Source: Octopus vulgaris
Lineage: Eukaryota
Reading direction: 5' to 3'
NCBI GenBank assembly: GCA_951406725.2
Contig: OX597843.1
Coordinates: forward strand, 18,414,001 to 18,478,000
DNA length: 64,000 nt
The position numbers were made by a program, and so were the translations under genes. Under the pieces are notes generated by a model. That model did not search any database and was not told the origin of the DNA. It worked only from the letters and a program-made list of their open reading frames with translations. Positions 1 through 64,000 of the stretch are shown piece by piece (the first letter of the stretch is position 1; the number at the start of each line of letters is the position of its first letter).

Positions 1-1544
<1,544 letters not shown>

Positions 1545-1546
<2 letters not shown>

Positions 1547-1735
1547 GCACACCGGGTGAAATGCTTATTGGTATTTCGTCTGTGTTCACGTTATGAGTTC
1601 AAATGCCACCGAGGTCGACTTTGTCTTTCATCCTTTCAGCGTCGATTAAATAAGTACCAGTTACGCACCGGGGTCGATCAAATCGACTTAGTCCCTTCCC
1701 CCAAATTTGAGGACTTGTGCTTCCGCTAGAAAGAA
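1545..1735 (+). mobile_element. tRNA-derived SINE, family B (5'-truncated)
   Basis: Core GAGTTCAAAT.CC.CCGAGGTCGACTTTG.CTTTCATCCTTTC...TAAGTACCAGTT shared with copies at 15.3, 16.7, 36.2, 46.0, 56.6 and 62.2 kb. Confidence 0.8.
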
Positions 1736-1789
1736 TTATTATTATTATTATTGTTATCATTATTATTATGTTTATTATTGGGTGAAAGA

Positions 1790-2840
1790 CCAGCGCATGC
1801 CACCAAAATGACACTAGGGTAAAATATAGGAAGCCCAATATACCCATCATGACTCCCTGTCTGATAAGGGTATACCAGGTATATGCATCACGACCACATG
1901 TGCGCAACATGGTAATCTTATATCAAGATAAACAGTGCATGATCTTGCAGGTGGAGCCCAGTTAGAATTTTCTTCAGGCTCAGTAGCCCATCCTTTTCAA
2001 ACGGTCCCCGAATTAGGTTTGTTTAAGGATGATGAACAAAACACACGTATTTCCAAAGGTGAATTATTAAAATCTTAAGGAATTCCACTCAACACATGGC
2101 TATGATGCTTCCCCACTATTTCTGCTCGTGATCAGAGACATTCCCATCTGGTTAAGGTCAAACAACTGACAAGCAAATCTGTGATAATGAGCAGAATATT
2201 TGCTGTGGCCCATCTTTTATACCAAGATAAAACAATATACATGATAACACTTCTAATCAGTTAAGATCAAAAGTCATGAGAGCCACAACCTGGTACTGCA
2301 TCAGAGCATGCCATCAAAGTGACACTGGGGTAAAAATATACCAAGCCCAGTATACCCATCATGACTACCCGTCTGATAAGGGTACACCAGGCACATGCAT
2401 CACAACCATATGTGCGCGACATGGTGATCTCATATCAATATAAACAGCACATGACCTTGCAGGTGGGGCCCAGTTAGAATTTTCTTCTGGTCGAGTAACC
2501 CATCCCGCTCAAAAGGTCCCTGAATAAGGGTTGTTTAAGGATGTTGAACGAAACACCCATGTTTCCAGAGGTGAATTATTCAAACCCCAAAGAATCCCTC
2601 TCAACACATGGCTATGATGCTCCCCCAGATGCTCGTGATCAGAGATGCACATATCGTCAGCCACTAAGGGACATGCTCAACTGGTTACGGTCAAACAACT
2701 GACCAGCAAATCTGTGGTATTGAGCAGAATATTTTCTGTAGCCTATCTTTTATACCAAGACAAAACAATGTACATGATAACACTTCCAATCAGTTAAGAC
2801 AAGAAGCCAGGAGAGCCACTGCCTTGTACTGCATCAGGGC

Positions 2841-2842
<2 letters not shown>
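1790..2842 (-). mobile_element. Tandem dimer of a ~530-bp non-coding interspersed element flanked by (AAT)n
   Basis: 1790-2310 and 2310-2842 are direct copies; the reverse complement matches 53592-54148. Confidence 0.85.
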
Positions 2843-2907
<65 letters not shown>

Positions 2908-2928
2908 ATTATTATTATTATCATCATT

Positions 2929-2960
<32 letters not shown>

Positions 2961-3565
2961 ATTTTTGTTGATGTTGTTGCTGTTGTTCTTGCTGTTGCTC
3001 TTTTTTGAAAAACACTGAAAATATTCAAACTGATATATCAAAATTGAATATTAATTTCCCCCTTCTTAATTAAGTTTATTAATATACATGTCTGTGCCGC
3101 TCAAGCAATAAATTGTACAACACTGTAATCTCTCAGTTTCTGCGCTGGTACGTCTCTAGTTTTAAAACCAGTTGCTACATAGAATAAACACGACCTTCTT
3201 AGCGCCAAAACCGCCCGTCTAAATGAGTTTTCTCAGATAGAGCGGCGCAAGAGCCCTACCACCAAATTCCCGACACTAAAATCTCCCTAAACTACGATAA
3301 AATAGAATCGTTTCAAGTCGCTAGTAATCTTATTTAAAGGTAATTTATTATTCAATATCTAAGCTAAAAGTGAATAGAACCTTAATGCTTCCACTTTCTA
3401 CTAGAAACCATTTCGCATTATTGATGTTATTAACAACACTTAGTAAAATGAATGTCATGACGTTTATAAACCTGCTCAAATTTTATAATCTTTGTTTCTT
3501 GTCAAATCACATAGGAATTTCTCTGTTGATCTGAAAGGTATTCAGAGTTCTCTTTATTATTACAG

Positions 3566-3720
3566 TTACCTCCCAGACAATAACCTGAGGTGTGGATGTC
3601 ACTTGCCAGCCTTCGTAAATTATATTAAAAAAGTCTATAACAGAACTGTGGCTGTCTCTGGCACGTGTCTTGAAGGCTCGGGGAAACGAATACCTATACT
3701 GGATTATTTGCAATGTCAAA
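3566..3720 (+). CDS. Gene 1 exon A: LRR C-terminal cap (LRRCT)
   Basis: tattacag|T TAC...CAA A|gttagt; YLPDNNLRCGCHLPAFVNYIKKVYNRTVAVSGTCLEGSGKRIPILDYLQCQ shows the N-x-x-x-C-x-C...C...C LRRCT pattern; phase 2 in, phase 1 out. Confidence 0.85.
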
Positions 3721-4186
3721 GTTAGTAAAATTCTCGTTTCTTCTTTTCTTTTATTATTAACACTAAGAAAATCCGGGTTATTCTCTGAAGCTTACAATAT
3801 AACGTCTTATGAAACGGAAACTATAGATAAAGATATGAGGAATAAACGTTTTACCATTCGCACGCTTTTCATTCACATCTTCGCTCTAAAGAGCTTAAAG
3901 ATTCAACTGTCTCACACAAACCATCAACGGCACACACGGGCGCGCGCGCATATACACATACACAAACATTCACAACAGTGCACACATGAAAATACGCTCA
4001 CATATACACACATATGCACACAGACATACTCTTCAAACATACATTCTCACTCATAACTACAAAAAAAATGTTATTGAAGCGGTAACGAATGACAAAAAGT
4101 TTCTACCAACCATAACTGGTTGATAGGTTAACCAAACGGTTAATCACACATTCATTTAGTTAATTCGTTAACAAATTGTTAACAAA

Positions 4187-4526
4187 GGCGCAGGAGTGGC
4201 TGTGTGGTAAGTAGCTTGCTTACCAACAACATGGTTCCGGGTTCAGTCCCACTGCGTGGCATCTTGGGCAAGTGTCTTCTGCTATAGCCCCGGGCCGACC
4301 AATACCTTGTGAGTGGATTTGGTAGACGGAAACTGAAAGAAGCCCGTCGTATATATGTATATAGGTGCTGGAGTGGCCGTGTGGTAAGTAGCTTGTCTAC
4401 CAACAACATGGTTCCGGGTTCAGTCCCACTGCGTGGCATCTTGGGCAAGTGTCTTCTGCTATAGCCCCGGGCCCACCAATACCTTGTGAGTGGATTTGGT
4501 AGACGGAAACTGAAAGAAGCCTGTCG

Positions 4527-4583
<57 letters not shown>

Positions 4584-4810
4584 ATATTTGTTTGTGTGTC
4601 TGTGTTTGTCCCCCTAGCATTGCTTGACAACCGATGCTGGTGTGTTTATGTCTCCGTCACTTAGCGGTGCGGCAAAAGAGACCGATAGAATAAGTACTGG
4701 GCTTACAAAGAATAAATCCTGGGGTCGATCTTGTCGACTAAAGGCGGTGCTCCAGCATGCCTGCAGTCAAATGACTGAAACAAGTAAAAGAGAGAAAAGA
4801 GAAAGAGAGA
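4187..4810 (+). mobile_element. tRNA-derived SINE, family A: an extra 5' half (4187-4349) followed by a full copy (4364-4810)
   Basis: GGCGCAGGAGTGGCTGTGTGGTAAG (A-box-like), GGTTCAGTCCC (B-box-like), internal (TA)n, AAGAG-type tail; near-identical to 54879 and 60507/60732. Confidence 0.9.
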
Positions 4811-5029
4811 AAAGTGACGAATATTAAAGTGACATAGAACCAGTACGTGTGTTTATCATTGGTATAATGACCCTCCCGAGATACTAAAAATGCTCCAGCA
4901 TTCGATCAGCAGAAGAGGAAAACGTGGTAACAAAACCAAACACACTGTCTTCAGTTTGGTTTTCGTGCCCATCCTTATCTGTGGTCATGAATATTGGGTA
5001 ACGACCAAAAAGTGTATTTTTTACAGGTG

Positions 5030-5640
5030 CCATTATGTTACAGATGCCATTAGGTTACAGGTGTCATTAAAGTATAATCAAAGAACATTACAGCTAATTA
5101 ATAAAATTTTGACCTTAGAAATCTATGCATTCAACAAAACATTGGCCCACGACGTGTTTGCTATGCAACTACTCATACTAACATTTGGGCTGTTTTATTG
5201 GACACTTGATGAGATCCGAACTGTTTATGTGAAAACCCGGAAAACACTGACAAGTACACATAATATCCACATAAACGGTGATGTAGACCCCCTCTCCCTA
5301 AAACGAAAACAAGGCGGCAGGGGCTTAACATCGATGCCAAATGCCTTTGAATGTCGTATCATATCCTTTCGGTAACATCTTATAACCACAAATGTCGAAG
5401 TGCATCCCTTGACCAAGTTTGCATAATTCATATGATTTGGAAGGCTGCTCCTTGAGCAACATTCCTTATCTGATAACATAGACTACATGCTCAAAGAAGT
5501 CGCACGATTCTACCGCAACGTATCATTAGATGAACGGATGAGTATCTATGAACAGAAGATTATGCATGGATATGTTGGTAGAAAGTTCCGAAATGATGGT
5601 AACATTGATGTTGTTGAAATTCCAATGAAGGAGCCGTAGA
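5030..5640 (+). mobile_element. Degenerate R4/Dong-type LINE RT fragment
   Basis: TRKTLTSTHNIHINGDVDPLSLKRKQGGRGL parallels the HPKADIERLY...GGRGL motif of the element at 1-1285. Confidence 0.65.
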
Positions 5641-5867
5641 TGTAGGATAGAAACTCTCTCTTTCAGTATTGCCAAGAAATCTTGAAATAACAGTGAATAA
5701 TGACATATATACATACATAATACGTACATGCATTATTATGGCTGCCCCCTCGTTACCGAGTATGGCCATTGCACGAAGCTTAACTGTTACTGGTGCTGTG
5801 ATCGAATGTGACTTTTTAGCCCAACTAAATATCTATAATGTCTTTTACAGGATTGGCAACAAAAACC

Positions 5868-5899
<32 letters not shown>

Positions 5900-6438
5900 C
5901 ATACATACATACATACATACATACATACATACATACACACATAAACGTATATATATTGGAAGAAGCACCATATTAGTGATCATATTTTTTATTGTTTATA
6001 CAAATATTGTTTTGCTCACTTCACATATTATGGCCTTCTTCACATTCTATATGACATTGCAACATAACTTAAATGAGATTCTCAGATATTATGAGGGAGT
6101 TCCCACTGCAACAATGCTTGCAACTTTAGAATTTCATCCCTTTATTTGACTTATTCAACGATTTTCACATATTTGTTACATCAGAATACTAAAAGGAGAA
6201 CAAGTGGCTTTCATGCTTCTCTCAGTTGAATTTGTGACATTATTGAAACATTTCCAAATGAACATAAAAATAGGTTTATAGTCTTTGTTAATAATTTGCT
6301 TTATATGTCTAACATGTATTGATTTCAATACTAACACGTACACATTTTTTTTTTACATCAGAAAGAAAATATTTCTTGTTATTGCTGTGCATTGCATTAT
6401 TTGGTTCATAAATACAGATATTTACTTGTATTCTGTAG

Positions 6439-6530
6439 ATTACTCGTTATTTCAACGGAATTTACAGTGTCAAACATGTACAGGAATGAAATGTACTGAT
6501 TTAGAAGTGACAAGCTGTCCAGGAGCAGAG
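6439..6530 (+). CDS. Gene 1 exon B: first half of Ly6/uPAR (LU, three-finger) domain
   Basis: ctgtag|AT TAC...GCA GAG|gtaaac; (N)YSLFQRNLQCQTCTGMKCTDLEVTSCPGAE; phase 1 in (matches exon A), phase 0 out. Confidence 0.88.
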
Positions 6531-8484
6531 GTAAACTGGAATATTACTTTCTTCCTTTTCGTTAAAATATATCCACCACCGTCACTCGAAAGCCATTAAG
6601 ACCATGCAGACTGTACTATACATTCACTAGTTTTTTTATGTGCCTGCGTAGACATACACACCCTATCGGTCTTCTTATTCATGACTCAATGGGACAACAA
6701 GGATGTAACAATTGAAGAGAGAAATAGATGAACATCACTAGGTTGGGACACATTTCACTTGATTAGACTGGGACAAAGTGGATTGAAGTGCCTTGTTCAA
6801 GGACACAACGTTCTACCCTGTCCAGGAATCCCTATTCAAGAAACGAACGCACGAACTTAGAACGACCTTTCTCCGATAAACATGGCTGTCCTTAGAGTAG
6901 GATGCATGAATGTATGTGGCCAGAAGTCAACTTGGGATCAAGATTCCTTGTCGAATGACCTCGGGTCACTAACCTTAGAGGGGTAACTGGAAGTCGATCC
7001 TGGCCCTACTAGCTCACAAACATTACAGGGAGCGGATTGAATAAGTTAAGAAGCAAATGACAGTTTTCCATAGCAAAAGAGGTTGTTTGATATTCGAGGT
7101 TATGAAATATTCGAAACAGATTAAATCTTCTCTCACATCAAGTAGTACAATAAGCTCTCCAGAACATAATAGGTAGGGGTCACATTGTTTCACAGAAAGG
7201 TAAAACCTATACCTTTAAAACGCAGCTAAAACACAAATTAAAATTGTCAGGCATATCTCTGAATACACAGTTGTACATTTGTGAAAGAAACACAAGAGAA
7301 ACAATAAAAGACACCGGTAATGTCACAGATCAATGCTTCACATTAACCGATCTACGAGAATATAGGAGAATAGAACGTGAAATAAGAGCATGGCTGCATT
7401 CTGGTGTCTGTTTTATTGTCTGTTCTGATCTCAGACCTTTCTGTTTTCTTGAAGCTGAGTTAGTTTATTTAATGATTCATTCATTTGCAATCACCGACTC
7501 CATTGGCTCTTTTGAAGACGCCAGCCTACCGATAATATCATTGGTTATTTCTTCGTGACATCCTCACTCAGTTTGGGAGATCCAATTTTCTTTCTAAAAA
7601 TTTTCCGAGATTGGAAGAAACGAGTATCAATTTCAAACTAAGGCAATGCAAATCTTATTCCTAACTTCAATATCTACATTTTCATTGCTTTTATTTATTG
7701 TTAGGTGTTTGCGATTATTAGTTGCGTTTTCGTGATGGATTCTTTTCTTTAAATATTCTTCTCCATTTCTGATTTTTTCCGTTTTCAGAATGTCCCTCAT
7801 TAAGTTAACAAGACCTTGCTTGTTTTCTCTCCAAATTTTATACTAGTATATCGTATTTTCATATAAAATATACTTGCAAAATAAAACGAAGTTTCTCTTG
7901 TCTTCATTTTATGTACTTACTGTTTCATTTGCTTCGACTGAGGAGTTCAATCTGACAATTTTATTTCATTATCATCTTTGGGTAAAGACATATTAGTTTC
8001 TCTTGTGGATGAGTTTTGTACGCATGATTTTTCGTAAATTCTTTATGAAAAATTCCTCTTGCGCATTCCTCCAGTAAGAAGAAATTTTAGCGAATTGATA
8101 CATCTTTATTAGGATAATTTGATCTATTTTAAGTTTGGCGACGGGTGACAGTGCGATGCGGCTTTGCTATAGACGATGATTCGATGGCCATATCTACTTG
8201 TGATCAGAGAGCTTTGGACACTGAAAGCATTTAAAGGATTATTTTTTACTGCTAAATAGCAATAAACTTTACGGATTTTTACATATGTTGTTAACGATCA
8301 ACAATTCAGCAACTCTTTGACGGTTTCATTTATTGCTTTTGGATATTTGGAAGCAATGATTAAACTTAATTGCATGGTAAACATCCCCAGTAGTGTTGTT
8401 TCTGTTGTTGTTGCTGTAATTAGCAGTAATCGTACTAATAAATATTTTGGTTGTAGTGTATAATTTTCATATCTATTATTACAG

Positions 8485-8668
8485 CCAGTATGCCGATTCG
8501 CAATATCAATGAACGGTGTTACAATGAAGACTGAAAGGTCCTGCAGCACATACAGAAAATGTGTTGAATCTATGAGAAACAATACCCTTACATGCAATAA
8601 ACGGACGAATAGCATGTCTTGTACTGGTTGTTGCGTCGGACACTTATGTAACAAGAATGATTTCATTG
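8485..8668 (+). CDS. Gene 1 exon C: second half of LU domain
   Basis: attacag|CCA...ATT G|gtaagt; PVCRFAISMNGVTMKTERSCSTYRKCVESMRNNTLTCNKRTNSMSCTGCCVGHLCNKNDFI ends in the CCxxxxCN LU signature. Confidence 0.9.
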
Positions 8669-8781
8669 GTAAGTGTTATTTATTGTCTAATATAACACCA
8701 ACAAGTTTATTACAAATTGATAGTTAATAAGAACATTTTATAGTAATTAATATACGGGAAAATATTTTGATGTGTGTATGC

Positions 8782-8815
<34 letters not shown>

Positions 8816-8904
8816 GTGTGTATATATATATTGTTTGCAATGTTCTCTCTCCCTCTCTCCCTCCCCCCTCTCTCTCTCTCTCTAACACACACACACACAC
8901 ACAC

Positions 8905-9200
8905 AGATGGAATCAAACAGCACGACATGAAGGAAAAGAGCAAAAGAGAGCACGTTTGGCGAGTGAGCAAAATATTGGTTTGAAAGCTAAACACCAGAAA
9001 CATAATTTCGTCGATAAACTCGCACGCAGTCGCAGTAGTTCGGAATGACGCTGGAAAACTGAAGTGGACAGAGGAGAAGCTAAAGGAGATGGACAGGAGG
9101 TCAAGAAAGGTCCTAATGATGTATGGACCCAATCATCCACGTGCAGACATTGATAGCCGATACATGAAGAGAGCGACAAGAAGAAAGGGATTGATAAGTG
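8905..9200 (+). mobile_element. Degenerate R4/Dong-type RT fragment in intron (partial copy at 17095-17270)
   Basis: GIKQHDMKEK...INSHAVAVV...WTEEKLKEMDRRSRKVLMMYGPNHPRADIDSRY, with an in-frame stop. Confidence 0.7.
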
Positions 9201-9487
9201 TATATATATATATATATATAATAATTATTATTTGAGGGAATAAAATCCAAATTTACGAGGAAAAATTCAATTTAGAAATACTAAATCAAATTTCACACAA
9301 TATAATATATAAATAAAAAATTAGAAAAAAAACACCTTTTATCAATTCAAAATGAACAATTAAATTACACCCTCTAGAAAATTACATATAATAGAAATAT
9401 TAAAAGTAAAATAACAATAATATACCGATGATTAAGTAAATTGCAAAAAAAAAAAATAATAAAAACGTATATAATAGGTAGAATAAG

Positions 9488-9524
<37 letters not shown>

Positions 9525-9746
9525 CAATATAGGGTGGCAAAAAATTTCGCAGAATTTTTTGCCACCAGCGGCCTAGTGGGAAAATATTAAATAGTCATAG
9601 ACCATTTATAAATTCAACAGCAAAATCAAGGGTAAATGTTTTTTTAATTTTCTCCTGGTTTACGGAATTAATGTTGTTTTGCGGTTGAAGCCTTGGCTGT
9701 TATTTCTAGTGGGTGAATGGCCTATTATGGCCGTTCCTTGATTTTG

Positions 9747-9803
<57 letters not shown>

Positions 9804-10166
9804 TCCGGGTGAATACTTGATAAATGTAAGCACCTGTATAGGTGATAGGAAATATGCATCGAAAGAAAAACAGGACGCAAAGGATATTGCGGTACATATG
9901 TTTCGGTCTTTATTGAACAACTTATTCTTATATCAATGCATAATTGATATAACAGATAGATCAAAAGACTTCTTCAGCCGCGTACAATTACCACACCAAA
10001 GACATGTCTCTAGTGTGATATAATATAATATAATATATATATAGTATTTTTGAGTGTATGTGTGATTATGAAAGTATATTTTTATCCACGTATGTGGGTT
10101 TCATGTGCATCTATGACATGTGTCTCATTTATAAATGCAGCGATTATTTTCTATATCAATCCATAG

Positions 10167-10249
10167 GCCGGACCAAATCCTTCGTATTTCGTTTGATTTT
10201 TAAAAAGTTCAACGAATATAAAATCCTTGCTGAGAACATATCAAGAGCC
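10167..10249 (+). CDS. Gene 1 exon D: SEA-like domain part 1
   Basis: ccatag|GC CGG...AGA GCC|gtgagt; GRTKSFVFRLIFKKFNEYKILAENISRA; phase 1 in, phase 0 out; conserved in the duplicate at 17551. Confidence 0.82.
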
Positions 10250-10650
10250 GTGAGTAGATATCTGCCCTCTCTCTCTTTTTCTCCGTACACAGACGCGCGT
10301 GCGCGCACACATGCATACACATACACACACTCACGCACACATACACACACACACACTCACGCACACATACACACACATGCATATATTATAGAAGAAATGT
10401 GAAACGTCAAATATATATTGAGGTTTCATGAAATTCAGACAATCAACTCCATTTACTGAGAGCAAACTATTACATAAAACTTTCTTCTTTAACTTACTGA
10501 ATTTTTACAGTCATTAAAAAGACTGTTCTATCCACTATTTTGTCTTTATATATTCCGTGATATAATTTCCGATTCTGACAGTAAATAAAATCCTACTCAA
10601 ATATTCACTGATCTTGTGTTTACACACACACACACACACACACACTCACA

Positions 10651-10687
<37 letters not shown>

Positions 10688-11227
10688 ACACACGCACACA
10701 CAAGAACATATGTAATCACACACTTCCTTTTGGTAATATTTTTCTTCTCTCAACATTTTCGTTTTCCTTTCTGACAAGAGATATGCTCGGAACATTAAAA
10801 TCCCTCTCATTTCCCCCACTTTACCGAGTGTCAAGCTAATATATTTATATATAATTATACTCTGAAACGCAGAATAATGCTAATAGCATAGTATGAATAG
10901 GATAAACTATTCACCTGTTGCCGAAAACTCTTTCGGCAGCCAGATAACGCGTCTTATAAAGCTAGATGTATATATAGCCTAAATTTGCAGAAGTATTTGT
11001 CGTTCGCACAGTTCAGCTTAATGGTAAAGCACTTAAAGCGTAATCACAGGGGTGTGAGTTGTAGTCATATAGCTGGCCGCCGACAGACTTTTCTGCAAAT
11101 TATGGATATTTCATCCGGTTCATGTTATATCATTAGCATTATCCTGCGTTTGAGAATAAAATTATTTCTTTATCTATTTTTCAATACATCTCAACGCTTT
11201 TAAATCAAACTTTGTTTCTTGAATTTA

Positions 11228-11273
<46 letters not shown>

Positions 11274-11286
11274 CCGGCTTTTGCAG

Positions 11287-11339
11287 ATGGAGCGTGACCT
11301 TTCAACCGTTACGGGAACATTCAGAGTTGAAGACTGTGG
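11287..11339 (+). CDS. Gene 1 exon E: SEA-like domain part 2
   Basis: ttttgcag|ATG...TGT GG|gtaagc; MERDLSTVTGTFRVEDCG; phase 0 in, phase 2 out, exactly bridging exons D and F. Confidence 0.82.
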
Positions 11340-11560
11340 GTAAGCAAATACTAGCACATTTATTCAAATTTATTTCCTTTTGTTCCAAACATTCGATTTT
11401 ATCGCATGTATTATACGTCACAATAATCAACAGTGACCCACAATATACTAATTCATATATTCAAGGAAATGTTTAAGTGTTTATCAATGTTTTATTATAC
11501 AAAAGACAAACAAACCCATATAAAGATACAGAGAGAACTATATATATACTTGTATATATG

Positions 11561-11651
<91 letters not shown>

Positions 11652-11694
11652 GTATATATATATATATACATATATATATACATGTATATATATA

Positions 11695-11753
<59 letters not shown>

Positions 11754-11759
11754 ACACAT

Positions 11760-11802
<43 letters not shown>

Positions 11803-12513
11803 CGCGTTGAGTCGAAACAGGGACAGCTGAAAAAGGCGAATGTTCCTTGTATTGTTTGTCTTGTACTCTGTTTTTTCGTTGTTAAAAATGTCCGTTTCCT
11901 TGTTTTGTTCTTATGTTTTCGTTTCTCGTTGTGTTCTACGTTTATTTGTGGTGTCCTGTACTCATATATGCCTGTGTATATACATATAGATGTAGGTATG
12001 TACATATATGTATGTATGCATATGTTTCATTTACTAAATTGTTGTATATATATGTGTATATATATATATACATACATATACATACACACATATATATACA
12101 CACATATATATACACACACATATATGGGTGTCTATATATATAAATTGAGGTGGCCATCGGCAATTTGAAACCAACAAGGAAATAATTTACAGTCACTAAG
12201 TGTGAAAAGAGTGCATTGTTAGAAATATTAGTCATAGACTCCTTAGCCACAAAAAGACATATGGTCTCTTTGCATTGAAAGTGGGGATAACATTCTCCAC
12301 CGTAAGCGAGATGGATTAGATTAGCATGGTAATTTCTTATAGGAAGTTAATACTCATCAGCAATGCTCACTCCATTACGGCTGGTGGAGGCTAACTCCCG
12401 CCTGTCAGTATCACTGAGAATGCCATAAGAATGAGTGATTGATTTCACAAAATGGCAATGTGAAGATTATAAAATATTTAAGGTTGCTAACACGCAATTT
12501 AAAACCAACGAGG

Positions 12514-12600
<87 letters not shown>

Positions 12601-13210
12601 TATATAAAGTGAATACAAAAATTTATACATTGATAGAAGACCATCATGTGGATTTCTTAGTGGACGAATATCTTCTTAAGGCCAACTTTTAATCACCCGC
12701 GAGTAGTTCTAGCCTTCTTCACTAATTCTGTTCTCAACCATACTGAATGCGGTTATTTTAGCTGTGATGATCCAATCCTAAGCTATATTTGAATATAGTG
12801 ATAGAAAACGATGTGAAAGACAGTGGTGATGGTGGTGGAGGGGAACGTGATGAAAAGTATTGATGGTGATGGCGTCAGAAGTCTGGATGGCGTGTGTATG
12901 GCAGATATGGTGGCGATGGTGGTGGTACTGTTGTTTAACATGTAGCTTTGCAATAAGATCCAAGTCGACAAATTATATCATTGCTTTGATAAAAATTGTT
13001 CATTGCTTGAAAAATATTGTTCAGGTTTCATGAAATTTAATATTTACTCATTGCATGGTGTCATTGTTGGGCTCAAGGTTCAATAGGGCGGCTTTTAAAC
13101 GAGCGTATATATATATATATATATATCAATGTATGTATATTTCTATCTATCTAGCTAGTTTCTACATACATACATACCGACATACATGTATGTATTTATT
13201 TTTATTTCAG

Positions 13211-13365
13211 CTCAGACAGAAGTAAAATATTTGCTATTTACTGTACAGTATTTAGCGAAATGACTGAAAGTCAACTGCGGCGCAATATCTCCGAAGTTTT
13301 GAACAAATCCCAGGCATTGCTTAACATAGGAGTTAGGCAAAGCCACATGAAATTCATTGACGAAA
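13211..13365 (+). CDS. Gene 1 exon F: SEA-like domain part 3
   Basis: tttcag|C TCA...GAA A|gtaagt; SDRSKIFAIYCTVFSEMTESQLRRNISEVLNKSQALLNIGVRQSHMKFIDE; phase 2 in, phase 1 out. Confidence 0.85.
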
Positions 13366-14240
13366 GTAAGTATTGTGTTTCTTTTTATTTTTGCCATCAT
13401 TACCGTCATAATTACCATCCTCTTCATCGTTGTCGTCATCATCAACCACAGTGGATGATACCATAGAACACGCACGCGTGCACATGGACACACACACACA
13501 CAGACTCCCCCCTCTCACACACAACTATTTATTTACATTTTCTCGAAGCTTGGATGATTTCAATAAATCAGCATTTTATTTTGCACTTCAGTTCTTGTTC
13601 AGTTTCTTTTTAATTATACTAATTAACCGAGGGCAAAAATGTTTTCTTATTTCGTATAGAAGTAGAAGAGGCAGACTCTGCTGGGCAGAACAATTCACAC
13701 AATTCCAGTACTTGCTTTAATTCAAACAGGAAAAATATTTAGTGTTGCAAATAATTTTCCTCAGCGAAAATTCATTTCGTACGAAGTGATCAAGTTAATT
13801 TTTACATTAGGATCGATAGATACACACAGCTTATACGCTTTAACCAATGTCTAAGAGATATACAAGAGGAACAAAGTATATCCCATTGCCGAACAATGTT
13901 ATATTTTCACTTCGTTTCCATTCATTTCATTTAACCACCGCCAAATCAATATAACATCTGCCTATTTATAGCATACATTAGGGTTTGTTCTTCCGGTCAG
14001 TATGTCTAAAGAGTGATCAATATATTGACGAAATGCAACAATAGTGGGGCGCGAAACAGACAAGCATTCTGACTAGTCATAACCCGTAACCAGTTATATA
14101 TTGCTTGAGAAAATATAAAAATATATATACATATACACATACCTCTATTTCGGGATGGCATTTTATTTATTATTTTTTAAGAATATATAAGTAAATATAT
14201 ATTTAGAAGCATACATACATACATACATACATACATACAT

Positions 14241-14280
<40 letters not shown>

Positions 14281-14498
14281 TAAATTAGAGATAAAACCAC
14301 TATTAGGCAAATCAAACAGTGAAAAACATAAACCAAAACATAAAAATAAAAATAATTAATATAATATACAAAATATATAAAATATAAAATATAAAATTTT
14401 AAATTTAAATTATTTAGATTTAAAATTAAAATTATTATTTTATATTAATAAATTTTTAATGAATTTTAATTTTTTTTTATTAAAAATTTTAATATAAG

Positions 14499-14531
<33 letters not shown>

Positions 14532-15061
14532 ATCTACAGGATATCAAGTAGTTATGCAGTTTCAAGCAGCTTAATTTAATTGAACAATAGAATCATTACA
14601 TCAATTTAAATGTAATGCCATCTTCAGCTGCATAAATAAAGAAGTAGAATTTTAATAAGTAGGACACTTTAATGTAATTTTTCTCAAATATTTTAACAGA
14701 GCAAAAGATAGAGAAATTCATGTTGTCGCTATTCTAGTTAAGAATAGACTACTCTTCAAAGAATTGCATCGAGCCTGTTTGGGGGTGGGGCATAGTGTTG
14801 TAAGGGATTGTAATTCATTTCTAAATCATTTATCTCTCTATAAACTACTAAATGAAAACGTAGAAATCTATTTTGAATATATGCTCTCCGTATATGTTTG
14901 CAACACTTCAGGTATCATTGTCCTCAAATCAGCCAGCAGGTCCAAACAATATATTTCCAATGTTAACTACTGCTGCTACTACTACTGCTACTACTGCTGC
15001 TACTACTACTACTACTACTACTACTGGCTTCTCTCATGTCCATATTTTCCTTATTTTTCAG

Positions 15062-15173
15062 TGTTTTGTGATGAAAGCACATCAACTAACGATGGAACTT
15101 TCTCTTGGCCAATGACAAAAATAGGAACTACTGCAGAGATCCCATGTCATGGAAATGTAGCCACAAGGCATTG
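15062..15173 (+). CDS. Gene 1 exon G: hormone-receptor motif (HRM/HormR) part 1
   Basis: tttttcag|TG TTT TGT...CAT TG|gttcgt; MFCDESTSTNDGTFSWPMTKIGTTAEIPCHGNVATRHC matches the C...WPxTxxGxxAxxPC...ATRxC pattern of adhesion-GPCR HRMs. Confidence 0.9.
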
Positions 15174-15263
15174 GTTCGTTTGTATTGATTTATTTCTACT
15201 CAAAGTTTGAAGTTTTCAGCGTCATCCTATTGTGAGAGAATGTTACTTGGTAGACTTACTTGA

Positions 15264-15690
15264 CAAACGGATAAAGTCAATTACATCGACCCCAGTGCGT
15301 AACTGGTACTTAATTTATCGACCCCGAAAGGATGAAAGGCAAAGTCGACCTCGGCGGAATTTGAACTCACAACGTAACGCAGACGAAATACCGCTAAGCC
15401 TTTCGCCCGGCATGCTAACGTTTCTGCCAGCTCGCCGTTGAAATAAATACCAATTGAGCACTGGGGTTGGTGTAAAAGACTTATCCCTTCCCCTGAAATT
15501 GCTGGCCTTGTGCCAAAATTTGAAACCAATATTATTTACATTCTGAAATCAAATGCCACCAGGGTCGACTTTGTCCTTCATCCTTTCGGGATCGATAAAA
15601 TAAGTACCAATTAAACACTGGCGATCTATGTAATCGAACTACCCCCGCCCAAAATATCTGGCCTTATGCCAACATTTGAAATCAGTATTA
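15264..15690. mobile_element. SINE family B cluster (minus-strand copy 15264-15438 plus + strand fragments)
   Basis: Reverse complement of GGCGAGCTGGCAGAAACGTTAGCATGCCGGGCGAAA...GAGTTCAAATTCCGCCGAGGTCGAC, then forward 3' fragments. Confidence 0.8.
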
Positions 15691-16452
15691 TACAAAGATT
15701 TAAAGATTCTTCTAAGAATTTCACAAAATAATTGTAGAAAAGAAAGCACATACCTAGATATAGCCAATAGAATCTATCGGTGATTCTGTTGGTTTCAGGC
15801 TAATATTATTTATTCTATTTTATGATTACTGTAGAGCTATATATCTTGCTAGAACATGATGGTCATCCTGGGATTTCACTCATCACAGCATATGTAACAC
15901 TGTCTCTCTTCTCTCATTTCTACCACGTCATTCCATAGGTTAAGCATCTAAATCGTCCCTCCCAGAGGCTGAGCTTTATTAGTTTTAAGACAAAACCAAC
16001 TGGTGGAATTACTCAAATCTGAGCATATATAGGAAAATATACGTAAATCCATTGTTGTCGCTCTGATGACGAAATATGAACAAGTAATTTCCCCACTCAA
16101 CTTGAACTAACATCCCGGTTCTTTAATATTGCATCACTTACACCGTTCCAACTAATCTTGTATTGAATAATCATAAAAGCAACAAATTAGTGTAAATACA
16201 AGCAGAGGCAGGAATATTGTGTTTATATCTGAACTCTAGTTAGAAAATATTTGACATTAGTTTTGAGGATAGGGATCAGGAGTAAATAATAGATTTCTTC
16301 CCTAAATGCATTACACCATTTATCCTTCTTTCACTAAATTATGAGTTCAAATCACGACCAGATCGAAGGTTTCTTATATTCCTCTGAGACTGATGAAATT
16401 CTTCTAAGAATGAATAAACTCGACTGACAATATTTAACATTTATTTTTTCAG

Positions 16453-16622
16453 TTCTCCCAGAACAGTGGGGCATCCAGAAATGGCATCAAGTCAAAACCT
16501 GTCATCACAAAAGTGTTCACCGTTTACTGGTATCTGGCAAGAACCAGACATGTCTCAATGTTACAATGCAGAACAGACCACCCAAGGACTAAAGGATATC
16601 GAAAACAAAGGCATTGATGATG
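16453..16622 (+). CDS. Gene 1 exon H: HRM part 2 and probable first helix of GAIN
   Basis: ttttcag|T TCT...GAT G|gtgagc; SPRTVGHPEMASSQNLSSQKCSPFTGIWQEPDMSQCYNAEQTTQGLKDIENKGIDD; GxWxxPDxSxC closes the HRM. Confidence 0.88.
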
Positions 16623-16735
16623 GTGAGCGAGCAAATCTTTTTGAATGACTTTTACAGCAGTAGAAGTAGCAGGATGACAAGTAGTAATTTTTGTGAGTGA
16701 CTATCTGTCTGTTTAATAATATTAATCCTTAAATT

Positions 16736-16945
16736 AGGCGGTAAGCTGGCAGAATCGTTAGCAGACCGGGAGAAATGCTTTGCATTATTTCGTCTGTCTT
16801 TACGTTCTGAGTTCAAATTCCGCCGAGATTGACTTTGCTTTTCATCATTTCTGTGTCGATAAAATAAGCAAAATTTGAGCTCTGGGTCAATGTAATCAAC
16901 TTAACCCCTGCACAGAATCTGCTGGTCACGTACCAATATTTGAAA
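16736..16945 (+). mobile_element. SINE family B
   Basis: GGCGGTAAGCTGGCAGAATCGTTAGC...GAGTTCAAATTCCGCCGAG. Confidence 0.8.
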
Positions 16946-17061
16946 CCTGCATTGTTCCTTTGATTATGCCCTTTTATTTACACGATTTATTCATTTCATA
17001 TTCATTTCATTCATCGTTTGCAATGTTCTCTCTCCCAAACTTTCTCTCTCTCTCACTCTCA

Positions 17062-17092
<31 letters not shown>

Positions 17093-17392
17093 TGGTGGAA
17101 TCAAACACCACGACATGAAGGAAAAGAGTAAAAGAGAGCACGTTTGGCGAGTGAGCAAAATATTGGTTTGAAAGTTAAACGCCAGAAACATAGTTTCGGC
17201 GATAAACTCGCACGCAGTCGCAGTAGTTCGGTATGAGGCTGGAAAACTGAAGTGAACAGGGGAGAAGCTACCACATGGTTACGGGTTCAGTCCCAATGCG
17301 TGGCACTTTCGGTAAGTGTTTTCTACAATAGCCTCAGGCCAAACAAATTCTTTTGAATGGATTTGGTTGACGGAAACTGAAAGAATCCCGTC

Positions 17393-17427
<35 letters not shown>

Positions 17428-17550
17428 GTATTTTTAAGTGTATATGTGATTATGATTGTATATTTTTATCTACGTATGTGGGTTTTATGTGCATCTATTA
17501 CGTGTGTCTCATTTATAAACTCAGTGATTATTTTTTATATCAATCCATAG

Positions 17551-17633
17551 GCCGGACCAAATCCTTCGTATTTCGTTTGATTTTAAAGATGATCAACGAA
17601 CGTAAAATCCCTGCTGAGAATGTATCAAGTGCC
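17551..17633 (+). CDS. Duplicate exon D' (SEA-like part 1), intact
   Basis: ccatag|GC...GCC|gtgagt; GRTKSFVFRLILKMINERKIPAENVSSA; the phase-1 acceptor is compatible with exon H. Confidence 0.6.
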
Positions 17634-18856
17634 GTGAGTAGATATCTGCTTTCTCTCTTTCTCCGCACTCTCACACATACACACGCACTGACCACGCGCA
17701 CACATGCATACACATACATACATATTTTATCGGAGAAAAGCAAAACCGTGAATTTAAATAGTGAGCTCAATACGTTTAGTAGATATTAATATCGGTTTTG
17801 TTAAATGATAACAGGTATCTTAAAGTTTAGCCTGATCAGCTTAAACACATAAATACATACATATATGTAAATACATGTTAAATTCAAATATACAGATAAG
17901 CATTCTATGCGCATGTATTTATTTTTTGATTCCCTACATATTCTGCGGCGAGCTGGAAAAGTCTTTTGTACGTAGAGCAAAATGATAAGCGGTAATTCGC
18001 CCCTCTTTATATTTTGAGTTCAAATTCTACCGCAGCCGACTTTGCCTTTCATCCTTTAATCGTTTTTACTACACCTCTGTATGAGTATTTACTCCACTGC
18101 CAAGCTTTGTTGAGCTAGTTTGGTTTCTTAGGCTCATCAAACCAGTATACTCTCGAGGTCAAATCACGGCCTCCACATCAGATAGGGTTGGTAGAGAGAG
18201 TATGCTGAGACCTTCATTCTGCTGTGGAATGAACATCGGCAATCTAATGCAATCCATATATTCATAATTTGTATGCATGTAAGTATATATAGACTTTTAT
18301 ACAGACATATAAATATACTGAGACATGAACATGCAGTAGACCGTAGTAAAAGAATGCGAATTAATTGTATTTGGGTTTCATGAAATTCAGACAATCAACT
18401 CCATTTACTGATAGTAAATTATTACATAATAAAATTTTTTTAAGTTACTGATTTTTTGCTGGTCAATAAAAAGACTGTTTGATCCACTATTTTGCCTTTA
18501 AAAGAAGTCCACACAATGAACATCATTTATATATTCCGTGATATAATTTCCGATTGTGACAGTATATGAAATCCCACTCAATTATTCATTAATCTTGTGT
18601 TTACCACACACACACACACACACACGTGCTCGGACACGCACACACGCATATGTACACACTTCATTTTGGTAATATTTTCCTTCTCTCAACTTTTCAGTTT
18701 TCCTTTCTGAAAAAGAGCTATGCTCGAAACGTTAAAAACTCTTTCTTTTCCTCCACTTTACCGAGCGTCCAGCTAATATGTTCCATGCGCACGTACTCTT
18801 GTCTTTTGTTATTGTTAATTTTAAAGCTCTACTCTTCAAATTTTACTATTCGATTT

Positions 18857-18896
<40 letters not shown>

Positions 18897-18989
18897 CAGA
18901 TGAGAAAATAATTTTTTCTCAAACGCAGGATAATGTTAATAATATAGCATGAACAGGATAAAAACTATCCATATTTTGCAGAAAATCTG

Positions 18990-19165
18990 TCAGTGACCTG
19001 TCATGAGACTCGAACTCACATCCCTGTGATTATGCAACTTCTAAAGCTAGATTTATATATCCTAAATTTGCAGCGGAATTTTTCGTTCGGGCAGTTTAGC
19101 TTAATGGTAAAGCACTTGCCGCGTAATCACAGGGATGTGAGCTTCAGTCTCACAGATTAGCCGCA
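18990..19165. pseudogene. tRNA-like (Thr CGT-like) sequence with an upstream inverted partial copy; more decayed paralog at ~11000-11075
   Basis: TAGCTTAATGGTAAAGCAC...CGTAATCACAGGGATGTGAGCTTCAGTCTC at ~19097-19152; 19003-19037 is the reverse complement of its 3' half with an intact GAGTTCGAGTC B-box. Confidence 0.5.
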
Positions 19166-19654
19166 AAATATGGATATTTTATCCTGTTCATACTATATTA
19201 TTATCATTATCCTGATTTGAAAATGAAATTATTTCCATATCTCTATATTTCAATACATCTCAACGCTTTTAAATCAAACTTTGTTTCTTAAATTAAATGT
19301 ATATATATATATATATATATATAAATATATATATGGTTCGTTCCGATTCGTCGTTTCGTTCCACCTCTTGGTTCCTGTTATTTTTATTTTATTACTATAT
19401 ATATATATACTCAAAATAAGGAGCAAGAATTACTCCGGTAATTTGGTACGATCGTTTCGTACTACATCATTTTATTAAATGTTGTAACATTTAATAAAAT
19501 GATGTAGTACGAAACAATCGTACCAAATTACCGGAGTCATTCTTGTTGCTCATTTTGATTATAATCACCCCACGGATTTTTATGGATAATACCATACAGA
19601 ATTCTGGTGCATCTAACTTAAGTACCATATTCATTTGAATCTAAATTTTTGCTG

Positions 19655-19719
<65 letters not shown>

Positions 19720-19732
19720 CCGGCTTTTGCAG

Positions 19733-19785
19733 ATGGAGCATGAGTTTTTAACCGTGACTGGAAAATTCAGAGTTGAATATCCTGG
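19733..19785 (+). CDS. Duplicate exon E' (SEA-like part 2), intact frame
   Basis: ttttgcag|ATG...CCT GG|gtaagc; MEHEFLTVTGKFRVEYPG. Confidence 0.6.
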
Positions 19786-20091
19786 GTAAGCAAAAGCTTC
19801 TAACACATTTATTCAAATTTATTTGGTTTTGTTCAAAACGTTCGATTTTATCTTATGTATTATATATCACAATAATCAACAGTGTTGTACTTGTGACCCA
19901 CAATATACTAATTCATAATTCAATGAAATGTTTAAGTGTTTTCTCAAAGTTTTATTATACAAACGACAAACAAACCCATATAAATATACAGAGAGAACTG
20001 TGTATGTATATATACATACCTTTATATACATCTATACATATATACATATATATATATATACATGCATACACACACACATACACACATACAC

Positions 20092-20161
<70 letters not shown>

Positions 20162-20346
20162 ATAAGATCGATATTTAAATACCTATTTTATCAGGTGGCC
20201 AGTATGGGAATAAAAACCTTTCAAAAACCTTATTTGAAATTATAATATAGTGTATCCAAGAGATACCACCACGCCGGAAATAGCAGTCAAAACTTAACTT
20301 GAGAGAAGACGAAGAGACAAAATAAACTAGCAAAAAATTACTGTAT

Positions 20347-20408
20347 AATTCTAGATTCCGGATTTCTGACTCTGCATAAGAAATGGTGTGTCTTCATCAG
20401 TGGAATAT
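20347..20408 (-). ncRNA. Minimal hammerhead-ribozyme-like motif in a (TA)n-embedded element
   Basis: Minus strand: ATTCCA CTGATGA A GAC...GTC A GAAA TCCGGA ATC TAGAAT (core boxes, palindromic stem III, imperfect stem I). Confidence 0.55.
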
Positions 20409-20433
20409 ACTCGGAAAAAAGTAAATAAATACA

Positions 20434-20469
<36 letters not shown>

Positions 20470-20516
20470 ACATACGATATACTTACATATAAGAACGTAT
20501 ATATATATATATGTAC

Positions 20517-20551
<35 letters not shown>

Positions 20552-20914
20552 TATATATATATATATACACACACATATATATATATATATGAGTGTGTAT
20601 ATATAAATTAAGGTTGTTATCAGCAATTTAAAACCAACCAGGAAATTACATATATATATATGAATTGTTTATAAAATATTATACACGGAGAGCAGACCAC
20701 CATGTGGATTTCTTACATGCTAAAGAGGGCAACTCACGGTACTGGACGAATATGTTCTTAAGGCCAACTTTTAGTCACCCGCTTGTAGTTCTAGCCTTCT
20801 TCGCTAATTCTGTTTTCAACCATGCTGAATGCGGTTATTTTAACTATGATGACCGAATCCTATGCTATATTTGAATGTAAAAATAATTGAAATAAAACAA
20901 TTAATTTCTTTAAG

Positions 20915-21018
20915 TGTTCAAAGTGAACTGCGGCGCAAAATCTCCCAAGTTTTGAACAAATCCCAGGCATTCCTTAACTTAGGAGTCCAGAAAAGTCACA
21001 CGAAATTCCTTGATGAAA
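20915..21018 (+). CDS. Duplicate exon F' (5'-deleted, with an in-frame candidate new acceptor)
   Basis: tttctttaag|T GTT CAA AGT GAA CTG...GAA A|gtaagt; VQSELRRKISQVLNKSQAFLNLGVQKSHTKFLDE; the original acceptor and the first ~19 codons of exon F are missing. Confidence 0.45.
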
Positions 21019-22440
21019 GTAAGTATCTTGTTTCTTCTTATTTTTATCACCATTACCGTCATAATTAGCTTCATCAATCACCATTACCATCCTCTTCATC
21101 ATCGTCGTCATCATCACCTACAATGGCTGATACCTTAGGACACGCACTCGCGCACGCAAGCACACAGGCTCTCCCCTCCTTCTCATACATACAACTATTT
21201 ATTTACATTTTCTCAAAGCTTGGATAATTTCAATAAATCAGCATTTTATTTTGCGCTTTTCCGTTTCTTGTCCCTACGGAACTGTTTGTGTTTGCTCATT
21301 TTCTTTTTAATTATACTAATTAACCGAGGGCAAAAATGTTTTCTTCTTATTTTGTATAGAAGTAGAAGATGCAGACTCTACTGGGCAGAATAATTCACAC
21401 AATTCCAGTCCTTGCTTTAATTCAAACAGGAAAAATATTTAGTGCTGCAAATAATTTTCCTCAGCGGAATTTCATTTCGTACGAAGTGATCATGCTAATT
21501 TTTGAATAAGAAACGATAGATACACACACAGCTTATACGCTTTAACTCATCTCTAAGAGATATACAAGAGGAACAAAGCATATCCCATTGCCGAACAATG
21601 ATATAATTTTTTTCACTTTGTTTCCATTCATTTCATTTTACCACTGACAAACCATTATAAAGTCTATCTATTTCCGGCATAAATGAGGTTTATGCGCATC
21701 CGGTCAGTATGTCTAAGTATTGGTCAATATTGACGAAATGCAACAATAGAGGCCGCGAAACAGACAGTAGCATTTTTACTAGTCAAACATCGTAACAAAT
21801 TATATATTGCTTGAGAAAATGTAAAAATATAGATACATATACACACACATATTTCGGGATGGTCATTTAATTTATTATTTAAAAAAAAAATGTAAATATA
21901 TGTGTGCATATATATATGTGTTCCTAGGTAGAGTTCACGGGGATCTCTACGTACAACAGTGTTCGGGCAAACAGATCACATTGGCATAATTTGAAGAAAG
22001 CTATCAAAGTAATTTCTCATGGATTCAGATCTACGTTTCGAGCATTGTCTTCTGTGAAATATACACGCTGGCCATTTTCAAGATGTACAGATAGATTTTA
22101 AGAAAGTGTTCCTACATGTAAACAGGATGTGACCTTTGTGTTGACAGTGTGTTTGTCTAAAAGCAGAACAGTTCTTCCATCAGCGCTTGTCAATTGGCTG
22201 AAGTAACGTGAAAGGCATCGTAATTCATGGTATATTCGTGAATAAGTAACAAACTGAAATACGCTGATCTATTGTTTAGGGAAATATTATTTACTTGTTT
22301 AAGGGTTGTACTGGATACATAGAGAAAACAGCTCTAACAGTTCAAATAGTAAGAAATAAACATATATATACAAATTAATATTATACGGTAATTAATGTGC
22401 TTAAAATTTTATATTTTATGTTTTTTCATTATGTTTCCAG

Positions 22441-22493
22441 GTTCAAGTACTGGTAATGGAACAGAGGATAGGGCAGCAGAAACAAACTTCTAA
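22441..22493 (+). CDS. Candidate terminal coding exon
   Basis: Strong pyrimidine tract ending tttccag|GT TCA AGT ACT GGT AAT GGA ACA GAG GAT AGG GCA GCA GAA ACA AAC TTC TAA; (S/G)SSTGNGTEDRAAETNF*; phase 1; AATAAA near 22900. Confidence 0.45.
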
Positions 22494-22539
22494 GTGAAAA
22501 TCGAAAAAGAGCCTCCAAGAATCGTCTTTGATGATATTT

Positions 22540-22695
22540 TATGATATAAAACGATATTTTCTGCATATATGATACAAAATAAAATTTTCTCCATATATAA
22601 TATGAAATAATATTTTCTTCATAATTGATATAAAATTATATTTTCTGCATATATAATATAAAATAATGTTTTCTCCATATATAATATGAAATATT
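22540..22695. repeat. 28-bp minisatellite, ~5.5 copies
   Basis: A unit like TTTTCTCCATATATAATATGAAATAATA recurs at 22557, 22585, 22613, 22641 and 22669. Confidence 0.85.
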
Positions 22696-23495
22696 TGTTC
22701 CTTGTAATGACACTATAATTGTACCTTTCAATACAACACTATGCATGCATGAGACTTTATAATCCACCATAATGTAATTTAAGCAAGTTTCAGGGCCTCA
22801 CTATGGCTTGAAACAGAAAATATTGCATGATTTGAAATTATATTGATATTCTATCTTCTTGCCAATTTAATGTTATCAATGTAAGCTTTAAAATTGTTAA
22901 ATAAAGGATTAAATCTGATCTGTTGCTACCGTTCGTTTTCTAGATGAAATACTGTAATACCGCAGACTAAGATCAAATACCACCGGAAGAGGCGTTGATT
23001 CCGTTTGTTATTTTAAACATTCCACTAAAATGTTAAAACTTGCAAAATGTATCATGCTGATTAGATTTATGATCATTTATCTAATTAGTATGATCAGGTC
23101 ATTCAACTGTCATTGTTCAAGTAATCAACATTTCACAAACAGCTACATTCCAATCAAAGCACCGGACGTAGATTTGTCTTCTACACGTTCATGTCTACTT
23201 TCACTCCATCAATGTTACACTAACACGAGACTGCGCACGCCTCAATGTCTTCATTGAAGTAGTTTCTTAGTTATATTCTCTACATGATATTCAGGCCCAT
23301 TAGGCCGCACTCTCTCTCGGTATCCAACACATTCCAACACCCGGCGATAGAAGACATCCCACTAAAAGAGATGCCAGTCTGTTGCAAGTTTAACTCCTGG
23401 TTGTTGCTGGCATTTCTTCTCAGATGAGTGCAGTGGAAGTGTTTTTCTAGTGGACAGAACTCTCCCAGCCAATAGTCTACGTGCCTGTATATATG

Positions 23496-23541
<46 letters not shown>

Positions 23542-23546
23542 ATGTT

Positions 23547-23577
<31 letters not shown>

Positions 23578-23600
23578 ATATATGTATATATATATGTGTA

Positions 23601-23655
<55 letters not shown>

Positions 23656-24430
23656 GTATAATTATATATATATATATATATCTGTGTGTTTGTGTGTGCT
23701 TTTTAGCTTCTTCTGTCTTCCGGATCTTTGGTCGCTCTCTTATCAACCGGAACACAACTACTTTCTTTTTTTCTACTCTGCTTGGTGTTGTTAAATGAAA
23801 TGTAGCTTTGTATCGTCACAGCTCAGTCAATTCTACTACTAAGTCTGTCTATTGCGTGGCCTGTGGTTTTAGAAGTCTTTATACAACGCCTTAACTAAAG
23901 CATTATTCTGTTTCCGTCTTATTCGATCGTCGAACTACTTCAGTCACTAACTGCACCCATGAAAAATTCACAGAAAACCGAAAAAATGTAAGCATCTGTA
24001 AATTGTATGTTGGTGTCATGAGAAATGTGTCTATATTCTGACAGTTACAGAATATAGAAAAAAGTGTAAAACCGACAACTATATAACTAAACGAAAATAT
24101 CTCCGTTACACAAGCGTAAACAGAATTATTATTTAGCCTTAAAATACATCGTACATATTCAAAGAACCTTCTTGGTTTGATGGTATGGAAAGTTCCTCTG
24201 GTATTCTTTCATTCTTTTGCTTGTTTTAGTCATTTGACGGTGGCCATGCTGAAATGGACCCATGGTGCTTATCTTACCTGTCTCTTCTGCTAAACAGTTA
24301 AGCTACGAGGACGCAAACACACCAACGCGGTTGTCAATCAATGATGGTGGTAGGACAAACACAGATCCAAACACACACACATATAAAAATATCATATACA
24401 TATATACATATATAATACATACATACATAC

Positions 24431-24501
<71 letters not shown>

Positions 24502-24626
24502 AGAGAAAAAAAACAAATTCAACCATGAAAAAATTCACTTAAAACATCTAGAAAAACAAACATATCCCAAAGTCCCTATTCAAAAATCAATAAATTACAA
24601 ATCAATAAATGGTAAATAAGATTAAA

Positions 24627-24696
24627 AGACTACGCGCGTTTCGTGGCTATATTTGGACTAAATTCTATTTAATCTAAAAAGTCACTCTTCAGGTCT
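24627..24696 (-). ncRNA. Minimal type-I hammerhead ribozyme motif (Penelope pLTR type)
   Basis: Minus strand: AGAC CTGAAGA GTGAC...GCCAC GAAA CGCGCG TA GTCT, giving stem I, CUGANGA, stem II, GAAA, palindromic stem III and a GUA cleavage triplet. Confidence 0.75.
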
Positions 24697-24707
24697 ACAA
24701 TAAACTC

Positions 24708-24777
<70 letters not shown>

Positions 24778-24969
24778 TATCCCACACACGTATGTAAACT
24801 TGAAATTACATACGTATCTAAACTTAAAATTAAATCTCAAACAACTATATAATAGTACGTGTTTCAATAATAAATAATCTAAAAGTATGTAACGACATTA
24901 CTTAAAATAAAATTACAAAGCTCTACAATAATAATAGTAGTAGTAATAATAATAATAATAATAATAATG

Positions 24970-25001
<32 letters not shown>

Positions 25002-25898
25002 CGGGGACGTTTAATATGTGAGAACGATAAAACAGTGCTCCGAAATCTATCCACAAACATCGAAAACAAAGACATCGTATGGAGCCAAAAATTAACTGAC
25101 AAAGGATTGGACTATATCCGAGTAAGTAATACTCATTGAAATTTATAACTATTTTCGAAACGAAATGATGTATTTAAACTAGTTATCATCTCCACCTCTA
25201 GCACAACACATGTAAACATGCGTGATACATTACGATCCATCAACACCAGATCATCTCCGACCCCAAACACCATGTACAAAAAAAACTACAAAGAAATTGA
25301 ATAACACCGATATTATTCAACCCAAGAATAACAATCGGGAAGTACGTACTTTAAAATTATATCATAAAATGTACGAAAAACTACACGTGCAAAACAATGT
25401 GACAACAGAAATGAACGGACCGGTACCCTACAAAAATGACAACCGTCAAAATAATGGGCCGGACGTTGTTCCTCATGTCCCGCAAATAAAACCCAAAAAA
25501 CATAAATGGACACGTGAGGAATACATTTCTATTCTACACGCTTACTTTTACAGAATGAAAACACAACAACACATTCATATAAAATATGGAAGGAAAATAA
25601 CATAAATATAGACTAATAAACTAGACTAATGAACCCTAATAAACTAGCTAACGTATTCATATCATAGTAGGTGCATTAGGCATGATAAAAAAATATACAG
25701 ACAAATACATAACAAAAACACCAGGACTTACAAATACATATAACATACAGAGAATTGCACTACTAGGCACTGCACACATCATACACAGAACACTTTCCAT
25801 ATAATAACCATCAGAGCATCACAACAAATCACAGCACATACCCAAGGCACAGAGCTGCGCTCGGCAGTGAAGTGAAAGCAGGCTATAAAAATAAAGTA
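25002..25898 (+). mobile_element. Internally deleted R4/Dong-type element between two (TAA)n tracts
   Basis: N-terminal-like KHKWTREEYISILHAYFY joined to the C-terminus IIVGALGMIKKYTDKYITKTPGLTNTYNIQRIALLGTAHIIHRTLSI*; (TAA)n at 24940-25000 and 25900-26050. Confidence 0.8.
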
Positions 25899-25955
25899 AA
25901 AATAATAATAACAATAATAATAATAATAATAATAATGATAATAATAATAATAATG

Positions 25956-26030
<75 letters not shown>

Positions 26031-26261
26031 GTAATAATAATAATAATGATATCATCAATGTATGTATCTAAAGTAAAATAAAATATCAAACAACTATATA
26101 ATAATACGTGTTTTACCAATAAATAATCTAAAATTATTTACCAACATTATTTAAAATAAAAACACAACTCACCGAAGGAATCCTGTAACTCCAAAATTTC
26201 AAACGTAATATGAGTTTATTAGAAATTATACATTAATCCCTATGTATTCATTAATATTATC

Positions 26262-26347
<86 letters not shown>

Positions 26348-26760
26348 CTAGCAGCTAAGCCTGATTTCACCCGGTCTGTTTGGGTGATGTGGCTGTGATC
26401 GTTTTCCTGTTAGGCATAATCTACTATAATCTTTCTCAACCTTATCATTTTGGGTCCCCTGTTATAATTGGAGCCTCCGGCTGTAGGAACATTTCCTGAC
26501 ATCCCCACCATTGTCAGAAAACAGGTTCAGGTGTTATGAAGAACGAATTTGTACGTAATGTTACTGAGAGCTATTCTATTGGACCTCTGTTTAATCATTA
26601 AATCATCGATTTAATTATGAACATAGAAAGAAATTATACATCAATCCCTATTTTTGTAAGCAATTGTATCCATAACAATTTTATTTTTATAAATAAATTG
26701 AAAGAAAATATATGAAATGGACGTATGTGTGTATGTATGTATGTATGTGTATGTGTGCGC
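26348..26760 (-). mobile_element. Possible Helitron-like non-autonomous element (3' CTAG end at ~26349)
   Basis: ACTAGCAGCTAAGCCTGATTTCACCCGG resembles the ACTAGCA...CCCGG terminus at 63861; lies next to a (TA)n run. Confidence 0.4.
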
Positions 26761-26819
26761 GTGCGTGTGTTTGAGAGATTTGGTTATTTTCTTGCTGAAA
26801 CTTTTCCTCGTTTAAAAGA

Positions 26820-28010
26820 AACCAGTTTCAGGTTCAAATTAAGGCTACATATATCTTATTTTTAACTTCGCGGTGTACATTTCTATTGCATTTATTGTTG
26901 TTAGGTGTTTGAAATCATTAATTGTAGTTTTGTTGTGATGCATTCTTCCCTTTAAATGTTCTTCTCAATTTCTGATATTTTTCGTTTTCAGAATTTATCT
27001 TATTAAGTTAGCTGGTTTGTTGGGATCCGATGATACAGTTCGCTCTTGGCTATTTTCTCTTCACATTTTATTCTAGTATATCCTATTTTCATTTCGTGGT
27101 CATAAAATATAGATGCAAAATAAAAACAAATTTCTCTTGTGTCCATTTTATGTATTTTCTGTTTCTTGCTAGGACTGAGGAGTTCAGTTTGATAATTTTT
27201 TTTAATTATCATCTTTGGGTAGGGGTGTTTTAATTTCTCTTCTTGGTGAGTTTTGCAAGCGTGATTTTTCGTAAATTTTTTTTATAAAAAAACTCCTCGT
27301 GTGCATTGCCCAATTAAGAAGAAATTTTGACGAATTGATATATTTTTACCCAGATTCTTTGACCTATTTTAAGTTTGGTGGTGGGTGACAAAGTGATGCG
27401 GATTTGATATAGACCGTGATCTGATGGCCGTACCTATATGGGATCAGAGAGCTTCGGACACTGTAAGCATTTAAAAGATTACTTTTAAATAGTAAATGGC
27501 AATAAATTTTACAGAGGTTTTCTGCTGCTGTTAACTTTCAACAATTCGACAAGTTGTTTTCAGTTTTATTTGTTGCTTTTGGATAAATTTTTAAGCAATG
27601 ATTAACCTTTCTTACATGGTAAACATCCCCAGTGTTCTTATTGCTGTTGATGTTGCTGTAGTTAGCAGTAGTCGTACTAGTAAATATTGTGTTTGTAGTA
27701 TATAATTTTCATATCTAATATTACAGCCAGTATGCCGGTTCGCATTATCAACGAACGGTGTTACACTGAAGACTGAAAAGTCCTGCAGCACATACAGGAA
27801 ACGTGTTCAAGCTATTGTAGACAATATATTTACATGCATTAAATGGGCCAGTGGCATTTCCTGTGTTGGTTGTTGCGTCGGAAGCTTATGTAACGAGAAT
27901 GATTTCATTGGTAAGGGTTATTAATTGCCTAATATAACACCACCACCAGATTTATCACAAATTAATAGTCAATAAGTACATTGTATTGCAGTTAATATAA
28001 AGGAAGATAT
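26820..28010 (+). repeat. Diverged duplicate of 7620-8770 (intron plus exon C)
   Basis: Colinear similarity along the whole block, e.g. ttttaagtttgg.g..gggtgaca and catggtaaacatccccagt. Confidence 0.9.
27727..27910 (+). pseudogene. Orphan duplicate exon C' (LU domain second half)
   Basis: attacag|CCA...ATT G|gtaagg; open 184 nt; PVCRFALSTNGVTLKTEKSCSTYRKRVQAIVDNIFTCIKWASGISCVGCCVGSLCNENDFI; one Cys->Arg; no partner exon B' seen nearby. Confidence 0.75.
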
Positions 28011-28098
28011 TTCGATGCGTGTATACGTGTGTGCATGTGTGTATATGTGTGTAGGCACCTGCAGCAGTGCATACACACATACACACTCACACATACAC

Positions 28099-28134
<36 letters not shown>

Positions 28135-28599
28135 ACGCGTGTATATATGTATTGGTTTTTCATTCGTTTTAGGTCCATTATCCACGCATGCACCTATATT
28201 AAGGAAATATTTTGAAGCCAACATTTTTTTCTGAATTAGAATGAAATTGAAGACTGCTGGTATTTACACAAAGGATGCTTAGCTACATGCATACAAGACA
28301 CTAACTGTTCCGTTCCTTTGTTCCAACTATAACAAGCTGAGACAAAATTCTTAATTTTTCGCTCGAAGGTCATACTGCATCTACTATTTGAAGCCCCTGT
28401 TCCTGTACGTTTTCTATAAGTGCAGATAAATGAATGTCTATGCTTATAAAATCGGTGTTTGAATGATAGTTCCGTTGCCCAATATATATTTTAGGTTTAT
28501 CTCCACAGTATCATACAACCTTGGCACTGAATGTAATTAACTTTGCCAGGGAGTTACCATCTAGGCAGCAGTTCTCACGAATTCTGGGCTGCAGGTTAT

Positions 28600-29450
28600 T
28601 TTGCGGCCAGCGCTTTCCATCTTTCTCCCATTCAGCTCCACACCATCATAACCTTAGATATAGCTCTAAAAATGTTGTCCATTCTTCAGCTAAAACAGTC
28701 TCCGCTTCTTATGATGATGGTGGAGGATATCGATTCCTTACTTGTTTTTCTAAAATGCACCATAAATGTTCAATAATATTGCGATCTGAGGACTGTGATG
28801 GCCAGGTAAGATTTTCAGCTTCACTAGAATGTTCCTCAGCCCATTCGGTATCAACTTTGCCTGTGGGAATTGGTGCATTATCATCCTGAAAGATTGCGTT
28901 TCTCCCCAGAAACATTTCCGTAAACATAGGTTGAATTTGATGCGATAAAATGCTTAAATAGCTTTGACTATTAATTTTGCCATGAAGGGAAACCATTGGG
29001 CCGGCAGATTTCCAAGATATACCTCACCAGATCATCACAGATAGTCCTCTATGTTTAACAGTTGGAAGAAGGCAGTATGGGTCAAATGCTTCTCTTGGCT
29101 GTCTCCACACGCATACTTGGCCGCTGGTCGGAAATAAAGTAAAGGATGACTCGTCTGAGAAAATAACATTCTTCCACTGCTCTAGGGACCAATTCTGTAG
29201 GTTTTTACTCCACTCTAAAGGCTTTGCAGCTTTTGATTTTGAAAGTAGCGGTTTTCTGATTGCGGCCCTCCTGTGAAATCCGGCTTTGTGCAGCTGCCAC
29301 CAAACAGGTTTTGTGGAAATCGGGTGCTTGATGTGGTCATTAATTTCTGTGGCAATTTTGGGAGCTGTACTTTTATGATCCTTTCTAAAAATTCGCGTAA
29401 GAGTCCGACGGTCTCTATCTGAAAGTTTTGGTTTTCTTCCGGATATGCGA
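28600..29450 (-). mobile_element. Degenerate Tc1-family DDE transposase
   Basis: WKNVIFSDESSF, IFQDDNAPI and WPSQSSDRNIIEHLW motifs; frameshifted. Confidence 0.88.
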
Positions 29451-29474
29451 TTCTGAGTGTGTGTGCGTGTGTGC

Positions 29475-29507
<33 letters not shown>

Positions 29508-29508
29508 T

Positions 29509-29587
<79 letters not shown>

Positions 29588-29620
29588 TTAAAGAAAGGAG
29601 ATGTGGAACACGAATTGTGA

Positions 29621-29890
29621 TATATAAAAAAAGGAAATGAAGAAAATGCTGACAAAATAATTTAAGTAAGGGAGAGTGTATTTAATTAGGTGAGAGTTCT
29701 TTTTACCGGTTGCGCATTTGTTATACTTATCAAAAGATATTTTTTAAGAGAGATAGAGTTCCTTTCTGATAGATTTTTGATAACCATAACAAATGCGCAA
29801 CCGGTAAAAAGAAATTTCACCTAATCAAATACACTCTCCCTTACTTAAATTATTTTGTCAGCATTTTCTTCATTTCCTTTTTTCTTATAT
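29621..29890. repeat. Fold-back element with ~110-bp inverted arms among (TA)n runs
   Basis: AAAAAAGGAAATGAAGAAAATGCTGACAAAATAATTTAAGTAAGGGAGAGTGTA...TACACTCTCCCTTACTTAAATTATTTTGTCAGCATTTTCTTCATTTCCTTTTTT. Confidence 0.9.
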
Positions 29891-29999
29891 ATATATATAT
29901 ATATATATATGTCTTAGGATGTGGAATGTTCGTATCAGCTAACATGGACTACGTCATCATAATACTGTTCACGAAGCGGTGATAGGAGCAAAGCTTATC

Positions 30000-30960
30000 C
30001 AAGAGAAGTCGGTAGGCCTGCAACTCGGCAGATGGAGAGGCAGACCCATACCAATCGACAGTCTGTAAGGCGCTAGACGGAAAGACAGGTTAAACTGCTT
30101 GGGGTCTGGTATGCTCTAGACCTCGAAGTGGACAACAACGGGTGGGAGGTGACGAACGGGATAGTCGATCACACCCAGAAATTGGCAGAGAGGAAGCTGT
30201 TCGTGAAGGGTCGAGTCGAGGTGACGAATGCGTACATCGCTTCCGTCATCTATGACTGCCTGAATGTAGTCCCATGCCCGATAAAGTTAGAGCGTTTGTT
30301 GTTCCGCTTTCTAAAGAAGGAACGTGTTCCGCTCATCAGACGGTCCATCTGCTGTCAACAACCTCTCAGTGGAGTACTGGACATGCCGTTGCTAATGATT
30401 CGCAGACATGCGCTGAGACTGCGACATTTCCTGCATTTCTTTAACCGTGAGCATAGAGATTGACTGTTTGTGAAACGGGACTTTCCGCAGCTCGTCTCAT
30501 TTATGAAGCTACAGTACTGAGTCAAGCGCTGGCCAAGAAAGGGTGCTTGGCTCTTGAAGTGTCGGCAAGCTCTCACAGCTTTCTGCCAGTCCCCATCTAT
30601 AGGGGACTAGTAGAGTTGATAGAACAACGACGAAATCCGGGTAAATTATGGACGTAAGTGGAGGGAATCAACTAACTGGTCTTTAACTTACAGAAATCTC
30701 TGGCCTGGCAATATTACCGGGGAGCTCAGCCGGTTCAAGACAAGCTCTACAGATACGAAAGTGTTGTCGGACGGATATGTCGGGGATGTGCGCAGGGCGA
30801 TGAAATAGTCCTGCATGCACTCGTTCGTCCAGTTTACGAGCCGAGTTCATTGTAAAGATCGCCCCGCCACCTTCTTTTGGCCGGGAAGGAAAAGCAGTTT
30901 CTTCTGCCCGGTGGCTAAAGAAGTCGTGGGGTGGACGAGACTGAAAACATTGAAGACTAA
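30000..30960 (+). mobile_element. Degenerate L1/Tx1-like LINE 3' part (copy at 36910-37865)
   Basis: VKLLGVW, KGRVEV...YIASVI, LERLLFRFL, GVLDMP, then a zf-RVT-like LAWQ...DKL...CRGC...E...HAL. Confidence 0.75.
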
Positions 30961-31081
30961 ACCTCCTTCACAGTAAAATTATGTCATTTAATATTATCAT
31001 TTAATATTATCATTAATATTCACTTCAGTTTTATATTAAAGAAACACTTAGGCATGGTTATGTATCTCATTGCATCACACA

Positions 31082-31130
<49 letters not shown>

Positions 31131-31454
31131 ACACACACACAGATACCGGCAGAATATTAGCTTTATATTTTCAATTTATTTTTATCTTTCACTTTTTGCA
31201 GAAGGCATCCAGAATACTGGAGACAATCTGAGATACAAATACATTAAACAGCTTAGGAGGCCACTGCATATCTTCCTCTCCCTCTTCCCCTCCCTCCTAT
31301 GAAAATAGGGCATCAAGCTATTGAAGTTTTCGGTACAGATGAGCAGTTGAAGTTTTGAATATAATTATGTGTCAATTATTATAATCGTTATTGTGGTGTT
31401 CACTTCCGTTTTATATCAAAGCAATACTTGGGCAGATTTATATATCTCAGTGCA

Positions 31455-31502
<48 letters not shown>

Positions 31503-32079
31503 CAGGATAAATACACTTGAAGACCCTTCACACCACAAAATCCTCACCTGTCATCCGTCATTCGTATAAAATATTGCTTCTTTGATAACGAAAATTCTTT
31601 CCCCATAACTTTAAAGCTGCTAAAACCTTTAATTCCTCTTCAGAATTGTTATAATTTCTCTATCATATACTTTATTTTACAAACGTAATTTTCTGAAATG
31701 AACTATTGTTAAATGAATTTGTATCGCTTGCTTCCATGTCAGTCATTATATATATCTTTTAAATTATTATCGTTATTGATAACGTGATTTTCTGAAGTGA
31801 CACTAACGTTAAATGAATCTATCGTCTGCTCACAGGAAATATTTGGCTGCTGTTTCTAGCACATCCAGCTTAAGCTTCAGAGATTCCTCACAAAGAGAAT
31901 GGTGGATGACAATGTGAACACTGGAGGGTCTAACAAAGAATTCAGAAATGTACTTCATTTTAATGTTGACTTTAGACGTTGTATTTGGGAAGATATCGAT
32001 GATCAATAGTTATCGAGCAAAAGTGAGATGATTCTAAAACATGAAAAATCTATCGTCTGATCGTATAACAATATTTTGA

Positions 32080-32560
32080 TCATTTCCGGTTAATGTCGCT
32101 TTTAAACGATTTTTCTCAAATATTTTTTGCTTCTTCCTTTGGTTCTGACGTTATTTCTTTGATACGAAAGTTTCTTGAGAGTATTACTTCTTCTCTGCCT
32201 CTCCACTGTTCATAAGTGTTGGCTAGGTTTTCATTGTTTACAGCTCTGCAATATGCTTGTTTTCTTTTATTTAATATCTTAATCCGGATGTTTTTCATTT
32301 GATATCTCTTTTTGTATGTCTCCTTTTTCCAAGCTGAGTTCATTCAATTCTCTTAGTACGTCTTGTGTGGTTGAATTTAGGTTGTGGATATCCGTTTTCG
32401 GAGTTCTGCTTTGGTTCTCATTTTGTTGTTGGTATGTAAGAAGGGAATAAAGTGTTTCTATGTAGATTTGCGTCTTTTGTGCCATTTCATGGAAGGCATC
32501 AGCAAGGCATTCATTTTTTTATCATGGTTGAAAGCTTTTGGTAAATTTCTTCTAATTATA
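32080..32560 (-). mobile_element. Retroelement-like ORF remnant (copy at 38945-39420)
   Basis: Frameshifted ORFs with LNKRKQAY...NENLANTYEQW...ILSRNFRIKEI; no splice structure; family not determined. Confidence 0.45.
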
Positions 32561-32584
32561 TTTCAGATTTCAGTGATTCGGCAC

Positions 32585-32639
<55 letters not shown>

Positions 32640-32718
32640 TGTGCATGAATGTATAATATATATATATACATATACATGAATACATACATATATATATAAT
32701 TCTGATAACTGAGTGTGC

Positions 32719-32768
<50 letters not shown>

Positions 32769-33111
32769 TATATACACACACACACAGATATCACAATTTG
32801 TAAAAATAGTACTTAGATTATTTCAAGTTAATTTCAGTTACGCATATACACACACATACATACACACACACGCGCGCGCACATACACATACACATACACA
32901 CAAGCACCAGCAGACAGTGACATAATTTTCATTTCTCCATTTCTGCTGGAATGCTGATGCCGGAGAAGGAGTGTATACCGATAAGTGAAGGGAATTAATA
33001 TGTATCAATCCCACCAAATGCTTAGAACAGGGTTACGTAGCTAATAGCTTCACACACACACACACACACACATATATGTATATATATATATATATAAATA
33101 TATATATATAT

Positions 33112-33166
<55 letters not shown>

Positions 33167-33879
33167 TAATTGTGTGCGTTGTGTTCCGCTACTTCAATGA
33201 AAAAATGTGTGGTAAATAAACATATGACGCAACATCTCTATATATATATGCGTACATATATATATAAACATTCACTAACTCTTACGAAGAGAGGCGTAAC
33301 CACTTCTTTGGTAAGTTACGGTTTTAATTATATTATATCACCCATCTATTGGCCATCGTCCAGCCTCTTCAACGGCATTTATGATGGGATAAAAAGGGTC
33401 TCCACCGTTAAGGCCACATACGTTTTTTTATGCTTTTATTTTTACTTCAGTAATTTTCAGTTAACCCATTAGCATTGGCACTGGCCACGTAGGGCCCAAA
33501 TATTCTTCCTGTTTTCTGTTGAAACTGAACAGATCAGCCCTTTCATAACCACCATGCAAAGTTATTCTAAAAGTAAACAATCACATAATCAAAATCTCAA
33601 AGTTAGAAGATGTTTTTTTAGGAGTCTGAGAGGAGGAAGAAAAAGCGATTGATCATAATACTTGGAATAAATTTGTGTTATATATATATTTATATTTCTG
33701 TGGGTATCTATATATATGCTGACTACTTTATGTTTTTAATACTGCGTATTAATGTAGGAGTTTATATGTTTATATATCTGCTTATATGTGTGTGTGTGTT
33801 TGCATGTATGTAAGCGCTTGTATGTATATATTATGTATTTGTAAATGCAAGTTTGGATATTTCAGATTTATTGCACATG

Positions 33880-33937
<58 letters not shown>

Positions 33938-35059
33938 CATATATGCATACATAGACACACACACACATATAAGCTATTTGGAATGCGTTCACTTGTCGAT
34001 TGTCAGGTTGACTCTTGTTTTACATTACAGCTTTGATGGGCCTCGGGGCTTGCCATAGGATTTCTTAGAATTAGTGAAGTGCATGAATGTCGGTCAGTAT
34101 TTATGCTTCCATGAATATATAACGGCAGAGAATTTAACAGCGAGGAGTTATGGAGGCGAAGAATAGTTTATGACCCTTTTATACATAATATACATTTCCC
34201 TATATTTGTGTTGTAGAGTGGAGCTTCATATACTACGGACCACGATGGAGCGTATTGGACATTCTTTTGAATTGAGGTTGTATATGTGTGTTGCTAAAGA
34301 TTGAAAAGGTTTAGATTTGGGATTAGAATTATGCTAAATTCTCTGCCTGATCTACAGGCTCATTAGGCCACCAGTATATCTCGGTATCTAACGTATTTCA
34401 ACACACAAGGATACAACACACCCGACTGAACAGGATACCAGTCTGTCGCAATGTTAACCCCTGGTTAATGCTGGTACTTTTCAGATGAGTGCACTGGAAG
34501 TGTCTTTCTCGTGGACACAACTTACCGAAACAATAATCCATACGCCTATATGTGTGTGTGTGCGCGCTTATGTACATATCCGTGTGTATGTGTGTGTATT
34601 TTTGTATGCATACACACACACACACACATAATCTTTTATTCTTTTATTCTTTTGCTTATTTAAAGGTGAATTTCAAAGTCGTTATGCCAATCACATAATC
34701 CCCTTCGGACATAGGACAAAAGTAAAGCTACGAAACTGGCTAAGTTTGGAAGAAAACGAAACACGACATGTGACTGGATGGGATGTAATTGAGAATCCAT
34801 AACTTATGTTAATGGATCGAATAAATATAAGCTTTGTTTAACTGAAAGAATGCATATCCTGTTCAGATCTAAGATGCTTAATTCTCTATTGGTCTCTAGG
34901 TCAGGAATTTTCAGTCGTTGTCAAGTTTAAATATATTTTGATATCTTTTTAGCCTTATAATTCAAGATCCAACGAGGAGACCTTTAAATGCTGTCTTTGC
35001 TTTTCCCTTTTCCCATTTTCGTTTTTGTGCTTTCGCATTCCGATTTCCGGAACACTGGG

Positions 35060-35930
35060 CATGCTGTGGCAGACATGCACTGGGGCTGCGGCATCTCCAA
35101 ACATTCTGCCTAAACGGTGAACATGTGTGGTCATCGTTTGTCAAACAGGCTTTTCTACGGCTCATCTCAATGACTAAGCTGCAGTCCTGGGTCAAGAAGA
35201 GACCGAGGAAGGGTGATTGGCACCTGGAATGTTGCTAGGCACTCATTGTTCTCTATCAGGTGGGCAATGCGATCAGTGGAAAATCCACTCTTGAGTTCTA
35301 TGGAGGGTTAGTGGAGGGAAAGTGCAATAAAGCACTTGGAGAGACGCCAGGCGTTGACAAAATTGAACTAACCAGTCTGTTCAGGACTTTCAAGACGGGG
35401 ACGATGGATAACTTCTAGAAGTCCCTTGCTTTGCAGTGCTATCGGGGGGCACTGCCGGTTCGAGATAAACTCTACAAGCACGGAAGTGCTGTCAGACCGA
35501 CCTACCCGAGATGTGCGCAGAGCGATGAAAGCGTTCTGCACGCACTCGTCCAGTGTCCTTGCATTACAGACATGTGGAGTTATGTTGAACAGCTGTTATC
35601 ACGTGTAGGGTGGTTCTAGCTATCGGCCGAGTCCGTAGTGAAGATCGATCAGCCGCTTTCCATCAGTCCGGAAGGTCAGGCAATTTACTTCTGTCTAATA
35701 GCAGTAGCGAAAGTGGCTGTATTGTGGACCAGGTTAAAAGGACTAAAGGCAGAGAATTTTCTCTACGGCCAATCACTCGTCAACTTTTTCAAATTTCCTT
35801 TGGAAAGGAAGATGAGGGTGCAGAGTGAAGTGCTGCCTCCCAGTACATTTGCCAAAAGGTGGATGAATAGCGAAAATGGTACGTGTGAGTGGACCTACTC
35901 TAATAACGCGCCTGTGGGCTAGTGAATTTG
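35060..35930 (+). mobile_element. Degenerate L1/Tx1-like LINE 3' end (zf-RVT region)
   Basis: CYRGALPVRDKLYKHGSAVRPTYPRCAQSDESVLHALVQCP; related to 30000-30960. Confidence 0.75.
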
Positions 35931-36126
35931 AGAGGGAGGAGAGTGCTCTTCCCAGATGCCCTCGAAGCGTCGAGTGGTTCAGGATTGGGGTGGGGGTACC
36001 TGAGTCAACTCCACCTATTACGATCTTTCATTGTTATATTCTTTTGTTAGATATCATTGTTATTCTTTTAACTGTGTACTCGTTGTCCCTGTGTTAAATC
36101 CCCACTTTCCATGTCTACTGTATCCT

Positions 36127-36360
36127 GTTTCTTTACTACCCACAAGGGGCTAAACATAGAGGGGACAGACAAGGACAGACAAACGGATTAAGTCGATTAT
36201 ATCGACCACAGTGCGTAAATGGTACTTCTTCAATCGACCCCTTAAGGATGAAAGGCAAAGTCGACCTCGAGGGAATTTGAACTCAGAACGTAACGGGAGA
36301 AGAAATACCGCTAAGTATTTCGCCCGACGTACAAAAGATTCTGCCAGCTCTCACCGCCTT
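36127..36360 (-). mobile_element. SINE family B, full length
   Basis: Reverse complement of GGCGGTGAGAGCTGGCAGAATC...GAGTTCAAATTCC...TAGCCCCTTGTGGGTAGTAAAGAAA. Confidence 0.85.
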
Positions 36361-37980
36361 CTCTACTGTATCTTCTCCTATATGCCGGCCCTATTGGCAA
36401 ATAATAATAATGATTATGATAATAATAATAACAACAACACTAATATTATTATTATTGTTACTGGAAATTTTTTCCGGCTAAACTTTTCACTCACTTCTTC
36501 ACAGTAAAATTACGTCATTTAATGCAATCGTTAATGTGATATTCCCTCCAGTTTCATATTAAAGAAAAGCTTATGCAGGGTTATGTATCTAATTGCATCA
36601 CACACACATACACACTCACACACACACACATGCACATATTAACCCTGCTACTCTTCTCCCACCTCCTCTCTTTAAACTATCACTCCCTCTCCCTCTCTCT
36701 CATTTTAGCTCTTCCACTTCCACCGCCAATCATCATAAACTGCTGACTGAAACTTTTCAAATCGAAATTATATAATTAGAAATACAGATGGCATATACAT
36801 ATAAAAATATATATGTATATATATGTCTAAGGATGTGGAATGTTCGTATCAGCTAACACGGACTACGTCATCATAATACTGTCCACGAAGCGGTGATAGG
36901 AGCAAAGCTTATCCAAGAGAAGTCGGAGGGCCTGCAAATCGGCAGATGGAGAGGCAGACCCATACCAACCGACTGTTTGTAGGGCGCTAAACGGAAAGAC
37001 AGGTTAAACTGCTTGGGGTCTGGTGACGAACAGGTTAGTCGATCTCACCCAGAAATTGGCAGAGAGGAAGCTGTTCGTGAAGGGTCGAGTAGAGGTGGTG
37101 GATGCGTATATCGCTTCCGTTATCTATGACTGCCTGAATGTAGTCCCATGACCGATAAAGTTAGAGCGTTTGTTATTCCGCTTTCTAAAGAAGGGACGTG
37201 TTCCGCTCATCAGACGGTCCATCTGCTGTCAACAATCTCTCAGTGGAGTACTGGACATGCCGTTGCTAATGATTCGCAGACATGCGCTGAGGCTGCAACA
37301 TCTCCTGCGTTTCTTTAACGGTGAGCATGGGGGATTGACTGTTTTTCAAGCGGGACTTTCCGCAGCTCGTCGCATTGAGGAAGCTACAGTAATGAGTCAA
37401 GCGTTGGCCAAGAAAGGGCGCTTGACACCTGGAGTGTCGGCAAGCTCTCACAGCTTTCTGCCAGTCGGGCAACGCGGGCGTTGAAAGTTACACCATGGAT
37501 TTCTATAGGGGACTAGTAGAGGGGAAAGAACAACGACGAAATCGGGGTAAATTCTGGGCGTAGGTGGAGGGAATCAACTAACTGGTCTTTAACTTACAGA
37601 AATCCCTGGCCTGGCAATGCTACCGGGGAGCTCAGCCGGTTCAAGACAAGCTCTACAGATACGAAAGTGTTGTCGGGCGGATATGTCGGGGATGTGCGCA
37701 GGGCGATGAAATAGTCCTGCATGCACTCGTCCGTCCAGTTTATGAGCCGAGTTCATTGTAAAGATCGCCCCGCCACCTTCTTTTGGCCGGGAAGGAAAAG
37801 CAGTTTCTTCTGCCCGGTGGCTAAAGAAATAGTGGGGTGGACGAGATTGAAAACATTGAAGACTAAACCTCCTTCACAGTAAAATTATGTCATTTAATAT
37901 TATCATTTAATATTATCATTAATATTCACTTCAGTTTTATATTAAAGAAACACTTAAGCATGGTTATGTATCTCAGTGCA

Positions 37981-38026
<46 letters not shown>

Positions 38027-39446
38027 ACACACACAGATACCGGCAGAATATTAGCTTTATATTTTCAATTTATTTTTATCTTTCACTTTTTGCAGAAGGC
38101 ATCCAGAATACTGGAGACTATCTGAGATACAAATACATTAAACAGTTTAGGAGGCCACTGCATGTCTTCCTCTCCCTCTTCCCCTCACTCCTATGAAAAT
38201 AGGACATCAAGCTATTGAAGGTTTGGGTACAGATGAGCAGTTGAAGTTTTGAATATAATTATGTGTCAATTATTATAATCGTTAAGTGGTGTTCACTTCC
38301 GTTTTATATCAAAGCAATACTTGGGCAGATTTATATATCTCAGTGCATCACACACACACACACCCATCAGGATATATACACTTGAAGACCCTTCACACCA
38401 CAAAATCATCGCCTGTCATTCTTCATTCGTATACAATATTGCTACTTTGATAACGAAAATTCTTTCCCCATAACTTTAAAGCTGCTAAAACCTTTAATTC
38501 CTCTTCAGAATTGTTATAATTTCTCTATCATATACTTTATTTTACAAACGTAATTTTCTGAAATGAACTATTGTTAAATGAATTTGTATCGCTTGCTTCC
38601 ATGTCAATCATTATATATACCATGTAAATTATTATCGTTATTGATAACGTGATTTTCTGAAGTGACACTAACGTTAAATGAATCTATCGTCTGCTAACAG
38701 GAAAGATTTGGCTGCTATTTCTAGCATATCCAGCTTACACTTCAGAGAGATTCTTCGCGAAGAGAATGGTGGATGACAATGTGAACACTGGAGGGTCTAA
38801 CAAAGAATTCAGAAATGTACTTCATTTTAATGTTGACTTTAGACGTTGTATTTGGGAAGATATCGATGATCAATAGTTATCGAGCAAAAGTGAGATGATT
38901 CTAAAACATGAAAAATCTATCGTCTGTTTGTATAACAATATTTTGATCATTTCCGTTTAATGTCGCTTTTAAACGATTTTTCTCAAATATTTTTTGCTTC
39001 TTCCTTTGGTTCTGACGTTATTTCTTTGATACGAAAGTTTCTTGAGAGTATTACTTCTTCTCTGCCCCTCCACTGTTCATAGGTGTTGGCTAGGTTTTCA
39101 TTGTTTAGGGCTCTGCAATATGCTTGTTTTCTTTTATTTAACACCTTAATCCGGATGTTTTTCATTTGATTTCTCTTTTTGTATGTCTCCTTTTTCCAAG
39201 CTGAGTTCATTCAATTCTTTCAGTACGTTTTGTGTGGTTGAATTTAGTTTGTGGATATCCGTTTCTGGAGTTCTGCTTTGGTCTCATTTTGTTGTTGGTA
39301 TGTAAGAAGGGAATAAAGTGTTTCTATGTAGATTTGCGTCTTTTGTGCCATTTCATGGAAGGCATCAGCAAGGCATTCATTTTTTTATCATGGTTGAAAG
39401 CTTTTGGTAAATTTCTTCTAATGATATTTCAGATTTCAGTGATTCG

Positions 39447-39495
<49 letters not shown>

Positions 39496-39574
39496 TGTGC
39501 ATGAATGTATAATATATATATATACATATACATGAATACATACATATATATATAATTCTGATAACTGTGTGTGC

Positions 39575-39626
<52 letters not shown>

Positions 39627-40101
39627 CACACACACACAGATATCACAATTTGTAAAAATAGTACTTAGATTATTTCAAGTTAATTTCAGTTACGCATATA
39701 CACACACACATACATACACACACACGCGCGCACATACACATACACATACACACAAGCACCAGCAGACAGTGACATAATTTTCATTTCTCCATTTCTGCTG
39801 GAATGCTGATGCCGGAGAAGAAGGAGTGTATACCGATAAGTGAAGGGAATTAATATGTATCAATCCCACCAAATGCTTAGAACAGGGTTACGTAGCTAAT
39901 AGCTTCACACAAACACATACACCCACACAAAACCCTCTTCGTCTTCTTTCTCCGTCTCTCTCTCTCTCTCTCTTTCTATCACCTCCTTTCCCCTCTCTCA
40001 TTTACACTCTTCCACTATCAACGCCCATCTTTGACTGCTAACGCAAACTTTTCATATCGCATTCATATAATGAGAAATAAAGACGCCAATCTATATCTAC
40101 A

Positions 40102-40189
<88 letters not shown>

Positions 40190-40192
<3 letters not shown>

Positions 40193-42680
40193 AATATGTT
40201 AAATTACTCGGTAGTCAATATAAAACTCTGAGTTTCAGATGCCGAAGTGGAAATCCACAACACCATCTCTTCGGTTATCTGGCTATTTGAAAACGTTATG
40301 AAAAAATACCGTTAAATAAAGGGAAATTACTCTGTTATAACTCTGCTTGCCTGCGTACTTATACATCGCTCGCATTTTTCGTCATAAAAATTATATAAAA
40401 ATACATAAAAATATATAAAAATATATAAAAATATATAAATTCTTCTTGGGACATAACACAGAAAGCATGTTCTATCCGTTTTCTTTAGGGGACCAAAAAC
40501 GTAACAGAAATTTAGTCACATGTGGGCATGATCCGAAAAGCTCTGTCCTTGTATTTAGACATGTAGTAGGGTCTAAGCTGCTTTTTCAGATAAGCCATCT
40601 CTCCATGTCGCATAGACCGCACCTTCCGCTGCCGTTAGTATAGGGCTTACATCTGGCCAAAATCTTCCATTGTATGTTATAATCGACACCTTTATCTCTT
40701 AAAGACCAAATATGATTAGACAATTGTGTCGCTTTTCTTTTGTTCCAGTGCCTAAAGCTCAAAGTGTGGTTATTGAACCTGGCCTTGAAATTACCCTCTG
40801 TAAGGCCCACGTATTTATTCGTCGAAACGGTGTCTTTAGTGGTTATAGAGTTTACGGTAGCTTCATATATGATGGTCTTGGACATGCAAGCTCCATTTAG
40901 CGGGCACAATTCTTTATTCCTGCATGAACAGCTGTTTTCTTGTTGTGTTTTTTGTATGTTATGTTTGATTATGTTTTTAAAATTGGTAGTTGAACTAAAA
41001 CTAATTTTTAAATTGTGTCTATTGAAGAGTTTCCTATAGGTATAGTTAACTGGAAAATGTCTATCTATCAGTGCTAGGAAATATTTACCTATATTGAAGG
41101 CCACCTCGGGTGAGTAAGGGGGCGTAAACCAGATGACCTTCCTATTTCTATTATTCCTTTTCCTTACTGTTGGGCTAGTGATAGGTGTATATTTTATTTT
41201 ATCGCTAAAACCACTATCTTTTAAAGCCTTATTATAAACTGGGGCAACGCTATTGAAGATGTTCTCATCAGATGAGAGGCTAGAAATCCTCTTACTAATA
41301 TTTTTAACTAAATTTTTGAATACTATAGGGGGATGGCATGAACCTACATTAATATAACTTAGTCTATCATTGGGCTTCCTATAAGGCTTATAAATATTCT
41401 TATTAAGATCTAAGGAAACGTCTAAGAAATTGACAACCGTCAGGTTAGTATCTATAGTTATACTAAGTCCGAAGTGTTTCATTAATTTGATAATATCCTT
41501 CCTAAAACGATCCTGTGCTGGTCCATTTGTATTAGCTGTTAAGGCGAGGGCATCATCTTTGTAGATGGCGAAATGTACGTTAGGGAATGTCTTACCTAAA
41601 GTATCTAGGAGAAAAAGTCCAATTAGATCACAGATGTCTGCCCCATCATATGAACCCATGCTCACATCGAAAGCGCCCTCTGTGTCGGTGTATTTTACCC
41701 ACTTTGCGTCCTAACTGAAAAGTAAGGTCTTTCTAGCATGGAAGATTATTTCCTTATCATTGGTACTAATTTCTATGAAGTCACTAGCGAAGATGAGGGC
41801 TTTATCTAGCAATTCTTTAGAGATAGAGGCATAAAAATCAACAATATCGAATTGTGTAAACCTCGCTTTTTTCTTATTCTTAATAGCTTTAACCAGTCTA
41901 CGACTTCTATACTATTGGACCATTGTACTAGCCTAGTATCGGTCTTAATTTTCGTATTTATTTTATCTAAAATTGCTTTGCTAATAATCCCAATTTCTGA
42001 CTTGGCTGGGTTGATAAGCCTACATTTAGGGTTGGAAAGGAAGTTTTCTTTATGATCTTTAATAGTAATAAAGGCCTCTTTTTGGGGAAGGGCTTCTATT
42101 TTTTATCTAATTTAAGTTTAGCGGCGATGACGCTAGCTTCTTTATTGATTTCGTTATATGTCTGTGCCCTAGCCTTAGTATAATTATTAATGATGCTGTT
42201 GTGTAAGAGTTGTGTGTATTTGCTGTTATCTACCAGGTATAAGTTCTTGGTTTTATCCGAAAAAAGTGCTTTTTCTTGGAGCTCTTTATATGATTAATAT
42301 ATTTTTTCAATTTATGTTGGAAATCGTTAAAAGACTTACGAAATTTTATTTTGCTCATAATTTTCAGCAGGTCCGCTTCGAAATCTTCCAAGCCTTTTAT
42401 CCTGGGAGGGAATTTTTTGGATTTTATTCGATAGAAAATGTTTTCCTTGGTGTCCGCTTCTGTATAAAAAAAAAGCCTTCCATCTCATACGCTTAATTAC
42501 ATCAGTAATTTTCTGTAGAAGTTTTTTAGAGTAAAATTCCTTTGATGGGATCGGTATATTTTTCATAGAATAATCTATGTGATATGCATCCATATTAAAT
42601 TCTTCTGTATGTGAGAGTCCTCAACCGATGTTAGGCGATAATCCAAAAAGGCCGTATTAGCTCTTAGTTGAGAATAACGT
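40190..42680 (-). mobile_element. Near-full-length Penelope-like element (Naiad-type RT plus C-terminal GIY-YIG), inactivated
   Basis: YSMKNIPIPS...KRMRWKAFF, FDIVDFYASI, GSYDGADICDLIG, YKDD, NFLDV, CSCRNKELCPLNGAC, IIYEA/YVGLT...R..NH, CGLC. ORF spans ~42593-40464 with frameshifts, TAG near 41712 and TGA at 40586; (TA)n on both sides. Confidence 0.92.
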
Positions 42681-43802
42681 CGTATATATATATATGCATA
42701 ATTGTGTGCGTTGTGTTCCGCTACTTCAATGAAAAAATGTATGGTAAATAAACAAATGACGCAACATATATATATATATGCGCACATATATATAAAAACA
42801 TTCACTAACTCTTACGAACAGAGGCTAAAACCATTTTATTGGTAAGTTACGGTTTTAATTATATTATATCACCCATCTATTGGCCATCGTCCAGCCTCCT
42901 CAGCTGCATTTAGGATGGGATAAAAAGGGTCTCCACCGTTAAGACCTCATAACTTTCTGTTCCCAAATTACCGAAAATGTTTTTTTATGCTTTTAATTTT
43001 ACTTCAGTAATTTTCAGTTAATCCATTAGCATTGGCACTAGCCACGTCGGGCCAAAATATTCTTCCTCTTTTCTGTTGAAACTGAACAGATCAGCCCTTT
43101 CATAACCACCATGCAAAGTTATTCTAAAAGTAAACAATCACATAATCAAAATCTCAAAGTTAGAAGATAACGTATGATTAATTGTAAACGATGTAAATAA
43201 ATAAGTAATTCATCTGAATGTTGAAGGAGTATCCCATTATAGCTGGTACACTTATGAAACAGCAATTCCATCTCAAATTATAACAAGTGTGGTCTTTTTT
43301 CAGGACACATTTCAGGTACGAGGGAGTGGTTAAGAATGTTAGCAGTACAAAGAATCGGGCCGGTATTTTTCTTGTAGTTGAGTTTTGTTAAGTATTGCTT
43401 GGAGCCGAGAAGGGTCAAACGACAGTAGAGGCGGTTGAATTGCAAAAATTTGAAGAAATTTGTGATGTGTGTTGGTGAGATTTAGGAGTCTGAGAGGAGG
43501 ATGACAAAGCGATTGATCATAATACTTGGAATAAATTTGGGATGCATGTTATATATATTTATATTTCTGTGGATATCTATATCTATGTTGACTACTTTAT
43601 GTTTCTGATACTGTGTATTAATGTACGAGATTATATGTTTATATATGTGCGTATATGTGTGTGTGTGTTTGCATGTATGTAAGCGCTTGTATGTATATAT
43701 TAGGTATTTGTAAATGCATATATTACGTATATATTATGTATTTGTAAATGTGATGTATATATTATGTATTTGTAAATTCAAGTTTGAATATTTCAGATTT
43801 AT

Positions 43803-43854
<52 letters not shown>

Positions 43855-44399
43855 TATATACACACATATATATATATATGCCTACATAGAAACAAACACA
43901 CACACACATATAAGCTATTTGGAAAGTGTTGACTTGTCGATTGTCAGGTTGACTCTTGTTTTACATTACAGCTTTGATGGGCCTCGGGGCTTGCTATAGG
44001 ATTATTTAGAATTACTGAAATGCATGAATGTCGGTCAGTATTTATGCTTCCATGAATAAATAACGTCAGAGAATTTAACAGCGAGGAGTTGTGGAGGCGA
44101 AGAATAGTTAATGACCCTTTTATACATAATATACATTTCCCTATATTTGTGTTGTGGAGGGGAGCTTCATATACTACGGACCACGATGGAGCGTATTGGA
44201 CATTCTTTTGAATTGAGGTTGTATATGTGTTGCTAAAGATTGAAATAGTTTAGATTTGGGATAAGTGAAAGAATACATATGAGCACGACGATGGCATTCA
44301 AAATCATCAGTGCCACAAATATACACCCTTGCCTGGTGGGTGCATGGTGTCATCACGTGGCATTTATAGATTACGCTTTTGAGGAGACAGGAGCCTGCA

Positions 44400-44753
44400 T
44401 ACCGTATATTTCAGAAGCGCGACAGTTGCAAGTGGTTGGCGTTTACTATTAGTAATGTTGATGTTGGTTGGTTTGTTGTTGGTGGGGAGAATCTAAATTA
44501 AGATTTATATTAGTATCGGATTGGGAGGTTGTAATGGAACTAATATTTGTTGTCTCGTAGATAGGGTTGTAGAATGTTGGCTTAAGTCTAGTATTATACA
44601 ATTGAGCTGGCTTATTAAGGTTTGTATTATTGTATTGTCAAAGCTAGCTTGGGATGCAATGCAAGAGTTTAGATACTTAGAGTTGGTGATACTTAGACTG
44701 GTGTTGGAGTTTATGTTTTTTCGAGGAGGTTATTATATAGTTATATATATAAC

Positions 44754-44827
<74 letters not shown>

Positions 44828-45790
44828 CTATAGTGAGGTGCAGTAGAATAGGAGATCTTCACTGATGATTTATTAAAGAACGAATAAGATTTTAAGTTGT
44901 GGACAAAAATTAGATTTTATAATTTGAAAAATAATTTTGCTAGAGATTTAACTTGGAGCGAGAACGGTGATACAAACCATAGGAGTTCGCGTTTCCTAGC
45001 CTTTGATTGTTTACAATGTGTGAATGAAGTTCGCTGATTCGAAAATGGAGGTTTGTAGTTGTTATAGGCTCGAGGTGGCCAATGATGCGAAGGAGTTAAG
45101 GTGAGTTTTTTGTGGAGTTGCTGGATTGGTGTCGAGTTGAAGTAATGACCTTTGAATCAGTGGAAGAGATTTGCTATTTCAGTTTTAAGCTTCGTGTTAT
45201 TGATATAATAGGTATTTCGAAAAATTCTATTCATTTTGAGGGCCTGATTATAATGATATACATGTGACTACGCTATAAGGGGATACATTTTGGATGATTA
45301 CAGTGGACATTTAAGTATTGTAAAGATTGGTTTGGTTTATAGAAAGAACGGTATAAATTAGTGTTTAAATAAAGGGTAACGTCCAAAAAATTGGTATCAA
45401 TTTCGAATGAAATACTTAGGATGAAGATTTTGAAGAGTTTGCGTAGGGCTGTCCTTGTGTGCTCTACTGAAGGTTCAGTTAATCCAGTTACTGCAAGAAT
45501 TTGCATCATCCCTCTATTGTCCGCCGGTTATGTTAGGGAAGCTTTGTTTAATCTGGGGGATGAGGAACAAGCCCACAAGGTCTGTGCGTGGGCTGAGTCC
45601 GATGAGTCCATTGTTATATCGAAGTAATCCATAGATTCGTTGGGTGTTCAATAATTACACTTAAATTGAATTAGAGTTTTCTTCATTGCCAGAGTGATAT
45701 TCATATCCGATCTGCGGATGGTAGCATACTTTCGGGCAAATATTAAGGTTTTATCCAAAAGTATTTGTGATATTGACGGGTAATCATTTG
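44400..45790 (-). mobile_element. Older degenerate Penelope-like RT
   Basis: FDITM..., NFLDVTLYLNTNLYRSFYKPNQSLQYLNVHCNHP, homologous to the element at 40190-42680. Confidence 0.75.
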
Positions 45791-45863
45791 TTACTGTTTT
45801 ATAATTTAGAGTTGAGGAATTATGTATGATATTTGAATTGGACGGGTAGATGTCTACACTTTA

Positions 45864-45925
45864 TTGTTAACAGGACACCTGAAGAAGGCTGGAGAATACC
45901 TCAGCCGAAACGTTGTAGTAACAAC
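45864..45925 (+). ncRNA. Minimal hammerhead-ribozyme-like motif
   Basis: TTGTTAAC...CTGAAGA A GGCTG-loop-CAGCC GAAA CGTTGTA GTAACAA. Confidence 0.6.
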
Positions 45926-45974
45926 TAACAAGATGAGGATACCTGTCCGTCGATTGTAAATATTCTTTTCTACT

Positions 45975-46170
45975 CTAGTTTCAAAGTCCGAAATTTGGGG
46001 GTAGGGCCCAGTTGATTAGATCGACCCCACTACGCAACGGGTTCTTAATGTTTCAAACCCGAAAGGATGAATGGTAAAGTCGAAATCGGCGGCATTTTGA
46101 ACTCAGAACTTAAAGACAGAACGCTAAGCATTTTGCCCTGCGTGCTAACGTTTCTGCCAACTCGGCGCCT
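45975..46170 (-). mobile_element. SINE family B
   Basis: Reverse complement of GGCGCCGAGTTGGCAGAAACGTTAGCACGC...GAGTTCAAAATGCCGCCG. Confidence 0.75.
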
Positions 46171-47027
46171 TGTCCATTGTAAATATTGCAATAATTTGAT
46201 ATGTCAAACTGAAGTAAATTAGTGCGTTTATGGTGGAGAGCGGGAAACCAAAAATAACGTCTCATGTGCAATTCCATAGCGGGAGATCAACGTTATTCCT
46301 GACACGGCGTATAATACGGTCAATAATGCATTAGCTAATTCAACCTAAGTCGGATTTTCTGGGACAAATGAGTCGGATGGAAAGCCTAGAATAGAAGTTA
46401 TAGCCTCCCTCCCATACCCTTATCTGATATCGAACCGGTTAAGTCCATCCTTGTTTCACTAATTTAACTTGGACACAAACTAAACCACTTTCTACCACTC
46501 ACCACCTTTAATACTATCAGTCGGCTTATGATCTTGAAATCTATTTTCTCCATCCTGCAACTATTCTCTGTCTAAATATCCCTAACTTCCCTTCCTAATA
46601 GATGTAGCTCTCTATAAAATCAACCAGTCCTTAACCTCTATCATGTCAACATTTTAAATACAAAATCTTTAATATAAAATTCTTCCCCCGGAGAGGTGAT
46701 GTTATCCAACAATGGACCCTGATATCTGTCATATATCAGGACCACAAAGATCCATGAAACGGCCGTAGAACATTTAAAACTCTACCTATTCTATTCGTGA
46801 TACTGTTTTTTCTGAAAATTGGACTATGTATTCTTAATAACCACAGACATTTACCTTTTTGATTTCGATTCAATGTATCTTCATATGTAAATGTAAATAA
46901 ATATCTAGCTTGCTTGTCGTGGCTTTACATATCTAACGTCTCAAGTTCTAATCTTTTCAGCACTTCGAAGTGTTTCTATATACAGTGAAAACCTGTATCT
47001 AAAGTAGAAAATAAAATATATATATGA

Positions 47028-47073
<46 letters not shown>

Positions 47074-47159
47074 ACATATACATACACACGTCTATATATA
47101 TATATATATATATAAAATATAATACGTCTATATATATATATATATATGTATATACATGT

Positions 47160-47525
47160 ATTTATTTATATTAAGGGCATTACTATATAGAAATGCCTCA
47201 CGCTATGAGGGACTCTTGAAGTCAACACTACTATAATAACCACATTGTAACAAACGCAAGGATATATGTGTTCGTCTGGTACGTTGATTTTGTTTATTTT
47301 TATATGTCTTGACTATGCTTGCACTAATGAGTGAAAAGTGCATTTTGTGCACTAATTACGAAATCATATGATGTACAGCTGAGTCTGTTTCTGGAGGCTC
47401 GCTTTGTTGAGAGTTGCATTCCCTCGCGTTCGGTACAATGTGGGCATTATAGTAGTTTTGACTTCAAGAGACCCTCCTAGCGTGAGGCATTTGTGTATAG
47501 TAATGCCCTTAATATAAATAAATAT
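47160..47525. repeat. Fold-back element with ~100-bp inverted arms next to (TA)n
   Basis: TTTATTTATATTAAGGGCATTACTATA...AAATGCCTCACGCTA versus TAGCGTGAGGCATTT...TATAGTAATGCCCTTAATATAAATAAA. Confidence 0.88.
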
Positions 47526-47674
47526 ATTTATAGGGAATAATTAATAAATTTTCCCTTATGAGGTTTTTCACGCTAACTACTTGATAAATCCTCGTAAAGA
47601 TTTTATACTATATTTCAATTATATATATTTATTGGTAGCCCCAAACTCAGTTTGTTATATACACACACACACAC

Positions 47675-47743
<69 letters not shown>

Positions 47744-49284
47744 TGTATATATCTATGTATATGTGAACGTGTGTATATATATGTGTATGTGTTTCAGTTT
47801 GTCCACCATTACCGCTTGGGAACAGGTTCTGGTTTGTTCACGCCCCAGTAATTTGGCCGATCGGAATCTTGTTAAATTCCTTACAACCACTTGAAGCTTC
47901 TCAAATTTTTGCCACATCATTTTCAAAGCATTTACGTCTGATGCAGAATTGCCTGCCGCTGACGATAATTGCATTCATGTTTTTCTTTTTTCTGGTAATT
48001 AATAATAAAGAAATCAAAAGTATAAAGTTGCGTAACTGTAGGCAAATCAGCGTAAGGGACAGCGAGAATACGCATCAGGCTTAACAACAAGTACTGGGGT
48101 CGATTTGTTCGACTAAAACACTTTAAGGCAGTGCCCCAGCATGGGCGTAGCCCAATGGATGTCAAACGTAAGGGATTGTTTTCAGCTCTGGTTTAAATTC
48201 TACGCCATAAATTAGAATTGACGGATCTCATCGAAGACAGCGAGCGGGAATTGAGGTTTGTGTTCCTGAAATTTTAAATGATGCAACAATAGAAAATGAT
48301 CTATCTATCGATCAATCAATCGATCATCTGTCTATCTATCTATGTATGTATGTATGTATCTATCTATCTGTCTATCAATCTCTCTCTCTATCGATATATA
48401 TATATATATACACATATATACATACACACACACATATATACATATATTTACTTATACATGCACACAATATATATGTATTTATATATACATATACACACAA
48501 ACACACAGAGACACACTCATGCACACACACATATACATAATATAAAGGGACATTAATATTAAATCATGGCTCTGGTCAACCACATCGAATGGTATGGCAA
48601 AACGGGAAACTCTTTATGGTAAACAATCATTGTCTTCCACTTAGTTCCAAAATTCCGAGTTCACTATTTCGTGTTTTATCCTGTTTAAAAGACATTAAAA
48701 TAAGAACGAAAAATTACACATGCAGAAACTTGTTTTGTACCATATTATATGTACTATACAATTTAGTCATTTTATATCTTTGAACGACACGCCTTTCTAC
48801 TGCATGGATATCCTAAGCATTAGCATCACGTTACATCCTGCTGGTTGAAAATTGAACCACCTGTATGCAGTAGTAATAACTTTAGAATTAGTTACTGTTA
48901 TTGGTGGAATGTAGAATACGGTTGCATGCCATTGCTTCAATATTGAATCAACAGGACGCAACCTTACACCAGGCATCACAGTGTGCGATCATACACATAT
49001 AAACACACACGCACATATACACACACTTATATATATATGTGTGTGTGTGTGACTGACTTCTTGCAGTTTCTGTTTACCAAATTCACTCACAAAGACGTTG
49101 GGGCTTAATAGATGACGCTTGCTGAAGATGCTGCACAGAGGAAACGGATCCAAGACTGTTTGGTTTTGGAAACTTATTACTACAACGCCACCCCTGCACC
49201 TGCATATATACACACACATAAACGTATGTATGCATGTATTTATGTAGGTAGTTATGTATGTATTATGTGTGTATGTATGTACGT

Positions 49285-49319
<35 letters not shown>

Positions 49320-49505
49320 CGGACGCCATGATGGATCGTTAGCCACTACACACATTTTTCTCTCCTTGTTTTTTCTGTGTCCCTTTCTGTAGACGTGCGT
49401 AGGCTCGAAACGTAAAATACTTTTTCTATTCCTGAGCGTTATACTAATACATCTGTTTGTACACTACCTACCTTCGTCTTTGTTTAATTTCGTAAACTTT
49501 CCCTT

Positions 49506-49546
<41 letters not shown>

Positions 49547-49654
49547 TATATACATATATATTGTCAATGATAATAAGGGTAAAATTAATTAATTAATTAG
49601 TAATTAATAATTTTACCAAGCAGTGTTCAGTATGTAAAAGACCATTTACGGTAA

Positions 49655-49863
49655 ATTTAAACATTACTATATATGATTAGGGTTCAGCAAAAAATTTACT
49701 TTACCACATACCGAACTTTTAGAAATAGCAGCCAAAGAATTTAGCTATTTCCTCTACTATAAGAAGAGTCTCCCAGACAATGTATACTCAAAAACAATTT
49801 CTAAAAGTTCGGTATGTGGTAAAGCAAAATCTTTTTGCTGATCCCTAATTATATAAAGTAATG

Positions 49864-49868
<5 letters not shown>
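49655..49868. repeat. Fold-back with ~70-bp inverted arms inside a microsatellite-flanked element
   Basis: CTTTACCACATACCGAACTTTTAGAAAT versus ATTTCTAAAAGTTCGGTATGTGGTAAAG, extending to AAACATTAC/GTAATGTTT. Confidence 0.85.
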
Positions 49869-49917
<49 letters not shown>

Positions 49918-51689
49918 CTATCATAATTCACTATCTATTTTATAGCACAAGTAAGTACATTCTATAGTCATTAACACGCAGAAAATAAATATGTCCAGCA
50001 TATTCCTTTAACTTAACTCATTAATACAAATAAATTATTATTTACTGACTAATTATAAATTTATATTAATTTGATTTATATCTATATAAAAATGAAATTA
50101 TTTCTATACTCTCCATCCCTATATAAGATACTAAAATTATTAGTATCTTATTGTGGCTGTTAAATAGTTAAGTATTGGAAGTTGCTATTCTCCCTACCCC
50201 ATCAGTTTCAGCCTACTAACTTTAGCTGAAAAAGTTTAAAATGTACCAGATGAAGGTTCTTCAAAGAGAGCTTCATTTATGGGCCTGCCACTGTCTCTTC
50301 CTCTATCTATAAATAGATAGATTCTTGGGGCTGTCTCCACTGAACTTAATAGAATACTATCAAACCCCCTCCCCAATAGTAAATCTAAATAATAATGTAC
50401 ATTCAGTGGTAAGAAATATATCCATGATTAAATATCATTTACTACCATGTTTCTGTTGATGAGACTTGCTTCTCTGTCTATCAACCTACCCTCTTTGTAA
50501 CGTTGGTAAATGGAGAAAGTATAAAAATGGATCTATTCAGTTTAACTTAAAAATTCCATATGCAGCTGACGATTGCTCAACTTGCATTGTTTAATTAAAT
50601 GAAGTCACATGAAACGATTGTACTGCACTACCGTTGGATATCCTTGTTGCTTATTTTGATTATATTTATATATATATATAATCGAGATGCACAGTCACAA
50701 AATATGTGTGTGCATGTGTGTTTGTGTATGTGAGTAACCTAGCCTCTTCTAAATGCACCATCACAGCAAAGTGGTTGTGGAGATTTAAACACGCGGACTG
50801 CAATACTGCTATACCAGAATTGAACAATTGACTATATTATTAATCAGATATGCATTCCCATACCTGCAAATTCTCTATACATTTGTACATTACTGTTCCG
50901 TGGTTTCTCGCTCATACATCTGCAAATATATAATTTATGCGCGATATATTATTTATACACGGACGAGTACAAAACAGACACCGAACACATTGTATTTAAA
51001 TGTGTTTAAGAAAAGAGACGTCAAGCGTCAGTCCTTCTAAACAGTATAAAGGAATAATCAAGACCGGTGCTTGGTGATAAAGCTGTAAATAAAGGAGAAA
51101 GGAGAAAGAAATAACAGGCCATTTTGATACGAAAGAATCTTCAACCCGCGTCCAGATGCGGTGTCAAAACGTTAACGCTGTAAAGACGGACCTATCTCTA
51201 AACGCCACTGACCCAATGAGTAACAAGACCGAAAGAGAACCATGGTCAGATGATAACGATGACAATGATGTGATATACGCATTCTACAATGCAACTCTAT
51301 ACACAAAACACACAGGAATAACCACACACAATAAATACCCAAGAAAATGAACAACCCGCACAACATATGCCATACAGGCGCGATACCCAGCTGAACACAA
51401 CTCGCAGCACTATACACTCAAAGCGCAATATTAACTATGATAGAACAGAAGACTCAAACCAAGCCGCATAACAAAGCATACTAATGCAATACAATACTCT
51501 CCAAACAAAACAAAAGAACTATAACGAGAAGAGTTCATAGGTCACCATTTATAATGACGTTGTGTGGAAAGAAGAACGATGAGATTTGAATGAGTTGTAA
51601 AAGCGACGACTTATTCTTTTTGTTATAATAAAAGAATATTGTGAAACGGAATGATGTTAATACTACAGTCGGGAACAAACATTGAAATA

Positions 51690-53160
51690 ACTTCAGTTCA
51701 GCTGGGTCTGATGATGTGGTCTGCTCTCTGTTGCTGCAATGATAAAGACGGATGCCGATCGGTTGAAGAAAGCTGTGAAACTGACAGGGGTCTGTTCATC
51801 GGTGGCTGGTCCAAAGACCAAAACCGGAAGAAACTAGCATTTTTATTTCCATAGGTAGGCTCCACAGGCAAAAATGATTTTCCCCGCGTTGGGAACACAC
51901 TCTGTTCCAAACTCACGATTGAACAATTAAACTGACCAATAGCTGCAACTAATTTGGCCAACGACTGGGTCATGGGACTTGATGCTAAGAAAAGCTCTGG
52001 TTAGCCAAATATCTGGTATTTAAGGTTAAAACAACCAAATTGACCAGATGTCTAATATTAAAATTAGGTGTAAGTGCTAAACAGTTCTGCTGCGTAACAC
52101 AGTGCTACACACACCTCAGCAACACGAAATGATAGCACGTGATGCAATAGAAACTGACTTAAAATGATCAGATGTCAAATATTAACAGAGGTGGTGATGA
52201 TGGTGACGGACATTAGCTTACCTCAGTTTATGAGAGACATAACTCACAGGTGGTGACAACGAAAATGAGGCTGGACCTTTAAGGGTATGCCTCTCGCTCG
52301 GCAGCGGTTCAGTACAGATGTAGGCTGACTGTAGCTGTTATACTAAGACGTCCTCAGCAGATAATAGAGTAAGGAGAAGGAAGCTGAGCAGCGGAGAAAA
52401 TAGGATAGTGAGGCAGGGCTACTTATAAAGGAACCGAAAAAGGGTTAGAGAAACGGATGTTAAGACAGTTTAGAGCAGGGTATGTTTAAAGTGACTGAGC
52501 AGAAAGTAGCAGACCAGGATAAAGTTATTAAGAGAAGAAAATGGATAATAGAATTATAGGTGGAGTAGTAGTAGTAGAAAAACAAAAAATGAAAAACATA
52601 CGATATACTATTCAAACCAAAAGAAAACGTCATAATAGCAGCAGAGGTCAAGAAGGGACAACTGGCATCATCGACTCAAGCGATGTAAGTGAAGAAAAGT
52701 GAAGAGTTTTAGATAAGTTGCAGGGATCAGTGAATAAAGAAAGGAAACGGTTACCAGTATTCAAAGATGAAACTAGAATGAAATTGCAAGGATATTCCTA
52801 GGAAGGTAGATTCTGTTACCAATAGGATGGACACTAATATTGTAGATGACACTAACTTATTGATGCATGCATGAAGGACAGATTTACTAGAAGAGTAGGT
52901 ATTCCTTAAGAAAATAATAAGAAGGAGCAGATGTGGCAAATGTGAGTAGAAGAAAAAGTGAAGATAAGATTTGAGTACAATAGAAACTTGGAAACAGGAC
53001 AGGTTAGGAGACACAGGATTTAAATCTCTTGAGAAAATATAATTAGTCAAAGAGAAAGGATTTGAGGTAAGAGATGGAAATCTTATCACAGCAATAGCAG
53101 GCAGGTTTTCCAGATATCAGAGAAAAATAGACCAGTATCAGCAGAAGAGATTCTTTGAGA
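51690..53160 (-). mobile_element. Probable highly degenerate LINE 5' region (ORF1 / AP-endonuclease)
   Basis: Purine-skewed + strand; broken minus-strand ORFs rich in S/L/F, as in decayed LINE endonuclease regions; no splice structure. Confidence 0.4.
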
Positions 53161-53311
53161 TAGACGAAAGGAGATTTTAAAATATTTATTTGTAACTTTT
53201 CAAGCTAAAAATTCGCCCTTACAGGGCGAATTTGGAAACCCAATGGAGGAAACAACAAATATCAAGGGAAATTTACACAGATCCTAACACGCAACTAACA
53301 TATCCAGGAAC

Positions 53312-53591
<280 letters not shown>

Positions 53592-54148
53592 AAATGCCCT
53601 GATGCAGTACCAGGCAGTAGCTCTCATGACTCCTGAACTTAACCGATTGGAAATGTTATCATGTACATTGTTTTGTCTTGGTATAAAAGATGGGCTACAA
53701 CAAATATTCTGCTCAATACCACAGATTTGCTTGTCAGTTGTTTGACCTTAACCAGTTGAGCATGGCCCTTAGTGGCTGACGATATGTGCCTCTCTGATCG
53801 CAAGCAGAAGTTGTGGGGGAGCATCATAGCCATGTGTTGAGAGGGATTCTTTGGGGTTTGAATAATTCGTCTCTGGAAACATGGGTGTTTCGTTCAACTT
53901 CCTTAAACAACCCTTATTCAGGGACCTTTCGAGTGGGACGGGTTACTCGACCAGAAGAAAATTCTAACTGGGCCCCACCTACAAGGTCATGTGCTGTTTA
54001 TCTTGATATGAGATTACCATGTCATGCACATATGGTTGTGATGCATGTGCCTGGTGTACCCTTATCAGACGGGTAGTCATGAGGGGTATACGGGGCTTCG
54101 TATATTTTACCCAAGTGTCACTTTGATGGCATGTGTTGTACTCTCACT
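53592..54148 (+). mobile_element. Single copy of the ~550-bp non-coding element seen at 1790-2842
   Basis: AAATGCCCTGATGCAGTACCAGGCAG...TTTTACCCAAGTGTCACTTTGATGGCATG; flanked by trinucleotide repeats. Confidence 0.85.
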
Positions 54149-54176
54149 CAATAATAATAATAGTAGTAGTAGTAGT

Positions 54177-54208
<32 letters not shown>

Positions 54209-54337
54209 TAGTAGATATGAAGTGAAAAATGTAGTGATGGTGTTGATCGTGAGTTGGTCAGCTGCAACAAGTTCTTGAATGTGAAGGAAGATTATTTTGA
54301 TGTAAAGCAAAAACAACACAATTAGAGACTTATACAG

Positions 54338-54372
<35 letters not shown>

Positions 54373-54878
54373 AAAATATATATATTTGAAGTTTTCTGTA
54401 TGCGTGTTACAAAAATTTTATGTACTTCAATAATTTCTACATCTTTCATCATATATACTCACCCATATATAAACACACATACATATATACACACATACAC
54501 ACACACACACTCACAAAATGACGTAAGAATACCGTACAGGTAAGTTTTGCTCAAGACGTTGCAGTGTGGCTAGGGGTGTCTTGGCTCTTATTTCTAAAAG
54601 AACGAGTGCTGCTGGAAAGGTTCCCTTCAAAACAAGTAGTCACCCTCGTGTAATAATTTTCCAAAAAGTGAAACTAAGGTTGGGGGTAAAACCTCCGAGG
54701 CTTCCACCCCCACCCCCGCTCCGTTTTCCGGACAAAAACTGGATTTCATTCTTCGGAAAAATTGTAATTCAGTTTACGAAACAAAAATTCCCAAAAATCC
54801 GGGGCGGTGGTGTCTCGCCCACCCCCGCCCTCCCTTTTCCGAAACACCAAAATAAGGGATATATATATATATATATAT

Positions 54879-55044
54879 AGGCGCAGGAGTGGCTGTGTGG
54901 TAAGTAGCTTGCTAACCAACCACATGGTTCCGGGTTCAGTCCCACTGCGTGGCATCTTGGGCAAGTGTCTTCTGCTATAGCCCCGGGCCGACCAATGCCT
55001 TGTGAGTGGATTTGGTAGACGGAAACTGAAAGAAGCCTGTCGTA

Positions 55045-55093
<49 letters not shown>

Positions 55094-55300
55094 CTTTGTC
55101 CTCCTAGCATTGCTTGACAACCGATGCTAGTGTGTTTACGTCCCCGTCACTTAGCGGTTCGGCAAAAGTGACCCATAGAATAAGTACTGGGCTTACAAAG
55201 AATAAGTCCCGGAGTCGATTTGCTCGACTAAAGGCAGTGCTGCAGCATGGCCGCAGTCAAATGACTGAAACAAGTAAAAGAGTAACAAAGAGTAAAGAGT
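54879..55300 (+). mobile_element. SINE family A, full length
   Basis: Near-identical to 4364-4810 and 60732-61140. Confidence 0.9.
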
Positions 55301-56017
55301 AAATAAAGAGAGAGAGAGAGAGAGAGAGGGGGGGTAGATAGATATTTATGTATATATTGCATGTTCTTAGACCTTTTTCATTCTTGCTTTTACTCTTGTC
55401 CATGTTTCTTTTGCTTTTCTTGTGTTCTTATCCATTTCATTATTATCCTGTGCGTCCTAGTGTCACCAAGGAAATTCGCTTCTTTCGTTGTAGGTACATT
55501 TTCATTTGTTCATTTACGTTCATACTTTGTTCTCTTTTTTTTCAGGAAAAGTTTTAGTAAAATAAAATCATTCAAAGAATTTTCGATAAGAAATTTAGTA
55601 TCAACACTTCTACACCTAGGGTGTAGGAAAAATCATTCATTACAATACAGTTGCTTGTGTGTGGGGGGGGGGGGCATAGCATGTAGCGGCTCGACCGTTT
55701 ATAGGCACGACGTGTTTATGATTCACCAGATTTATGATTTATTAGTTTTATAGTGGACCCACCAAGTAAGTGTGTGTGTGAGTGTGCATGTGTGTGTATT
55801 TGTGTGTATGTGTTTGTGAACCAGTAATCAATAATAAATTTCTTCACGCTAATTTATCGAAATGTATATTTTTACTTGAAATGTCCAATTATGACAATAA
55901 AGATACATTTGTTATGTGGAACGGGTGAATTTTAATTCCTTCCAAAAACATGTTAATAACATTAAAGTCTGGTATTTTCTATATTCCTCTTTGACAGATT
56001 AATCTGCGCCTGAAAAT

Positions 56018-56205
56018 ATGTTTCCCCACATAGTATCATATGTGCAAACGTTTGTATTGATATTGTGTTCGATTTTGTTTTTGGAGGCTCATGCTGTTTC
56101 ATATATATGCAAGATATGTACTTGCTACGGACCTACAAAGGTATATTGTAAATATCGCCAATTAACATCAGTCCCACAACCAATTCCGATGGATATTGTA
56201 TTGTT
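56018..56205 (+). CDS. Gene 2 first coding exon: signal peptide plus LRRNT (exon starts at 55998)
   Basis: ttgacag| acceptor 20 nt upstream of the ATG; MFPHIVSYVQTFVLILCSILFLEAHA-VSYICKICTCYGPTKVYCKYRQLTSVPQPIPMDIVL; donor TT|gtaagt, phase 2. Confidence 0.9.
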
Positions 56206-56631
56206 GTAAGTATTTGACACTTTCTACGTATTTTCCATTTCAATTATGTCCTCAGCGAAACACAAATGTTGTTGATCTCGCAGCTTTAAACACAATGTTA
56301 TGCAGAGCAGATCGATATGTTACCTGCACTGAAGTCAAATAAACTGCTTATTATATTGAATTTATAACATCGCATACATACTGATAGAATATGGCTAGTA
56401 TCTGACCTTTGATGTTATTTGTCTGACCTCATCAAATCTTGCAGAATATTCAACGAACAGACAGTCTGAAAACTTCTGTGCTAACAATACATGTGTATTT
56501 CACAGAATTATATGATTTCATTAATTAGTTTAACTGTTGTTTAATGTTACAATAATATGATATATTATCCGTTGATCACGTTACAGAATAGTTGTTAAAT
56601 ATTGTTTGTATTAGTTTTTTAAATTAAAAAT

Positions 56632-56835
56632 GCAGCGAGCTGCCAGAAACGTTGTGCACGCCGGACAAAATGTTAAGCGGTATTTCGTTCGTCTTTACGT
56701 TTCGCGTTTAAATTCTGCCACAGTCGACTTTGCTTTCATTTTTTCGTTGTCAATTAATTAAGTACCAGTTGAATACTGGGTTCGATGTAATCCACTATAC
56801 CTCTCCCCAATATTTCGCGCCTTGGTAGAAAGGAG
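56632..56835 (+). mobile_element. SINE family B
   Basis: GCAGCGAGCTGCCAGAAACGTT...GTCGACTTTGCTTTC...AAGTACCAGTT. Confidence 0.75.
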
Positions 56836-56960
56836 TGTAATTAATATTATAATCATCATCTTCTTCGTCTTCTTCTCCTTCTCCTTCTTCTTCTTCTTCT
56901 TCTTCTTCTTCTTCTTCTTTTTCTTCTTCTTCTTCTTCTTCTTCTTCTCCTATTTCTTCT

Positions 56961-56995
<35 letters not shown>

Positions 56996-57026
56996 TTCCT
57001 CTTCTTCTTCTTCCTCTTCTTCTTCC

Positions 57027-57057
<31 letters not shown>

Positions 57058-57078
57058 TTTCTACTTCTGTTGCTGCTG

Positions 57079-57174
<96 letters not shown>

Positions 57175-57486
57175 TTACTACTGCTACTACTACTTCTACT
57201 AGGTATGCTAATTTGTTGTCTCATTCTTCTGAATTGTGATCGGAGTCTTCTTCGTCCATTTCTACGTTGTTATACTTCTTTTCTCTAATGTAATTCTTAA
57301 GACTAAATTTTAACAATCTATAATATTTATCTGAATTAGAATTTAGCAAAACTCTTTCATGCCACACACAGTATCAGCATTATCATCCAAGGATAAATAT
57401 TAATACTTAATGTCCTCAAATCTTACTCTTCTTCCCACTTTATCCTTCTCTAATTCAATTTCTCTCTTTCAGTGTTTGTAGGAATC

Positions 57487-58046
57487 TATTGGGTCGTCCA
57501 GAAATTTCGTGCCGATTTATAGTAGCTTACCTTTCGACTTATTTTAGAAAATGGTTGAGTCCATAAAATGGGATTTGACTACACCTCCATTTAAAGCACA
57601 GTTTAAACTATATTTTCGTGGAAGAAGGTTTATGTTCCTATAACCTGTGTTAATTCTGTAACCCTTTAAAATGGAAGATAAGAAAATTCATTTTCAGTAC
57701 TTGATTCTTTGGAAACCAGACAAAAATGGCTGCAGCTCGGCTGGGATATGTTACCCTACTCTCCATATTCACCAGATATTGCTCCTTCGGGTTTCCATTT
57801 ATTCAGGTATCTGTAGAATAGTCTTAATGGTAAAAATTTCAATTCCTTTGGTGACGTAAAAAGATACCTTGATGAATTCTTTCCCATGAAACCTGGGAAG
57901 AGGGTATTTTCAAGTTAAAGGGAAGATGGAGACGCATTGTGCAACAAAATGGTTCCTATTTGATTGATTAAAAATATAATGACAAGTATTTATTGACCTT
58001 TTTCTTTCCTTTAAAAATCGGCACGAACTTTCCGGACAACCCAATA
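57487..58046 (+). mobile_element. Internally deleted mariner element with intact TIRs and TA target duplication
   Basis: TA-TTGGGTCGTCCAGAAATTTCGTGCCGATTT ... AAATCGGCACGAACTTTCCGGACAACCCAA-TA; remnants MEDKKIHF and PYSPDIAPS.FHLFR. Confidence 0.9.
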
Positions 58047-58635
58047 TTCGAGAGTGTTTAAATGTATATCTACGAAGATATGTGTCGGCGTATCAACATC
58101 AGTAATTGATATCCTAGACGAAACTGTGTATATGTGCATATGTGTGCATGTGTGATTGTACAATTTATTCTTTACATGGATTTTCTCCTTCTTTTCCTCA
58201 TTCCGATTTCCGTTGTTATTTTCCTCTTCCTCTTTTCTTTATGTGTTTTCTTCCTGCATCTTCCATTTTCTTCTTCATTCTTCATCCTAATCCCCTTCTC
58301 TTTTTCTCTTTCTTCTCTAATTTTTTCAACTGCTTTTTCCATTTCTAATGCATCATTTTCCTTTCATCGTATTCTACTCGCTCTTCTATAGATTTATGCG
58401 TTATATCACTTATTCCACTCAATTTCTCATTGTCTATCGCCTTTTTATTTTACGCTCCCTCCTCTTCATCTTCTCCTCAACTCCTACATCCCCTCTTATC
58501 CACCACCTCCTCCTCCTCTTTATTATCATCACTCTTTTCTTTCATAGTCTATTTTGATTTTAAGACACGAAATTTGATGCTTTAACAGGAACCTTTTCTA
58601 AACTATTTCCTTTATAATCTTTTTTATTTCTACAG

Positions 58636-58707
58636 AACCTTGGAGTATAATAACATCGAGATAATCGAACGTGGTGTCTTCAATAATCTCAAATATTTAG
58701 AGAAACT
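58636..58707 (+). CDS. Gene 2 LRR exon 1 (72 bp)
   Basis: ctacag|A ACC TTG...AAA CT|gtaagt; LTLEYNNIEIIERGVFNNLKYLEKL (LxLxxNxIxxIxxxxFxxLxxL); phase 2-2. Confidence 0.92.
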
Positions 58708-58762
58708 GTAAGTTCAATTTTTGTTGATATTTTCTTAACGTAATATCACTAGAAATTTCATG

Positions 58763-58829
<67 letters not shown>

Positions 58830-59118
58830 CTTTCCTAATTCATATTTTGTCATTATATTTCCTTTTGTGCATGTATGAAGACGTGTACGATTGTATGTGA
58901 TTGTGTGTGATATAATAAATATTTTTTGCATTGGAATATGATTTTATGTGAACATGTATGATGTATCTGTGTGTGTGGCGTGTGCGTTCGTGTCTGTGTG
59001 AGTAAAAAAAGTCATATTTACTTACAGAAAATCATGCTATTAAAAATTGTTTTATACTGTTTTGAAATCATTCTCTCACCCTAATGAAACACTTTACTCA
59101 TATTCATACACACACACA

Positions 59119-59178
<60 letters not shown>

Positions 59179-60254
59179 GATAACATTTGAGCGATATACT
59201 TACATTGAGAGTTACTTCCCTTAGGGATTGTAACTTTTATTAATATTTATGAAAGACTTATTCTTTGCGACCCAGAATTCAAAAGGTAATATTTTTCTCG
59301 TGGAAGAGCCATTTCAGAACTTTTCTGGGTTAAACACGCATACACAACCACCACATACACTCACATTTACACACGCACACACACACGTACACACACGCAC
59401 ACAAACGCATACACATACACACACACACTCACAAATATATCGGTGCAGATGTTTTTGTTGTAAGAAGGTTGTTATAAACTATATGGCTCATGTCTCAGTG
59501 CCACTCGGAGGGACCATTTTCACGTGACTTTCCTTTTGCTTCCGGTCGACCAATACATTTTGAGTGGGTTTTGTAGACGGAAATTGAATCAAGTTTGTCG
59601 TATGATGCGTGTATATACATATATGCGTGACTGTGTCTCTTTATGCTCCAACCACTTTTTAACAGACAGTGCTTTAGTGTTCCCCACACTGTCATTTAAC
59701 CCTTCGCTAAAAGTGACCAATAGATTAAGTAACAAGCCTACAAAAATGCGTGCAAGATTTGATACACTCGACTAATATCCTTCAAGATAATGTTCTGGCA
59801 TAGCGGAGGTGTAATGAGTGAAATAAGTAAAAGAGAAGGATATTCATATATAACATGTATCAGTGTAACACGTCTCAGTGAAATAACAGTATGATCTAAC
59901 GTAGGACTTATTCAAATATTCAACCGAAAAAAGCACATTTTACACCTTTGCTTGATTGTATTGCACCGTACGTTAATTATCTCATCTCATCAATACTTAG
60001 TGGGTCTTCTTAATCTTCTTTTCTTCTTCGTCTTTTTCATCTTGTTCTTTTTCTATTTGTTCTTTATGTTCTTTTTATCCTTCTTCTTCTTCTTCTTCTT
60101 CTTCTTCTTCTTCTTCTTCTTCTACTTCTTCTATTTCCTGTTCCAGTTTTGTCATGTGTCTTCTTATCGTCCGTTTCATTTTAGACACCCATTATTCAAT
60201 ATGTGATCAAAAATCTTTTCATAACAACTGTTATCCGGTTCTTTATTTCTGCAG

Positions 60255-60326
60255 ATATTTAAACGGAAATAATATTTCGAGCATTGAAAAAGGAAGTTTC
60301 CAAGGTCTTCCTCGATTACAACTATT
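60255..60326 (+). CDS. Gene 2 LRR exon 2 (72 bp)
   Basis: ctgcag|A TAT...CTA TT|gtaagt; LYLNGNNISSIEKGSFQGLPRLQLL; phase 2-2. Confidence 0.92.
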
Positions 60327-60506
60327 GTAAGTTCGTTCGTTTTTTGTTGATACTGTATAATGAATCTTATTGTTTCATACCATTACTCTCCTCTCGTCTC
60401 TCTTTCCTTCACTCTTTTTATTGCTCTAACTTATATTCTGTCCTTATATTGGCTCAGGACCTGTTTCATTGTTTGTGAAGACGAGTACGATTGGGATATT
60501 ATATAT

Positions 60507-60669
60507 AGGCGCAGGAGTGGCTGTGTGGTAAGTAGCTTGCTAACCAACCACATGGTTCCGGGTTCAGTCCCACTGCGTGGCATCTTGGGCAAGTGTCTTC
60601 TACTATAGCCTTGGGCCGACCAGAGCCTTGTGAGTGGATTTGGTAGACGGAAACTGAAAGAAGCCTGTC

Positions 60670-60733
<64 letters not shown>

Positions 60734-61145
60734 GTGCAGGAGAGGCTGTGTGGTAAGTAGCTTGCTAACCAACCACATGGTTCCGGGTTCAGTCCCACTG
60801 CGTGGCATCTTGGGCAAGTGTCTTCTGCTATAGCCCCGGGCCGACCAATGCCTTGTGAGTGGATTTGGTAGACGGAAACTGAAAGAAGCCCGTCGTATAT
60901 ATGTATATATATATGTATATGTGTGTATGTGTGTGTATGTTTGTCCCCCTAGCATTGCTTGACAACCGATGCTGGTGTGTTTATGTCCCCGTTACTTAGC
61001 GGTTCGGCAAAAGAGACCGATAGAATAAGTACTGGGCTTACAAAAGAATAAGTCCCGGGGTCGAGTTGCTCGATTAAAGGCGGTGCTCCAGCATGGCCGC
61101 AGTCAAATGACTGAAACAAGTAAAAGAGTAAAAGAGAAAGAGAGA
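60507..61145 (+). mobile_element. SINE family A: an extra 5' half (60507-60670), (TA)n, then a full copy (60732-61145)
   Basis: Same arrangement as 4187-4810. Confidence 0.9.
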
Positions 61146-61862
61146 GTATGTCTGATTCAAAACTTATTAATGGTAATGTGTGTGTATGCATATGTGTATG
61201 TTAGTGGCTGCATGTATATGTGACTATATAATTTGTATTCACATACCTTATTTCCTCCTTTTCTACAACTCTTCTCCTCTGTCTTCTTTTCCACTGATTA
61301 CTTCTATTCATCTCCTACTTCTTCATTCACTTCAGGTTATTTTTCCGTTACAGCATGTAGATGGAATGTGGGAAAATGTAAATACTTAGAATATAGTCAC
61401 ATATTTCTTTGTCTTTCAAAATGATACCAGCGTCGTTCACTGGTAATCTGCGTCAATTTCCAACATACTCTTCCGCTGATGATATATTTATAAATATTTA
61501 ATGTGCTCTCATTTTCCTTCTCTCGCCTTCTCCCGTTGAAACTAATATTCTCTCTTATCGTATTTCCGCTTGAATGTCATTGAATGTGGAAATATGAGTG
61601 TAAATATGGGTGTAACTGCACAATACTCTATACATAAGTGTATGTGTGTATGACTGTATATGCTTATATGCGCAAGACTACGTTCACATCTGAGAATCTG
61701 GCGGTAGGCATCTGTGTTTGTCTTTTCCAACTTGTTATCTCCCTCCCAACTACGTTCGCAGTCTCCAAATTTTTCTTTCTCATCTATTTCAGGGCTTTCT
61801 CAGTTTTTATCCTCTTAGTTTTAAACGTCTCTTCCTTCCCGTTTTCTCCTCCTCCTATTCTC

Positions 61863-62079
61863 CTTCTTCTTCTTCTTCTTCTTCTTCTTCTTCTTCTTCT
61901 TCTTCTTTTTCTTCTTCTTCTTCTTCTTTTTCTTCTTCTTCTCCTCCTCCTCCTTCTCCTTTTTCTTCTCTTCTTTTTCTTCTTCTTCTTCTTCTTCTTC
62001 TTCTCCTTTTTCTTTTTCTTCTTCTTCTTCTTCTTCTTCTTCTTCTTCTTCTTCTTCTTCTCCTCCTCCTCCTCCTTCA

Positions 62080-62110
<31 letters not shown>

Positions 62111-62145
62111 CTTCTTCTTCTTCTTCTTCTTCTTCTTCTTCTTCA
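61863..62145. repeat. (CTT)n microsatellite (similar tracts at 56860-57060 and 60080-60125)
   Basis: Directly visible. Confidence 0.97.
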
Positions 62146-62421
62146 AGGTGGTGTACTGGCAGAATTGTTAGCACGCTGGGCGAAATACTACGCGGTATTT
62201 CACCCATCCCGACGTTCTGAGTTCAAACTCCGCCAAGGCGGCTTTGCCTTTCGCCCTTCCTGGGTCAATGAAATATGTACCAGCTGAACACTTGGGTTGT
62301 TGTAATCGACACATTCCCTCTACCCAAATGGTTGCCGTTGTGGAAAAATTTGAAACAGTTATCATATATATTTGCAAATAGTTTGTATATCAATATTTAT
62401 TGTATTTCGTGTCTATTATAG

Positions 62422-62493
62422 ATCTATTCATGTAAATAATATTCCGCATATAGAAAAAGGGATATTCCAAGATCTTCCGAGTTTAAAGGAATT
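62422..62493 (+). CDS. Gene 2 LRR exon 3 (72 bp)
   Basis: ttatag|A TCT ATT...GAA TT|gtaagt; LSIHVNNIPHIEKGIFQDLPSLKE; phase 2-2; the gene continues beyond the window. Confidence 0.9.
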
Positions 62494-62732
62494 GTAAGTC
62501 AATTTACTTTTCTTAATACAACTTTATGAAAATAATATTGCTATAAATTCAATGTCATTTCGTTTCTGTTTCATGCCCTATTCTTTGGACTTTTACTCGT
62601 TTTTTGTCCATATATTTGAGTAATATTGTTTTGATTGTGTATGAGGTAAAGTACAACTGGGATTTTACATGTTTGCATCAAAGCATATTAATAGAAATGT
62701 TGTATATATATGTTAATATGTATAAATATGTA

Positions 62733-62834
<102 letters not shown>

Positions 62835-62837
62835 CAT

Positions 62838-62869
<32 letters not shown>

Positions 62870-62878
<9 letters not shown>

Positions 62879-63901
62879 TGAGAATGTGTGTCTGTCTGTG
62901 TCTGTCTGTGTGTTTCCCTAAAACTTGAGAACTACGCAACCAATTTCATTCAAATTTTACTCATGCCTTACTTAGGGTCCATGTAGTTTCGTGGGCAAAA
63001 AATGTTCAACTACTTGCCTAGAGCGAGCCCATAGCAATACCATATCTTCTCCACTATTTCAGTATTACGTGTTAAAAGTGAAACAAAAACATTTCTCTAT
63101 TTTATGTCAGATGCTTTCACTTTAACAATAAAAATAATAATAATTGAATTATATGTAGTAAGTAATAATTAAAATCAAACTAAAGTATAATATAATCGTA
63201 ACATAACAAAAGTTAAAATAGCAATTGGTATAAAATTGCATCAATGACTTGAACTTGAAAAAGTGGTTTCACATGAATGGGAATAAATTAAAAATAAAAT
63301 AAGCGTGCAGAAATGGAATAGTCCAGATGGATAATAATTAAATTAAAGAAAAGGCTATTGTCTATAAAGCATACAATGTAGAGAAAACAGAAGATTTGAA
63401 CACATGGAGGAAAGCACGATCGAAAAGTGTCTTGGTGCGACTATGAAAGATATCTAACCAGATGCAGTAATTTCGCCATAAATAAAAGCAACGTTCGAGT
63501 CAACAGAGCATGTAAGGGAGTACTCGACTCGAACTTGCAAAGTGGAAATGTTTTTTTACCCTTATATCTGGGACGTAGGACGTCCCGGATAAAAATTTTA
63601 AATGCCCCCATCAGCTGTAGAGGTAGGCTGGATTGTAGCCACACTTCTATACAAGAGGAAGGACAAAATACAATTGATCGAAATTGCAAGAGACGGGCTT
63701 ACAATTCCAGTTTGTTATATATTTTGTGCATTGTTATCACTAGCGATATCAAGATATGACTTTGTATTTTGTATTTTATGTGTAGATGTATATATATATA
63801 TATATATATATATAGATGTACATGTGATATGTACACATATATATACAGATATATACATGCACTAGCACTATGACCCGGCAACGACCGGTCATAATGCTAG
63901 T
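62870..63901 (+). mobile_element. Helitron-like non-autonomous element
   Basis: Starts with TATATAAAACTGAGAATG plus a (TGTC)n microsatellite; ends in the hairpin ACTAGCACTATGACC-loop-GGTCATAATGCTAG|T (CTAG 3' end before T). Confidence 0.65.
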
Positions 63902-63904
63902 ATA

Positions 63905-63974
<70 letters not shown>

Positions 63975-64000
63975 AATATAATAAATATCAAGAAATCAAT

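Follow-up and report, generated by a model that had tools for sequence, protein, structure and literature searches.

Secreted Frizzled-related proteins are encoded by genes of their own which specify a receptor-like ligand-binding part without a 7TM; they are ancient, consist of unrelated domains and have proven ligands. Among the adhesion GPCRs, human ADGRE4 (EMR4) is disabled by a point lesion, and vertebrate ADGRG6/GPR126 carries CUB-PTX in front. According to a section of PMC13197933, the N-terminal fragment of GPR126 undergoes secretion and affects other cells, and ADGRE4 is an adhesion-GPCR locus reported to give a truncated protein of unresolved status. Soluble-NTF mRNAs are made by 55.6% of the mouse adhesion-GPCR genes examined in PMC6667449. 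Closest to the locus described here are the full-length octopus ADGRG6-like receptors (P0027, P0030, P0035) which have the same LRR-LU-SEA-HRM ectodomain and the same last exon and occur in tandem clusters; exons of P0027 and P0030 match the locus at about 50-83%. These receptors probably correspond to the octopus-specific "group 3" adhesion GPCRs of PMC6408891, to which we liken them by description: group 3 is of the adhesion type, is clustered and shows LRR in 5 of 22, which fits the parent family. Since the proteins of that study were gathered by a 7TM Pfam model, genes devoid of a 7TM could not be seen by it.

The locus lies in a window of 64,000 nucleotides of Octopus vulgaris contig OX597843.1, and all features described below are located on its plus strand. 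Compared to the full-length octopus receptors, it lacks GAIN, GPS and 7TM, the place of which is taken by a damaged second SEA domain. Its product is a derivative of the adhesion-GPCR family and not a receptor member of it, as the modular homologous ectodomain of class B2 is present while GAIN/GPS and the secretin-type 7TM are absent. The fragment of GPR126 is released from a 7TM precursor, whereas the octopus locus encodes no 7TM. The soluble-NTF splice variants of PMC6667449 likewise constitute an anchorless ectodomain, yet they arise as alternative transcripts from receptor genes that are intact, while in octopus the genes themselves have lost the exons, a state fixed in two species and amplified; GAIN-7TM exons in the same gene, by which such variants are defined, are found neither up to the next gene nor anywhere in the window. 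ADGRE4 is a single locus, in contrast to the rebuilt multi-copy subfamily of octopus. Compared with secreted Frizzled-related proteins, which serve as our working model, the octopus genes are recent and derived directly from a receptor gene.

The gene, whose structure A..H-D'-E'-F'-T we regard as nearly certain, enters the window within its LRR region, the putative signal peptide and the remaining LRR exons being located upstream. Exon A (3566..3720, phase 2 to 1) encodes the LRR C-terminal cap and corresponds to residues 414-465 of the NCBI model P0005, in which Pfam LRR_8 is recognised with an E of 2e-97. The two halves of an LU-like 12-Cys module are encoded by exons B (6439..6530) and C (8485..8668; 100% to P0005/P0006), the three parts of a SEA domain by exons D (10167..10249), E (11287..11339) and F (13211..13365), and the two parts of HRM by exons G (15062..15173; Pfam HRM E 7e-4, under the curated cut-off) and H (16453..16622), the latter followed by a phase-1 GT donor at 16623. 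While in full-length paralogs GAIN comes directly after exon H, here the exons D' (17551..17633, phase 1 to 0), E' (19733..19785, phase 0 to 2) and F' (20915..21018, phase 2 to 1) lead to a phase-1 terminal exon T (22441..22493) which ends in TAA. GT-AG is present at every junction, and the frame is open throughout, without stops or frameshifts. Joining in frame is cheap because the module borders as well as T are in phase 1.

A previous sequence-only reading had proposed that the phase-1 exon H can be spliced in frame to D', E', F' and T. Its coordinates hold, the frame is open, and the C-terminal part of the predicted NCBI O. vulgaris models P0005 and P0006 ("adhesion GPCR G6-like") is identical to H-D'-E'-F'-T. 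It had, however, taken this for a possible splice route at a single locus, while it is the sole ending encoded in the window and common to the whole subfamily. Its suggestion that the exon at 22441 equals the last exon of full-length paralogs was right, as T is homologous to the last, cytoplasmic-tail exon of the 7TM paralogs (P0027 and P0041 end in ..EDRRAETNF, P0030 in ..DKATETNI); in P0025 the T exon is read in another frame. The AATAAA which it noted near 22900 is present as a candidate polyadenylation signal (22900..22905), with a second candidate at 22578, but by itself this motif, occurring 1.3 times per kb in this window, is not above chance. Downstream of the stop an orphan exon C' (27727..27910) is found together with a copy of flanking intron (26786-28046); it is a relic of another paralog. 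Being in phase 0, located beyond the stop and deprived of one Cys, it was rejected as an exon of this transcript; it is also still open in frame. The next paralog begins with a first coding exon for signal peptide and LRR N-cap (56018..56205, ATG at 56018) and continues with LRR exons at 58636, 60255 and 62422, its single exons being 88-92% to O. sinensis P0196 and P0030.

That there are no GAIN, GPS or TM exons between exon H and 56018, as the same reading had stated, is borne out for the whole window on both strands. In the search with GAIN/7TM of full paralogs which it had called for, none of 235 24-aa tiles from six GAIN-bearing paralogs reaches E<1e-3, whereas 114 of 153 ectodomain tiles from the same six paralogs do so; the best GAIN-7TM tile scores 24.6 bits compared to 23.1 for a reversed-window null. 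The best E of a GAIN-7TM profile HMM against the window is 1.6, while the ectodomain profile recovers all 12 ectodomain exons (E 1.7e-33 to 0.043). Since among paralogs GAIN-7TM (53-76%) is about as conserved as the ectodomain (57-67%), the absence test had power. Tile and profile searches hence rule out that GAIN/7TM exons were overlooked between 16.6 and 56 kb or lie on the minus strand, and a Pfam search of P0005 reveals no GAIN, no GPS and no secretin-type 7TM. By hydropathy, no hydrophobic stretch follows the putative signal region (top 19-residue mean in the last 100 residues 0.26), i.e. there is neither a transmembrane helix nor a hydrophobic GPI-type tail, while P0027 as a control displays seven peaks. 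In P0005 a hydrophobic stretch, the candidate signal peptide, starts at residue 89 after M86; this model has an 85-residue extension and its start is doubtful.

In place of GAIN-7TM, self-BLAST identifies a block (17013..21901) as a duplicate of 8830-14200 including introns, both ends of which adjoin simple repeats in junction alignments. Duplicated non-coding blocks are also seen nearby at 29.9-44.3 kb. The introns of original and duplicate differ at 235 of 2162 bp (10.9%); the exons D-F and D'-F' differ at 35 of 236, which is above the intron value (p 0.08), and their dN/dS of 0.81 (Fisher p 0.65; 77 codons) gives no purifying signal. F' is a 5'-truncated copy of F from which about 470 bp including the acceptor of F have been lost. 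Shorter by 17 codons, it begins at a new acceptor, the first open in-phase AG within 20700-20990. The first 17 codons of F hold a core SEA strand modelled at residues 607-616, and the four-stranded sheet of the copy is incomplete. With these codons gone and a new acceptor in use, SEA'-T is probably no more than a passive left-over; given the missing core strand, we discarded the idea that SEA' serves as an additional functional domain. The pLDDT is low over D'-F', which is weak evidence as LU and HRM are low as well. The membrane-less LRR-LU-SEA-HRM-SEA' product previously envisaged is supported, except that SEA' is a damaged remnant which adds no domain.

In the predicted models the SEA domain of exons D-F adopts a ferredoxin-like beta-alpha-beta-beta-alpha-beta fold, for which SEA domains and GPR126 score Z 7.7-8.1, a value equalled by other ferredoxin-like folds. 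A first Foldseek search returned LRR proteins only. The P0024 model yields a SEA-type fold match, and the vertebrate ADGRG6/GPR126 ectodomain (PDB 6v55) is its only Foldseek match under E 0.001 (5e-5), with a VIA Z of 8.1 over 142-296 that is likewise tied with other ferredoxin-like folds; the family profile points to ADGRG6/GPR126 with an E of 1.4e-27. For the LU-like module B-C no match was obtained in Pfam, fold search or Atlas. Its 12 Cys are kept in 29 of 31 family modules, and their pattern, which ends in CC-x4-CN and on which the LU label is based, fits the LU / three-finger motif. Outside LRR and SEA1 the AlphaFold models are of low confidence (mean pLDDT 58.8 and 53.9).

The gene is one copy of a GAIN/7TM-less subfamily within the octopus LRR-type, ADGRG6-like adhesion-GPCR family. 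O. sinensis LOC115226146 X1 (P0188) shows the same H-D'-E'-F'-T with 278 of 288 residues identical (SEA1 97/97, HRM 90/95, SEA' 75/80, T 16/16). The tail is carried by 21 of 54 named family models, 9 from O. vulgaris (on 4 contig sizes) and 12 from O. sinensis (10 LOC ids, 5 contig sizes), compared to 21 GAIN-bearing ones; its absence from all 6 O. bimaculoides models weighs little with so few models. The new F' junction is common to 17 of the 21 7TM-less models. The 18 SEA' rows group together as a single clade (support 99/92, recovered in 100% of bootstrap trees) in a SEA tree without the fragment P0198 and the long-branch P0044; this test is not fully independent because the SEA' label uses a motif inside the alignment; the HRM tree is mostly unresolved. 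Two SEA' subtypes differ at 15 of 73 residues with their Cys patterns kept, LRR and LU counts vary among copies (e.g. P0005 vs P0006, P0003/P0004), and P0023, P0031, P0190, P0192 and P0193 are fragments or appear frameshifted, with varying endings. P0037 (O. bimaculoides; SEA-HRM-SEA, no GAIN) falls together with the 7TM-bearing SEA-HRM-repeat paralog P0033 and probably represents a gene model that was split. A search of protein representatives with the whole of P0005 was swamped by LRR proteins and says nothing on distribution beyond Octopus. Literature topic searches found no paper describing the subfamily or remarking on its NCBI models; six of the LOC ids are named in no full text searched, and none occurs in three PMC9712504 supplements. 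The gene models are already in NCBI; new here are the damage to F' with its new acceptor and the mucus peptide of 7TM-less paralogs.

This peptide stems from O. vulgaris arm-skin mucus extracted without detergent and analysed as 40,000 g supernatant (PMC10138644, Table S1). It spans the B|C junction (2 spectra) and is, among the models, tryptic only in P0017 and P0019, both of which are 7TM-less. A second peptide (1 spectrum) fits the 7TM-less P0013 and P0021 and one fragment model, and a third (4 spectra) is shared with GAIN-bearing models. Among the entries listed in the mucus table there are no matches for the tail motifs or for the LRR, SEA and HRM motifs of this locus, and among those listed for the ink proteome there is no subfamily peptide. 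As the mucus was scraped, the same peptides could also originate from debris of cells or from 7TM paralogs that lack annotation and shed their ectodomains. Support for secretion, which the earlier reading had considered, is indirect, coming from close paralogs in the soluble mucus fraction and not from this locus.

We envisage that, in the tandem array, a first rearrangement placed a copy of the SEA exons D-F next to intron H and a second one attached the last exon and 3' UTR of the receptor to this copy, whereby GAIN, GPS and all seven helices would have been dropped and the frame kept because the borders are in phase 1. The ~470-bp deletion would have taken the acceptor of F later, with the new acceptor rescuing splicing. 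We take this to be a single event which would date back more than 2.5 My but probably not as far as the split from O. bimaculoides at ~34 My, whereupon the gene would have multiplied and its tail passed to another paralog (P0024). The putative signal peptide would direct the product to the secretory path and, with no helix to anchor it, LRR-LU-SEA-HRM would be released, probably from skin into mucus. The presumed ligand-binding end would be kept while tethered agonist and G-protein coupling would be gone; SEA'-T would form a passive, probably poorly folded tail supplying stop and polyA. Such a product would most likely bind ligands of the 7TM paralogs, buffering or competing as a genome-encoded decoy. 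We consider it likely that the locus gives rise to a useful secreted product, and assign a probability of roughly 40% to our main reading, i.e. that the ectodomain is a putative ligand sink or decoy for 7TM paralogs.

Somewhat less probable, though a serious competitor, is an independent secreted LRR-LU mucus binder which would form a coat on the skin or serve in the recognition of microbes or surfaces, its variable LRR number providing a repertoire. The subfamily peptides in skin mucus, the many, partly mosaic copies with differing LRR and LU counts and both the positive selection on the octopus adhesion-GPCR expansion and its expression in suckers, skin and gills (PMC6408891) agree with it, as does the parity of 7TM-less and GAIN-bearing models, which is more than a simple buffer needs. 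HRM and SEA are intact, however, which would be needless for an LRR-only binder, and the copies adjoin 7TM-type paralogs close in sequence. Rather unlikely, in turn, is functionless birth-and-death debris: a young truncated duplicate, equipped with promoter and last exon and copied by an unstable array, would be expressed and, ending in a natural last exon, escape decay. The dN/dS of D-F vs D'-F', the damaged SEA', relics nearby (C', the non-coding blocks), fragmentary paralogs and the ease of in-frame accidents at phase-1 borders are what one would expect of it. Yet frame and splice sites are kept over 1004 coding bases despite the intron divergence, the two SEA' subtypes retain their Cys patterns, and peptides are present in mucus. 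Under neutrality the rough chance of a kept frame is ~e^-12 for A-H (~0.008 without the indel term) and 0.04 for D'E'F', estimates which use intron indel rates, assume the loss to be as old as the duplication and take no account of gene conversion or of survivorship bias among the copies.

Two further explanations concern the gene's end and the assembly. H or F' might splice past T to a phase-1 exon of the next paralog, the short form being a side product; that gene is a same-strand paralog close to the GAIN-bearing P0030/P0196, and its 3' end lies beyond the window. We judge this very improbable as every model of this gene and the O. sinensis ortholog stop at T, the exons of the next gene within the window are all in phase 2, and such splicing would have to skip two AATAAA and span more than 40 kb. 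The array is repeat-rich with near-identical blocks, which might invite a mis-assembly in the tandem cluster, as the sequence-only reading had considered. As the structure recurs in 21 models and in a second species with an assembly of its own (P0188), this idea is effectively rejected, and D'-F', which differs by 11-15% from D-F and has its own deletion, is no collapsed repeat.

Beyond the putative decoy at this locus, we tentatively propose that HRM-SEA'-last exon may be a transferable "anchor-removal" tail by which adhesion-GPCR genes are turned into genes for secreted proteins, built in the common-octopus lineage by one recent rearrangement, amplified and passed between paralogs. It would supply skin mucus with a varied set of soluble LRR-LU binders and pair these with membrane sensors for the same ligands. 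With 21 7TM-less and 21 GAIN-bearing models among 54, counting octopus GPCRs by name gives too high a number, and a survey based on the 7TM domain overlooks these genes. The "adhesion GPCR G6" which PMC11431876 puts forward as a mucus health biomarker may belong to these putatively secreted forms. Soluble adhesion-GPCR ectodomains of debated function have been described as products of splicing or cleavage; octopus has a whole gene set committed to them, so that what an ectodomain does on its own becomes separable from 7TM signalling and thereby testable.

On the forward strand of the window, which consists of AT-rich animal DNA with many microsatellites, a gene was rebuilt from exon coordinates, and its junctions and frame were then checked. 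It comprises the ectodomain exons A (3566-3720), B (6439-6530), C (8485-8668), D (10167-10249), E (11287-11339), F (13211-13365), G (15062-15173) and H (16453-16622), followed by D' (17551-17633), E' (19733-19785) and F' (20915-21018), which encode a second SEA copy (SEA'), and by the terminal exon T (22441-22493). All junctions are GT-AG, the frame is open and the translation equals the C-terminal part of P0005, an NCBI model of this locus, so that the in-frame route H-D'-E'-F'-T proposed in the sequence-only reading is borne out. The LRR exons and the signal peptide exon of this gene lie upstream of the window. Exon A may alternatively start at an in-frame acceptor further upstream (about 3515-3565), which adds 17 residues and is used in several paralog models. 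Read-through of the H donor meets a stop within few codons (16623-16649), as in the paralog model P0016 which ends in this way, and is a second route to a product without anchor. In the 3' UTR, a 28-bp tandem repeat of 5.5 copies (22540-22693) follows the stop and precedes the second AATAAA.

In P0005, Pfam recognises LRRs and, weakly, an HRM, and finds neither GAIN nor GPS nor 7tm_2, GPS and 7tm_2 being present in the paralogs P0027, P0030 and P0015. No hydrophobic segment was found in the encoded protein after the signal region. To the predicted structure of the paralog P0024, the zebrafish GPR126 ectodomain is the only Foldseek match under E 0.001, and region 139-234 of the P0024 model is a ferredoxin-like fold that SEA domains match at Z 7.7-8.1, tied with other hits; the fold checks gave no confirmation of the LU label of the Cys-rich module. 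When 24-residue tiles of six GAIN-bearing paralogs were searched against the window (E<1e-3), 114 of 153 ectodomain tiles matched and none of 235 GAIN-7TM tiles did, the top score of the latter being 24.6 bits compared to 23.1 for the reversed window. A profile of 12 GAIN-7TM regions reached a best E of 1.6 over 3164 six-frame fragments of the window, and the ectodomain profile used as control recovered all 12 ectodomain exons including those of 53 bp. Among paralogs, GAIN-7TM is as conserved as the ectodomain. The earlier claim that GAIN, GPS and 7TM are missing thus holds in both searches.

What stands in place of GAIN-7TM is a genomic duplicate. The segment 17013-21901 copies 8830-14200, introns included, with an intron divergence of 10.9% (235/2162 bp), and adjoins simple repeats at both ends; a short repeat (16736-16909) is situated next to its 5' junction. 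About 470 bp, including the acceptor and the first codons of F, are absent from the duplicate; the acceptor of F' is a new one, the earliest in-phase AG within 20700-20990 that keeps the frame open. The 17 codons lost from F' include the strand that is modelled, in the first SEA domain, at 607-616, for which reason SEA' is presumably unable to complete its sheet. Exon T is, as had been suspected, homologous to the last exon of the full-length receptors: P0027 and the paralog P0041 end in ..EDRRAETNF and P0030 in ..DKATETNI. The paralog P0025 also ends in exon T, in a different reading frame. Two rearrangements inside a tandem array may have built the locus, probably helped by the phase 1 of the module borders.

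Protein searches yielded 55 proteins, minus one unnamed record 54 named models (isoforms included, so that genes are overcounted), of which 21 carry the SEA'-T tail and 21 contain GAIN, the last 12 being fragments or of other kinds. The tail models comprise nine from O. vulgaris (contigs of 4 sizes) and 12 from O. sinensis (10 LOC ids, contigs of 5 sizes); in O. bimaculoides it was found in none of six models. According to the part of 10.1101/2023.05.16.540928 available, O. vulgaris and O. sinensis parted ~2.5 My ago, and their split from O. bimaculoides dates back ~34 My. Of the tail models, sixteen end in F'-T and one continues past F' into intron sequence; in the remaining four, F' is skipped and T is translated in a different frame (..FKYW). 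LOC115226217 gives both the F'-T and the F'-skipping form. In a tree of 53 rows the 18 SEA' rows group into one clade (support 99/92), so that a single origin of the tail is likely. P0024 combines a first SEA of P0027 type with the HRM and tail of this gene, which indicates that the tail moved by recombination, and the paralog model P0193 contains the retroelement relic found here before D and D', which points to duplication at the DNA level. The mis-assembly considered in the sequence-only reading is not borne out and is the least probable explanation, as the same order H-D'-E'-F'-T occurs in P0188 of O. sinensis (LOC115226146 X1; 278/288 residues identical) and the same tail in 21 of the 54 models.

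A sister set (P0007, P0011, P0014, P0015, P0018) joins SEA directly to GAIN without HRM and could have originated as reciprocal products when SEA repeats recombined; P0015 also is without the T ending, and F' of the paralog P0004 resembles F of P0014. Whole-module repeats arise independently in the family (P0033, P0037, P0001, P0003, P0004), P0033 repeating SEA-HRM three times ahead of GAIN and other members having two or three copies of the LU-like module. Further downstream in the window, an orphan LU half-exon C' flanked by intron (26786-28046), still open with one Cys lost, shows a greater similarity to the 7TM paralog P0030 (76%) than does exon C (69%); it is a relic of a deleted paralog. 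Recent non-coding tandem duplications pair 29886-33072 with 36800-39927 (3.9% diverged) and 33151-34326 with 42683-44265 (6.5%). Stretches at 31899 and 38766 match the modelled N-terminus of the O. sinensis paralog P0019, and one at 48553 that of P0013; these probably are upstream regions common to the family. The minus-strand ORF relics at 656-1564 and 40586-42620 are retroelement-like, and the many 150-200 bp repeats include SINE-like ones.

Signs of use point in both directions. Exons A-H (1004 bp) kept frame and splice sites despite the intron divergence since duplication, the neutral chance of which is roughly e^-12, or about 0.008 on stops and splice sites only (a biased estimate); for intact D'E'F' it is about 0.04 (likewise biased). 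Twelve Cys are kept in 29 of 31 LU-like modules. Comparison of D-F with D'-F' gives a dN/dS of 0.81 and revealed no exon conservation above intron level, and several paralog models are fragments. That the gene is expressed debris is, on balance, unlikely. In O. vulgaris arm-skin mucus, scraped, extracted with no detergent added and clarified at 40,000 g (PMC10138644), a peptide across the B|C junction is represented by two spectra among the matches listed in the supplement; the authors assign it to LOC115212327 (= P0019) and LOC115231226, and of the 54 models, P0017 and P0019, which both lack 7TM, are the only ones to contain it as a tryptic peptide. Another peptide, with one spectrum, is compatible with two 7TM-less models and one fragment, and a third (four spectra) is common to GAIN-bearing models too. 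Neither this locus nor the tail is represented among the matches listed, which counts against use, as does the scraping of the mucus. Tail peptides spanning E'-F' and F'-T are confined to 7TM-less models. 'Adhesion GPCR G6' is reported in the available part of a later mucus study (PMC11431876). The accessible supplements on mucus or ink (PMC10138644, PMC10142993) also list more distant family members, LOC115232314 with a SEA-strand peptide identical to P0036/P0038 at 10/11 residues and LOC115225305 with several LRR peptides. We rank the soluble decoy or ligand buffer discussed below ahead of an independent binder in mucus, which is possible though doubtful, followed by debris; read-through to the next gene is very improbable, and mis-assembly comes last.

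The gene is real, and its existing NCBI model bears a misleading name, 'adhesion GPCR G6-like': compared with an adhesion GPCR it lacks GAIN/GPS and 7TM, and compared with a soluble splice variant it has no GAIN-7TM exons in the window. In the accessible text of PMC6667449 over half of the examined mouse adhesion GPCRs give anchorless ectodomains as splice variants, and in that of PMC13197933 such ectodomains also occur as shed fragments. The parent family fits by description the octopus-specific adhesion-GPCR expansion of PMC6408891, a study that chose its proteins by the 7TM domain and found the expansion expressed in the nerve cord, in suckers and skin, and in the gills; membership in its group 3 is putative. 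No description of the subfamily was found in the accessible literature on topic, gene ids and species, including the supplements of PMC9712504 and PMC10142993, and it apparently is unremarked. In its working, the product would most resemble a secreted receptor ectodomain: it would be secreted, bind ligand via LRR and Cys-rich module and compete with the 7TM paralogs, and we give a probability of about 0.4 to its being a soluble decoy or buffer for ligand that is encoded as such in the genome.
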